A DNA stretch of 64,000 nt, taken from assembly GCA_051294905.1 (NCBI GenBank), contig CM119376.1, positions 372,001-436,000 on the forward strand, in the 5' to 3' direction. Shown here one piece after another: positions 1-64,000 of the stretch. The notes under the pieces are model-generated. The model had not been told where the DNA came from and ran no database searches. It was given only the letters and a program-made list of their open reading frames with translations. The stretch's first letter is position 1; the number at the start of each line of letters is the position of its first letter. Origin of the DNA: Botryllus schlosseri (taxonomy: Eukaryota). The translations under genes were made by a program, and so were the position numbers.

Positions 1-126
1 AAGAGTAGCCCCGCCTTCATCTTCGGAATCGGCTTCATCTCCATCAGATCCTAAATCCTGAATAGGATCATCCTGAATGATCCTTTCAAACGCTTCCTCT
101 AACGTCAATAATCCTCGCCTCGCCAT
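1..126 (-). pseudogene. Possible N-terminus of a piggyBac-like transposase running off the window edge
   Basis: Manual translation MARRGLLTLEEAFERIIQDDPIQDLGSDGDEADSEDEGGATL resembles the LTxEE plus acidic N-termini of piggyBac-type transposases; no catalytic motif or TIR seen. Confidence 0.3.
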
Positions 127-1784
127 AATTCAAAGGTAATCGTTCCAGATGCACACACGCAATACGCATGCCATACACGAACAAAGAAATGCCCGTCTCA
201 GATTGCGCAATTCAGATTGTATTCTGATCGATGTCCCGCGACGCCGCGAAGTTATTTGTTGTGGATTGCATCGCGTAGTATAATACAATCACACGAACAA
301 GTTTCTTCCGACTGTATCCACCTGAATGCCGCCAATTACGTGGTATTTTTGCGATATTCATGATCGCTAAAAGCCCATATACGAAAGTCCTATCAGATAC
401 ATAAGGTATTCGTAACGGCACCTCGACTTAGGCTATTCATATGATCAATATGCAGCTGGTTAGGGCGATCAGAAGCGAACATATATTGGACGATGTAGTA
501 GATGTCTCAAAGTCCAAACGTCGTTGAACACCGTGGTTGACAGATATTTATCTACTATTCTAAAAACACTTTTGTATAATTCATACCAAATTTACAATAT
601 CTTTCAAGGTATTGTTAGACATGTATCTGAGAGGATTATACAAATAAACATCATGCGATTCCTTATCACGACGAGAATGGAAGATCTATCGGTTGTATTG
701 ACTTGTTCGAATAGGAATATGCTGCTCGTTTCCACGATTTATTGCACGAAGTTTGTTGTTGAATTTGGACATCTTGCACATAAATTATATAGATATTATT
801 GATGTTTGTGAGCACGTAAGAACAATACCAATTCATATAAACAAACCACACGCCTGTATTATAGGTAGATCTGAAGATATAACGCCTGATGGGACAAGTA
901 TTCAAAATTACATGTGCAGTAACATCGGAATTTTATTTTTCCGTCTTCGACATCTTCTGTAATCGCAAAATGAATATATATTAGCAATAAATAGGTGTTT
1001 CTGAAAGCTTGTGAATGAGAGCTATACATAGCAAAAAACCGTGAGTGTCTGTGACGAATACAGCGGAAGAAATCACGATTTATCCGAGACGATATGCAAC
1101 AATACGCTCAATGTCGAAAAATAGACACGCCGGTGCCAAACGGTTAATGTTGCTTTCCGTTTGCTTGTTTTTTAGAATTGAATCGTTGCACTTCCAAGTT
1201 CCTCTTCCCCATCTATCTTGTGAGTGATTCTCTATGCTTATTTCCATGAGGTGAGTATGATCCGATAATGGGTTAATCTTGTAGACGCATCTGGCTATAT
1301 CTTTTGTGAGGGTGTTTGTGGCATAGGCGTTATCTATCCGCCTTTGCTGGCTTCCTGTTGTTTTTGTGAACATTCTTCTGTGTGGATTTCTCCATCGAAA
1401 AATATCCTGATATTCGTTCACACTGATGAAGTCTTTCCATATGTCACCCACTGCTGTGTTTTTGAAGTTGTGGTTCATTTTTGCGTCTAATTCATTTATT
1501 AGGAAGTTGTAGTCTCCAATTAGTAATGTGCGTACTCCAGCTTTGGTTCATTTTCGTATCAGTTCTTTGTAAAAGTCTGTTGTTTGTTTTGATACCCCTG
1601 GAGGGGCGTATATATTCCAGATTTCCAATTTTTCTTCATTATTTTGTAGTACCAGTCTCTGTGCTCTATTCCTAATTACTGTTTCTTCTGTAATGTTGAA
1701 ATCTTTCCTCAGTGTGGACTTCATCAATAACCCTGATAGTAGTTCTTATTTTGTTGGGTATTGTCTAGCCAGATGTCATCTACA

Positions 1785-2205
1785 CAGTGGTGGCTTTTGG
1801 GGTGGGCGAGGTGGGCGGTCGCCCGGGGCCCTCCCTATTTGGATTTTGCGTTTTTTTTCAAGGAGAATGACGAATAAACATGGAAATCCGTGTATCAAGC
1901 AAGAATATGATTCCGTACAGATGTGTCAATCATCATCAAATCACTGCATTTGTTAGGAAAGTCCCGTATCCCGATAATCATCACGTCTCTGCATGCGGTA
2001 GAATTACTTAGTTTTGATGTAGTCTATCCTTGCACACATGCAAAACAGACATGGCCGAATCCAGGACCTGGGCAAACCTTTTGCGGCTGTGAAAGATAGA
2101 TAATAATAACCGATGCGGAAGGGGGTCTGGTTACGGATAGATACTTATAGGGGGCCCCCGGTAAGTCTCGCCCAGGGCCCCCCCCCGTTCGTAGGGCCAC
2201 CACTG
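1785..2205. mobile_element. hAT-type MITE inserted in the E1 endonuclease
   Basis: TIR CAGTGGTGGC...GCCACCACTG; 8-bp TSD catctaca/catctacg; APE reading frame resumes on both sides. Confidence 0.85.
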
Positions 2206-2507
2206 CATCTACGCCCAAGCAGTTCGGGTATACCTCATAGTCGTTGTTCCTACCCTACAATTCAATTTTATTCTTATCAATTCTATGGACTTCTTGGAAG
2301 CAATAGAATTCTTTATATTTAGTTATCAAATTTGTTGCACTAGCCCAATTCCGCATCAAACCGTTGATATTCACTGACATTATCTTTTTCATTTTGGATT
2401 ATTGTTTGGAGTTTTATTTTTATTCCTCTTCTTGCTGTCTACTCTTTGATTTCCTATTGAACTCTTTTTCCTCTTTTCTGATCTGCCACTGACTGTTTTG
2501 AAGCCAT

Positions 2508-3485
2508 CTACGTCTTTATCGGATGTGTCCGATTGTCCGATTGCTTGTTTTCTTCTACGTTATTTTCATTGGTGTTCTCATATTCTCCTTCCTCTTCCGG
2601 ATCAGAATCGGATAGGTTCAGCTCTTCAGCTACTTCTAGTATTTTTTGGAATATTTCGTTCTGATCATTTTGTTTCTCTTCCTGTCTTTCTGATTGAACA
2701 TCAGAGGACTGGTTCTTTGTTTGTTCTTGCTTTTTATTTGTTATTTCCCTGGCGCCTTCGATCGCTGGGAATTCTTCCTTTAATGTCTCACAATCGGTTC
2801 TATTGTCCCCTGTTTCTCTGCAGTGGCTACAGAACACTATCTTGCAGGCCGCAGCCAGGTGACCTGGATGACATTTGTGGCATTTCTTTTCTGCTATTGG
2901 CTCTTTCTCGATCGTTGGCGTGAATACCTTACAGGTTGCGCCGTCGATTCGGATAAAAGCCGGTAGCCTTCCAGGTAAGCATTCAGCTATGGCGACTGAT
3001 CTGAAGCCATTATGTAGGTTTGTGCCTCTGTGGTACATCTTTCGTATTCCTACGATGTTCCCAGCTTTGTACTGATCTATAGCTTTCGCTACTGTTTGAT
3101 TGTTTGCCTCAGAGGGCACCTCTCTGATGTTAACGTATGTCGGATGTTTTCTGGGCGCCTGTAGCAGGTATTTCTTTCCGTAAAAGTGGAATTCACCTCC
3201 TACTGCTAGTAGCGCGTTTTTGGACTCTTCGCTTACCATAGTTTGGTTGAAGGTTTCCACCATAATTAGGTTGAAGGTTTCTTGCCCTATCTGGAAAGCG
3301 GCTTCCAGGTTACCTCTATGCTCTCTCATCGTCGCTTGTTTATCAAATATGTCTATGACATCTTTGATGGTAATCGTTTCATCTCCTATCAGGTCGATTG
3401 AGAGTAGTCTACGACCGTGCATTCGGGGAAGTTCCTGAAGTTCTATCCTGTTTCCAGGTTCTTCAGTCTCAGATCCGCTGCACAA
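2508..3485 (-). CDS. E1 ORF1 (gag-like nucleic-acid-binding protein)
   Basis: 325-aa ORF with Tx1-type VNIREVP...NLHNGFRSV region and degenerate knuckles CHKCHPGHLAAAC and CSHCRETGDNRTDC. Confidence 0.8.
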   Translation of the reverse strand: MCSGSETEEPGNRIELQELPRMHGRRLLSIDLIGDETITIKDVIDIFDKQATMREHRGNLEAAFQIGQETFNLIMVETFNQTMVSEESKNALLAVGGEFHFYGKKYLLQAPRKHPTYVNIREVPSEANNQTVAKAIDQYKAGNIVGIRKMYHRGTNLHNGFRSVAIAECLPGRLPAFIRIDGATCKVFTPTIEKEPIAEKKCHKCHPGHLAAACKIVFCSHCRETGDNRTDCETLKEEFPAIEGAREITNKKQEQTKNQSSDVQSERQEEKQNDQNEIFQKILEVAEELNLSDSDPEEEGEYENTNENNVEENKQSDNRTHPIKT

Positions 3486-4568
3486 CGTCCAGGACGAACT
3501 GCAGAGTGCGGCTCTGAGGTATACGTGTGATCATTTTTTTCTTCTTTTCTGAAGCTCAGTTGTTGCCAATGTCTATGTCATGCTCAACTCAGGAGCAGGA
3601 GACATGCATGTTGCACTTTCGTTTCACTCCTGTTTTAGCAGGCTTGTATATTGGCAAGTTTCGTCATTGCTTCTCAATTGCATTTATTTATTCAATAAAT
3701 TAAAAGCCGATTAGTCCTATCACCAGATTCGTGTTACATAGCATTGTCAGGGTTGATATTAATTAGCCTAGTTAACGAAATACGTGATATAGACAGGATT
3801 GAAAATGTTTTTAGGAAACTCTTAGAGTAGGTCTTTCAGGGAGGAGAGCACCATGGGTAGAGGGTTCCTGGTAACTCCAAATCTCGCTTTTGCTGTACAC
3901 AGGTGGCTTTGTACGTTCTGGTTTCATATTCCTTTGGGTCTTCTTCCATCTTGTTTTCAATATCCAGTTTGATTCTGTGTTTTATGACTTTTTCTTTGTA
4001 AATGGTTATGATGAATTGAGTTGCTAGGTCAATTTTGTTCCAGTTCTTTTCGTGAAGAGAGTTTCTGTCTAGTCGCATGTTTGCTTTTCTCGATTCTGTC
4101 AGGATTGTTGATGCTTGTCCAGGATTCGGCGTGCGGATGGGCAGGTGTACAAGATGTGGTAATGTCTTTGTAGTGTTTACATAGTCTGCACACAGTTAGA
4201 GCGCACCTGCCTGTTCTATGTAGCGCACCTGCCTGTTCTGTGTCTCAGGAAACCCATCGCTCTTCGTTTCCAACCGAAAAGATAGCCATCTCTCACTACA
4301 CGGTACGTTGTTATTCTCTTTATTTTTTATCAATGACGCTAGGTATTTGTTCTTCATCTGAATAGAATTCCATTTTATTTCCAGGTCATCCTCTTGGTCC
4401 ATATTTTCGTGTTTTTTTTTAAACTTCCATGTATATATCCTTTAGACTGGCAGAGTGCCAATCCTCGATAACCCATTGTAGCTTTTCAGCGTTTTCGATG
4501 TTACACCTCCATGTTTTTGTGAGGAAAGGTTGGTGGGGTGTATTGTTCAGTAGGGGTCTCAGCTTTTC

Positions 4569-4712
4569 CGTGGCCACTTACTGGCCACAGATTTTTCTGT
4601 GGCCGGCCACGAAAATCTCGTGGCCGGCCATGGAAAAGCGGTATTTCGTGGCCGGCCACAGCGTATTTTATGGCCGGCCATACTGATTGATCGTGGCCGG
4701 CCACAAGTTCGT
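4569..4712. repeat. Left subterminal array of (A/G)TGGCCGGCCA(T/C) palindromic motifs
   Basis: Five GGCCGGCC copies plus partial ones, with variable spacers. Confidence 0.85.
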
Positions 4713-5599
4713 GGCCAGTTAATGATTTTTGAATATTGTATTGAAGTTATATATATATATATATCGACTTTCAATTAAATAAAAGGGCAAAAGAAAACAG
4801 GAAACAAAAGAACATCAAGATAACATTGAAGTTTGGTACCTCCAAGAAGCTCTTTAATGATTTTTGCTCATTGATTGAATCTGTCCTCTTTCAATCACTG
4901 TGACTACCTGAAGCAGATCACTTCTCTTTGCACTGCGTCGGTTTGGTTTGTGAACTATAATTACACTAATATCGCCAGTTATGAAATTATATTACTAAGC
5001 CTATACTACTTGATGTCGTCGGAAAGGGTCTAAGATTTCAACGGCTCGACACATATTTACCCTTTTTCTGCATGAGTTGTAGAAATGTGTTTTATCGTCT
5101 CTGACTATCAGGTGAGGTGCGACCTAGTACTAACACCCAAACAGAAATTCCTTAAACCGTCCTGTATACTTGTCCACTTGTTTTGAAATCATCCTGCTTT
5201 GCTTCAGAAAGTTCGTTTCTATACCAGTTTCATATAATGGAGAGTAAATGAAATCTCAATTACGAACTGCCAGCCGCACGCCCACCCATCGCTAAAACGT
5301 CTTTTAGTGGAACTATCTCGGATTATCACCGCACTGACGTATTATAGGCCTACACCGAATCAATTATTATACAAACGACTTGTTTTTATTAGTCTGATAC
5401 ACAGATTAACGAATCAAGAAAACCAGTAGAATGTATTTCGAGGCATTAGCGGACGCGTCTCCTCTGCAATACGTCCTTTTCTGTGGTAAAAGTAACTATA
5501 TATGAATAACTGAAATGTCAAACCTAATAATATTATACGAATATACCATTAAAATCTAAAAGCATGTTCCCGAATGGCTGACGATATTGACGGCAACAC

Positions 5600-6690
5600 T
5601 CAGTGCTCGCAGAAAAGTCGAATTCTTCGTCACCATTCAGAAAGTTTTCGGCAAACTGAAATAGCAATTGTGATTACAGAAGAAGAGTCTTTTGAAATTC
5701 TGAGATACCTTCAATACCAAGACCCCGCAGTTGCAAGCCCTTCTGTTGAATATATGATACCTGGATACGATGAATATATGATACCTGGATACGATTTTCC
5801 ACTCAGTGGCAGAACTATTTGTATGGTAGTTCCAGAAGTCCCTGGGAGCATAGAGATATGCAGGGTGTCGGCAATAAGTAATATCCTACTATAGTCAGTT
5901 ACTCACTTCCAATTACGTCCCAAGCGTCTTCGGTATCCTCATTGCTCATGGGGTCGTACAAGTAGAGCGTTTTTGAATTTAGGCTAGTCGCCTGCCGAAT
6001 ACATTTGATTATTAACACACCAATAAGTCTTAAGGCCGCTAGTCGCTTCCTTGTGGGGCATTAATCATATTTCCTTTTTCCTTGGTGTGACGGATGAATC
6101 TATCTACCGATCTATTATCGGCCTATCTATCCAGTTACCTGAAGTCGAGGTAGATGCAAGTATCGTTCAAGAATTGTTCTCATAATCAAGTCCAACCAGT
6201 AAAATCCAATGATTGACGACATGCAACGCTCTGACGAAGGCTTAAGTCAACGATTGATGAATCTGGATTCCGTATCGATTAATCCGAAAAAGAAAAAAAA
6301 TTCTATCTAATCTATCTATCTAATTGTTGATTACGTACCAACTTCTTGTGACACGATCCACGGTATCTACCATCCCACCACCACAACGTGGAGTACTGGC
6401 AATTCAAGTATATCTCCCTGTTATCTGTCTGAATTGAACATAACTATAGATTAACTTGCGCCTTAATGGACATGCATTACCACTATAGTTACCCTCACAC
6501 AAAGTGCCATCATCACAGCATTGATTATCTAAATGTTGAAACAAAATTTATCGTAAGGACATCTTAGTATGCCTCTAAAAACTGCCCTTATAACCTGATC
6601 GTCCAGCCATTTCTGTCCGGAAAGTAGGCGCATAGTCTTTGTATCCAAAGCCGTATTCCCTATAACTGCTTCTATTCTGTTGGAATGGTC
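5600..6690 (-). pseudogene. Spliced Ulp1/SENP-family (peptidase C48) cysteine protease, probably decayed
   Basis: Exon pieces in correct order: KWLDDQ|IINAVMMALC (GT donor at 6594, AG acceptor at 6529-6530), NHWILLV (His, near 6206-6211), TLYLYDPM (Asp, near 5950), CNCGVLVLK (Cys, near 5715). Confidence 0.72.
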
Positions 6691-8811
6691 AGATAACCAC
6701 AGATTTTGGATATCTACAAAGGAGAAGTACTTGACCTGCAAAACCCAATAATGTCGCTTTCGAATCAAGCTAAGTTTTAATTCTACTGGAAACATAAAAT
6801 TGCATCAAAATCATATATGCCTGTAACATGACAACAATATAGTATCTTAATAACTGAGAACTTAACTGGTGGCTCAATAGCTCCTTCGTCACAGGGAGGA
6901 TTAAGACCGTCTTGATAAAAATTGAAAAAACACATTATGTTGAAATACATTGGAGCAGAAGACAAATTACCAGAAGTTAAATTCACTCCATCAATACCAA
7001 CTCGATTACACTAAACCTTATCACGGCCCTTGACTTCATAAACTTTTGTGGACTTTCAAGATATAAATGCTCAGTTATAAAACTAAATACCGGAAAACTC
7101 GGCTGGTGTAGCAACCGGTTCATCATATGTCATACTGGATGCTCCTTGCGAAAGATAAAGCGGTAGTTGTAGATAAAACTGCCCATTCATAATACTAAAT
7201 ACCTGAGAACTAGGCCGGTGTAGCAACTGGTTCATCACATGTCATACTGGATGCTCCTTGTGAAAAATAAAGTGGTAGTTGTTGAGAGGGAATCACAATT
7301 ACCCAATTTTATATGGATGAGTGAGACTATCAAAATGTCTAATCACACAATTACCACGACATGAATACTTATCTGGAATTGCTGCACAATCCATATGCAC
7401 ATTGCACATCCTATATTGCAGAAAATATCATATCAGGATGGGGGAAGCACCGGCCACAGCGAGCTGTTCTGTGGCCGGCCACAGAATGTTGGGTGAATTT
7501 CATAGCTTTCATGGAATTTATCGAATATATTCCATATAGGCTACTTGGTTCTTTGGTTCCATAATTGTGTCTTTCGGGTACGGTCATTACAAGAGTTAGG
7601 GCCAAGAATAAGAAAATTAAAACAACTGGTAAACTGACCACACATAGGCCTACCGTTCGGTCACGTCTCTAGATGAAGCATTCAAGGTTGTATCATAGCC
7701 TTTATAAAGGCTATGGTAGTATAGTTCAGTCTGGTCAAGTACAAGTAGAACAGATTTGCAGTGAATGAATGTGAATTGCCGCTACAGTACTCATAAATAC
7801 AATAAGATTCATAAATTTGTTGGTATAATTCACGAGAAATTCGAATTTCACCTTACATTTTCCGACTATATGAATATTAACCTCAGATCTTAGATTCATC
7901 ATCATCATCACCATCACCATCATCATGGTGGGAAAAGAAGGATCTTATCAGCCTCAAATTATTAAAAACCGCAGCCATTCAGCTCTGCAAAAGATAACTT
8001 ACTGTATTTACTATGTAATCGTTTGCAATTACATATCCTACCGTTTGAAAGAGATATCAGATCGGGGGAAGCACCGGCCACAGCGAGCTGCTCTGTGGCC
8101 GGCCACAGAATGTTATGTGGATTTCATAGTTTTTCTGGAACTTATGGAGGTTTTATCATATCTACATTCTATAAAATGTTCTTTCCATTCTCTACTAGTT
8201 GTTGACGATCACCCCTGACTAGCGTCAGACGAAATGAATCGGATTTATCCCACTGTGAACACATCATTCAAATCACTGAAATCAATACTTAGCCAATAGC
8301 ACCGTTTTAAGATTTTGGGGTCAAAATTTGGACACAACGGCTGAAAGATGCCTTGCCATTATCACTTCAGTATCAGTTTATATATAATTTTATCATTTCA
8401 AAACACCACAAAAACTGCGATACAATGAAAAGATAAGAAGGTGCCGAAACGACTTGGAGTAGTCTTTGAGATCAGACACCCACCTTGTTCTAGGCCTAGG
8501 TGTATCGCTTTTATGCTATGTAGTTTTGTATTTCATTTAGCGTGCGCTTATCTTTTTAATAGGCCGATCATTTGATTGATAGACTTTTCCAAGTCGTTGC
8601 GACTCCTTCATTTAATTTCATTGCATTGTATTGTAATTTGTCTGGTATTTTACTAATAAACTGACCAAAACATTCTCGCTTACATCTGTTGCTATCGACT
8701 GTACATGTACGTACAGTAAGTACACCCGTAACAGTACATAAATGATCATATGATTGACCACGATTGGGTCTCGTATAGTACTTATATCATCAATACTAAC
8801 TTGATATATTG

Positions 8812-9040
8812 CAGCCGGCCATGAAATTTGGCTATGGCCGGCCATGAAATTTAGTCATGGCCGGCCATGAGAATGAGTTTGACATGGCCGGCCATGGGAA
8901 TTTCATGGCCGGCCATACCGAAATTTCATGGCCGGCCATGAAAATCAACATGGCCGGCCATGGAATAGCACTTTTCATGGCCGGCCACGGAATATCTGTG
9001 GCCGGCCACGAAATTATCCGTGTCCAGTAAGTGGCCACGG
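8812..9040. repeat. Right subterminal array of ATGGCCGGCCAT palindromic motifs
   Basis: About nine GGCCGGCC copies at roughly 20-26 bp spacing next to the right TIR. Confidence 0.85.
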
Positions 9041-11772
9041 GAATGCTGAAAGTCCGTCTCGTATTGTTTGTGTATAGGTTTTCGTTCCACTTTTTGATGG
9101 AAGGTCCTATTTCATATAGAGCGTGGAAGTGCCAGTATTCGGTAGGGTGATCAAGCCTTGATAGTATTGCGATCTTTTCCAGCTCACAGGCCTTCAGTCT
9201 GAAGGATGTTTAGTCCTCCATCTCCGTCTTTCTGAATCAGTTTACTTCTGGGTATGATCTCGATTTTTTCGGGGGCCCAGAGATATTCGAAGATGGTTCT
9301 GGTTATCTCTGCTTCGGTTTGCGGGGTCGGCAGGCTGGTCCTGGCAAAGAACGTTATGATCGATGTTATGTGTGTATTGATTATGTTCCTCTTACCAAGC
9401 CATGTGAGGTTTCGGTGTTTATTGCCGAATAGTTTTTTTTTGTATTTTCTTAGCTATCTCAATCCATGTGGCTTCCTGTTGTTCTTTACCGAAGTGTTGC
9501 CCTAGCACCTTGATGCTCTCTTTGATGTTGTCTCGGAATTTCTGTGCTCTTCTACAATCCGTCATTTTACCGATGCATAGTATTTTCGTTTTTTCTTTAT
9601 TCAGTTTTTGTCCGGTCGCATTTTCTAGGCAGGTGAATTCATCTAATGTTTCTTCTATTGATTTGAGGTCTGTTGTGATGATTGTTACATCATCCGCGTA
9701 TTGTTGAATTTTCATGATGTGTGGTCCAATTTTGCATCCTTGTACATTTTTATTTTCCACGATACTGAGCATCAGTGGTTCTGCTGTGATTGTGTATAGA
9801 TATGCATGTGCATAGATAGTGGGCAGCCTTGTCGTAATCCTCTTTCGAGTGGGATTTCTTCCGTTAGATGACCGTTTACTTCGATGCGGCTTTTTGAGTT
9901 GCTGTATAGCGTTTTGACGAGGTTTATTATCCGTACACCAAAGTTGAATTTATCAAGGATCTTAAACATGTAGGTGTGTGGTACCCGATCAAAAGCCTTC
10001 TCCTGATCGAAGTTTGCGATGATAATGGGCCTTTCCTTCATCTTGTGGTAGTCAGTTGCTGACTTGATGTTTCTCAAGATATCTGACATCTGTCTCCCTG
10101 GCACCGCACATTTTTGCTGTGGGGATATGAGCTGCTCTAGGTGTAGCTTGAGTCTGTTTGCCACTATCCTCATTAGGAGTTTATAGTCCACGTTGGTCAG
10201 GGAGATCGGTCTCCAGTTTTTCATTTCTGCAGGATCTCTTTTCTGGAATATTAGGCTGACTACTGAGTCGCTCCATGATTTTGCGATGCTGTTGAAGAGA
10301 AGGGCGTTGTTGAAGAGTTGAACGAGATCATCTTTCAACAGATGGTAGAACGATACGTAGAATTCAGCTGAGAGGCCAGGCCGTCCGGGCCTGGGGCGTG
10401 GTTGTTCTTTTGATCTTGAAGAGCGTATTTGATTTCCTCCTCTGAGATGGCAAGATCTTGCTGCTGCCTATCCTCATCATGGAGAGTTCGTGGTATAGTT
10501 CGTATCGTATTCGTGTTGTAGGGTTTCATCAAAGCTATTCTGGGTGATCCATAGGTCTTTGTAGAAGCGCTGTATGTTTTCAATTATCTCTTCTTTTCAG
10601 TTACTGCGCCTGAATCGGTTTTCACAGTCTTGTAATCGTTTTCTTTAGCTTTTTTATTTTTAGCTTTTCGAAGAAGCGATGCGTTGATTTTTCTCCTTCA
10701 TCCAATTCCTCTTTATAGAGTAGTTTCATGTGGAGGTTTGTCTTTTCTTTTTCAATGTTTGTCAGTGTTTTTAAAATGTTTTCTCCTTTCTTGGGGCTGT
10801 ATATTTTCTTTCTCTAACCTCTTGTTTAGGTTGGATTGATGTTCTTGTTTTCATTTTCTTTCAGCTATCCCGAAGGAGATGGAGGCTTTATTCATTTTCT
10901 TTTTAAAATCATCCCACCATAGAGCGTGGGTGGGATATTCGTATTTTCTTATGGTGAACTGGTTGTTTATGTTTTCGAGTTCAGCTTGGAAGTTTTTATC
11001 TTCAAAATGGGAGGTATTATTTTTCCAGGAGCCCATTCCCCATTTGGCTTGGAGTATGGGTTTTATATCGAGCTTTTCGTAGTAGATGTGGTCCGAGATC
11101 GTATTTATTTTATATGTCGCCGAGGTTGTGTGAAGTGCTATATCTTTGCTGACTTATATTCTGTCGATCCTTCGGGAGTTAAGTCGAGCGTTGCTCGTAA
11201 ATATCCTTTTGGATGGGTTTCTCCATCTAAAGATATCTACTAGATTATACTGATCTACGTAGGCTTTCCATGTTTGGGCAGCTTTAACTAGCTTGAAGAT
11301 GTTCGTCTGTGTTTCCCTGTCTCGACTGTCAGTTATCATGTTAAAGTCCCCACCAACAATGGTGGGGCCGTTGAATTCTCTGAGTTGTAGTACTAGCTCC
11401 ATGAAGAAAGTGTTTTGAGTTTCGCGCCCAGATGGAGGGGCGTAGACGTTCACTATAATTAGTGGTTCTTCGTTTTCATCTGTTTTTATTTTGACTAGTT
11501 GGGCTCGATCTTGGATGAGGATTTCATGTTCGATGGTTCGGTTCTCCACTATTTCTTGTTTCAGTAGGATTGCTGTTCCTTTGTAGTATCTTCCTTTTTG
11601 GTTGTCATTTCTTGTTTCATTATTGGACAGGAAGTTTTTGTAGTGAGTGTATCCGTTTTTGGTTGCCCAGGACGCTAATTTATGATCATCTAGTCTGTGC
11701 ATTTCTTTTAGACAGTAGATGTCGGCATTGGTTTGGGTGACGAAGTGGGCGAGTTCATGCCATTCACATTAA

Positions 11773-14754
11773 CACTAGAACGATCAAGTGGCTTTTTTGA
11801 CGCATTTTCATTTTTGAAGAGTTGGCATTCAGTCAAATCTTACGCTGTTCGGCTGAAACTTCTTGACTTTTATCTATTTTATGTAGGCCACCTTACCTAT
11901 GATTTTCATCACTCATCTAGTACAAATATAAAAGTTATACACAGACCTACCTAGAACTACCGAGTTGCTTTTTTGACGCATTACAGTTTTTCTACCTTCA
12001 GGCATCATAGTTTCATATTCTTGACGTGGTTATATATCTGATAAACAAAGAAAAGCAGTTTGTAACAACAGAACTTTGTTAATATCTACTTGGTCTTAAC
12101 TGTGTTAGCAACAACATCCCTTGTAACAGAAGGCCCTGGATCTTCCTCGTTCCGAGTCACCAAAGCTCTGTAATGTTATATTTCTGAAGCTCAGCGTGTT
12201 ACAGGACATCACATGTGAAATGTACCACAGGACATCACATTTGAAATGTACCATTAGACCGAGCCTACATCTGTATTGTCCATACTAATATACTAGGGTT
12301 GTACAAGGGAAAAGGGCCTTTGCTCCGGTCTACGAGATGGATCTTCGGGTGGGAGAGGGAGCTGAATCTAGTAAATTGAATGCATATGAGGACTGAGGGC
12401 ATGGATGCATTATGTTTAGAGCCCGACCGATTATCGGCTCGCCGATAATATCGAGTCGATATCACGCTTGGAGAGAAATATCGGTATCGGCCTTTGAAGG
12501 TAAAAAAATATCGGCTATTTTCGTGACGTCACAACATGGTGGCAGGGAGTCAAGAGAAGTCGATGAAAGACGTGAGGACGGTCAATTATAAAAATAAATG
12601 GCCAAGCTGCATATAGTGCATACTGCATACAGGGCAGTAGGCGTGTCTATCTGAATATTATAGATAACTAACCACCGTTATGCCCCACTGACTTCGTGGG
12701 AATCCCCCTGCAGTAATCGATCACGAAAGACAGAGAGCAGCTGGATGGATAGTTGTCTGCAGAAGATTTCAATCAGTAAGAGAAATGAGAACTTCAATCA
12801 TGCTGGACTGACCCTCGTAATGATAGAGAAAAGCGTCGCGTCGAAACATTTCCCGGTTCGGTACCAACAGAGCTAATTATACCAGTAATGTATGAAGTCG
12901 TCTGACTAAGGCCTGCGGCTGCGGGGCCACCATGATAGGAAATATGCGAGCATAGAGGGCAAGAAAACCAAGCAAACGTGGAGTAAAGCCAGTAATTGAT
13001 ACGAAAATTTTTGATTCCATGATGACATTGCCCAATTCTGACGAAAGAGTGTAAAATATTGATCAATTGATTGTTCAAATGCTGGTCAAAGGCCCATGGG
13101 GGATGGGTGGAGCAGCTGCAGACGTGGACAATTTGAGTTGTTTTGCACATTCTCATCACCTATTGGTTAATGATGTGCTGAAGGCTCCAGGTGCATTGTC
13201 AGAACAATATCAATATTGGGTTAAACCATTGAAGGAAAGATCCCCTGCAAGGGAGCGGTGGAACCGAAAGGAAGAAAGATTTCCTGCTGTGCCACTAACT
13301 ATGCTACCAAGTGAAAGACTGCTCACTGTGTTTAGTACTATATACATCATCTATGGAAGACCACAGAAGTTCACTCCTTGGAGAAAGGGCCGATAAATTG
13401 TGCTTCATGAACTGTAATCTGCAACTGCTGGTGCTTTTGATACATTTTTATAGTTCCTTGATCATTTATTTCATGTTCAAGCATATCAATGGCTGTAAAG
13501 TTGTTGAAAGAAATGCTCTGAGGTGTTAAATATGGGCCTTGAGCTAGATTCCATATCTTTTGAATATCGGCTGAATATATCGGCGTTATCGGTGGAGGTA
13601 CTGGATATCGGTCTTATCGGTATCGGCTCAGAAATCCAATGTCGGTCGGGCTCTAATTATGTTTAGTCAGGCCCTCTCGAGGAACAGGTTTATGGAAGTC
13701 GTGAGCTTTCTATTGGCATAAGGAGTACAAAAAGGTGCGGACTCGATAAAGATAATCTTGTTTTCGTTCATTACATGGTCGAAATGCCAGCAAATAATTG
13801 GGGTAAAATGTCAGATGGTGTACGCTGCTGCTACCAAGTATCTGTACATGGGCGTCTCATATTTAGGCAAGGATAGGACAGGACACCTCTTCCATAATCT
13901 ATACATTTGCCAAGCACAGTAATGTGAAGAGTCTGATGTAATCCATCTTGAAATAATGTTACGTGAATGTGGCTATATACGCTTGGAGAAGCAAACGAAG
14001 TCCCAGTTGTCACTATTGTCAAAAGTTGCTTGAAGCTACCCAGGATCAGAAGGAACACAGGCAGCTTCATGTAGCCACACTTTTCAAAGCTATCATCTTG
14101 TTGATAAGCGTAACGGCGTGATGCCAGTGTAGAGATCGAAGTTGTACACATATTGAGTTCACTCCAACCGGAGGTAACTGTTTCCTTCAGAAACAACACA
14201 AACAAGAAACCCGTGACGGTTAAATGTTATAACGAAACAAAACCAGGGGGATATTATTGGCCAGGTTGCAAGGCAGTGTTCTATGAGGGGACCAACAAGT
14301 CGACGATGGTCCGTGCATGTTTTCTTCTACTTGCCAAAATGCCGATGCTATAAAAATATGCAAATCGAGGATTAGTTGCGAGATTGCATTATGCAAATCT
14401 TATCTGATAAGCTTTATGATATGTCAGCAATAACCAAGAAGGATGATGTGGCTAAAGCGGATCTGGAACCTACTCCAAATTGTTAAAGAACGTGCTCAAA
14501 TACCAAATGCGCACCAGAACAACACTTATATGTCACACCCAAAAACGGCGATTTGTTATATAAGTCTTGCACTAAGGTCTATGTAAAATATTGCAAGTAG
14601 CTGTGAGCGCAATAAACAATGGTTTCTGATGCCGTTTCTTGAGATTTGTGCTGATTTTTAGCACAAGTGAATGCATTTAATCGAAGAAAATTCAACATGC
14701 GTCAAAAAGCCACAAGGTAGTTCTAGGTAGTTCGAAGTTCCGGTAGTTCTAGTG
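11773..14754 (+). mobile_element. piggyBac DNA transposon with decayed transposase
   Basis: TTAA TSD at 11769-11772 and 14755-14758; TIR CACTAGAAC/GTTCTAGTG; transposase remnants LSRNRFMEVVSFL, GVK...TKYLYMGVSYLGK and YNETK-GG-D; inserted in the ITINVNG codons of E2 APE. Confidence 0.85.
12417..13655 (+). mobile_element. Internally deleted hAT transposon nested in the piggyBac
   Basis: 8-bp TSD attatgtt; TIR TAGAGCCCGACCGA; TATCGG subterminal repeats; transposase remnants CFAHSHHLLVND and PSER (hAT dimerisation region). Confidence 0.85.
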
Positions 14755-15329
14755 TTAATCGTGATGATCTTACAACCGAAGAGCTCTGTGTTATGGTTCA
14801 TTTCCGACGGGGGTTGATAGGGTGCTTGGCCTTCCATTGTGAAGATAAAGATAAAAGGGGTTGAGGCATTTCTTTCTTCAATTTCTTGTCATGTATTTCT
14901 TTATTTTTATTCATTTTTCAGTATTTTTTGTTTGTTTTGTTTTTGTCGATTTTTTCCTCCTCGGAGCTGGTGTGGTAAGGTCTTTTGGAGCTAGGGCTTC
15001 TGTGCTATCCTCTTCTTCAGTTTGAGGATCTTGGTGTTCGTTAGGTTCTTGTAGGGTTCTTGTAGGTTGTTCTCTTCATTACTTCCAACTGTCATGTTTT
15101 GTTCTAACTCTTGGGGGGGTAGGAAACTCATGAGTTTTGGGCAGTTAGAGCTCTACGGTGGCCCGGTTGTTTGCATTCAAGACATGCTCTCACTCCCAAA
15201 CAGTTTCGGGCTGTGTGGCCTTTCCGAAGGCAGTGAAAGCATTCAGGTTCATATTCTCAGGCCAACATTTAATAGGGGTCACGATTCCGTCAAGGGTACA
15301 TGGCATAGATTGCTCTTGAGGATTCGATA

Positions 15330-16937
15330 TTTCTTTTTCTTTGTCTTTATTCTCGCTTTGTTTCTATCCCCTCGTCATTCTTGCCCTTCTTTCTGTGTTA
15401 CTACCGCGGTTTTGCCGTCCGCAATCTGCTTAGTAGTTTCGCACATGCTGGACATTCCCTCAGTCCTGTTTGATCTTGTTTTAATCTGGCTGTGTTACCA
15501 CATCCCACGCACAGTTGACATGCTCCCCTTGCACACTGCACAGTTTCTTATTTCTCCCTGGACAGGTTTTCTTCCGGCGTATACCATCGCCCCTTCCCTG
15601 CAACATGCCTTGAAGAGGTAGTGCTTTTTATTGCATGCAAGGCATGCGCTATAATGTGACTTCTTGTCATCTATCACTTTTGCGCTGCAATCTGCAGATG
15701 GGAACTCCAGTACGTCTTCCCAATCAGGTAAGGTCAGAGTTTGGTTGTCCCATTCTCCTATCCTGTTTGGTTGTCCCATTCTCCTATCCTGTTTGCTTCA
15801 GAGTCTATACTTTCTTCTTCTGATCTGCTTCTGCTGCTACTTTTTATCTACTTTTTATCGACGGCTTGGTATCGTTCTCCGTAGTTCCCGATTCATTGCT
15901 CTTTCTACTAATGAATTGGCTTTCTCCACTCGTTTCTACGTGCATTATCTGTGACGTCAAGTGAACAACTGATTCCTCAGCCGCACCCTGATTTTCTTCC
16001 GTTACACTGATTTTCGTTAGAGCGGGGTTGCTCTACCAGCTGTTCGACTTCTCTCCCATATATGGGCGCCTTGTATTCATCCGCTCTTCCGTTCTGCTTT
16101 GCTTCGGTCTTTTTCTAGTTTTGTGCCGCGCCCATCTCTACAACGCCCTCTCGCGGTGCATCGATGAAGATCAGTCTTCTTGCCAAGCTGCTTTCTCCTT
16201 TCGCGTTGTTTTGGTCCAAGTGTCTCTGCATATTTGCTTGTATCGGTGTGGATTGTAATTTCCACACTGCGTGTGCCCATCCTCTCATGGCTCTGTTCAT
16301 TGGATTTGGCTGCTTCTGCGGTTTTGTCATTTTTTGGTCACATAGTTTCGCAATATGACCCGGTCTTCCACAGTGTGCACATGTGGCTATATGTCCTCTG
16401 CCTGACTGCGATTTTCGTCCCCTCAATGTAGATGTGGGATTTGATGGGGTGTTCTTCCAGAGCTTTCTTCTCGATCAGTATACTGCGTACTCCATTTTTA
16501 TATCCCATATTGTCTCTTTGTTCGAAGATACTTTTGATGGGTCCGTGATTTTCTTTGAAATAATCTTCTATTTTACTGTTTTCCATACGTATCGGTACCC
16601 AGCTAAGGTACACCGCCACAGTTTCTGCTATGTATAACCAGTTAGAGCGGAGATCTGCGCCCTCTTTTTTCTTTTGCACCATGGTTCTATCTGCTTGGAT
16701 TGCAAGTCTCCTTTCTCTGAACGTTATGTCTATCTGTCCACTTGGGTATTTGATCAACCCTTCTATTTCTTCTTTGTCTATTCCGGCTCTCTCGAAGAAC
16801 GTCAGGAGCTCCTCTTTTTCCGGTATAAATCCCATTTTAACTCCCATGTCGCATGTTCTGTCGACATTCGATATAGATCCCGCCTTATTGGCGTACGTTG
16901 TTTCTTCCATTTTCCTTTTCTTCGACTATTCAACTAG
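15330..16937 (-). mobile_element. Tx1 element E3 (ORF1 only; ORF2 deleted)
   Basis: ORF 16338-16910 (TYANKAG...DRTCDMGVK, GQIDITF) homologous to ORF 44051-44731; knuckle CAHCGRPGHIAKLC; Cys-rich C-terminal block at 15495-15779. Confidence 0.75.
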
Positions 16938-16960
16938 TTGGCGCCTCCCTTTCCAAGGCC
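16938..16960 (-). other. H4: Histone H4 coding remnant, codons G9-K16 (GLGKGGAK)
   Basis: Minus strand reads GGC CTT GGA AAG GGA GGC GCC AA, exactly between the 3' end of E4 and the 5' end of E3. Confidence 0.75.
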
Positions 16961-19883
16961 TACATTTGTTAGGGGTTGCTACATCTCAAAATGTACCTGT
17001 CAGAGATATCTCTCTGGCCTGTAGCAGTTTGGGAGGTTGCTCTTTTTTCTGTTCTTTAGATTTCTTCCAGTACTTGGTCGAGAATTTCTTCCAGTACTTG
17101 GTCGAGAATTTCTTCCGCCCTCGGTTGGTGTTCTTGCCTTCTTCTTCGTCTCAGTCTTCTTGTACATGACCTCAAAAGCCAAATATGTGTTATTTGTTTA
17201 CCCTCGTGCTTTTTAAGGTTTCTCGCATCCCATGTGGTCTGTTTGAGCGTCGATATAATCTTGATGTAGGCAAGGAGTTCGTCCTGTGTCATTGGAGTTG
17301 CTGGGTCCATGTTGATGATTTCTTGAAGGCCTGGCCGCGCTGCTGCTCGCCCCTTGACTTGATTCCATGCGTCTGTAAATACAAATATCATTGGTTTGAT
17401 CTTATCGAATACTGTTCGTGGTATTCGATATCTGTTTCGCATAGCGGGCAGTCTCTTGTTCTGGAGGCCAGTGTCGCTTGCAGTTTTTCATTTGTGGGGA
17501 GCAGTCTATTGGCTATGTCCCAATTTAGCTTCCTCTGCTCGTGCGTGAGGTAGGTGTTATCGATTTTGTTTTTCCCATACCTTCTCATGGAGAGAGCTAG
17601 CTGGTTTTCCAGCCTTCTCTCCTATTCTGATTCCGGTTTTGCTTCTTTTTGCAGATATTTCAGCGCTGGCTTCATGAACGCGAGGTCAGTCATGGTCGGA
17701 ATGTCGATCAAGTCCAGTCCACCCATTCCCTTGGTCTGTATAAGCTTCTCGTATTCAATTTGCCGTCGAGTCCCATCACGAATGCTGCCGTTTCTATTTC
17801 AAGCTTCTTCTTAATGAGGGCCGGCATTCTGTCCTTCGATGCTGTGTATGTAAAAAGAGGCAAAATGTTAGTGCAAATTATGCTGACCTTTTCATGCTGA
17901 CCTTTTCATGCCTTTTTAAGTATAGGGCTCTCCACTCATTGAGTTTGTCGACTGTTTTGTTGATCGCTTCAGTCCATGGCTCCGTTTCAGCTTTTTCCTC
18001 GTGTGCTATGATATGGCCGAGAGCAGTTAGCTTGTTCGTCCATTGGAATTTCGTGGTGGGCTGTCTCCATCTTTTCCGTTCGAACGTTATGCCCTTCGTT
18101 TTCTCCCGATTGATCTGTAGCCCGATCGCTTTACCAAATTCCTCTATTATATCGATTGCTTTGTTGCTGTCCGCCTCTTTTGCAAGCGTCACGGTGATGT
18201 CATCCGCGTATGAGGGTGTGGCTATTTTTTCTTTCATGCCAGCGAGCTTGTAGCCTGTAATGGAGCTGTTAAGCTGCCGCAAGAGCGTGTCCGTTACTAT
18301 AGTAAATAAATACATAGAGATAGGATCGCCCTGTTTAATACCTTCCCGTATTTTGATGCTTTCACCAATTGAGCCGCCTATGGATATGGTTGCTTCCCCA
18401 TTTTCGTATATTGCTCGGTAAAAACTCCGGAAGTTGTCGCCCAGGCCAGCCGCTTTCAGCGCTTGATGTAGGAATTGGTGGTCGATTGTGTCGTACGCCT
18501 TGCGAAAGTCTATTGAGATGATGGCCCCTTGATTTCGCTCTCGCATTTCTGCCGCAATTTCCCTTAAAACAAGGTTGAAATTGTCCATGTTATTCGGTGG
18601 GTTTACGTACTGATGGTGGTGCGTAATTTGTGGCAGGGCCTTTTTCAATCTGTTCGTCAGAATTTTGCTGATGATCTTGTAATCCACATTGAGCAGAGTG
18701 ATTGGGCGGTAGTTTTTCATTTCCTTATCGTCACCTTTCTTGTGGATGGTCTTTATTATTCCAATTGCAAATTTGCTGGTGGCGGTGTGCTGTTTTGCTG
18801 GTGGCGGTGTGCTGTAAGTAGAGTTCGTTGAAAACCAAGGTTAGATTTTTCGCTATTAGGTCTAGAGCTTGTATGTAGAACTCGGCACCTATGCCGTCTT
18901 TCCCGGGTGTTTGATTTCGTTTTTGCTGGAGTATGGCTAGTCTCACTTCATCTTCCGTGATGGGCCGATCTATCTCTTCCCGCTGGCTTTGCGTTAGCCG
19001 TCCAGCTTGCGATCTGAAAAAGGAGTCAGCAATATTGGGATCTGAGCTTTTCTTACTGTATAGATTTTCGTAGTATTCTTCTGCAGTCTTTCGGATCTGT
19101 GGTGATGTCGCCGGCCGCGTTTCTGATTGCACTGATTGAGGCTACCTCCTGCCGTTTCTTGATGGCCTCGCATAGCATGTATGGTTTTTGGCTTAGCGTT
19201 TCTTCCGCCTCGGCTTTTGCTTCCTTCTGGAGTTTTTGGATGTTCCCCTCCTTGTTTTTCCATATTTTCTTTTTCACCCTTCTGTATTCAGGCAAAAGAG
19301 CAATGTTACAGAGAACACGGTTTCTTACTGTTTTTAATTCTTTATCATCTTCTTTTTGTCGCTTCTTTTGTTGCCTTCGCTCCCTTGCGACATATTGAAT
19401 GTTCAGATGCTTCAGCCTTCGCTTCGGTTTCCCACGCTTTCCATTTGTTTTCTAGCTCCCTCCGGAACGTCTCTTGCTTGTAAATGTCGGTGTTGTTTTT
19501 CCAGATCGTTCGTTTCGTATCGTGTTGCTGTCCCATCTTCACTGTGGCAACGGTCGCGTCATGATCTGTAAAGGCACAAGGGACATTACAGTTTACCGTT
19601 TGGATGCTTGGCGTGGTGTAGATTCTGTCGAGCCGTGATTTGCCTGCGTTGTAAAAGAAGGTGTATTCCTTTTGGTTACCGTTGGCTTTTCTAAACGTAT
19701 CCTCGACCCCCATTGTCTTCATTGCGTTCGCGTGGCGGTTAGCTTCTTCTCTTCTCTGGTCGACGGGTTGCCGATCGAGTTCACAGGAATCCACGCCGTT
19801 GAAGTCTCCCGCTATGATTTAGTGTTTTGTACCCCTCGCCCTTGTGGCAAGCTGTCGCAGCTGCATTCTTCTTTTGAACCTGT

Positions 19884-20306
19884 TGTTTTGACGAGTCATG
19901 TTTTAGTTACTGTCCTTTATTTTCATTCCGTTATTCTCCTCGACAGCTCCATGAATATTCTACTCGACAACTCCTAATTGTTTTGTTTCATTTAATGATT
20001 GGTTGATTGAATTGTTGCATCGTCCGTTTTCGTTTACCTTTATATTGCTCTGTTGCTGCTATTTCTTTCTCCATTCAACTGTTATCGGACGAGCAAGCAA
20101 TCTTGCGAATCTCGCCATTTAACGTATCAATATTCTGAACAAGCTATTCCGTATTGTATGTTTTGGACTACTTGTATTTGAAACAGAAGAGATTTGAGAT
20201 ACGCAACGCTTGCTTAGTACCAAGATTGCCAGATTTAGTGTGCAGCAGACAGGATCCCGACACCTGATAAAGCGCCACTCATTGATTTCAGTGCCGCGTC
20301 GGAACA
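19884..20306 (+). repeat. 5' LTR of BEL/Pao element
   Basis: tgttttgacgag...gcgtcggaaca, repeated at 22499-22921. Confidence 0.95.
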
Positions 20307-20323
20307 ATTCGCAAGATTGCTTG
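20307..20323 (+). promoter_or_regulatory. Putative self-priming primer-binding site
   Basis: attcgcaagattgcttg starts at the first base after the 5' LTR, lacks TGG, and is the exact reverse complement of LTR bases 20094-20110. Confidence 0.7.
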
Positions 20324-20471
20324 TTAAAGCCGATATCTTCGAGACGCTCTTCGATTCAGGCGCCGCATGGTATTACTCTATATTCAAGACTCTGCTGCGC
20401 TACGAAGATCGATCGACTCTGCTTGGCACTAAATCTGCTACATTTACATAGTTGTTGTATTCAATTGAACG

Positions 20472-22451
20472 ATGTCGTTTGTGAAGTCTCCATCGGAATC
20501 TCCCAAGTCTCCAACCTTGGCACCGACTTGGAAGCCATTAGCTAAGATGACGGTCGACGATTTACGACCCGAATTACAAGAACTTGGCGAAGCTACAAGT
20601 GGGAGCGAAGCTGTATTGACGGACCGATTAGGGAAAATCCTAGATTCCGACAAACCTTCACAAAAGAAAGAACCAAAGCCCTCTCCATTGAGCACCACCG
20701 AGAGTACATCATCTGAACTGGTTATGCTTTTTCAGATGATGAAGCATCAGCTAGATCTCGATCGGCAGCAGCAGCAATTAGATCGCGAAGCTTCTGACCG
20801 TAAGTTTCAGTTGCAGCTCGAGGAGATCAAGCAGAAGCACGCTCAAGACCGTGAAGAATCCGAAAGACGATTCAGACTGCAATTAGAAGAAATTCGACAG
20901 CAGTCCGATAACCATTCATCGGCAAGCAGGGGACATTCACGTCTACACGAGGTTGTTATAAAGAAGTTCAGGCGCATGAATGCTGACCTCTTAGAGTCTT
21001 TGCAAGCTCTGGAGAAGAAACACGCACATTCCACCTCCGTCGAAGAAATTAAGGTCTTCATACGGTCGGTAGAAATATCAATGACCGATCTCAAGGCATT
21101 CGTGGATTCAAAAGTCGACCAGCTTGACGATGGTGATTTCAAGACCGAAATCATTGATGGCATGAGAAGATCAAAAGAAATTTATTTTGTACATATTCCT
21201 CTTGCCAAATCCAAGTCTTCATCGCTGAAAGCTGCCGAAGAAGCGGAAAAAGCCGCTGGATCCCTCCCGAGTGGAATAGTGCCGCCTACATTCAATGGCG
21301 ATATTTTGACTTTTCCTGCATTTTGGGAGTCGTTCGAGCCATTGGTTCACAAAAATCCAAAGGTCAGTCCATTTTACAAAATCTCGTATTTAAAGGCAGC
21401 TCTTAAAGGTTCGTCATCCGGCCTTCTCAATGGTTTCCCCTCGGCGGCAGTGAATTATGAGCCTGCAGTAGAAGCCGTTCTTAAAAGGTACGGAAAGAAG
21501 CAAGCGATCGTGAGAAATCACATCGAAGACTTACTACAAGGTGAGAAAGTAGAATTTAAGATCGACAAAGTCAGACAACTTCTCGATGCCGCTACTGCTA
21601 AAAGGGCCATTTTATCGCAGTATGACGTCTCTTGGGACCAACTCTTTACACAGGTACTAGAGTCCCAGTTGCCTGGTACGTTGCATGAGCGTTGGATCAG
21701 AAAAACTAGCCCCTTGATCGAAGCCGATAAGATTCCTGATTCTGATCTCCTGTTTGAGTTTCTAAGAACCGAGTTGGCGACGATGGAATCGTTGCGTAAG
21801 TCGCAGAATGGGCGTTGCGCTGTTGACGTACGTGAAAAGCCCCCACATAAAGATGAGCTGGTTAGTGTTGGTACCGATAAACCTGACAATGCATTTTCTG
21901 CCCAGTCTCTCGTGATTCAATCCGTCCAGCTATCATGCACCTACTGCTCAAAACCTCATTTATTGAAAGATTGTTTTAAATTTCTGAAATTAAATCCCGC
22001 CCAGCGATTGGCTGACTTGGTTATGAAGCCTGGTAAAGTGTGTTTTAGATGCTTATCCCCGAAAGGACACAAACACCACCCGAAACACTTTCATCAATGC
22101 AAGGAGCGTTGTACCGTCACTGGTTGTGGGAAAACCCACCACAAATTGTTACACGTTTCTGCGGAGCCATCGATCGGTTCCAAGTGTATGGTAACAACTA
22201 TTGACGGTTCCACCTCTGCATTGCGGGATTCAAATTCAAACGCATTATTGCCTACTGCGTCGGGACGTATCAACCACAATGGTGATGGTAAACCGGTTAG
22301 AATCGCGTTTGACTCATTTTCCCAGAAGAGCTTTGTAACTCGTGATCTAGCTGATTCATTGAAGCTATCACCGATTAAAAGCGATTGTCTCGGCATTAGC
22401 GGGTTCGGCGGTAATTCTAAATCTATTCGTTCGTCTTTTGAAGTTGGGTAG
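20472..22451 (+). CDS. gag: BEL/Pao Gag with N-terminal SAP-like motif, capsid-like (DUF1759-type) region, Cys/His knuckles and truncated aspartic protease
   Basis: Uninterrupted 659 aa: MTVDDLRPELQELGEATSGSEAVLTDRL; PPTFNGDILTFPAFWESF; CTYCSKPHLLKDC, CFRCLSPKGH, CTVTGCGKTHHKLLH; RIAFDSFSQKSFVT...ISGFGG. Confidence 0.9.
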   Translation: MSFVKSPSESPKSPTLAPTWKPLAKMTVDDLRPELQELGEATSGSEAVLTDRLGKILDSDKPSQKKEPKPSPLSTTESTSSELVMLFQMMKHQLDLDRQQQQLDREASDRKFQLQLEEIKQKHAQDREESERRFRLQLEEIRQQSDNHSSASRGHSRLHEVVIKKFRRMNADLLESLQALEKKHAHSTSVEEIKVFIRSVEISMTDLKAFVDSKVDQLDDGDFKTEIIDGMRRSKEIYFVHIPLAKSKSSSLKAAEEAEKAAGSLPSGIVPPTFNGDILTFPAFWESFEPLVHKNPKVSPFYKISYLKAALKGSSSGLLNGFPSAAVNYEPAVEAVLKRYGKKQAIVRNHIEDLLQGEKVEFKIDKVRQLLDAATAKRAILSQYDVSWDQLFTQVLESQLPGTLHERWIRKTSPLIEADKIPDSDLLFEFLRTELATMESLRKSQNGRCAVDVREKPPHKDELVSVGTDKPDNAFSAQSLVIQSVQLSCTYCSKPHLLKDCFKFLKLNPAQRLADLVMKPGKVCFRCLSPKGHKHHPKHFHQCKERCTVTGCGKTHHKLLHVSAEPSIGSKCMVTTIDGSTSALRDSNSNALLPTASGRINHNGDGKPVRIAFDSFSQKSFVTRDLADSLKLSPIKSDCLGISGFGGNSKSIRSSFEVG

Positions 22452-22498
22452 ATTATGAAAGAGTCTGTTGACCGATCATAGTCGGTCAAGTGGGGGAG

Positions 22499-22921
22499 TG
22501 TTTTGACGAGTCATGTTTTAGTTACTGTCCTTTATTTTCATTCCGTTATTCTCCTCGACAGCTCCATGAATATTCTACTCGACAACTCCTAATTGTTTTG
22601 TTTCATTTAATGATTGGTTGATTGAATTGTTGCATCGTCCGTTTTCGTTTACCTTTATATTGCTCTGTTGCTGCTATTTCTTTCTCCATTCAACTGTTAT
22701 CGGACGAGCAAGCAATCTTGCGAATCTCGCCATTTAACGTATCAATATTCTGAACAAGCTATTCCGTATTGTATGTTTTGGACTACTTGTATTTGAAACA
22801 GAAGAGATTTGAGATACGCAACGCTTGCTTAGTACCAAGATTGCCAGATTTAGTGTGCAGCAGACAGGATCCCGACACCTGATAAAGCGCCACTCATTGA
22901 TTTCAGTGCCGCGTCGGAACA
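22499..22921 (+). repeat. 3' LTR of BEL/Pao element
   Basis: Follows the PPT; followed by TSD cctgt. Confidence 0.95.
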
Positions 22922-23025
22922 CCTGTTGTTATGCCCATAGTATGAGGTTATATCTATTTTCTGGGCACCTACTTGCACTCTTAGCTGTATCATTCTCCCC
23001 TCCGTGTCATTCGTTACGTTCAGTG

Positions 23026-23859
23026 TGTGGCAGCCGTGCTCTATACTGCCCCTTACGTCAGTTGTAGTATTATCGCATCGTGCTTTAACTCCCTCTTTAG
23101 CTTCTGGCCGCTTCGGCGGACAGACGTATTATAAAGTCTCTGCAGCAGTTGTTGAATCGTGTGTGATCAACTACAGACGGGGGTCTGTTACAATGGCGAG
23201 CACGCTAAAAGCGTTACTTCATTAATTTGGCTGCAAGTCTGAAGATTTCTGGACAGTAACGGTATGCTGAAAGTTGGCGGAAATTCGAATACGGAATTGG
23301 CTGTCTGAACCGATTAAAGAAGCAGTATTGCATCGATGTGAGAAGTTTGAAGACTTGACTGGTTGCTTCACTTCGTAATAACTGTTTCACTGGCGGAACT
23401 GATGTGAGCGCACGTGGAGGGATGGAGCTTGTGACTCTCCCGGCCCGATGTTATGAAGAGGGGATGGAGCATGTGACTCTCCCGGTGATGTGGCGCGGCG
23501 TTGTTAGGGTTTTAGTTTAGGGAATTGTTCATTAATGTTAGTTTAGGGTTAGTGTTCTGCTAATGTGATACGGTCATGCGGGTGTTTGTGATTTTGTTGA
23601 TGATTTTGGACTTGTCGTTTTGATGTTGCTGTTTTTTATTGTATTTTGTGAGAGTGCTTTTATAGGCACTTCTCAAGTTTGGTGGGGAATAGTGTGGCAG
23701 CTGTGCTCTATACTGCCCCTTACGTCAGCTGTAGTATTATCGCATCGTGCTTTAACTTCCTCTTTAGCTTCTGGCCGCTTCGGCGGACAGACGTATTATC
23801 AAGTCTCTGCAGCAGTTGTTGAATCGTGTGTGATCAACTACAGACGGGGGTCTGTTACA
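23026..23859 (+). mobile_element. TRIM-like miniature LTR retrotransposon (non-coding)
   Basis: 167-bp LTRs at 23026-23192 and 23693-23859 (TGTGGCAG...CTGTTACA, 4 differences); PBS TGGCGAGC at 23194; PPT ggtggggaatag; 4-bp TSD agtg. Confidence 0.85.
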
Positions 23860-26800
23860 AGTGTACGAATTGCTTTTTTATTCCTTGCGCTGAGCAGAAT
23901 TGCGGTTCCCGCTGTGACGTGGTCTTGTGAGTTGCAATGTGACTCTCCCGGCCATTCTTTTGCCCAACTATCTATCCTCTTTTTCTAGTGTAGAGTGCGT
24001 TTCCTGCAGGCCCGTGATATTTGCACCTGTCTTTTTAATAAAGTCATATATTACTTGGCGTTTCCGCCTGTCCCCCATCCCGTTGACGTTAAGCGTCAAG
24101 ATCCTAAATTCCCCATTAGCCATTCCCTATCTATGGTACCTCACTAGTTATCTTTTCTTTTTGCTTTTGGCTTCCTACATATTCGGCACTTCTTGTATAG
24201 CCTTGCCGTCGCTTCGTTAAACAGCGCTCCGCAGCAGTCGGTGATTATACACGCCCTGTTGCATATCCCGCAGCTGATGGAGTGTCCTCGTTTTAGCGCT
24301 TCTCCCGTGATAATTAGGACTTCTTTCTCATCGCAGCATGACTGTATAAATTGATGTTCAATATTACAGATCATACATGTGCATACCTTGGATTCTGCTG
24401 TGTAGGATGTGCTGTGTATGATGTAGGGTGATTCCGAGTTTTCAAGAATTTTAAATTTAATTTTCTTAGCTATTTTCAGTTCCGAGTTGAATTTTCTTGT
24501 TTATGTAGAATATTTCCATATTCTATTCTAGGTACTTAACTAACTATATTCGAGTTTCTATAAAATTCCTATATGTTATGGATTCGAAATTCCGTCTATA
24601 TATATTGGCTTTCCTGGCATTTATGGTGACTGGTCAAATTTGGGTGAAATTCTCCTAACTCTGGTATCGTATTTGGCCGGGTTTTGGGGAGGGAATGGGG
24701 GGGGGTAGAGGGGTCTGGGCGATTGGGTTGGTTGTTTGGGTGGGGTAGGGGAAATTGTTTATTCATCAAAAGTGCGGCTTAATAAAGTGTTATACATCTA
24801 AATCGACGTGCAAAAGTGAAGTGAGGATACAGAATAAATTAATTAACAATTTATACGTCATGAGTAAGTAGAAATATATCCGGTTATGGATTCGTACATC
24901 TCAATATATACGGCATATAGGCTGTATATCGCGTATATAAGTATACAGGTATTGGTTTCGCGTACGTTAATTTGATAGATTAATGTGGTACGTAGGTGTT
25001 TTCAAAAGGCAATGCGAATACAGTAATGATTCATAATTTTGCGTAATGCATATTAATCTATCGCGCGCTTGCGTATCATCGATCGGTCTTTCGCGTTTCT
25101 TCTGAGTCTTCTCCTCTTCTGTCGGCTTTCATGATATCATCAACGGTACGGTATCGCGCAGAGTTGTATTAATGCGGATATTAAACGGGAGAGCTTATGC
25201 TTATTGCATACGCATAATACCTATCGCGCGCCGCATGCGTTACGAGAGTTCGCGTTCTCTTCGTCATTTATCCGGTGTCCCAGGATCGTCGCCTCGTGGG
25301 TTGTAGTTTGGTTCTTATTCGATTGATGTTCTCGTTGACGTCATCGGCATATTCCTTATGAATATCAAGCGCTTGTTTCCATTCCCACATATGTAGTTTC
25401 ATCTGCATGAAGGTGGGGAGTACCGTCGTTCTATGCGGTCCATCGTATTGGTTTTTCATGATCTGCCCTGGTGTCGCGTTGATGTCGGTTCGGAATTCAT
25501 CTTCGAGGTCAGACCTGATGATATAAAACAGTTTTTTGTATATTGTACATTCCTCGAAGATGTGCTGCATATTGTCGGTTTTGTTTTTGCAAAATTTTCA
25601 GTCATTTTTTAGTTGCTGTGCGTTTCGGGTCGTCCAGCCGGCGTCGATCTTTCTCGCCCCTGAAAAATAGTCTTCCGAGTTGATACGATATGATATAACT
25701 CTCTGTCTGTTATTAATGTAGTGTTTTATATCATTTTCGTACAACCATATCGTTTTCCACGCAGCTGCATCCTGGTCGCCATAATTTGTTTTCTTATTGA
25801 GGAGTTGTTGGTAGGTCTCCCGTTGGCTTAGTTCTTCTGGGGGGGGGGGTATCGTCGAGTTGTTGCAGCGATTCATAGGCTCTTTTTTCCTCCAGCCAGT
25901 TCTCGGTTGGTTTGTATCTGTGGGGATATGAATTATTGTAGAGCTTGTGAGTTATTGCTCTCACCTTGGTGCCCAAGTTGTAAATCGCATCCGCATGCCA
26001 GGCCTCGGTTGGTGCGTCGATTTTCGCAAGTTCTTGCATCCTTTTGGTTTTCCTTGATGCAATGGTAGATTCAATATCAAGAAACGCGATGCCTTCATAT
26101 TCGATAGGTTTTATGAGTGTCGCTCTTGATTTTTGCTCCAGTTTTTCAGGGTGCCACAGGATCCCGTAGATGGCCCTTTCCATCTGCTTTAGGTATTCGC
26201 TGGTGACCTGAAGGTTGAGGTATGCATAAGTTATTTTGCTTATAATGTAGGATTTGATTGCTTTGATTTTTCCGATCCATGTAAGTTTCTTTGACTTTAT
26301 AAGGCCCGCACTCTCCTTTATATCCTTGATCAGTGTCTCGTGGTTTTTCTCTAGGTCATTTTCGCCGTGATATTTTCCCAATATCTTTATTGTTTTTGTC
26401 ATCATATTTGCATAAATCGAGTTTTCAAGCATCGTTCTAGATCTCTGGTTGAGGGGAATGATTCCGGTTTTTTGCAAGTTTATATCCTGTCCTGTTACTT
26501 GATAATGGGTGCGATATTCGCTCAGTACTTCTTTGGCGGCGTTAATTGACCCCAAATATAGGGTCACGTCGTCCGCGAATTGGTCAATCTTTTGGGTAAT
26601 GGCCCCGATTTTTAGGCCTTTAATTTTGTCGTTTGCAGCGATTCGTTTTGACAAGGGGTCTGCGCTTATCGCATATAGGGACATGCTGTGTGGGCACCCC
26701 TGCCGAATTCCCCTGGTACAGTTGATTTTACCAATTTCGAGCCCATTTACTTCTATAACGGCGGTCGGTCTATCATAGATCTTTTTGATAGCATTCAGCG

Positions 26801-27206
26801 TTGACCTTGCAAGGGGAAGTCTCTCCAAGATTGATATGAGCATCTCTTGGCTTTTTCGGCGTCTATAGCCATTATATAGGCTTCACTGTTCTTTTCGCTA
26901 TAGTGCCTTTTGATTGAATCAATGTTATTGTGGATGGTATTCATAAACCTTCCAGGTAGTCCGGCCTTTTGGGCTTGGCTAATGTGATCGTTCACCTCGT
27001 TCGTTAGTCTTACATTCAATATTTTGGCCATAATTTTATAATCGGTATTCAAGATCGAAAGGGGTCGCCAATTCTCAATTTTAGATTTTTCTTTTTCTTT
27101 ATGAATTAGGATGGTTTTCGCTGAATTCCAGCTTTCCGGCATATGGCCAAACATTATGGCGTTGTTAATAAGGAGTGTAAGCGTCCTACCGATTTGTTTC
27201 CAGAAA

Positions 27207-28550
27207 TTAACATAGAATTCGAACGTGAGGCCGTCTCTTCCTGGTTTTTTTTTCCTTCTTCACACTCTTGAGGGTTTGTAGCACCTCTTCTTGGTCAATC
27301 GGACTCGTTGTTGTTGTTGTTTGGTCTGGGCTTGCCGTCGCGTAGTATTCTGCGAGGTAATCGGCTTGATTGGCTTGATTGCCTTGCGCGCCTCTCGTCC
27401 ATAGTTCTGTATAGAAGGTTTTGATTCTGTTAGCTATATCGTCCTTGCTTTCGCTTACCGTCCCGTCTGGCATTTGTAGTTTTTTTTTTATCTCAACTCT
27501 TTTCTTCCTCTTTTTGAACTGATCCCAGAATTGACTCGTCGTATGCTGTTCTCCCTCAAAATCATCAAGTTTTGTTAGTACTCTTAACTTTCCTTTAATT
27601 TGTTCGTACTTGAAGTGAGGGTCTGGGTTTTGGGCTCTCTTGATTTGATAGCTTTTGCTTGTTTTGGCTATTCTTTTCTTGAGAGCATCCCACCACTCGG
27701 CAGGGGATTCATAGTTCTCAAGGTTTGGCTCCTCACTGCGTATGACATTTGTTATTATATCCCTGTATATCGGGTCCTTAAGAATGTCATTGTTGCATTT
27801 CCAGTTGCCTCTATTCCATCTTATTTCTTTTTCGAATGTAAGTGTCACTGTTGGACTTAGATGGTCTGCCACATTGTTATTTTCGATTTTAGCTTGCTTT
27901 ATTTGGTCTAGTATCTCTTTTGTTACATATATTCGGTCAATTCTGGATTTTCCGTGATTGCTCTTAAAAGTATACATCTTTGCTTTTGGATGTTTACATC
28001 GGTACGTATCTATTAGCTCAACGTCATTTTGTATCTTACTGAAGAGCTTAATGTCTCTTCGTGATTCGATTCTCTCTTTCGAGTCGGTGTCCATCGGGTC
28101 AGTTACGAAGTTGAAATCTCCGCCTAATATTATTGGAATGTCCGTGTTATCTAATTCCGATGCTATTTGGTTCAGAAACCGAATTCTTTCATTTCTTACT
28201 TGATTCGCACTCCCAGAGGGGCCATAAATGTTAAAAACCGCTATTGGGCATTGTTCAATTTGTATATAAATACATTGGGCACGGTAATCTTGGATAACGA
28301 AGTCCCGTAGGACCTTACCTTGTATCTGGTTTTTTATCATTATTGCCGTGCCGTCGTATCTTCTACGGTCGTTGGCGGCGTTCGGGTAGATAATAAATCC
28401 AATCCGTTTGCTCCATTCATATATTGCTTTTAGATCCAGTTTAGGCACTTCTTGTATTAGTAATATATCCATATTGGAGGCATAAATATATTGTTCGAGT
28501 TCGCCCAATTTTCGCAATAACCCGTTTACGTTGATTGATGCGATTTTCAT
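27207..28550 (-). CDS. E5 ORF2 apurinic-like endonuclease and linker (447-aa uninterrupted piece)
   Basis: INVNG, QE, NIYGP, GGDFN, SRIDRIY, ADH, RGNWKCNN motifs. Confidence 0.85.
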   Translation of the reverse strand: MKIASINVNGLLRKLGELEQYIYASNMDILLIQEVPKLDLKAIYEWSKRIGFIIYPNAANDRRRYDGTAIMIKNQIQGKVLRDFVIQDYRAQCIYIQIEQCPIAVFNIYGPSGSANQVRNERIRFLNQIASELDNTDIPIILGGDFNFVTDPMDTDSKERIESRRDIKLFSKIQNDVELIDTYRCKHPKAKMYTFKSNHGKSRIDRIYVTKEILDQIKQAKIENNNVADHLSPTVTLTFEKEIRWNRGNWKCNNDILKDPIYRDIITNVIRSEEPNLENYESPAEWWDALKKRIAKTSKSYQIKRAQNPDPHFKYEQIKGKLRVLTKLDDFEGEQHTTSQFWDQFKKRKKRVEIKKKLQMPDGTVSESKDDIANRIKTFYTELWTRGAQGNQANQADYLAEYYATASPDQTTTTTSPIDQEEVLQTLKSVKKEKKTRKRRPHVRILC

Positions 28551-29942
28551 CTACTTATGGCTACAGTCGATACCGAAGCATCGCTATCAGGCTACAGTCG
28601 ATACCGAAGCATCGCTATCAGAGTCTGTTGATTTGTCGTTTTTCTGTTTCTTTCGGATATCGTTTCCGTGCTGCTGTTGCTATCTCTTTGTCTCTTGTTC
28701 GGTTCGTAAGTAAGTGAGTCTGGTTCTATTATAGTTTCATTATGCTGGTCGAACGGTTCGTGTTCCGGGTCTGAGTTCGAATGTGGGCCAGATGTCCCTT
28801 GCCTGTCTTCAAGGGGTGGCGAGGCTAGCGAGTCTTCAGCAATTTTAATCTGGTCAGCTGCCCTTTTGATTTTCTTCTCCTGCCAGCAGTTTAACTTTCC
28901 TGCTTTTTGGCAGTGTTTGCGGTTTCCCCGATGTTTTGGGTAGTTTATCTGCTTTGGGTTATGCCTTGCTTTCGCGGTTGCGTAGCACTGTGATGTTTTC
29001 GTACCAACCGGTAAGTACCTCGGAGTTATGCTTATTTCTGTCGGGGCTTGGTAGCTGCTGTAGGCGTAGACTGCTCGTGACTGACAGTCTATTTCGATGG
29101 GATTGGGTTGATTGCGGCGTTGGTGGTGGCTGCCGGTCTGCTTCTGGCTCTGGTTTTTCACTTGTTCGGCACGCTCGTTTTGTTTCGGGCAGTTTCTTGC
29201 AACGTGTTTTTCGTCGTTGCAAAGATAGCATTTTCGTCTATATATGTCGTCCGCCGTACGTATTTGGCACGAATAGCCATCAATGTATACGTATCCCGGC
29301 ATTTTTCCTTCACGAAGGCCTCGACCCAAATGTTAGTTCTTCCGTTGTATATTCTAGTGTTTTTGCGGTACACTCTTGTCATTGCCACTACTTTTCCAAA
29401 GCCTTGGCTATCGATATCTCTTGCAATCGATTGTTGCTCCGTTTCTGTTGGAATACCGGTTGCAATTAGGTGTGTTGCTGGCGGTCTTGGTAGTTCGAGG
29501 CGGATATATTTGAAACTGTGCCCCTCAAGGCTCTGTTTTTGGATTTTGTTGTAGAGCGCATTTCTGGTTTGTGCGCCTTGTGCGTCCTTGAAGAAGGATA
29601 GGACGTACATCCCTCGTCGCATCTCCCATAGGGATTCTATCTTGTTTATGATATACTGTTTGGCGATCTCGTTGTCACATAGGTCTGCCCATACCTCTTC
29701 ATATTCGATATTTTCTGGGACCTTGAGAAACAGGGATCTCGGTCTGTGATGCTGAATAGGTGGTCTCGGGGTAGTTCTTTTCAGAGCTGTTGCGTATCCT
29801 GGTTCAGCGTTTGTATCCATATTTTGTTCCGTTTGCGTATATCCAACATGCGGGCGACGCCCGGTTAAATTCATATTTTGCTCGCTTTGCATATATCCAA
29901 CAGGTGGGCGACGCCCAAGTTCTGGCTGCTCTGAGTCTAACT

Positions 29943-31944
29943 CAGTGATTCTCAAGCGCGGCCCCCAGATAGCCTTCTTGCGGCCCCCGCGCCCCCAAAG
30001 TATATCAAGAAATCGATTTATGACAAAAATAAAATTTATATTTATAAAATACTCTTGCTTGGCTTGACCTCTGTGGTTTTTAATTATAGAATTGCAGGAA
30101 AGTTGTGAGTATGGACTGCTAACGTTATGTCACTGCTATTTCAATGCAATGTGCCCTAACTTTCCACTTGAACGAGAAGTAGCTATAGATATAAATCCAA
30201 GGAAAATCTCTCCCTCGTGGTCGCTTGACTAAAAAAGAAAAAGAGGCACAACTCCCGGAAAATACAGTTTTTCTTTCACATTAACAGGTGGTTGTCTGAA
30301 AAAATAAACTTCCCGGTCTAGCTCCGAAATAGCCGCCGTAGCGCTCCTACAGTGCTGACTTAATGTATATCAGTCGAATTTGGCCCTATATGTAACCAAA
30401 ATCATCAAAAAATGAGACAAAATCTCAAAATATAATACATTTGGGCGTCCTCCGAGGACACTTTTATAAAAATCAAAAAAGAGGACAAATCATCTTAAAA
30501 GAGGACGTATGGTAACCCTATTATAACTAGATGTGCAACACGTGACTCACGGTTGAATACGCCGCCGAGATGCATACTGTTTAGTCGGCTGAAAGCAGCA
30601 TAATTGGTAGTCCTATATTCAGGGCCGTAACTGCCGCACCCCAAACGCCCCAATTGAGGGGGGCCGAGATCGAAGGGGGCCCAAAATTATTTCGTGAATT
30701 AGCATAAATTTTAGCAAGTATTTTTTGAAAATTTGTGCAACTTCTTCAAAAATTTTTCGCGCTATGCTCGATTTCAATTCGCCGCATATCTTGATTATTG
30801 GGTACTCTTCCCCAAGAAAAAATACGCAAGATTTATAGAAATGGGCATATCAGCGTTGGCCATGACCGCACCACAACGCACCATGACATATAAAGTTTTA
30901 GGCCATGTAACATGTGACTCCAAGAAGTGTGTCAGAACGATCGGCAGCGAGAAAGCCTTGGCCGTAAACGACTGCTTTTATGCTGACCAAAAATTCCGAA
31001 ATACCAAAAACTTCGTTATATATACCAAATACATTTAGGTTTATTTGTTCATATAGCCGCCTAATGACTGGCGCCGAATGTTCTTGTCTTGGCAATCTGA
31101 ACCTCACAAGACAAATACCATCCCGCAGGAAAGAAAATTATATGCCAGTGAAGAAATACCAATCTGAAATCGTGTGATCTTCCAGTTTAGTAGGTTTGGG
31201 CAATTCTACATTTTTTGATATAGCAGACAGGATGTCACAAAATAACATCGCCATGTGAAGAAGTCAGACCTAGGGGTTTGCCCGCCCGAAGGTCTGCAGT
31301 TTCAAAGACACCTCTCACTCAGCTCTACCGGTAAATCGGATTACGTGGGCAAAGAGGACAACCATGCAATTCCCGATCTTATCATGAATTATCGAAATAT
31401 TCGCGCGTAGCGCTGTCTCAATAAACAGTACAACTTTAATTTCGTGGCAAAAGCGAACAACGTCATGCGAGGTCAGTTTATCACCCTATGGGAGCCCGGG
31501 GTCCTGACGAAGTGCCGTTACGTTCCTGCCAACGGGTATACCCTCGGATATGTTTAATTCCTATTGAGGGGGCCTATACCTTTACAAACACACCTCACTC
31601 AGCTCTACCGGTAAATCAGATTACGCGAACAGAGACAAGATGAAAATTGATAGCAATACATGCAATTCCCGATCATATTGACCAATTCAGTCATGAAACT
31701 AAAGAAATTTCTCGCGCTTTGCGCGTTTAGACGAGAAAAGCTGATTCACTCAACGGACACCCAATGCAGCAGATAAGTAGCGGTAAACAGTGTACAGTTT
31801 TGAAATCTCGCCACGGCAATAAAACTACTCAGAAATAGCCATGACTGTTTGGGTCCGTTTCATAGCCGTAGTTTTCGTGCGGCCCCGACCGTACTCTGAA
31901 ATTCTAAATTTGGCCCTCACACCGAAAAAGTTTGGGAACCACTG
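29943..31944. mobile_element. Composite non-autonomous hAT (Charlie-like) element with nested MITE pieces
   Basis: TIR CAGTGATTCTCAA/TTGGGAACCACTG; 8-bp TSD gtctaact; E5 ORF1 frame continuous across it; internal block shared with 49378-51063. Confidence 0.85.
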
Positions 31945-31984
31945 GTCTAACTGATTCAGTTCGCGCGCATTTCGAGAGAAACCA

Positions 31985-32090
31985 TTTACCGCCATTTCCC
32001 CGTCCAGACATTTTGATAATTACAGTTAATTGTTTTATTCCCTGCAACGAATGGTTTTCGCTAGTCTTTACGGCAGAATTATTTTGAAAC
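31985..32090 (-). pseudogene. H4: Histone H4 gene 5' remnant (promoter/cap region, 5' UTR, Met to K8) fused to the 5' end of E5
   Basis: ATG TCT GGA CGG GGA AAT GGC GGT AAA = MSGRGNGGK (H4 is MSGRGKGGK) at 32011-31985; CCATTCG, matching the PyCATTCPu histone cap-site consensus, at 32054-32048, about 43 nt upstream of the ATG. Confidence 0.72.
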
Positions 32091-32095
32091 AGAAA

Positions 32096-32106
32096 TTTCC
32101 CAGGCC
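32096..32106 (-). other. H4: Histone H4 coding remnant, codons G9-K12, directly after the E6 poly(A) tail
   Basis: Minus strand AAAAAAAA GGC CTG GGA AA = (K) G L G K; short, so supported mainly by agreement with the other two junctions. Confidence 0.6.
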
Positions 32107-34670
32107 TTTTTTTTAATCGTGGTTGGCCTCAGTCAACCATGGTTTATTTTTTTTATCGTGGTTGGCCTCAGTCAACCATAGTTTATTCAAAATATAATCT
32201 CAATACAAGTTATTTAAAAATTGCGTGAAAAAAGCACAAACACAAATACACAAAATCATCATTCTTGCCGGATTTCCATCGCCATGTTCGTCATCATCGT
32301 TCAACTCGTCTCGTTCGTCACCATCCATCGTCGTCAATTTGTCATCGTGTGTCCGTCGTCATCAGTAGTCCAGGTATTTTCTTCTTCGACCTTTTCAATC
32401 AAGTCGATTCTGTCGTCGTATTTCTTGAGAATTTCTTTTACAATCTTTTCCGTCCAGTGTTGTCGGTTAATCATTGAGACGTTTTCGATATCCCATTTTT
32501 GTTTTGTTCTCAGGATCGCTTTCTTAAATATCATGATAAGTATTATTTCGTTCTTATTTTTTTCTTTTGACTGTAATGACTGTAAAACAGTTCTTCTCCT
32601 CTCGGTAATTTTATACCCTTCTCTCTTTCCATCTTGCATAGGACTTCTTGCGAGAAGGGACATTTTGTGAAGACGTGTTCTATATCGTCTTCATCTTTCC
32701 CGCAAAACTTGCAAGACGTTATATCATTTCTTTTCCATAGATTTCTTCTTTTTTCTTTGCCGAATATATATCCTTTGTTATTTAGTCTGTAATTAATTAT
32801 CTTCTCTTTGTTGGTAAGTATGTTATTACGTCCTCTCTCCTCTCCTTGTAATACCTTCCACTTCTTCGTTTGACCGAATGGTGATTTTTTTCTCCACACT
32901 TTCTGTACATCTCATGTACAGGTTTTTGAAAGTGGCGGCCATCCATTGTTCGGTTGACCATCTTATTTTCTTCGTGTCTTCAACTATTCTTCACCATTCT
33001 TGATCTGGACTATCATTATGCGGCATGCTGTTTGCGTACAGTCCCGCTTTGATGGCTTTAATTTTGGTTCCTAATTGATATAAGGCTTCTTGATGCCAGA
33101 ATTCGCATGTGTTTTCTAATTCCGACAGGGCCTTGATTTTTATCAATTGGCACGTGTATACAATCGATTTTGAGAATGGCATGGCCAGTCCCCCTTCGTG
33201 TTTCCTCTTTATAAGGAGATTCCTAGCTATTAATTCCATCTTTTCTGGATAATACATTAACTGGAAGAAACTCCTCTCTATTTTTTTAATGTTTTCATTG
33301 TTAGGTCTATGCACTGGATAATACATGAACTGGAAGAAACTCCTCTCTATTTTTTTAATGTTTTCATTGTTAGGTCTATGCACTCTAGCAGTGTAGAGTA
33401 TCTGAGACGTTGCAAGGCTTTTCAGGATTTGTATTTTTCCTATCCAAGTCAGCCGTCTTGTTTTGTACATATTTAATATTTTATCGATCTTATCTATTCT
33501 TTCTTTCCATGACTCTTCGTTTTCATCTTTCCCAAACCTATATCCCAATATCTTTATACTATTTTTTGTGAAATTCTCGAATACTGAGTTTTTGAGCTCA
33601 ATTCCTGCCGCTCTTGTTAGTGGCAGTAGTTGAGTTTTTTCTTCGTTAATGCTTTGTCCCGTTGCTTTCTCAAAATCTTTCAAGTGTTTCATAATTTTAG
33701 TGAGTTTTTCGATTGCGTGAACGTCGTTAAATCGTCCTCGTATTGCTGGATTTTTAAAACTTGTTGGCCTAATCTAATTCCTCTAATTTCTTCGTCTTTT
33801 ATTATTTTCTTTGCTAATGGTTCGGTTGCCATTGCATAGAGCATCATGGGGCAGCCTTGCTTAATGCCTCTTTATTTTCACCGAGTTAGTTTTTGCTCCG
33901 TTGATTTGGATTCGACTTCTAGCGTTATTATATGTATGTTTGATATAATTGTAGAAGTTTTCTCCCAAATCCCAGGATTTTATTAGCGATAATGGGTAGT
34001 CATGATTGACTCTATCAAACGCTTTCTCCTGGTCTACGCTGCCTATCACTGCCGGTATCTCCTTCTTTCTGGAATAATCTATTGCAGATTTTAGATTAAT
34101 TGCCGCATCAAAAATGCTTCTCTTGTCGATGCTACATTTTTTAGTGTTATCTATGATATCCGGTAGTATGCTTTTCATTCTACTGGTTAGTATTTTAGAT
34201 AATATTTTGTAATCCGTATTTAATAGTGTTATCGGTCGGTAATTTTTATGTGCCTAGGATTTCCTTTCTTGTAAATTAGCTTTACTAATCCCTCTTCCAT
34301 GTTTTGCAGGTCGAATTGAAGCTGTATGCGTTGTTCATTACTTCGGTAACTTCTTTTCTTATCATGTTCCAATATGTTTTCTAGAATTCAATGGAGATCC
34401 CGTCGGTACCAGGGGATCCATTATTTTTCATCGATTTAATCACGAGCAGAATTTCATCTTCGTTATCGTGTAGTTCAGATGTGCTCGTTTTTCTTCGCTA
34501 ATTTCTATACCTTCAATTTCATTTTTGAAGGTTTCTTGTATTCTTATATCAATATTGGAGGTTTTCTCCCACAACTCATTGTAGAATTCTTCAACCTCAT
34601 CAATTATTTCTTTTTTCTCGATTAGTAGCTCTCCGTTTATATTTGTTGTTGTTGGCCTTTCCTCGAGGTA
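32107..34670 (-). mobile_element. Tx1 element E6 (intact 3' tail to linker; 5' part missing)
   Basis: Poly(A) at 32107-32114 with duplicated tail; CKFC...EHVFTKC C-terminus; RLTWIGK; QQYEDD; DQEKAFD. Confidence 0.85.
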
Positions 34671-36895
34671 TACCGTACCCATCAGGGTGCGTATAGCGTT
34701 AGGTTAGGTTTCGTGTACGCTTTCTGAGATCATCACAATTTCTCTTTTCTTTCGTATTGCCACCCGCAGGTTCTATGCTAGTTCTTCGCTTAATCTTGTC
34801 AATAGTGTCTCTAGCTGTTCATCGCCCTGCAATTTTTTCCTTAATTTGAATCTTCTTGTAATGGATTTGGTGATCCAATCTTCCAGCCCGTGTACTTCGT
34901 TTTATTTCTCGCTGTCCATACCGCTTGTTTTAGGATTGGCATAAGGATCGGGCATAAGGAGGGCGTCCTCTTGGGTTTCTGGGAGGTCCGTCTCTGGTTC
35001 CATGAGGATAATGGTCTGGATTTTGGTAAGATCCATCGTTTGTCCAGTCGTCCTGTTCCAGGCTTCCGTGGTGGCTTTTAGCGCCTCTTTGGTTCTTTCG
35101 CACCAGGCAAAGAGGTGTGGGCCAGTCTCTATGGATATCCTGCAGAGCTCACATTCCCTTTCATCGGAGAGGGCTCTTGCGTAAAGGGATTCGTTGGTAT
35201 TAATGGTGTCGCTGGCAATAGACCAGTTTAGATCTCTTTGTGCATGAGTTAATTTCTTGTTTTGGATGTTTCTCCAGTTCGGGCCCTGCATTTCTGATAT
35301 TTGTCTTCTATACTGTTTGATTGCCACGTCGTATAGTTTCCTATTCGTTCCCTTTTGTATGTGATCTTTATCAAATCCTAGGTCGTTCATTGCCTGATGA
35401 TGTTCTTCCAGTGTCGCCTCGGATTCAAGGCATGTGGCTTGGAGTTTCTTATGTGTAATGTTTTGTATCTCATTAGGGAGAGAGCTAGTTGGTGTTCCAG
35501 TCTCTCATCCCATGCCTCCATCGGTTTGGTTTGATCGTGCCTGAGGAATTCTACTGCCGTTTCAATAAACATGATGTCTGTGAGGGTTGGGATATCAGTG
35601 ACCTCTCTTCCCCCTATGTTCTCGCTCTGAATGACTTTGAAGTACTCCGGTTTTTTTTCCTTTCCCAAAGAGGAAAGTCGTCGCTATACGCCTGAGTTCT
35701 GTTCTTGTGCGCCTGAGTTCTGTTCTTGTGTTTTGAGGCATCCTCGACAAAGCCGCCGGGTACGTGAAGAGGGGGAGGATGTTTGTTCTCCAGAGTTGTA
35801 TTCTCTGATACCTTCTCATGTTCAGGTTTTCAATTTCTTTTATCAGGTTTTCTGTTGTTTCGATCGGAGTCTTCCATGGTTTGTGTTGGTCTGGAACCCC
35901 TCGGTAGATTTTATGGCCCAGGACTTCCATGTCGTTCACCCATTTGATTCCTGCATGTCTTGGCTGCTGCTGTTCATTTTGGAAATCAATCCCTCTGGTT
36001 TTGTTTTTATTGATGTTCAGTGGTTTTGTTTTTGATGTTCAGCCCACTCGCTTCTCAAAATTTGCTTATTGTTTCTAGGGCTTGGTCTGTTTCGTTATTG
36101 GTTTTCTTGGGTTAGGGTAAGATCATCAGCATAGGCTGGGGCTATGTATTTTTCTCCTCATCCCTGGTATCTTGTATCCCGTGTTGTTGTTGTTGTAGTT
36201 GTCTCAGTAGGGGTTCTGTTGTTATCGTAAATAGTAGCATGGACATTGGGTCGCCCTGCTTTATCCCTCTCTTCAGTGGCATGTTTCCTCCTACCTCCCC
36301 CCTATGGAGATTTTAGCTTCTGCCTGATCATAGATCTTTCCAAAGAATATGTTCTCCAGGTTGCAGCAGGCCTGTGCGGTGTAATATTACGTTTTGCAGT
36401 GGAAGCACTGTCTCGCCTCTCCGTATTGCGTGAAGGCTATTGGTTTTTGGCAATTAGGACAGTCCGCCATTTCGATTCCATCTGTTGAGAAACTGATGGT
36501 TTTCCTTAATGGTTGGGAAAAATCATCAGAGTCAGTACTGGTTCTGGTTCTTTTTTCGGCGCCTGGTTTTTCCCATATGGTGTCTGACAACAGACCTCCC
36601 TGATTGTTAGGGAAGTCTTCGGCCATTGAGTGCCATTCCCTTATTCCAGCACTCGCAGCGCTCGCGGCGCTCTCATTACTATCGTCTGATTCGGTAGTGT
36701 CTGACGTGAAAACGTCTTGCAGTCCTTTTGCAATTGCTTCAGCTTCTTTCCTGAGTACGCGTTTTCCCATGTTTCCCATGTTTTCATTGGTATTTTGTTC
36801 TTCGTTGGGAGTGCTGGTCGGAGTTGCATTCACTTCACTTGCAGTATCTATCTGTGTTTGAACTGCGGCTGGCGGCGAGCTAACTGGTGTATCGT
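34670..36895 (-). mobile_element. Tx1 element E7 with a large internal deletion joining the ORF1 Cys-rich domain to mid-RT near 36350
   Basis: C-terminus CELC...PHLFAWC; PAYADD near 36130; ORF1 acidic region and CPNC...CFHC...ACC at 36350-36890. Confidence 0.75.
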
Positions 36896-39800
36896 GCCCA
36901 ATATAGTTCCTATCTGGTTCCGTAAATTTTGAAAATATGTACATGACGTGAGGATATGCTCCACGTCGTCGTTTCTTCCATTGCAAAATTTACAGTTCAA
37001 GATCAATGGCTTGTTTCGATTTCTTTTTTTGATCCCAAATATATACCCGTTTTGCGCTGTTCTATAGTTTATGATGAGTTCTTCATTTGTTATAGTTTTT
37101 TGTATGTCATACGTTGTCTGGTTTATTTTATTCCAATTAATTTCCTCTCCCCTTTCCGTTCTGATGTCTGGTCTATTTTCTTTCAAGCTTTTTATTGCCT
37201 TGTACAAGGTCTTGTGCGTGGCCTCTTGCCATTCTTCTTCATTAAAATCTATTTTTCTACATGTTTGCAGATTCTCGACCCAGGTTGGTGGGGTCGGGAA
37301 TTTGTGGGGTTCGGTGTTTCTGAATGGTTTCCCATTTATTTCTTTTACTCTCGTTCCTGTTTCATAAATCGCATATTGGTGCCACTGTTCTGTGGGATTT
37401 TCGATTTCTTTTAGTTAGTATTAATATCTTCTCAAGTTCGCAAGCTTTTACTCTTGCTTCCACGTCCGGCATTTCAAGTCCTCCCCTGTTCTTCTCTGCT
37501 ATTAGGGTCTTCCTTTTTATAGCCTCCATTTTTTTAGGCTGCCAAAGGAAGTTAAAATACAGCTTAACTCGTGCGTTATAGATTATTTGTGTTGACACTA
37601 ACGAGTTTAGAATGTTTTTTTTTCCAATCCACGTTAATCTCCTGTGCCGGTAGGCGTTGAGTATTTTTTTAATCTTCATTGTTCTCTTGTTCCAAGTGTC
37701 TCTTACTTGGTTTATTCCAAATATTTGTTATTCCAAATATTTGGCCTAACACTTCTATGCTAGGTTTTTTTAGATCTTCAATGCTAGGTTTTTTTAGATC
37801 TTCATATTTGGATTTTTGGGTTAGAGTGCTTCTATTGGGCTGTATATGAAGTATTTGGGTTTTCCCCGCATTTAGCCTCTGCCCCGTCGCTCTTTCAAAT
37901 TTCTGGAATTCGCGGAATATTTTATCTATATCCGCTTCTTTAGTCAGTTAGCAGGTGAGATCATCTGCGTACTGTTGAATCTTCATTTTGTATTTTCCTA
38001 GTCTAAATGCTTCGATCTTATGGTCGTTTTCAATTTTTCTGGCTAGGGGGTCGCTGCATATCGCATAGAGCGCCATGCTAAGCGGACACCCCTGCCTTAT
38101 TCCTCTTTCCAGTGGTATTTCTCTGGTTAAAGCTCCGTTCACCAAGATTTTACTTTTTGCTTCCTGATAGATATTTTTTATCAGTTTAGTAAAATGGTTG
38201 GGTAGACCGTATCCTTCTAGGATTTTATGAATGTAATTGTGGTTTACCTTATCAAACGCTTTCTCCTGATCGATATTCACCACAAGTAGTTCTTTCCCTC
38301 TTTCTTTTGCATATTGGGTCGCGGCTTGCGTATTTCTCAATACGTCCGTTATGCATCTTCCTTTGATTCCACATTTCTGTGTTGCATTGACAATGTTAGG
38401 AAGGATGGGTCTGAGTCTTGCTGCCAATATTGCGGCGAGGATTTTATAGTCAGTGTTTAAGAGGGTGATGGGCCTCTAGTTTTTCAAGTCCTGGGGGCTG
38501 CCCTTTTTATAAACCATTGTGGTTATCCCTTCTGTCCACGTTTTGCATATACCTCCGAATAGGTAGGCGTTGTTAAGTACCTCCTGCATATCGTTCTTTA
38601 AGATATAATAATAGGTAGCGTAAAATTCCCTCGACAGGCCATCTGGCCCTGGTGTTTTGCCAGAATCCATTTTTTGAATTATGGCCTTTATTTCGTCATG
38701 ATCTACTTGGGTTTTTAGCTCTTCTCTTTCGTCGGATGTGATTTGGATGTGTTTGATTTCATCCAGATATTGCGTTTGCATGTCATTGATTGCTTGCACA
38801 TCCTTAGATATTGCGTTTGCATGTCATTGTTTGCTTGCACATCCTTAGCCCAGAGGTTTCTGTAGAGGTTTCTGTAGAAGTCTTCTACTTCTTGTATTAC
38901 TCCTTCTTTAGAGGTGATCATGGCGCCGCTTTCGTTTGTTACCGCGCTCAAGATCTTACTTTCTTTCCGTTGTTTCAGTTTTTCGAAGAAAAACCTAGTT
39001 GGCTTTTCGCCCTCCTCAAGGTCTCTAAGCTTATGGAGGGTACACTGGTGGCGTATCTCCTCTTCCTCTATTCTCTTGAGCTCTTTCACGGCTTCGAGCG
39101 GGCTCTCTTTTGGATTTGGGTCATTTTGGATTCGGTGTATCTTATCATGTAGAGTTTTTATCTTAATATCATTCTCGACTTTTTTCGTCCAACTATAGGT
39201 CTTAAGTTGGGTTTTCATTTGTTTTTTTTGAAGTAGTCCGACCATCCATACACATCATTAAAGAAAGGCTTCTTTTCAGTGCATGATCGGTGGGTTCTCT
39301 TTATTATCTGGTGTAAATCTTCATTATGGAGGTATCTCGTGTCGTTCTTCCAAACACGGTTACCCCATTGGATGTCACTGGGTGGAGTAATGTGAATTTT
39401 TTTGAGGAAAACATGATCTGATATCGTGTTGGTGTTGTAGGTCGTTCTTTTGACTCTCGGTAGGTTTTTCTGTGACACGTATATCCTATCGATTCTTCTC
39501 GACTGTTTTGCTTTCATCATGGTATATATTTTTTTAGTTGGGTTTCGCCAACGCCATACATCCCGTATTTTATACAAATCCGTGAAGGTCTTCCAGATTT
39601 TTGCCGCCGGTGTCATTTTAAAATTCTCGATGTTTTTTGAGTCAATTTTATCGGTGACTATATATTAAAGTCACCGCAGACCACTGCAGTATCTGGGGAT
39701 TTTTCAATATCCGATATTATTTCCTTGTAGAATGTCGTTTGATGTCTTCCGACGTCGCTGGGTCCGTATATGTTATACACAGTCGTATCATCTTTCGTGT

Positions 39801-40795
39801 CCCTATTAGTTAGTAGCAGCGCTTGAGCCCTATCTTCCCTTACGATCCGATGGGTGATTTCGAATTTAATGTCCATTTCCTTTCTGATGAATATGCTGGT
39901 TCCTTTATAATAGTGTTTCTTTTTCTGTTCCGTATCTATCCAAACTTGCCCTGCATTTATATGGTTCGAGTAATATTGAAATTCGTTTTGTTCAGCCCAT
40001 TTCCTTACTTTATTTATGTCTACTTTATGAGCCTCCTGTATGCATGTGATGTTCCAATTTGTGTCTCTTTTTAGTAAGTTCTTTATTTTAAACCAATGGG
40101 TCTCGAGCCCATTGGCGTTCAAAGATATTATTTTAATATCCATCGGATTGGGAAGGGGCTGCGCTACTTTTTATGTTTGCTAGGGGTTTCGGTCTCCCAG
40201 TTGGGCTTCTCTGGTCACTACCGCGTTTGTTTGGCGATCTAGTGGCTCTGAAGAATTCTGCCTGGGTAAAGGAGCGTTCCTCTAGGACTTTACGCGACAC
40301 ATGCTTGATCACTTCCTTCGGTTTCGCGGGGGTTTCAGGCTTACTGCTTTCCTCCTCACTGGTTACTAATATTAGTTCGTCTTCGTCACTGCTCTCATTT
40401 GCGTCTGACGCTTGGATTATTGTTTTGTTCAAGTCGCTTTTTCCTTCTTCGTCACTGCTCTCATTTGCGTCTGACGCTTGGATTATTGTTTTGTTCAAGT
40501 CGCTTTTTCCTTCTTCGCCCATGGAATCTATTTGCCTGAAGAGGTCTTCAATTGCATTTTCGTTTACCTCGCTACTTCCATCGTCGTCATTCAGTTCCTC
40601 ATCGTGTGTTTTATTTTCGCTTTCTGTGTCTATCTGTGTTTCTTCGTTTTCTCCGGGTGATTTGGTTTGTTGGGTCTCAGGGATTAGGGTGTTTTCTCCC
40701 TGTGTCGCCAAGTCTGATTGGTGCGCGGCAGCCAGTTTTGTTAGTTCTAATCCAGCCATCAGTTCGAGTTCTAATCCAGCCATCAGTTCGTGTTA
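36895..40795 (-). mobile_element. Tx1 element E8 (most of ORF2 and ORF1 C-terminal part)
   Basis: APE start MDIKIISLNANG at 40143; RT DQEKAFD, IRQGCPLS, QQYADD; RLTWIGK; CKFC...EHIL. Confidence 0.85.
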
Positions 40796-43700
40796 AAGTG
40801 TTGGAGCCACTTTTATTCTGGTTCTTACCTTCCCGGGCATTTTCGACGTTGCGGCAATGTAGTAAAAAGGGGGAGTACGTTAGTTCTCAGTATTGCATTT
40901 TTTTCGTACCTTTATAGGTGCATGCTTTCCAGCTCCTCAAGGAGTCAGCTGGCGTTACTCATGGCCTCCATCCACTTGTGTGTTGTACATCGATCTCTAT
41001 GTGTGATGGTGTGTTCCCCAGGATTTCGATTTCCCCCACCCATTTGATCTTGGATTGGTGGACTTTCCTCAGCTTCCGCTCGAATGAGATTCCCCTGGTT
41101 TTTTGGTGGTTGATTCGTAGTCCACTTCCTTTACCAAACTCGCCAATGATGTTGATTGACTTTTCCGCTTCGAGTTCCCCTGCCATGGTAACCGTTATGT
41201 CATCCGCATATGCGAAGTTGTTATCGGTCGTTTCATGCCGGTCAGTCTGAAGGCTGCTATGGAGTCGTTAAGTATCTGTAGCAAGGAATCGGTTAGGATA
41301 TAAATAAGTACATCGACATAGGGTCGCCTTGTTTTATGCCACCCTCGATTTTGATATTATTATCGATAATTTGCCCATTTACCGATATTTTAGCCTTGCC
41401 TCGTTCGTATATTTCTCCAAAGAAGCGGCGGAAATTGATTCCAAAACCCACTTCTTCACGCGCATCCTTCAGGAATTCGTGGCTAACGGTGTCATAGGCC
41501 TTTTGGAAATCGATGGAGACCATGGCCCCTTTGTTTCTTCTCTTCATTTCCGCCGCTGTTTCTCTTGAAAGGAGATTTAGCCTATCTATTTTGTTGGGCG
41601 GATTTACATATTGATGTTGATGGGTTATATCCGGCAAGACGCGTTTAACCCTGTTGGCCAGTATTTTGCTTAAGATTTTATAGTCAACATTGAGCAGCGT
41701 TATTGGCCTGTAGTTACGTACTTCCGCCGGGTCACCCTTCTTGAATATCGTTTTTATTATTCCGTTTGCCATTTCTCCCTCTGCTTTCTGGAAGAAATAC
41801 ATTTCCGTTGAGCGTTTCAGTTAGTTTTATATCAATTGTGTTGTGTCTATGAATTTTTTATAGAATTCGGAGCTAATACCATCTTCGCCAGGCGTTTTGT
41901 TGACCCTATGCATTTGCGAGCCTTACTTCATCCACCTTGATGGGTGCTTCGATGTCGCTTCTTTGTGCATTCGTTAGCCGCCCCTTTTGGTGCATGAGAA
42001 AGAATTGTGCAGTCTGTTTATCAGATTCTGGCTTACTATATAGTTTTTGGTAGAAATTTTCCATAGAAATTTTCCACAATTTTCCTTATTTCTTCCTGGT
42101 CTGACATGGGTTGTCCTGTTTCGTCGTTTAGTTTCTCGATCGTGACAGCCTCTTGTCGTTTCTTGACTCTCTCGCAGAGGATGTATGGTTTGCGGTGTAG
42201 GAGGTTTTCTTCCTCAGCCTTCGCTTGAAGTTTCAGTTTATCCATGTTCTCAGATTTCTCCATCCAAATCTTCCTTTTCGTTTTTCTGTATTCAGATTGG
42301 GGTGTGGTATTTGCCATAACATTTGATCTCACCTCGATCAGTTCTTTTTCGATGCCTTGGCCGCTTTTTTTGCTTGCGCGATGTTGAAGTGTTCTTTTGA
42401 CCGCTTTCCACCACTCGACATTTGTCTCGTACAGGACTAGATATAGCGTTTCCCACCTTTTCCACTTTTCCTGAAGTGCCTTCTGGTATTCCTCTGTCTC
42501 AGAGCATGGTGTTGCTCTTCCACGCGTTATTTGTTCTTGCTTTTTCTCCTGGTATCTGAATCGTCGCCAGCGTCGCGTCGTGATCTGAGAATGGACATGG
42601 GATATGTTTGCATGTAAGGGCTTAATGCTGCTAGAGACATAAATTCTGTCCAGCCTTGCTTTTCCAGTTAGGTAAAAAAAGGTAAATTCCTTGGTAAATT
42701 CCTTTTTGTGTCCGTTTACCTTTCGGAAAACGTCTGTTACCCCGATGTTTTCCATGATGTTGGAGCCGTATCTTGCGTCGGCGCTCTCTTTCAAGATATC
42801 TGGCGGATCTCTGTCTAACTCTGTTGAATCGATTCCGTTAAAGTCTCCTGCTATGATGTGCTCTCGGAATTTCTTCGTTCTCGCCGCCAGCGTTCTGAGT
42901 TGCGCTTTCCTTCTTTTTCTGTTGTTATAACCGTGAAAGTTGGTTAGATTTAGTTTTGTTTTACCTAGTTTTATTGTTGCTTGTTGCATGCGCCCCTCCA
43001 TGTCTTGAGTTGAGTCTACGACTGAGAGCCGATTATTTGCTAGGAGAATTGCCGTCCCTGCTGTACTGCTGGTCATCGAGTTCCATATTGCTTTTCTACT
43101 CCATTCGAATGTCCACTTGTTTTCAGCGTTGACTGATGAATGGGTTTCTTGCAGGAGTATAATGTCGGCACCTGTTTGTCTGATGTAATCAAAAATGAGC
43201 ATCCTTATACTTTCTTGTCCTATACCACTTACATTTAACGTTAAAATCTTAATCCTATTTTGCATGATATTTACTGGTGGGTATTCCTACCCTTCTTGGT
43301 GTTTCGTCTTGTTCTATTGCATCTCGTGCAGTTGCTGAAGAATGTCGCGTCGCTTTCTCTCAACAAGTTTCCGCAGCATTCTGTTATTTCACATCTATTA
43401 TTCCTGCAGATCGTGCATATCACTTTCTTTTTGCTTCGCAGTTGACTTTCTGTCAATATTAGTTGATCTCTTGGGTTGCAGCATCCCTGTATTAGATGAT
43501 GGTTAGTGTGACAGCTAATACATTCTATCACCTTGGACCCGGTTTTGTAGGTTATTGCCTTTCCGCATTGTTCACATGTTATCGTTTCTCCCTGATCCCC
43601 TGCGTACGTATTGTGTCTTTTGACTGTCGGAGTTTGTCCTTCTGAGTCGGTGCTGTCCCTTGGCCGTTTCAAACTGATATCGATTCCTTTGGATTCGTCA

Positions 43701-43850
43701 CCTATTGCAAAAACATCTTCTGATTGATCATACCATTCTGTTCTTACCTCATCCGAGCTATCAGATACAGTGAGAATGTTCTCAAGACTCTTCACGATGT
43801 CTTTCACAGCCACAGTATTTACGGTGAGCACAACTATAATAAATAAACAA
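40795..43850 (-). mobile_element. Tx1 element E9 (ORF2 APE-RT and ORF1 C-terminal Cys-rich domain)
   Basis: ORF 42036-43265 APE (ILTLNVSG, LQETH, AGDFN, ARLDRIY); RT 41293-41802; ORF 43271-43831 ends just before the ORF2 ATG. Confidence 0.85.
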
Positions 43851-43869
43851 AGAATCGGTCACCGTAAAT

Positions 43870-45020
43870 ACTATTTTATTCAAATCCAAATTTTTTGACG
43901 GCAATAACTCCGCTTCACTGGCTGGAATTGAACCAAATTTGATGAGCCTCGTATCGATTGATTGTGAGCATTGGAGTATTTGGTTGTATTATGGTGTTTA
44001 TCATGGTAGCTTCGAAGGGCTCAAAGAAACTCGTGCAATAGATAGGCGCTATGACGGATTCACAAGGAGGTCGTCAGCCTCCAGGAACGTACGCAAATGC
44101 GGCTGGAGGATCACAGCCTGTGGACAGATCATGTGATATTGGAATTAAGCTGCCAAGGATGCCGGACAGGAAGGAATTGATAAGTTTCTTCAATACGGTG
44201 GGAATAGTCTTGGAAAATATAGAGGGAATAGTAAGATTCCCGAATGGCCAAATTGATCTCACCTTTCGAGATAGAATAATGGTAACTACAGTCGATAGAA
44301 ACATGACGAAAATGAAGAGTGTAGGGACACCTCTCCCAGTCCATTGGTTATATGTAGCCGAAAATACGGCGGTTTACTTAAGCTATGTCCCCGTTAAAAT
44401 GACTGATCAACGAATTGAACAATACCTTATGAATAAGAACTTACCGATCGAAAATATCCTTCACCAAAAAGATGACCTAGGAAAACGAAACGGAGTGAGG
44501 AGCATGCTGGTGGGGAAACACGGAGTGAGGAGCATGCTGGTGGGGAAACAACAACTCGACGAAACGCCGATCAAATCGTTCATCAACATAGACGGCTTCA
44601 GAATCACGGTCAGATACAGAGGTCAAATACATACATGCGCCGGAACCGGGACACTATATGCGCCTATGCCCCACAAGAACCAAGAAAACCATACGGCCTA
44701 CAGGAAAAGAGAGGGAAAGACGAAATTATGACGAAACAATGCAAAATAGCATGGAAGGTATGGGAATATATGACAATCCAAAATACCGCAGATACGCTAG
44801 AGGGAGACACTGAGAAACAGGAAACACCCAATACCATAAATGGAGATACGCAGGGCGAAGCGCCGAGACCAGAGGAGCACTCACCACCACGAGAGGGATG
44901 CGATGAGAGCGAGACGCCCCCGATGACGATCTTGGACACGTCGGAAGACAGCAGCCAATCAGCGCGAAGGGAAGACGCGAGAGAGCAAACGAGAGTCGAC
45001 TCTGTGTATAGAAACATATA
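43870..45020 (+). mobile_element. Inverted 5' UTR and ORF1 N-terminal half of a Tx1 element (likely the 5' part of E9)
   Basis: ORF 44051-44731 homologous to the E3 ORF1 N-terminus; only plus-strand Tx1 piece in the window. Confidence 0.75.
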
Positions 45021-48000
45021 TTAAAAAGAAAGAGTAACAATAAAATCGTAAATAGTAATTAATAGCTATAATGTCTAAATGTAAAGAAAAACAGATGTAT
45101 AAGGGGTAAAATATAATATAGAATTAACAAGGTAAAATATAGTCGTCCAAGTTCAATTCTTTTTCCAAGGTGTTATAAATTTCTTTTTTTTGGTAACTTT
45201 TTCTTTCCAAATCTTCATTTTACGATGTATTAGTTTGTTATTGGTCACCAATTGCTTTAATTTTCTCCTAGATTTCAAACCGATGCGGAAAGGAAAGGGG
45301 TAGGTGGGTTGGGTGATGCGCCAGATGTGTTTCCTATGGTCAAAGGTTTTGGAGAAAGGGTAAGTGATGAAGGTCGAATTCGTAGGGGTGGATTTCTTCT
45401 GGGTATTTATATTGGTGATTTTGTGTCCTAATCTAGTAAGTCGTTTTTTGAATCGGTGAATGGTGTTTTGGAGATAGTGGTGCAGGAGTTCCCTATTTTT
45501 TCCTAGAGCTTTGACTCGGAGCGGACTTGGTAAGTGGGTGTCGAGTCTTCTTTTCATCCTCCCCAGTGTTTTTTGACTAGATTTTCGTTTCCAACTTTGA
45601 CGTTGTCGATATCTAGTGCGATTTTATGTTTGATTATGCCTTTTTTCATGATGGATATTAGTAGCCAGTCTGTGTTTTGTGTGTTTTCATTGTATATCAT
45701 GGCTTCTTCATGGAGTTTGGTCTTTCGCGCAGTTTCTAGTTCTTTTATGATTTTTTTGTAAATTTGCAGTCCCAGGCTATATGGGCGCCATTGTCGTTGT
45801 TTGAGTCGCAGAACTTACAATTCAGGTCCAAGGGCCTGTTGTAGTCATCGTATCGCAGGTTTCTACTCCATTTTTTATTTCCGAATATATATCCGTCTAG
45901 TGCGGATCTGTAGTTTATTATCATTTCTTCGTTGGTTATGAGTTTTTCACCCTTTATTCTGGTTTGGAGGACTTTTTCCCAACTTACACTTTTTCCACTC
46001 CGTGTCTTGATGTCTGGTCTATTTTCTTTGGTACTTTTGACAGATATATATATGGTTTTGTGGGATGATTCCTTCCATTCCTCATCGTCCCAGTTTAGGT
46101 TAGGTTATTCGCAAGCGCTATGTTATCCTTCCAATTTTTTGGCATAGGATATAGGATGTGGTTCGATGTTATTGAATAGTCTCGGGTTTAGGGTTTTCAT
46201 CACGGTCCCTGTCTGGTAAATGGCGTGTTGGTGCCAAATTTCCGATGGATGATCTATCTTCTTTAGTATTGCTACTGTTTCCAGTTGGCATGTTTTTACT
46301 CTGGATTCTACATCGGGTATACCAAAGCCCCCGTCTTTTTTTCCGCGATTAGGGTCTTTCTTGAAATCGCTTCCATTTTTTCTGGGTGCCAGAGAAAGTT
46401 GAAGTATGTTCTTTCGATCTCCTTTCGTCTTTCTCTGGGCATATGTATTACTTCAGCATCATAGACAAATTGGGTCGATGCGAGGGAGTTCAGGATGTTT
46501 TTCTTCCCTACCCATGTCAGTTTTCGCTGTCTATACGCAGCCAGGGTGCGTTTTATTTTTGATATTTTTTCATTCCAGGTGGTGCTGGATTGGTTGGCCC
46601 CGTAATATTGGCCCAGTATTTTTATCGTCTCTTTCTTCTATGGTTCAAATTGGGGGTGTTTCCGAATTTTCTGTTTATGTGAAGAATCTCTGTCTCTGTT
46701 TTTTCTTTGTTAAGTTTTTGTCCCGTGGCCCTTTCGAAGCGTTCGAATTCGCCGATGACATGTCCTAGGTGTTCTTCGTTTTTCAAATATACGGTTATGT
46801 CATCGGCGTATTGTTGGATCTTGATCTTGCTTTTCCCGAATCTAAAGGGTTCTATTTTTTGGTTGTTGAGTATTCTTCTGGCCAGGGGGTCACAGCTCAT
46901 GGCATACAGTGCCATGCTGAGTGGACACCCCTGGCGGATTCCTCTTTCTATGTTTATATTATTTGTTATTGCTCCGTTTACAAGGATTTTGCTCTGGGCT
47001 GATTTGTAGATATTTCTGATGAGGCGTACAATGTGTTTGGGAAATCGATATTTCTCCATGATGTTATATAAATACTCGTGGTGGATCATATCGAACGCCT
47101 TCTCTTGATCGAGGTTGGCGATTATTAGTTCTTGATTTTTCGCTTGTGCTATTTCTATGACGGCCTGCGTATTTCGGAGTATGTCTGTTATGCTCCTGTT
47201 CGGTATTGCGCATTTTTGGGTTTCGCTGATCAAATTTGGTAGTATTGGCTTTAATCTGTTTGCTAGTATGGACGTTATCAGTTTATAATCAGTGTTTAGA
47301 AGTGTTATTGGTCGCCAATTCCTCAAGTTTTTTGGGTGTCCTTTTTTGTATACCATTATCGTGATTCCGGTTTTCCAGGTGTCGCATAGTCCTCCAAAAG
47401 TTAAGGTTAGTTAAGTAAAGGTGTTATTGACCAGTTCTTATTGGTCGTTTTTATTGTGGCCCAGAAGCATGTATAGAATTCCTTCGACAGGCCGTCGGAG
47501 CCAGCTGTTTTACCTCCTTCCATTTTGCTCAAGGCGTTTATTATTTCCGTTGTCTGGATCTGGGTGTTTAGATCCTTAGTTTCCTCTTCTGTGATATGAA
47601 TACCTTCAATCGCGCTGAGGTAGTCTTTTTGTATGCGATGGTCTTCTTTGCTTGTTTTTGCCCATAATGCTTTGTAAAATGAATCGATTTCTTGTAGGGT
47701 CTCCGTGCTGTTTATAGTCTCCTTTCCGGAGGGAGTTTCTACAGTCGTGACTATTTTACTTTCTCTTTGTTTTAAATTCTGATAAAAGTATCTGGTCTGC
47801 TTTTCGCCTTCCTCAATATCTTTTATCTTGCTGAGCCGGCATTGGTGGATGATGATATCTTCCTCCATCCGCTTCAGTTTTTTGATTTTTTTCCGTTGCA
47901 TCGGTGACGTTGTTAGTGTCTTGTTGGATGCGCGTTATTTCATCACGTAGTTTTTTTTCGCCATTCTTTTTCGGCGTGCAAAGTGTGTCAGGTGTTTTTT

Positions 48001-49377
48001 GACTCTTTTTTTGAAGAAATCCCACCATTCATAGATGGTATCGAAGTGTGGTCTTTCTTCAGTACATTCTTTGTGCAGATCTATGAATTGTTTTTGCAGT
48101 TGTTCGTCTGCATAGTGTCTGACGTCGTTTTTCCAGTACCCATTACCCCAGTGTTGGTATTGGGGTTCCCTCAGTTTTAATTGTTGCAGATAAACGTGAT
48201 CCGCTAATGTGTTTATGCTGTAAGTGCATGATTGCACATGGTTGAGGTAATTCTCCGACATGCATATTCAATCAACTCTTCTCGAATTGAAAGTTTTTAT
48301 TACTGAGTACAGTTTTTTATTTGGATTTCTCCATCTCCAGATATCCCTTATTTTGTAGGTCTATGTAAATATTTTCCAGACTTTCGCTGCTGGGGTCAGT
48401 TGGAAGGTTTGGTTCTTTTTTTAATCGAGATGGTTTGTCACTATGTTGAAATCACCACAGATTATGGTGCTGTCTGGATGGTTTCCGACGCGCTGCGTTA
48501 GTTAGTATTTTGAATACATCTGTTTTGAATACATCTGTTTGGTTTCTCCCCACATCAGCCGGTCCATATACATTGTGGTTTCTCCCCACATCAGCCGGTC
48601 CATATACATTGTATATGTGCTTTGACTCGTCATTCTCTTTGTTAGTTATTTTTATCATTTATATCCTGTCTTCTATTATGGTGGTGTTTTCTATGGTATG
48701 GTTGGTCTCTAATTCCTTTTTCACGAATATCGCGGTTCCTTGATAGTAATGTTTTTTGTTTCCTATTCTATCTATCCAGAATTGTCTGTTGTCGATATGG
48801 TTCGGGATGTATATCCAGTTATTCTGTTGGGCCCATTTGTGTATTCTTTTTTTTGTCTCCCCTATGTGTTTCTTGAATGCAGAGGATATTACATCTTTTA
48901 TTGTTTTTCAAGAAGCATTTAAGCTTGTACAGGTGAGCATTAATTCCATTTATGTTCAGAGAGATAATATCAAGAGCCATTTTGATTGCAAGAGGGGGCA
49001 GGGTACTGTTTTGGCTTTCTATTTCTCTTCGCCCGGGTTTGGCTTCGCCAGCTTTGGTCTGTTTTTACTTGACGTTGGCAAAGTTGGGCTACGTGCGTCG
49101 ATATTTCTTTTATTTGGTGAGCGTTGTGCTGCACTAAAGAATTCGCTTTCCGTAAATCGACTGACCTCGAACCTTTGTCGGAGTATCGACGTTTGGTTAT
49201 TTCTATCTTTATTTAGTGTGTGTTTTGGCTTTTTACTGCCTTTGATTTCATCTTGCTGTGTTTGGGTTTCATCCTCGCTTGTGATGATTTGCAGTTCTTC
49301 AGCTTCGCTTTGGTGTTGTGAACCTGGAATGATCGTTGTATCAAGTTCACTTGGTGTTTGTGAATTTTGCTCTAGGT

Positions 49378-51063
49378 CAGTGGTTCCCAACGTGGGCGAT
49401 ATCGCCCCCCAGGGGGCGATTTGGCGGTCTAGGGGGCGAAAATAACGAAGGGGGCGATAGGGGGGGGCGAAAACGGACGAAGGGGGCGATAGGGGGCGAA
49501 AACAACGAAGGGGGTGATGGTAGGCTTACCATATTTCGGAAATGAAAAAAGAGGACACTTTTTCAGAAATTTCAGACATGCAAAACTGGAGAAGAATTCT
49601 CAAAAACCGGTAAATTTTTCCCACTTCATGATCGGTTGACTAAAAAAAAAAAAAGGTCTTCTTTTCGCTCAGAGCTGAAATACCCGCCGGAGCTTCACTT
49701 TTGCGGCATATCACTCGCAATTTCCTCTAAATCTGACCTAAATTTTCAAAAAAGAGGACAAAATCTCAAAAAAGAGGACAAAAGGGCGTCCTCCGAGGAC
49801 ACTTTCAAAAAAGTCAAAAAAGAGGACAAATCCTCTTAAAAGAGGACGTATGGTAAGCCAAGGTGATGGCGCGTTAAGACAGCTATATTGGAGTCGGGAC
49901 CGTAACTACCGCACCCCAAACCCCCAATAGGGGACAAAAATTATTTCGTGAATTAACAAAAATTGTAGTGTAATTTTTTGGAAATTCATGCAACTTTTTC
50001 CAAAAATTTTCGCGCCGGGCGCGATTTTTTATTTTGATATATCATGACTTTGGGGTACCCGTTCCCAAACAAAAATACGCATGATTTATGGAAATGGGAG
50101 AATTCGGCGTCAGGCGCCACGACGCACCAAGACATATGAAGTTAGAGGTCATGTAACATGCGACTCCGAGAAGTGTGCCAGAACGATCAGCCAAGAAGAC
50201 CTTGGCCGAAAAGGAATGCCCTTGTGCTGACCGAAAACTTCGATATGTATACCTATACATATATGTTTAATTGTCCATATATGTGCCTCAATGGCTGGCG
50301 TAGAATGTTCCTGTCTTGGCGAACTTAACCCTACAGGAAAAATGCCATCCCGCAAAGAAAATATTATTTGCGAGTTAAGAAATACAAATTTGAATTCATC
50401 CGCGTCTTTTAGTTTGGTAAGTTTCGACGATTTCCATATCTGCTGACATAGCAGATATGGAAGGTCACGAGATAGCATCATGTAACGAAGTCAATATAAC
50501 AACGATTCCGCCTGTTTTCGTGGCAAAGCGAACAACGTGATTGGGGTCGGTTTATCACCCTATGGGAGCCCAAGACCAAAGTTTTTTGGGGCCCTGACGA
50601 AGTGTTGTTTCGTTCCTGCCAACGGGTATACGTGCGAAGATGTTTAATTATTATTTAGTGGTGTCCTACCTTTTCCAACGCACCACACTCAGATCTACCG
50701 GTAAATCTGCTTACGTGAGCAGAAAGAGGATGAAAATATTGATAGCAATATATATTCAATTCCCGACCATATTGACCGATTTAAACATGAATTATATAAA
50801 TTTGTGGCACTTCGTGCGTTTAGGCGAAATACGGTGACTTACCAAACAGTAGGCCTACATGAAATAGGGTATAGCTGATATGTAGCGAAAAAAAACCACT
50901 GTCTGACAGGGGGTCTGAGGTGGTTTATCACCATATCGGGCCAAAGACCGACGTTTTAGGGGGGTGATGAAGTGCTGTTTTTCGGTTCCCAATATTTGGG
51001 GGGCGATGATCGGTGTGGAGCTTCAAAAGGGGGCGATGAGTCGAAAAAGGTTGGGAATCACTG
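49378..51063. mobile_element. Composite non-autonomous hAT (Charlie-like) element in E10 ORF1
   Basis: TIR CAGTGGTTCCCAAC/GTTGGGAATCACTG; 8-bp TSD ctctaggt; GGGGCGA subterminal repeats. Confidence 0.88.
49521..49861. mobile_element. Small hAT MITE nested in the previous element
   Basis: TIR TAGGCTTACCATA/TATGGTAAGCCAA; 8-bp TSD ggtgatgg; AAAAGAGGAC repeats. Confidence 0.8.
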
Positions 51064-54000
51064 CTCTAGGTTAAAGTAGTCTTCTACTATTTCTTCTTCT
51101 TCTCCTTCATTATCATCTTTTTCTTCATCTCCTTCTGTTTCCTCAATCTTTGTCTCCTCAGCCTCTGCATCCTTTGATACAGAGGTTGGGCTTTGTTATT
51201 CGTTGTTATTTTCAGGTTCATGTAGTTCTTCCATGTCTGTTGGTGTGATTTGTTCGTCGACCTTTAGTATTTTTATCTGATTTGTGGCCGTTTGTTGCTC
51301 TTTTTTGTTGGGACACTCAATGCGTCTATGCCCCGTTTGTTTACATAGGAGGCATACCGTTACATTAGGGCATTGGCTTGCCGTGTGTCCTATTTGCAGG
51401 CATCTAAAGCACGTTTCGTATCATTTCCCTCATTGTTCGGGGGGTAGACCTTACAGGGTGCTTGTCCCAAGTATATGAAGGGCGGAAGCCTTCCCGGTAC
51501 GTAATCTTCTATTGTTACTTGTCTGTACCCGTTATGGAGGTTAGTACCTTTGTGATATGTACCCGTTATGAAGGTTAGTACCTTTGTGATGGATTAGTTC
51601 GACTTCTCGCACCGTGCCGCATTTGTACTGTGCGATTTTGTGTCTTACTTCTCGTTCTTCCACCTCCGTTGGCACGGCTCTGATGTTTATTTGTGCCGCA
51701 GGTGGCCTCGGCTTTGATACGTGCATCGTTCCATTTGTTATGTTTATTCCCGTGATTGTTTGATCCAGGAACTCTTGGCGTATCATTTCCATCTGTGCAT
51801 GTTGGTGGAAGGATATATTGTCATTCTGCCTATTTGAAAGATGGAGGCGATGTGTTCCCTGTATTGTTTGAGTTTAGGGTGTGTGATAACGGCATCTATC
51901 ACTTCTGTTGTCTCGCTGTTTGGTGGTGTCGTTATATCCAATGATCTTGGCCTGTTTTCGCGTCCTGTTAGTGCGCTTGCATACGCCATTTCGTTGTGCT
52001 TTCTTGTTTAGAACGCAAGGCGAGGCGTTTCCAAACGCTCCGAGAAGTCGATACTGCAGTATCGATGGGCGTTGTCTACGCGCTCAGTTCGCACTGCGTA
52101 TCGAACGACACTCGTCTGACGGCTGACGTCAGGCGAGTCCACTCGAGTGCGAAGAAAGCAGTCTCTCGGCGTCTCAAGGAAGAGGTGCGAGAGCGAAGGT
52201 AGACTCACCAAGACTTGACTCGAGAGAGAGAGCCAAGACTCGGAGAGGGAGAGCTCGACAAGTCTTGACTAGAGAGAGAGAGAGAGTCAAGACTTCAAGA
52301 GAGTTGAGTCTAAAGGAGACTTGAAGGTCGACGACGGCAAAGAGAGTAGAAGTAGCCTAAGTGACTGCTGTCAACATTTGATAGTGGTTGCTTTGCATCA
52401 AAGGTGCACTGCTTCGTTGTTCGTAGCCGCGCAACAGTTGATGGTCCGCTCTTGCCTTGTTTTCCTGTTTGCTCTTCTATTCCTCGGACTTTGAGTTCCT
52501 CTTTGCTTTTGTTTCCGATCTCTAGGCCTAGGCATATCTTGTCGAGGATTTCTTCAGTTTCTGGCTCCTGTTCGTGTTTACGCCGAATTTTCAATCTTCT
52601 GGTACAAGATCTGAATATCCAAAGAGCATTAATCGCTTTACCGTCATGCTTACTCAGGTTTCGTCCGGTCCATGTGGCTTGCTTCACTGTTGTTACTATT
52701 TTGAGGTATGCCAGCAGCTCTTCGCGTCGGTCTGCACCTCTCGGGTCCATGTTTATTATCTCCTGCAGTCCCGGCAGCTTTCACATTTCGCCCTGTGATT
52801 TTGTTCCAGGTGTCTGTAAACAAAAGAGTGACAGGTCTCACCTTGGCGCATTTTACGAATAAATGCTCGTGCGTTTCTATTTGCAGTTTGCAGAGCGAGC
52901 AGTCCCTTGTTTTCGTCGCCCTTTTCGTTGGTGGGTAGTAGAATGCGGTTCGCGACGTCCCAGTTTAGTCTCGTTTGTTCTTGATTGAGGTAGTTGCTTG
53001 TCATGTTTTCTCAGCTGGGTCCCTGCATCTCCCTGACTTGCTGTATGTTGTTTCGAACGATCGCTGCCTTGTATCCATCTCCAGCCTTGTCCTTTATGTT
53101 CTGCTTGCTGACGTCAAGTTCTTGCATTGTTTTGGCCACCTCCTTCCAATGCTTCAGAGGCTGAAAAGTATGTGGTAATTGGTTATCTATATCTTTACTC
53201 GCATACCTTTTCAGCAGTATTGCTAGTTGGTGCTCGAGTCTTCGTTCCCACTCTGTTTCCGGCTTTTTCCGTTCCTTTTGCAGGTATTGGATTGCCGGTT
53301 TCACGTACGCCAAATTGGTCCTCGTCGGTATTTCTGCAACTTCCAATCCGCCCAGCTCCCTCTTTTGGATCAGCTTCCCGTACTCGATTCTTCCATCAAG
53401 CCCCATTACAAATGTTGCGAATGCATTTTTCAGCCTGTTCCTGATGTCTCCGGGCATTTTGTTTTTCGCCGCTATGTACGTGAACAACGGGAGAATGTTA
53501 GTTTTTATGATGCATACCTTTTCATGCCTTTTGAATTGCAATGCGCTTAGCTCTTCGAGTTTTTCCTTGGTCTTGTTCATTGCCTCTTTCCAGGGCTGCA
53601 TTTCGTTCTTTTCTTCGTGAGCTATTGTATGTCCAAGTACCGTAATTTCGCTCACCCATTTCACCGTTGTGTCTGCTATTCGCCTTCTTCTTCTTTCGAA
53701 CAATATGGCCTTCGTTTTTTTTCAGGATTCATATGTAGCCCGCTCGATGTTGCAAAGTCCTTGAAGATTTCGATCGCCTCCTTGCTTTGGTCTTCCCTTA
53801 CTAGGGTGAGGGTGATGTCATCTGCGTAGGACGGTGCCGCAATTCTTTGCGTCGTGCCCCCGAGCTTAAAACCTGCTAGTGATCCATTTAATTTATGCAG
53901 TAGTGATTCGGTTACAATTGTGAAAATATACATTGACATAGAGGTAAACCGAGTTACCTCTATTTCTTTTCCAATTGCGCTGCCGATCGAGATTTTCGCT

Positions 54001-57000
54001 TTCCCGCCTCGGTATATTGCCTCAATGTATTGCGTGAATGTGTTCCCCAGTCCAGATTCCTTTAGCGCTCTGTATAGGAAGTCATGCTCGATAGAGTCGT
54101 ATGCCTTCCTAAAGTCGATCGAGATCATTGCTCCCTTGTCGCTTTTTCTCATTTCGGCGGCAATTTCCCTTAAAATAAGGTTAAAAGAGTTTCAATATTA
54201 TTGGGTGGATTTACATACTGATGCGGGTGCGTGATGTCCGCCAGGACTTTCTTCAGCCGGCTCGTTAGTATTTTGTTCAGTATTTTGTAGTCCACATTCA
54301 AGAGAGTGATGGGACGGTAGTTCTTGATGTCTCCCCGGTTGCCCTTCTTGTAGATTGTCTTTATTATTCCCTTTGTGAAGTCACTTGTTGCTGTTTGAGC
54401 TCGTTAAAGACCTGTGTTAGTTCTTCCGCTATGGTGTCAATTGCTTGCTGGTAGAACTCCGCACTTATGCCATCTTCGCCCGTTTTTTTTTTCGATTTTG
54501 CTGCATTATTGCCAGTCTGACTTCCTCTTCTCTGGTGGGCGCGTCTATCCCCTCCTTCTGTTCTTGCGTGAGGCGTCTTGTTTGATATCTGAAAAGTGCG
54601 TCGGCATGTTTAGAATCAAAATTTTCCTTACTGTATAATTTTTTGTAGAACTCTTCTACTGTGCTTCTTATTTTGACCGGGTCTGTTGTTGTTTTCCCGT
54701 CTTTGTCGCTGATTTGCGTGATGCTTGCCGTTTCTTTTCTTTTTTTGATGTTTGCGCACAATACGTAGGGTCTTTTGCTCAAAGTCTCCTCCGCTAGGGC
54801 CTTGGCCTCCATCCAACTGGAGCTTTTGGATATCGCATTCCTTCCTCTTCCATATTCTCCGTTTGATTCTCCTGTATTCAGGTAAGGCGTTGTTATTGCG
54901 TATTACGTTTGCTCTCACCGTTTCTAATTATTTTTCATCTTTTTCTATCAGCCCTTTTTGCTGTTTGATCTTCCTTGCCGCGTGTTGGATGTTGAGCTGT
55001 TTGATTCTCCTTTTCACGGCCTCCCACCATTCGGCTCTCGTTGGGTACACTGTAAATCTAAAAGGTGGAAAAAATGGTAGAAAAATGGATGAAGGTACAT
55101 TCCTTCCCTTTATCCACCGTATCTCCACCACATATGGAGGAATTTAGAGGGTGGAAAGAGGGGGGAATGAATAGTCTACCATATTTGGTGGAAAACAATT
55201 ATTGACATGGTGGAAATCAGAAATGACTGTTTGCAAACTGTCGTATTGCCCAATTAAAACATAACAGTTGATACTGGCTTATAGTTAATAACGTCATCAG
55301 ACATGAATTTGGAGTCGAGTGTTGTTTTTTACTCAATGTGAAGTCATAGTCGCATGCATTTTGGAATATTGATAAAATATTGAACAGTTTTTTTCCAAGT
55401 GGTTAAGCCAGTAGAGGGATTATTAAATTTGAAAATGTCTGAATACCATTAATGGATTGTGATAATTACTTCAAGATCCTGCACGACCGTAGCATATCCA
55501 AAACCTTTAAGGTATTTATTATTATCGCCAATATTCTCACCAATGAACCGTGACCGGCAGCATCCGGGACTCTGGCGATTTGCTATTTCGAATATACGGG
55601 GATGCGCGCTCTGCGTCGTCAGTCAGTCACTCTGTCAGTCGACAGAAAAATATATCTATATTCATTGATTTTGAGTTAATCACAATTATGATTATCGTTG
55701 ATTTTAGTTCATAAGTGATGTCATCTGCTTAATCGATTTCGTATGAAGTACCGGTATCGCTCGTGACTGAAAATTCAATGAACTTGCCATTGCCATAAGC
55801 AGTTAGCAGTACCTGAGAGACGAGATGATATCTTGTTTGGTGGGAAGGTAATTCAAGTAAGCCAACGGGTGATTATAATGCAAGAAATTAGCTAGGATGA
55901 TTACATTCTCATATTCATGCATACCATAGATAGAGCTATTGGGTACGGTATTCAAACTGGCTCTAGTTTTACCATCAGTAGCTGCATATTTTGAATTTGG
56001 ATTTTCATTATAACTGCTGCAAGGATAGATCTTGTTTGAATGAAAGGAACTCTTCTGATATCTAATTGTAACTTGTGATTTCAGTCCTAAATAATTATGA
56101 GACTTAGTTACATTCAATACCGACAAGAAGATCATTACTGCGTGCACAATAGAAGATATACCATCATCTGCTGCACTAAAATTTGATTTGGCGCCGGAAT
56201 TCTTGAATATTGAGTGTTATGATAAGGAGTTTACTGATTTCTGTCTGATGCTGATGTAAAAGGCGATGATCGGATTAGAGTTCCTGTTACCGGTAAGTTT
56301 AGGCTTGGCTTCAATTATCAATTTCTTCACCTCTATACGTAATTTTCCTAGAAAATGTACCAAGCGTTTGCGACAGCAGCATCACTAGCGACTCCCTAAC
56401 TGTGGATTCATCTGAACGTAATGTAATGGATGATTCAGTTGAATCAATACTGGTTTTATCTGAATCTATTATGACGGATGATCCAGTTGAATCATCACTT
56501 TCACGTTCATAACAACTATGGCCTGTGGTCTACGACATCCCAGCTTTTCGTCAATACTTGGTGCATGGGAGCGCTGGCAATATTGTAATTGCATAAAGAC
56601 TGAGAAAAGAGATCAAGACAATTATCTTTCAAGATCCTTTGCGATATACTTTGTAAGTATAATTCCATTCAATTCATCCATCCTATTTTGTTTTGAAACT
56701 CGTGCATGCATTTCGTTAGTTTGGATAGATATCAGGTAACTATATGCGGATCTATCTAACAGGTACCCCACTGCGCATCAGTATCGAGAAGTATGCTTGG
56801 CATTATTAAAAAACTCCAGTTTTGAAAGACAATAATGAAGAAAATTCCAGCTAGGTAAGCTGCATGTAACTTCAGTCGTGGGCAATGGTCATAGTCATAA
56901 TACGCTATGTGGACGCCAGATATCCATAGTATACTGTCCTTGCCCGTTACCGGTGAATTCCGGACTAATACCGTAATTTTCCGAATATAGTGCGCCCCCA

Positions 57001-57679
57001 TGTATGATACACACCCTTAAAATGACATGTATAGCTCAATCCACATTTTATCAATTCTGCTTGTGTAGTTGGCTCGCATCCAGAATACAGTAATTTTCCT
57101 CAGTCTTAACAGTTTCTGGCCCTATTTTGCCAAGTATCAGGACTCGTACTCGAAATAACTATTCTTCGTAGATGCAATGAAAAATTGATTCGAGTCGAGT
57201 CATTTAACATATTTGAAAAAAAAGACTAGATTCAAGTCGAGTCACCCAAAAATCGCTTATCAAGTCAATGCAATAGAACCACCTCAAACCACCCATTGTT
57301 ATGTTCATTGTGTCGTGGCGCTGCCATTGTTGAAAAAATGCCGATTTTTAGACTTTGTGGACTGTTTAGAGGTTTTTCCTTGCTTTTAGTAATAGTACTC
57401 TCTGCAGAGTTGAGTCCAACAATATTTGCAATTTCTTCAGGGCTCGTGGCATATTGCCTTGAGGCAGAAGTTCAAGGACTATCGAAGACATTTGGAAGCT
57501 GAATTGGTGAATCAGATGAAGCAGAAGCATGGTACAAAACGAAAGAATGTGATTGAGGAAGAAGGAGCCAGCAGCTCTAGATGCAAAAGAGCCAGGGTTG
57601 TAAGTCCAGTTAATTTATATCTTGGTTTTAAGATGAGCTAGTTGAACTCTAATTTTTCAGGATGTACAATAGTCTATAG

Positions 57680-58401
57680 CAGGGGTCGCCAACTCAAAAC
57701 GGGTCGCGGGCCACTTTTCAAATTTCGTAGCGGCCGCGGGCCGCATGAATCCAAAATCGATATAAAGTAGGCAACCACGACTTAAAACTCTACGTCAGTA
57801 CAACCCTGTGCTACCTAACATAGGCGATGGACATAGTGACCACAAAAGAAGTAATATTTTAATGAAGGAATAAAAATACAACAAAACATCACTGGCATCA
57901 ATTTCATTTTATTTTGAACTCTGAGCTGTGCACGATACCTGGGAACGCTGATCTTGTGGGGAAACCCTAAGCCAGTGGTTCTCAAACCTTTATGACACTG
58001 AAATATTTCGCCCGCCCTTATCGTCATATCACAAAATGTACCCATACTGTTAGCAATCGGATAGTTTAACGGCGTGGATGGTTATGAATGTTGATGAGAG
58101 AATTCTATAATATGAATTCGGGACTATACACAGAGCAATAACTATAGCTATGAAATCGAGGTAAATCGCGCAGTGCGCAAAAAAAAATTCAGTTGACCGC
58201 AGCTCCGCGCCCCTTCAAATGCTTTAAAGCCCCCACTAGAGGACGCGCCCCCACTTTCAGAACCATTGCCCTAACCTGTTTTCTATGCGCCTCGGTCTTG
58301 TCAGTGTTTTCGGCCATTACACGCCAATTTCAGCATTTTAAAATGTTTTCTTAGCTTTCTTCCGAAATCTCAAATCAAGTCGCGGGCCGCGGTGACAACT
58401 G
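57680..58401. mobile_element. hAT MITE (with a second MITE nested at 57973-58268)
   Basis: Outer: CAGGGGTCGCCAAC start and GGTGACAACTG end, TSD gtctatag. Inner: CAGTGGTTCTCAAA/TTTCAGAACCATTG, TSD ccctaagc/ccctaacc. Confidence 0.8.
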
Positions 58402-59019
58402 GTCTATAGTATAAATTGTCATTGCCACGGGTGTATCATATCTTATGTATATTAAGATGTTGAAAGAGGCTGAAACCTTGATGGGAAGTGCACAACACAG
58501 AGCCGGTACAATATAGCTCAGGCCAAAATGAAGTGGCCTAAAGTTCCCGAGACTATACAAGGATTACTAGGTGAGAGTATTATTTCATGAAATTGTGTGG
58601 CATTGCAAATTTTCCGCTAACAACTTTTTTCGAATAAATTCAAGTGCAGTGGCTCTCTAACTTCTGCCGTTGAGATGCAATTGTAGAAACTTGTTTGACT
58701 TGCGCCGCACCAATAATCGTGGCTTTCACAATAACATAGTCTCGTACCAGGCAGTTACCGTCGGATTCATTTCCGAAAATTACACGCGTTCAAAATAAAT
58801 ATTGGAATGCTAGAAGTGATCATCGATAGTTCTAATAACCTGTGTCTGCTTTATAGGTGATGGAGTGTTGGATTGGCGTGCTGGTATACCAACCATTTTT
58901 GGAGAAGGATGCGACAATTTTCTTCATATTGGAGAGGTAAGCTGTTCGTAGATAGATGGTGTATAATATACATTGGTAAAACTAAACAGTTGGTTAGTCG
59001 ATGGTCAGCTAGCTAACGT

Positions 59020-59215
59020 TTTTTCGATTGGTTGTAGTTCTAATTGCTGATTTTAAAAATTCAGTGGTTGTAGTTCTAGTTGCGGATTTTGAAAATTCAG
59101 TAGTTGTGGTTAGTTGCTGATATTGAAAATTTGGTAGTTGTAGCCCAAGTTAGTGATTTTGAAAATTCAGTAGTTGTAGTTCTAGTTACTGATTTTGAAA
59201 ATTCAGTAGTTTGTA
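59020..59215. repeat. Degenerate tandem repeat of about 36 bp inside the EnSpm-like element
   Basis: About five copies of tgattttgaaaattcagtagttgtagttctagtt. Confidence 0.8.
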
Positions 59216-59956
59216 CAAGTCTGGTTTCTACCTCGCCTCGTCGGTGTCTTACAAGAATCCTAGAAGTGAGCCGTGCTACAAGTCAGCAAATACGGATTAA
59301 AAAATAAGAACACCGGCCTGTTGTAAATGACCATAATGGTTAACCAGTGTTTCAAAATCAAGTCAATCCATATTTCTTATATGCCGTTACAACTTCTAGC
59401 GATAGAAAGTGGCAAGCTTCAGTAGACCTGGGACAGGCGTCGCGCATAGCTTAAGTAATGGATTGGGGCTCATGAGATTGAAATATACTTCATTGCAGCA
59501 GACAGACTGGTAACAAGATATTTTTAAAAGCATAAATCAAATGAGCAACATTTTGTGACACAAATTCATGTTTATAACTTGAGCAGTGGTAATATAAATT
59601 GTCCTATGTGCTAAGCCTATCTCGATATCATAATGATCTGAAGTCCGAAGATTTCATAGTAATATAATATATCTTTCAGGTTTCTATCTCTCCATATCCA
59701 ACGATGGTCTACAATTCGCAATGGAGCCTGTACTTGGATGGAATCGTCTTCTCAAAAAACATTGAAAGTTTTGATGAAACACTTGCTCTTCTGATCGCAG
59801 CTCATTGGATATTGAACAGTTTCAGAAGAATATCAAGCACACTCTCACGTGCCTTTCGTCATACCTGCTAAAGCTGCCTGGCGTAGAGCTGACAAATCTT
59901 GTTGTGAGGGCTACTAATATGTTGCCATAAACAATGGAACTGTCATCATAGGTATG

Positions 59957-60198
59957 TAGGGTTACCATACGGAGGCTCAAGCGGGTCATTCGAAGTCGAT
60001 TGTCAGTGCCGACTTTTTATTTTAGTCAACACGACTAAATTTAAGAAAAAATATGGTAATTTTGGACTCGTCGCTTTCATTTAACACCAAAAGTTTTCCA
60101 GCAAAAAATAGCAAAATCGGCTGTGAGTCTTGATCAACTAACTTTCCTGAATTGGTAAAATTGTCCTCCTTTTTCGATTCTGTAATATGGTAACCCTA
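59957..60198. mobile_element. Small hAT MITE
   Basis: TIR TAGGGTTACCATA/TATGGTAACCCTA; degenerate 8-bp TSD taggtatg/tagtaatg. Confidence 0.7.
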
Positions 60199-61559
60199 TA
60201 GTAATGACTGTTTGAATACGCATAATAAAATGCATGAAATGCCATGCTTGTATGTTTTAATTGGATTTGTATTCTGCAGTATTGCATAAAGCAAAGATGT
60301 GTGGCAGCTGACAGATAGGTTGGGGTGGAAGGTATGTCCCCCATATAGGGTAGAGGGTATTCCTCCATATAGGGTGGAAGGTAATCCTCATATAGGGAGG
60401 AGGGTATTGCCCCATATAGGGTGGAAAGTATTTCCACCATGATGGGGGGTGGAGTTGCATTCCACCAGAAATGGTCAAAATGGTGAACCACTTCTAATGG
60501 AGGAAATCTCCACCTTTTAGATTTACCGTCTAGACGGTGTTGTATAGCGTTTTCCATCTCTCCGCCAGGTATTTCTGAAAGGACTCACTCTGATATATTG
60601 CGGTGTTGTTCTTCCACGCTGCGGGCTTTTTGTTCTGATCAGTTTCGAGCTGTATTGTGGCCATCGTCGCGTCGTGGTCTGAGAACGGACAAGATATGTG
60701 TTTACATTTTATCGGTGTAATATCTGGTGATGCGTAAATTCTATCCAGTCTGGTTTTGCCAGCATAATGGAAAAAGGTGAATTCTTTCCTGTTTCCGTTT
60801 ACTTTCCTGTATGCGTCCTCTACCCCAATTGCTTTCATCACTGTCGCGTGTCGTTTGGCGTCAGCTTTCCAATGGGGCAGGTCTGCTGGATGGTGGTCTA
60901 GCGTACTTGAGTCGACTCCGTTGAAGTCTCCCGCTATTATTTGCGCCTTCGTTCCCCTGGTTCTCGTGGCCAGTTGTCTCAGCTGCGCGTGGCGTTTCGT
61001 CCTATCGTTATGACCATAGAAGTTGGTTATTTCTATTTTTGTTTTACATACTTAAATTCTGAGCTGGCTCAGTCTTCCTTGCATGTCCTTCGTTGTGCTG
61101 ATCACCCTGAGTTGGTTTTTGTTTCGATTGCCCAGGAGTATTGCTGTTCCCGCTGAGTATGCGCTGTTGGAGTTCCAAAATGATTCTCCATTCCACTCTT
61201 TCGACCAAGCATCCTCTATCTCCAGCGTGGAGTGGGTTTCTTGCAAACAGATTATATTCACCCCTGTTTTCTTTATAAAATCATATATTACTTTTCTCTT
61301 ATTCCTATCCCTCATCCCATTTACATTAATCGTTAGTATTCCTAATTGTTTCTTGAAGATTGCTTATTCTGGTATTTCCGCACCTTTCCGGTGCCCGCAG
61401 AAGATGCATACCTGGCCTTTTCGCCTCTTTTCTACCTGGATTGTTGCATTACAGCATTCCGTTAGCGTGCATCTTCTTTTGCAGGTTGCGCAGCCGAATT
61501 CTGTTCCCCGCCTGTATTGTGCCGCTGTTATTATCGTCACGGCAGAGCAGCAGTCGCTA

Positions 61560-64000
61560 CTTAGCCTAAGAAGAAGTTCTAACCTAGTTACGGCACAAGT
61601 ACAACACGTTGATTCTAATCTTTACGGTAAATCTAGACTACAATAGCCGCAGCGGCTCAGTCGACGGGTTACATTTTGGTGATTAATGGCCTACCCACTT
61701 TGGGTTGCGCATAGCGTTGGGCATAGGTTTTCTTGCTTGTTTCAGCCTCGCTTTAGTTCATCACATTTTGGCTTCTATTTTTTTTGATCTCCTCCAGGAT
61801 GGTATCAAGGGTTTTGTCGATCTCTTCATTCCCTTCGAGTTTTTGTCTCATCCTTAGCCGTTGTTTGATTGATTTGGAGATTCAGTGCCACCCGTATTTC
61901 GTTCTCCCCGTTTTTGTGTTGCTTCTGGCCTTCCAAACTGATTGTTTGTAAATGGTAATTAATTTGATCAGTGCTGCATTCAAGTTTGGGGTCAAGGTCC
62001 CGGCTGGGTCCATGTTTATCATCGTTCCGAAGTTTGCCTTATGGTATTCTTCCAGGCTTTCGCTAAATTCTCCAGTGCTTTTTGCGTTTCATCACATTTG
62101 AGGAAGAGATGCACTTCGTGCTCTAAGTCCTTTCCACAGAGTTCGCATTCTATTTGAGTTTGAAGGCCTCGTGTATGAAGTCTCATGTTCGGTTTGAGAA
62201 GTTCGTGTGTTATCAACCAGTTGAAGTCCCTTTGTTCTTTCATCGGGATTGTGTGGTTGACGTTTTGCCAGTTTGGCCCCCTCCTTTCCTCAATTTCTCT
62301 AGTGTGGTTTTTCGCTATCGAAGCGTTGTAAAGAATTTTGTTCCCTTTCGTTTTGATGTGGGTTCTTTCAACGCCTATTTCATTCATGACCTTGTTTATC
62401 TCCTTCCAATGGGCCTGGGGTTGTAACGTGTGGGGTTTGACGTTTGATATTCTCTGGGTTACATATCGTTTGAGTGTTAAGGCTAACTGGTGGTCAAGTC
62501 TTCCATCCCAGTCTCCCTTATTTTCCTTTTGGAGTCCCTTCAAGTATTGGATTGCGGGTTTGGCATAAATGATATCCGTGATAGTCGGGATGTCGACTAC
62601 CCCTCTTCCCCCCCTTTCCTCTGCTGGGACTATTTTTTTATAATCCGTTTTTCCCCTCTCAAACAGGAGCAGGTTTACACTCTCTCTCAACTCTCGTTTT
62701 ATTCGTGGTGGCATCCTTGTTGTGGCTGCTGGGTAGGTGAACAGAGGCAAGATATTTGTTCTTACTAGTGCGATGCGACTGTTCCTTTCCAGTTTGAGGT
62801 TATTGATCTCCACTGCAAGGTCATTGGCAGCCTCCAGGGCTTCTTTCCACTGGCTGTTGGTTTGTACTAGTTGCTTACTAAGAGGGTGCCCCAGTGTTTT
62901 TACCTGCTCTACCCATTTGATCTCATTCTGGACTGGTGGGGGTGTGCATTCATTGAAGTCGATTCCCCTGCTTTTGTCCTTGTTGATTTTTAAGCCACTC
63001 GCTTCCCCAAAGGCTTTTAGTATTTTTAGAGCCTCGCCGGACTCGCGTTGGGCGTCTAGTGTGATGGTGACATCGTCAGCATATGCTGGAGTAGTAATCG
63101 GTGTTCTCATGCCCGAGATCTTGCAGCCCTTCAGTTTTATATTAAGCTTCTGCAGAAGTGCCTCAGTAGAAATGGTGAAGAGATACATTGATATGGGATA
63201 TCCCTGCTTAATGCGAATTTGTCGCCGATTCATGCTGTTTTTATTGCCCCGTGTAAGTATTCATGGCTCACCGAGTCGTAGGCCTTTTCAAAGTCTACTA
63301 AGATTATTGCACGCCTCTGCTTTCCTCTCATCTCGGCTGTGATTTCTCTGAGCAGCAAGTTGATTTGGCCGATGGTTTTTGGCGGGTTGACGTGCTGGTG
63401 CTCGTGTGTTATGGTGGGCAATGCCTATGCTTCAGCCGATTTGTGAGTATTTTACTGAGGATTTTGTAATCCGTGTTTAGTAGACAGATCGGTCTGTAAT
63501 TTTCTAACTCCTTAGAGTCCCCTTTTTTGTGTATTATTTTCAGCACTGCCGTGCCGAGGTTTGCTGTTGTGCTCTGGGCTTCGTAAATTTCGTTGTAGAC
63601 TTCCGTTAGCTCCCTCTTCATTAGGTCAAGGTTAACCATATATAGCTCGGAACTTAGCCCGTCCTCGCCTGGGTTTTTTTTTTTTCTGATGTAACACAGC
63701 CACTCTGAGCTCGTCTGTTTTGATCTCCCGCTCTATAAGGTCGTGCTGTGCGGTCGAAAGTGCGTTCTGGTGGTGTTCGAAGAAGTTCTCTGCCATGTCT
63801 GTGCCCCCGTCGGGCTTATTTAATTGGTCTATTGTGGCGACTTTCCTTCTGTTTTGGATTTTCTTGCAAAGAAGACATGGGTTGTTGTCTATCGCCGTTT
63901 CTTCTTCTGCTTTCGCCTCCCTTCTTAGTTTCTCTAAGCTTTCCCTTTTATGCTTCCGAAGGGTTCTTTTAGCCCTTTGGTATTGCAATGTGGAGGTGTT
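61560..64000 (-). mobile_element. Tx1 element E12 (3' UTR, C-terminus, RT, linker; continues beyond the window)
   Basis: NYRPICLLN, DFEKAYD, IKQGYPIS, PAYADD, CELC...VHLFLKC. Confidence 0.85.

Follow-up and report, generated by a model that had tools for sequence, protein, structure and literature searches.

Site-specific LINEs are thought to persist in redundant non-coding multigene families (rDNA, snRNA, tRNA and spliced-leader genes) or at telomeres. Searches of the accessible full-text literature, Repbase and Dfam aside, turned up no LINE that targets histone genes. Target-specific members of the Tx1 clade include Keno (U2 snRNA), Mutsu (5S rRNA), Dewa (tRNA repeats) and Kibi and Koshi (microsatellites) (Kojima and Fujiwara 2004, via PMC4640811), and the published LINE target lists, in the portions available to us, name only rRNA, snRNA, tRNA and spliced-leader genes, transposons, microsatellites and telomeres. 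Against this background, we consider a 64-kb stretch of DNA (the window, meaning the whole stretch that was analysed) that we interpret, with a probability of roughly 0.75, as non-LTR retrotransposons of the L1 group (Tx1-like) stacked head to tail, a pile grown by repeated target-primed insertion into the coding region of the histone H4 N-terminal tail.

Elements and H4 scraps in the window

At least 10 APE/RT elements are present in the window, every one of them on the minus strand. Those that bear on the histone junctions are arranged as follows.

15400..16937, minus: E3 ("family A2"), described for its 5′ part only; 5′ end CTAGTTGAATAG, with TAG in the H4 frame
16338-16910, minus: E3 ORF1, with a Cys-rich continuation
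16938..16960, minus: H4 G9-K16 scrap, GGCCTTGGAAAGGGAGGCGCCAA, 23 bp, between E4 and E3
16961..24527, minus: E4 ("family A" type); 5′ end tagaatatgg, 3′ end ..aacaaatgta
APE start near 24125 and RT 17878-18720, minus: E4 domains (Pfam, tblastn layout)
19884-22921: LTR element interrupting E4
24532..31984, minus: E5 ("family B"; Pfam), with its own 5′ leader and 5′ homology to L062 and C4:16553179
28592-29955 (zinc-knuckle ORF1), 27207-28550 (APE) and 25794-26843 (RT), minus: E5 domains (Pfam)
31985..32011, minus: H4 M1-K8 scrap (ATG..GGTAAA), with K6 changed to N
32012..32095, minus: H4-like upstream sequence, 84 nt, with TATA-like AAATAAT, cap-like CCATTCG and CAATTAAC
32096..32106, minus: H4 G9-K12 scrap, GGCCTGGGAAA, directly 3′ of the E6 poly(A)
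32107..32146, minus: second 40-nt copy of the E6 3′ terminus plus poly(A) (read directly)
32147..34660, minus: E6, a 5′-truncated poly(A)-tailed LINE (tblastn layout; RT ~32994-34247; upstream limit approximate)

The element ends are supported by comparison with other genomic copies. Specifically, the 3′ 354 nt of E6 are common to at least 8 copies at 93-96% identity, each ending in poly(A) at window position 32147; copies of this family elsewhere end at this first poly(A) and lack the second 40-nt terminus, which arose either by tandem duplication or by another, extremely 5′-truncated insertion into that site. The 3′ end of E4 is shared with 9 other genomic copies whose homology ends at 16961, and at L096 an E4-type 5′ end follows the tail of another element. 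For E5, the 3′ end was fixed by comparison with the contig 4 copy, and the 5′ end (31984 downward) is homologous to that of a related element following H4 M1-K12 at C6:2006501. The original description of E5 needs one correction: ~2 kb just inside the element (~29962-31950) form a nested block that begins with a SINE-like repeat present in >4000 genomic copies.

With respect to element class, E5, E4 and others carry the Pfam domains Exo_endo_phos and RVT_1, in the L1-group order of APE followed by RT in ORF2, and zf-CCHC, likewise an L1-group feature of ORF1, was detected in E5 ORF1b, L062 ORF1 and L056 ORF1; family A ORF1 gave no Pfam match, and its C-terminal part is Cys-rich. The best PDB sequence matches were to human L1 ORF2p (RT, 1e-27; APE plus linker, 2e-18 over 400 residues), and R1-clade endonuclease structures were not among the PDB matches. 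In Foldseek, a model of the E4 RT (pLDDT 90) retrieved Tx1 ORF2 (P14381) first (E 5.6e-18, TM 0.84), and in sequence the E4 RT is 25% identical to Tx1 ORF2 versus 29-30% to mammalian L1 ORF2. Protein databases yielded no clade name, only three unnamed matches and an Atlas annotation as "hypothetical protein". Judged by these sequence comparisons, the elements belong to the L1 group, and the originally proposed placement in the Tx1 clade is putative, "Tx1-like" denoting likeness only.

As had been predicted, the three H4 scraps lie at real element ends, and an exact string search gave a single minus-strand match in the window for each of them. Codon-degenerate H4 patterns matched at these sites alone, with 0.01 and 0.00 matches expected per shuffled window. 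The 23-mer and 27-mer were reproduced in 0 of 100 shuffles, even when 2-3 mismatches or codon-degenerate patterns were allowed, placing M1-K8 and G9-K16 far beyond chance. The 11-bp G9-K12 scrap alone is weak evidence (about 3e-5 at one fixed junction by our own estimate): poly(A) followed by GGCCTGGGAAA matches at 32096-32110 of the window, and the pattern poly(A)+GGNYTNGGNAA showed no enrichment genome-wide (7 matches versus 11 in the reversed control).

MSGRGKGGK is also the N-terminus of H2A in this genome, and the M1-K8 scrap was assigned to H4 because of the CCATTCG and CAATTAAC motifs upstream of it. The motifs at 32012-32095 also occur upstream of intact H4 genes, and by this resemblance the 84 nt are 5′UTR plus core-promoter-like sequence. 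Compared with the H4 gene at C6:2345, the G9-K16 scrap agrees in 22 of its 23 bases; the codon choice of this local gene is kept in the G9 scraps (22/23) and not in the M1-K8 scrap (20/27). In terms of size and position, the 23-bp spacer between E4 and E3 is what would be expected of a target-site duplication. No H3 scraps were found in the 64-kb window.

Histone junctions elsewhere in the genome

On contig 8, in a regular tandem histone repeat of 5.8 kb, one unit has its H3 gene interrupted by a family-A element (the E3/E4 kind) 5.07 kb long. A target duplication of 22 bp (A15-A21), perfect in sequence, borders this insertion, and eight sister units with uninterrupted H3 provide the empty site. 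With a slash marking the junction, the 5′ side reads ..CAGCTCGCT/TGAGGAG and the 3′ side ..CAAATGTA/AGCTCCCC. In a histone cluster on contig 1, H3 again harbours a copy of this family; the duplication here measures 18 bp (R2-A7), and the element has a compound leader consisting of H4 5′UTR, H4 M1-A15 and H3 R17-A21, joined at a GGCGCC microhomology. This leader records successive stays in H3 and H4. H3 coding sequence makes up ~1e-5 of the genome, yet its first 21 codons hold 2 of about 4 independent close A1 copies. Independent insertions, a duplication and an empty site, the marks of a target-specific LINE, were therefore all found, at a position that is not strictly single (H3 A1/R2 is also used). 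The H3 and H4 sites are alike in GGNGGYAAA/G, in GAAAG at +8 to +12 and in CGC at +18 to +20, and the duplication lengths compare at 22 bp (H3, contig 8) versus 23 bp (H4, window). Because family A used three nick positions (H3 A1/R2, H3 K14/A15 and H4 K8/G9), its specificity may be regional rather than strict.

Genome-wide, at least 10 further H4 or H3 5′ stubs lie directly upstream of element 5′ ends, with end points at K8, G9, K12 and A15 or K16 in H4 and at A21 in H3.

Element 5′ end after H4 codon 8: window E5; C4:16551668
Element 5′ end after H4 codon 9: C3:6967156
Element 5′ end after H4 codon 12: C6:2006501
Element 5′ end after H4 codon 15 or 16: window E3; C6:696756; the C1 leader
H4 stub 75-125 nt upstream of family-A ORF1 (by coordinates only): C3:33878605, C7:28551841, C13:22186881
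H3 stub 75-125 nt upstream of family-A ORF1 (by coordinates only): C12:9105333

H4 3′ junctions at G9 are those of E4 in the window and of the pair L093/L095 (running from G9 to the stop at L093), which was counted as one putative junction because the two loci are duplicates, 93% identical; upstream of this G9 junction lies a Harbinger-type DDE transposase ORF and not a LINE tail. An orphan G9-A15 scrap occurs at C6:638529. Across the genome 5′ stubs heavily outnumber such 3′ remainders, and since the stubs are in such excess and the codon choices of M1-K8 and G9 differ, many 5′ stubs are likely to be carried-along leaders. These may have travelled with the element, and would then not mark the local target. 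A pile on contig 4 comprises, on one strand, an H4 M1-K8 stub, family B, an E6-like element and an E4-like element, and at 3 of 4 loci the E4-like 5′ end adjoins the tail of another element. Contig 6 is crowded with these elements over its first 0.7 Mb.

The histone share of element copies was judged on part of the genomic flanks, and for the rest by coordinates and patterns. By pattern, an H4 G9-A15 or H3 flank was absent at four intact E4-like 3′ ends (C6:559968, C12:17464515, C6:700033 and C9:2244574), and a further E4-like 3′ end (L097) is followed by GGC only and then by other sequence. Six ORF1 relatives of E5, intact and 68-74% identical to it, had no H4 5′ half in their vicinity. Other E6-family ends were not among the poly(A)+G9-K12 pattern matches, leaving the E6/H4 junction a single instance, and exact matches to the family-B 5′-end plus lysine pattern were the two already known loci only, the remainder being noise below control. 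For the closest foreign relatives (L098 and L099; 41-42% RT identity), whose 5′ ends are cut by contig ends, no histone flank was found, and their 3′ flanks contained no histone sequence, Rfam gene or tandem repeat.

Taken together, these observations support H4 as an insertion target, with K8/G9 recurring both as a 3′ junction (window E4 and the L093/L095 pair) and as a 5′ junction (window E5, C4:16551668 and C3:6967156). H4 is not the sole target, since the closest E3/E4 relatives sit in H3 with clean target duplications, and the single break at K8/G9 gives way to 5′ junctions at K8, G9, K12 and A15 or K16; the site consists of one nick behind a lysine AAA codon and another 12-23 bp further downstream, the nick chemistry itself being putative. 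The "complementary halves" of the original prediction are probably not halves of one gene, given their codon choices and the scarcity of 3′ remainders relative to 5′ stubs. The H4 junction of E6 is not repeated at other E6-family copies, and a nick at GGT/AAAGGC is unfit for E4-type ends, where tgta/GGCC leaves at most one target A. The expectation of histone flanks is borne out by the H4/H3 stubs and H3 duplications, but not by several 3′ ends or the six ORF1 relatives, which are without a histone pattern.

Insertion model and alternatives

In the mechanism that we propose, the endonuclease would nick the antisense strand at a lysine AAA codon preceded by GGNGGN, either inside this codon or immediately behind it (H4 K8/G9, H3 K14/A15), and a second cut would fall on the sense strand 12-23 bp downstream. 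Every insertion would thereby duplicate a short stretch of the target on its two sides (in H4, G9-K12 or G9-K16; in H3, A15-A21), and the downstream target would be regenerated. Later elements could then enter the stub of earlier ones, giving same-orientation arrays with H4 scraps between them. Transcription of full-length copies would start at the histone promoter, their translation would depend on re-initiation, and the chimeric RNAs would bring the histone leader to the next insertion site.

Full-length copies indeed sit behind a histone promoter, 5′UTR, ATG and 8-21 codons, with an in-frame stop 5-150 nt before ORF1. An in-frame TAA, TAG or TGA lies within 0-2 codons after 7 of 8 junctions, and only 5 nt separate this stop from ORF1 in family A1. 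Between the stubs and intact H4 genes, homology extends no further than 10-64 nt 5′ of the ATG, approximately the length of a 5′UTR, and at L062 the leader stands directly after the poly(A) tail of another element. The leaders carried to new sites and the in-frame stops lend indirect support to putative co-transcription from the histone promoter. In four RNA runs the H3-element junction had zero depth, as did H3 itself, histone reads having probably been filtered out.

A broader reading, to which we give even odds, is that these elements form a diversified APE-type LINE lineage that has specialised on replication-dependent H3 and H4 genes, namely on the part encoding the N-terminal tail, taken jointly with histone-promoter use, an upstream ORF and hopping between H3 and H4. 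Such elements would use the histone promoter, cap site, 5′UTR and start codon; the upstream ORF of the chimeric mRNA would encode a histone-tail peptide of 8-21 residues, stopping at the element's first nucleotides, with ORF1 reached by re-initiation; and hopping would be possible because both genes contain the GGNGGNAAA/G motif.

Three other explanations were weighed against repeated insertion into the H4 tail. It is unlikely that the preference is regional and not sequence-specific, directed at histone clusters or at TE piles already present, owing to histone-locus-body open chromatin, replication timing or insertion of the elements into each other's ends, with the scraps as bystanders. The three nick positions of family A, the E4-like 5′ ends adjoining other elements' tails (3/4 loci) and the density of elements in the first 0.7 Mb of contig 6 would fit such a preference, but the resolved junctions all fall in codons 1-21 of H3 or H4, with none in spacers, H2A, H2B or gene 3′ halves, the H3 K14 and H4 K8 sites share motif and duplication length, and orientation is always that of the histone gene. 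Chance matching of the three scraps in AG-rich, low-complexity element ends has a negligible probability: what speaks for it is the shortness of the 11-bp scrap and the lack of enrichment of its pattern, and for the two long scraps it is refuted by the shuffles together with the same junctions at independent loci.

Somewhat less probable than a regional preference is that the histone 5′ pieces are chimeric retrocopies, made by template switching of the RT from element RNA to abundant histone mRNA in the manner of U6-L1 chimeras, or a leader captured once and inherited, in elements that insert without histone specificity. The excess of stubs over 3′ remainders, the end of stub homology about one 5′UTR length before the ATG, the microhomology joint of the H4::H3 leader and the position of the L062 leader immediately behind a poly(A) tail would all be accommodated. 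Left unexplained are the 3′ junctions (E4/G9-K16 and L093/G9-to-stop) and the H3 insertions, with perfect duplications of 22 bp and 18 bp and with sister sites that are empty. Moreover, the leaders break off (K8 to K16) at the duplication limits set independently by the 3′ junctions, and the presence of in-frame stops at the junctions speaks for selection acting on a chimeric mRNA that is translated.

Comparison with known site-specific elements

If the broader reading of a lineage specialised on histone tails is correct, a protein-coding gene would for the first time be the target of a site-specific LINE, extending the redundancy strategy to Pol II protein-coding genes and raising the new problem of escape from the host ATG. 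It would also imply a natural endonuclease with a ~30-bp recognition site in a universally conserved gene, of interest for targeted integration tools, and would offer a way to study how histone arrays tolerate or purge occupied units, as has been done for rDNA with R1/R2.

The elements described here resemble the target-specific LINEs of the Tx1 clade in having an APE-type endonuclease and an RT of the L1 group, a fixed orientation in a multicopy gene, a short target duplication, related families with shifted targets, low copy number and tandem piles. The target here is instead histone H3/H4 coding sequence, and the likeness is not a clade assignment. With R1 and R2 of 28S rDNA they share a tandem multigene family as host, a defined target duplication or deletion, and the accumulation and decay of occupied units; the reliance of R1/R2 on the host promoter via co-transcription would have a putative counterpart here. 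Unlike the R1/R2 host, the host gene in this case is Pol II-transcribed and translated, its ATG apparently being met by an in-frame stop followed by ORF1, and R2 encodes a restriction-like endonuclease, unlike the APE-type elements of this locus.

SLACS, CZAR, CRE and NeSL likewise insert near the 5′ end of a short, highly expressed, tandem Pol II gene and inherit a capped leader through their 5′-end insertion, but they use restriction-like endonucleases in a non-coding exon, whereas the elements described here are APE-type and interrupt an ORF. U6-L1 chimeras and L1 5′ transduction offer a further parallel, in that host sequence is fused to the element 5′ end and moved to new loci, and the compound H4::H3 leader resembles serial transduction. 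The difference is that the region carried by the histone-associated elements is the insertion target as well, and that its break points correspond to the limits of the target duplications.

Histone fragments in the window

The three H4 strings on which the original prediction was built, namely pieces of a coding sequence broken between K8 and G9 by three element termini, each occur once in the window, and all lie on the minus strand:

31985-32011, minus strand: H4 M1-K8, with K6 changed to N
32096-32106, minus strand: GGCCTGGGAAA, a G9-K12 scrap directly after the poly(A) of element E6
16938-16960, minus strand: H4 G9-K16, between the 3′ end of element E4 (..aacaaatgta) and the 5′ end of the next element (ctagttgaatag..)

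Codon-degenerate H4 patterns match the window at these sites only, where shuffled windows give an expectation of 0.01 and 0.00 matches, and a search of the window for H3 scraps found none. At least 10 elements with an endonuclease (APE) and a reverse transcriptase (RT) are piled here, every one on the minus strand; on the plus strand there is a single ORF1-like piece (44087-44638). The window corresponds to positions 372001-436000 of contig 6; related elements extend past it (C6:438785) and crowd the initial 0.7 Mb of that contig, which may once have been an array of histone genes that was then overrun. E4 itself is broken by an LTR element on the opposite strand (19884-22921), which carries a 659-aa ORF with DUF1759 and weak aspartyl-protease matches (gag-protease only). 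This insertion looks very young; its two 423-bp LTRs (19884-20306 and 22499-22921) are 100% identical.

With respect to the 5′ end of E5, the first 2 kb seemingly inside the element are a nested block, apparently bounded by a short duplication (GAATCA..TTAGAC). The block opens with a SINE-like repeat of ~350 bp (about 31600-31950, minus strand) that recurs at loci L002-L030, has >4000 first-look candidates genome-wide and shows 94-97% identity between copies. The true E5 leader starts as TGGTTTCTCTCGAAA... at 31984 and resumes near 29960 beyond the block; it shares homology with the 5′ terminus of a related element at L062, and a copy on contig 4 conserves it as well. Upstream of the E5 stub, and following the G9-K12 scrap, are 84 nt that include a TATA-like box and a cap motif, and this stretch could have arisen either by read-through transduction or by a deletion that joined two adjacent H4 genes. 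In codon choice (GGC-CTK-GGA), the G9 scraps agree with the local H4 gene of contig 6 (22/23 bases), whereas the M1-K8 scrap departs from it (20/27 bases). The proposed complementary halves of H4 are thus present as pieces, but their codon choice suggests that they probably differ in origin rather than deriving from one gene.

Insertions in H4 and H3 genes

Across the 495 Mb of genome searched, degenerate H4 patterns recovered ~15 intact H4 genes and about as many broken ones. For most genomic copies, the assessment used coordinates and patterns alone; the 5′ junctions tabulated are those of readable loci, save for the three listed by coordinates.

Table. Junctions between elements and H4
5′ junctions (element 5′ end follows H4)
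After K8: window E5 and C4:16551668; family B
After G9: C3:6967156; a third ORF1 family
After K12: C6:2006501; family B, 58-65% ORF1 identity to E5
After A15/K16: window E3, C6:696756 and the leader in the contig 1 cluster; family A
H4 start 75-125 nt upstream of family-A ORF1 (coordinates alone): C3:33878605, C7:28551841, C13:22186881
3′ junctions at G9
Window E4
L093/L095 pair; whole remaining H4 with stem-loop downstream
C6:638529; orphan G9-A15 scrap

L093 (C13:24199898-24202929) and L095 (C7:19625675-19628706) are duplicates with 93% identity, each spanning at least 3 kb, and were counted once. This unit contains a Harbinger/PIF-type transposase ORF (HTH_Tnp_4, DDE_Tnp_4), and ~400 bp past it H4 begins at precisely G9, with its 3′ stem-loop retained; the arrangement could stem either from capture of H4 or from a LINE junction in which a DNA transposon is nested. 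H2A in this genome (L051, L059, L064) starts with MSGRGKGGK, the first nine residues of H4, and shares the GGNGGNAAA motif with it; none of the loci read had an insertion in H2A. MSGRGKGGK starts at C11:7121626, C12:24865890 and C11:16931527 were assigned to neither gene.

The proposal that H4 is the target is borne out by junctions at several loci, but H4 is not the sole target, as H3 is also hit. The cleanest proof comes from H3 insertions in contigs 8 and 1. On contig 8, H4(-), H3(+) and H2A(+) follow one another in a regular repeat of 5.8 kb, one unit of which exceeds the others by 5.07 kb. In this filled unit, H3 runs from its promoter to A21 and is followed by an element 5′ end (..CAGCTCGCT/TGAGGAGTATG.., the slash marking the junction); the element has a family A ORF1 and an E4-like 3′ end, after which (..CAAATGTA/AGCTCCCCGAAAGCAGCTCGCT ACC..) H3 continues to its stop codon. 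Alignment of the filled and empty units reveals a perfect 22-bp target duplication (A15-A21), and the pattern lists contain one extra A15-A25 copy and zero extra T3-K14 copies for the filled unit. In the contig 1 cluster, the same type of alignment gives H3 to A7, a leader, the element and then H3 from R2 on, with an 18-bp duplication. The leader consists of a 54-nt H4 5′UTR, H4 M1-A15 and H3 R17-A21, a composition that records earlier stays, first in H3 and then in H4. The occupied unit is present twice with its compound leader (C1:6165589 and C1:6186164, 20575 bp apart), having been amplified inside a larger repeat of the histone cluster. Another H3 start, at C12:9105333, precedes a family-A ORF1 by 69 nt. 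Since H3 coding sequence makes up ~1e-5 of the genome, the location of two of ~4 independent close copies within its first 21 codons is not attributable to chance. At C13:22932843-22932874, a stretch of H3 A15-A25 on the minus strand lacks a matching T3-K14 piece upstream and may be another 3′ junction at K14/A15.

Pattern searches found no histone pattern near four intact E4-like 3′ ends (C6:559968, C12:17464515, C6:700033 and C9:2244574) or six intact ORF1 relatives of E5 on contigs 10, 2 and 5. These copies may lie in piles, may represent sister families whose targets differ, or may speak against strict specificity. The genome pattern search gave no second instance of the E6/H4 junction, and foreign relatives with 41-42% RT identity show no histone flank. 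Distant family-A ORF1 relatives (34-47% identity), many with intact frames, form same-strand series at 6-13 kb spacing, and may be sister families targeting another tandem gene family:

C10:7548949-7569044
C4:178374-196785
C12:20957810-21054068

Target site geometry and element piles

The H4 site reads GGC GGT AAA / GGC CTT GGA AAG GGA GGC GCC AA / G, with a 23-bp duplication, and the H3 site GGA GGC AAA / GCT CCC CGA AAG CAG CTC GCT / ACC, with a 22-bp duplication. The two sites have in common GGNGGYAAA ahead of the 3′ junction, GAAAG from +8 to +12 and CGC from +18 to +20. Between E4 and E3, the 23-bp scrap appears to be exactly the remnant of two elements successively entering one site, one of which would have used a nick at G9 and the other a nick at K16. 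For family B, the stagger seems to be 12 bp (G9-K12), in line with both the junction at K12 in L062 and the 11-bp scrap that follows E6. Because E4-type tails (tgta/GGCC, tgta/AGCT) have space for one or two target A's at most, the nick would fall within or just after the lysine codon, and not before it at GGT/AAAGGC as originally proposed.

At three of four loci, the E4-type 5′ end (tagaatatgg..) adjoins the 3′ end of another element, and contig 4 presents on a single strand an H4 M1-K8 stub, a 1.5-kb insert, family B, an E6-like and an E4-like element. Each insertion would regenerate the target site downstream of itself, which would account for the uniform orientation of the elements as well as for the repeated E6 tail, whose second copy spans 40 nt (32107-32146).

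Histone-derived leaders and relation to known LINEs

A TAA, TAG or TGA follows in the histone frame within 0-2 codons of seven of the eight readable junctions, which represent five or six different 5′ termini; where its L062 relative has TAG, the E5 leader reads TGG. The family A1 layout is H3 M1-A21, TGA, GGAGT and then the ORF1 ATG. In the genome patterns, H4 5′ stubs are far commoner than 3′ remainders, the homology of stubs to intact genes stops 10-64 nt upstream of the ATG, and the compound contig 1 leader was clearly carried into its present site. From these features we infer that the element may be transcribed from the histone promoter, that a short histone-tail upstream ORF would be followed by re-initiation at ORF1, and that the leader would move by 5′ transduction. 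In four RNA runs, depth was zero across the boundary between H3 and the element and likewise over H3 itself, histone reads having probably been filtered out.

In terms of classification, sequence searches group the RT and APE with L1 ORF2p. Foldseek with a confident RT model places Xenopus Tx1 ORF2 first, yet at lower identity than to mammalian L1; the elements belong to the L1 group and may be members of the Tx1 clade. A histone-targeting LINE was not found in the full-text literature searched, and the published LINE target lists consulted name rRNA, spliced-leader, tRNA and snRNA genes, transposons, microsatellites and telomeres, and no histone gene. Target-specific LINEs as such are already known; the apparent novelty here lies in a class of target that codes for protein, together with what looks like an adaptation of translation to that target.

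Follow-up and report, generated by a model that had tools for sequence, protein, structure and literature searches.

How does a histone H4 start codon come to stand directly in front of a LINE, and does the LINE depend on it? The question is raised by E5, a LINE copy on the minus strand of a 64,000-nt stretch of the Botryllus schlosseri assembly GCA_051294905.1 (contig CM119376.1, positions 372,001 to 436,000; hereafter the window, whose own numbering is used throughout). The original prediction had read E5 as an element without a 5' UTR of its own, fused to the cap site, 5' UTR and start codon of an H4 gene and possibly co-transcribed from the host promoter. The reading that we consider probable is that the clade to which E5 belongs integrates, in sense orientation, into the DNA encoding the H4 N-terminal tail, and that E5 itself is a dead copy with a leader of its own; the H4 start codon and its 5' flank would then precede E5 because the clade inserts into H4 tail DNA. 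The features of the locus and the junctions of its relatives are collected in Table 1.

Table 1. Features at and around the 5' end of E5 (positions in the window) and 5' junctions of E5 relatives (positions in the H4 coding sequence).
Feature	Position	Strand	Remark
Histone H4 start codon and codons S1-K8 (MSGRGNGGK), the stub	32011-31985	minus	K5 changed to N (AAT)
Second ATG, created by K5N	31995-31993	minus	in phase with E5 ORF1
E5 leader, part 1: 32 nt and first AGTTAGAC copy	31984-31945	minus	
Non-autonomous hAT-type DNA transposon, 2,002 bp	31944-29943	minus	splits the E5 leader
E5 leader, part 2	29942-29821	minus	starts with second AGTTAGAC copy, 29942-29935
E5 ORF1, CCHC zinc-knuckle type	29892-28631	minus	frameshift near 29300-29180
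E5 ORF2, AP endonuclease and reverse transcriptase	28550-25268	minus	at least 3 frameshifts
H4 nt 28-50 (G9-K16), 23 nt	16960-16938	minus	3' of the E4 3' end
84 nt upstream of the H4 ATG, putative H4 5' UTR and core promoter	32095-32012	minus	
TATA-like AAAATAAT	32085-32078	minus	inside the 84-nt stretch
Cap-like CCATTCG	32054-32048	minus	its A lies 41 nt before the H4 ATG
GGCCTGGGAAA, scrap of H4 nt 28-38 (G9-K12)	32106-32096	minus	directly behind the E6 A-run
E6 3' end: 39-nt unit with 13-bp hairpin, two tandem copies, A8 run (32114-32107)	32185-32107	minus	
L006 (P0021), intact	junction after H4 nt 18		no leader; ORF1 in frame with H4 codons 1-6
L012 (P0023)	junction after H4 nt 18		leader 27 nt; in-frame TAG before the ORF1 ATG
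L010 (P0024)	junction after H4 nt 21		leader 121 nt; H4 AUG gives MSGRGKGNF*
L002/L003 (P0002), intact	junction after H4 nt 8		leader 143 nt; H4 AUG gives MSGV*

On the minus strand the stub reads ATG TCT GGA CGG GGA AAT GGC GGT AAA, which occurs once in the window and in none of 100 shuffles (0/100), and E5 sequence sets in directly behind codon K8, that is, after H4 nt 27, in agreement with the junction as originally described. No H4 body follows the stub or lies anywhere else in the window, and a scan of the window for H4 and H3 tails by regular expression and 7-mers returned two H4 pieces only. The second of these, the 23-nt remnant behind E4, begins exactly where the stub ends (H4 nt 27|28), which makes the H4 identity of the stub secure; the identity is also backed by the H4 heads found in four relatives. 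A further match, at 62625, was rejected as a histone piece, being a chance match inside a reverse transcriptase coding region.

E5 is a dead, essentially full-length LINE copy of the AP-endonuclease type, dead because a nested insertion splits its leader and because ORF1 and ORF2 are frameshifted (at least four frameshifts in all). Its ORF2 shares 59-70% amino-acid identity with the intact ORF2 of L002, and its 3' end resembles the 3' UTR of L002 in weak colinear matches only. There is no H4 scrap in the boundary region between E5 and E4, the endonuclease of E4 starting near 24130.

The nested insertion has the ends CAGTGGTTCCCAA.../...GAGAATCACTG, with short terminal inverted repeats beginning CAGTG..., and lies between perfect copies of an 8-bp target-site duplication, AGTTAGAC, at 31952-31945 and 29942-29935. 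In duplication length and ends it is like hAT elements; unlike an autonomous hAT it carries no transposase, and its superfamily is set by duplication length and ends alone. The ends presumably resemble those of hAT-Charlie elements. Another copy, at 51073-49375 on the minus strand, is likewise flanked by a perfect 8-bp duplication (ACCTAGAG), and both copies (about 1.7-2.0 kb) sit in the 5' region of a LINE. With a summed depth in DNA runs thousands of times that of single-copy sequence, the hAT-type element is among the most abundant repeats of the genome.

For E5, the two sides of this insertion were translated separately and their codon phases then compared, no sequence being repaired, fused or turned into a consensus. 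The phase of both AGTTAGAC copies agrees (1 and 1), and because it does, the frame of the second ATG, at 31995, runs into ORF1, a continuity that holds only once the 2,002-bp insertion is read past. This ATG lies 16 nt past the H4 ATG, in another frame, and overlaps the AAT codon of the K5N change. Both an in-frame ATG at this change and a disagreement of phase between ORF1 and the H4 ATG had been described, and the codon phases bear out the two claims; the H4 AUG of E5 opens an ORF of about 65 codons that overlaps the ORF1 start. In the heads of the relatives the K5 codon is AAA or AAG, the K5N ATG being private to the E5 stub, and the in-phase ATG is probably a chance product of the stub's decay.

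The claim that E5 lacks a 5' UTR of its own did not survive the comparison with its relatives. Behind K8, E5 can be aligned with the leaders of L001, L002 and L010, and in the aligned leaders the relatives' ORF1 starts at an ATG 121-143 nt past the H4 piece. The alignment centres on the palindromic GGGCGTNGCCC and on an TGGATATACG...AAATGGA block, which E5 has twice because of a 54-nt tandem duplication in its leader (29919-29866 / 29865-29812, 42 of 54 positions alike); the GGGCGTCGCCC motif also stands twice in this leader, at 29916-29906 and 29862-29852. Conserved in E5, L001, L002, L007, L010 and L011, the GGGCGTNGCCC motif translates as LGRRPP in E5 and, when the ORF1 frame is followed in L001 and L002, as LGVA; since the frames differ, what is conserved is the nucleotide sequence and not a peptide.

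Candidate starts of E5 ORF1 lie at 29892 and 29820, which gives a leader of 82-154 nt between the junction and ORF1, the range arising from the 54-nt duplication. At 29892 the sequence ATG CAA AGC GAG encodes MQSE, with which P0001, the closest relative, also starts, and the codon aligned with the ORF1 ATG of the relatives is ACG in E5. Some 31 open codons are needed to lead from ATG 31995 to the 29892 start, for which the probability by chance, estimated as (61/64)^31, is about 0.2; being compatible with chance, the open frame back to the K5N ATG is judged incidental on this estimate. It is most likely, from the alignment, that E5 ORF1 began at an ATG within or after the leader, like that of its intact relatives.

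Several further observations concern the leaders themselves. The palindromic form GGGC-N3-GCCC is kept in the leaders of six families while flanking leader sequence and frame differ, and it could be a promoter, a protein-binding element or a translation signal. In L001 (1-155) and L002 (42-173) the ORF1 frame is open through 44-51 leader codons, contains no ATG and has a register unlike that of E5; stop density is low in all leader frames, and these open frames may mean nothing. The Logan contig L004, polyadenylated and intact, is 64-70% identical in nucleotides to window positions 51557-46216 (the other hAT-bearing LINE) and has a leader of 280 nt with repeated GTCTAGAC palindromes, whose CGTCTAGACG also opens the L002 leader directly after the H4 piece.

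How general the H4 head is can be read from the relatives. A word search with ORF1 yielded two Logan proteins and a profile search 42, and a maximum-likelihood tree of ORF1, with six short or repetitive rows left out, placed E5 within an 11-row clade (support 96/95) of the composition P0021, P0023, P0019, (P0002,(P0001,E5)), (P0018,(P0024,P0028,(P0020,P0022))). Nucleotide identity between the Logan contigs and the window is only 64-72%, and they are therefore taken to be other families or to come from another species. The start of H4, in sense orientation, precedes every clade member whose 5' end is visible (5/5). The contigs of the remaining members break off within the leader; L011, a dead copy truncated at its 5' end, lies at a site other than H4. 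The 5' junctions fall after H4 nt 8, 18, 18, 21 and 27, and the 3' junctions at nt 7, about 13, 28 and 28, H4 being found at the 3' flanks of L002, L006, E4 and E6 (in L002/L003 as GGC AAG GGG GGA AAA G, the GKGGK of H4). Because the insertion position differs between families, the landing shows region specificity (nt 8 to 27) and not one exact insertion nucleotide. The same target flank in independent families and a constant sense orientation are the features of a target-specific element. Metagenome scans with the paralogue pattern and the ORF1 clade profile returned no further copies.

The most informative relative is L006, an ENA metagenome contig in which ORF1 (392 aa) and ORF2 (1,089 aa) are both intact. 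It sits in a divergent H3-H4 pair, with a perfect H3 on the opposite strand and an intergenic region of 236 nt, and true H4 sequence, beginning at nt 7, makes up the 150 nt of its 3' flank. Ahead of the conserved N-terminus of ORF1 there is no ATG but that of H4, and the ORF1 protein carries the H4 tail residues SGRGK. H4 nt 7-18 are present on both sides of the element (5167-5178 versus 624-635) with two synonymous differences, which in an apparently young element could mean either that the 5' copy came from element RNA or that gene conversion occurred among H4 copies.

A leader and an ORF1 ATG of their own are present in E5, L002, L010 and L012, and own start signals are absent only in L006. 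The two most basal branches, L006 and L012, share the nt-18 junction and have ORF1 in the H4 frame, a pattern that, on sequence grounds and with polarity left aside, fits an ancestral in-frame fusion of H4 and ORF1. The proposal that the element resides behind a host start codon and promoter is supported at the level of the lineage, given the five heads and the L006 fusion; what fails is the leaderless reading of E5. The reading frame across the junction of intact copies, which had been suggested as a check, gives a divided answer, being continuous in L006 but closed in L002 by a stop after the H4 piece; a stop follows the H4 piece directly in L010 as well.

The DNA upstream of the stub was examined for H4 character. 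The cap-type motif originally described, CCATTCG, is indeed present upstream of the H4 ATG; YCATTCR occurs 30 times in the window, both strands counted, and its presence on the correct strand 20-80 nt upstream is an event of about 1.4%, judged post hoc. In the 84-nt stretch, 7 nt (tatcaaaATGTC) recur in the H4 flank of L010, and a CCATCC stands at a similar distance before the H4 ATG of L006. The assignment of 32012-32095 as H4 upstream DNA is putative and draws on just these 7 nt and the CCAT(T/C)C shared with L006. By local alignment, the 84 nt showed no significant similarity to the leaders of any of the relatives or to the L006 intergenic region; the possibility that they are a relative's leader, raised by the AATTTCTG start common with L010, was rejected, the local alignment not exceeding that of shuffles. 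Elsewhere in the species there is a 51-nt copy about 86% like 32050-32100, at about 4x single-copy depth, like the E5 ORF1 region. This paralogous copy is transcribed, with 11 RNA reads covering 32065-32092, upstream of the proposed cap at CCATTCG, and these reads weigh against the preferred reading.

The upstream DNA ends at -95, where the 3' end of E6 and the scrap of H4 nt 28-38 begin. GGCCTGGGAAA exactly matches GGCCTKGGAAA, a pattern that is matched exactly at one further place in the window, the H4 remnant at 16960. The C-terminus of E6 ORF2 ends at 32334, and the 39-nt unit at the E6 3' end also contains AATAAA; its tandem arrangement may reflect repeated initiation of reverse transcription or slippage at the 3' stem-loop.

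At least ten LINE copies are present in the window, all on the minus strand, and only E5 is close to outside relatives. The elements at 3470 and 52007 share its ORF1 type; they are placed outside the clade and lack a histone head. The uniform orientation would be expected if new copies keep landing in stubs beside older ones. H4 nt 27|28 is used by three termini in 16938-32114, namely the 3' ends of E6 and E4 and the 5' end of E5; E4 spans about 24900-16961, interrupted near 20000-24000 by a BEL/Pao element, and E3 starts directly after H4 nt 50. The E5-type ORF1 is absent from both E4 and E3, and unrelated LINE families appear to share the landing zone.

Four other accounts of the H4 head were weighed against sense integration into H4 tail DNA. 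That E5 is truly leaderless, with ORF1 starting after K8 and translated from the K5N ATG or, ancestrally, from the H4 ATG, appears very unlikely to us. Its frame from ATG 31995 is open into ORF1, ACG occupies the position of the relatives' ORF1 ATG, and L006 shows that an in-frame H4-ORF1 fusion exists within the clade, but the region is homologous to non-coding leaders in which, in L001 and L002, the GGGCGTNGCCC motif is read in another frame, L002 and L010 stop directly after the H4 piece, the sequence at 29892 matches the MQSE start of P0001, and the openness of the upstream frame is compatible with chance. Scarcely credible is a template-switch chimera, in which the reverse transcriptase would have jumped from LINE RNA to H4 mRNA, as in U6-L1 retrocopies. 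Such a jump would leave a stretch of host RNA sequence in front of the LINE, as is seen here; yet the five junctions cluster within H4 nt 8-27, L006 interrupts a genuine H3-H4 pair whose remaining H4 sequence follows the element on its 3' side, and H4 nt 28-50 are present downstream in the window.

A possible but improbable account has the H4 head (the 84 nt and nt 1-27) carried in the retrotransposed RNA of a source copy driven by an H4 promoter, the cDNA with its H4 5' UTR having inserted into the remnant that starts at H4 nt 28 behind E6, with an 11-nt target duplication. The order behind the E6 3' end, H4 nt 28-38, the 84 nt and H4 nt 1-27, is as this account predicts; H4 nt 28-50 recurs behind E4 as a duplication would require, with 1 mismatch in 11; the 12-nt duplicated H4 stretch of L006 has a similar geometry; and the 51-nt copy (about 86% alike, about 4x depth) is transcribed, including a part upstream of CCATTCG. 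Yet the account needs both E5 and E4, with its BEL/Pao insertion, inside one duplicated site through successive events, 84 nt is long for an H4 5' UTR, the paralogous copy seems to share a GGAAA upstream of the 84 nt that is not predicted, and no second head of the E5 family could be read. Less likely than not, but a serious rival, is that the leader-bearing families, E5 included, have an internal promoter at GGGCGTNGCCC and use H4 merely as a safe multicopy landing site. The nucleotides of the motif are conserved across E5, L001, L002, L007, L010 and L011, a promoter at this motif could render that of H4 dispensable, and the upstream ORF opened by the H4 AUG would hinder translation of ORF1 in a co-transcript. 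Against this stand the sense orientation of every head and L006, which lacks both a leader and an element-encoded start codon ahead of the conserved N-terminus of ORF1.

Under the preferred reading, sense integration of the clade into H4 tail DNA, the endonuclease of the element would nick H4 tail-coding DNA, at 27|28 in the case of the E5 locus, and new copies would land behind the H4 promoter, which would drive their transcription. The H4 AUG would open a short upstream ORF in leader-bearing families (MSGV* in L002, MSGRGKGNF* in L010), and to reach ORF1 ribosomes would have to scan past this ORF or re-initiate, whereas in the L006 family the H4 AUG itself would start ORF1. E5 cannot work in this way because its leader is split by the hAT-type element, its ORFs carry frameshifts and E6 leaves it no more than 95 nt of upstream DNA. 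We infer co-transcription from the H4 promoter from the orientation of the heads and, most strongly, from the dependence of L006 on the H4 AUG. That the clade as a whole depends on H4, homing to tail DNA and using the replication-coupled H4 promoter together with either the H4 AUG or an upstream ORF and leader, we propose tentatively, with somewhat less than even confidence; if true, this would couple retrotransposition to S phase or to cleavage in the early embryo.

The expression data speak to the dead copy in the window. In RNA run X24, of which about 6% was read, the junction bin had a depth of 0.02-0.1 and E5 ORF1 a depth of 0; in this portion of the run no RNA reads spanned the E5 junction, no joint skipping the hAT-type element was listed, and most mapped reads belonged to the hAT repeat. 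An Rfam search found no ribozyme or known RNA in the window, nor in nine relatives at E <= 1.

We found no histone-targeting LINE in the literature searched; a mention of "histone genes" in PMC10946416 concerns 5S linkage. In the descriptions searched, target-specific LINEs occupy rRNA, snRNA, 5S and spliced-leader genes, telomeres, microsatellites and transposons. A lineage that inhabits a multicopy gene coding for protein, and in which one family takes both start codon and promoter from its host, would extend this list, would give a natural case of host capture at the level of translation and would predict transposition coupled to the cell cycle. The target of its endonuclease would be short, extremely conserved and present in nearly all eukaryotes. 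To this picture the E5 copy adds the junction at nt 27|28, where three termini of the window lie, and shows that the E5 sub-lineage has a leader.

Among known systems, R2 in 28S rDNA is likewise a site-restricted LINE that lies in sense orientation in a multicopy, highly transcribed host gene, and its expression is thought to depend on the host promoter. R2, however, has a restriction-like endonuclease and a single ORF, resides in a Pol I-transcribed RNA gene and has its 5' end freed by an HDV-like ribozyme, whereas the E5 clade has an AP-type endonuclease, two ORFs and a Pol II-transcribed, protein-coding target, shows no Rfam ribozyme match and includes one family, L006, that uses the host start codon.

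In domain content E5 fits the Tx1 clade (AP endonuclease and reverse transcriptase in ORF2, CCHC motifs in ORF1), a combination not exclusive to Tx1, and its nearest named match is a fish "LINE-1 reverse transcriptase-like" protein at 25% identity. Tx1-clade LINEs target U2 snRNA genes, microsatellites, DNA transposons and LTR elements, some families carry 5' heads derived from the target gene, and reliance on a transcribed target, as in R2, has been discussed as their logic (PMC4494074). Keno in U2, Kibi and Koshi in microsatellites and Tx1-Mar in Mariner, some with heads derived from U1 or U2, share with E5 the AP endonuclease and a preference for repeated targets; unlike those of the E5 clade, the Tx1 targets described in PMC4494074 include no histone or other protein-coding gene. 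Host-derived sequence at the 5' end of a LINE is also known from L1 5' transductions and chimeric retrocopies, but these L1 chimeras are sporadic and lie at arbitrary places, whereas in the E5 clade the same gene, the same strand and the same 20-nt region recur in five families.
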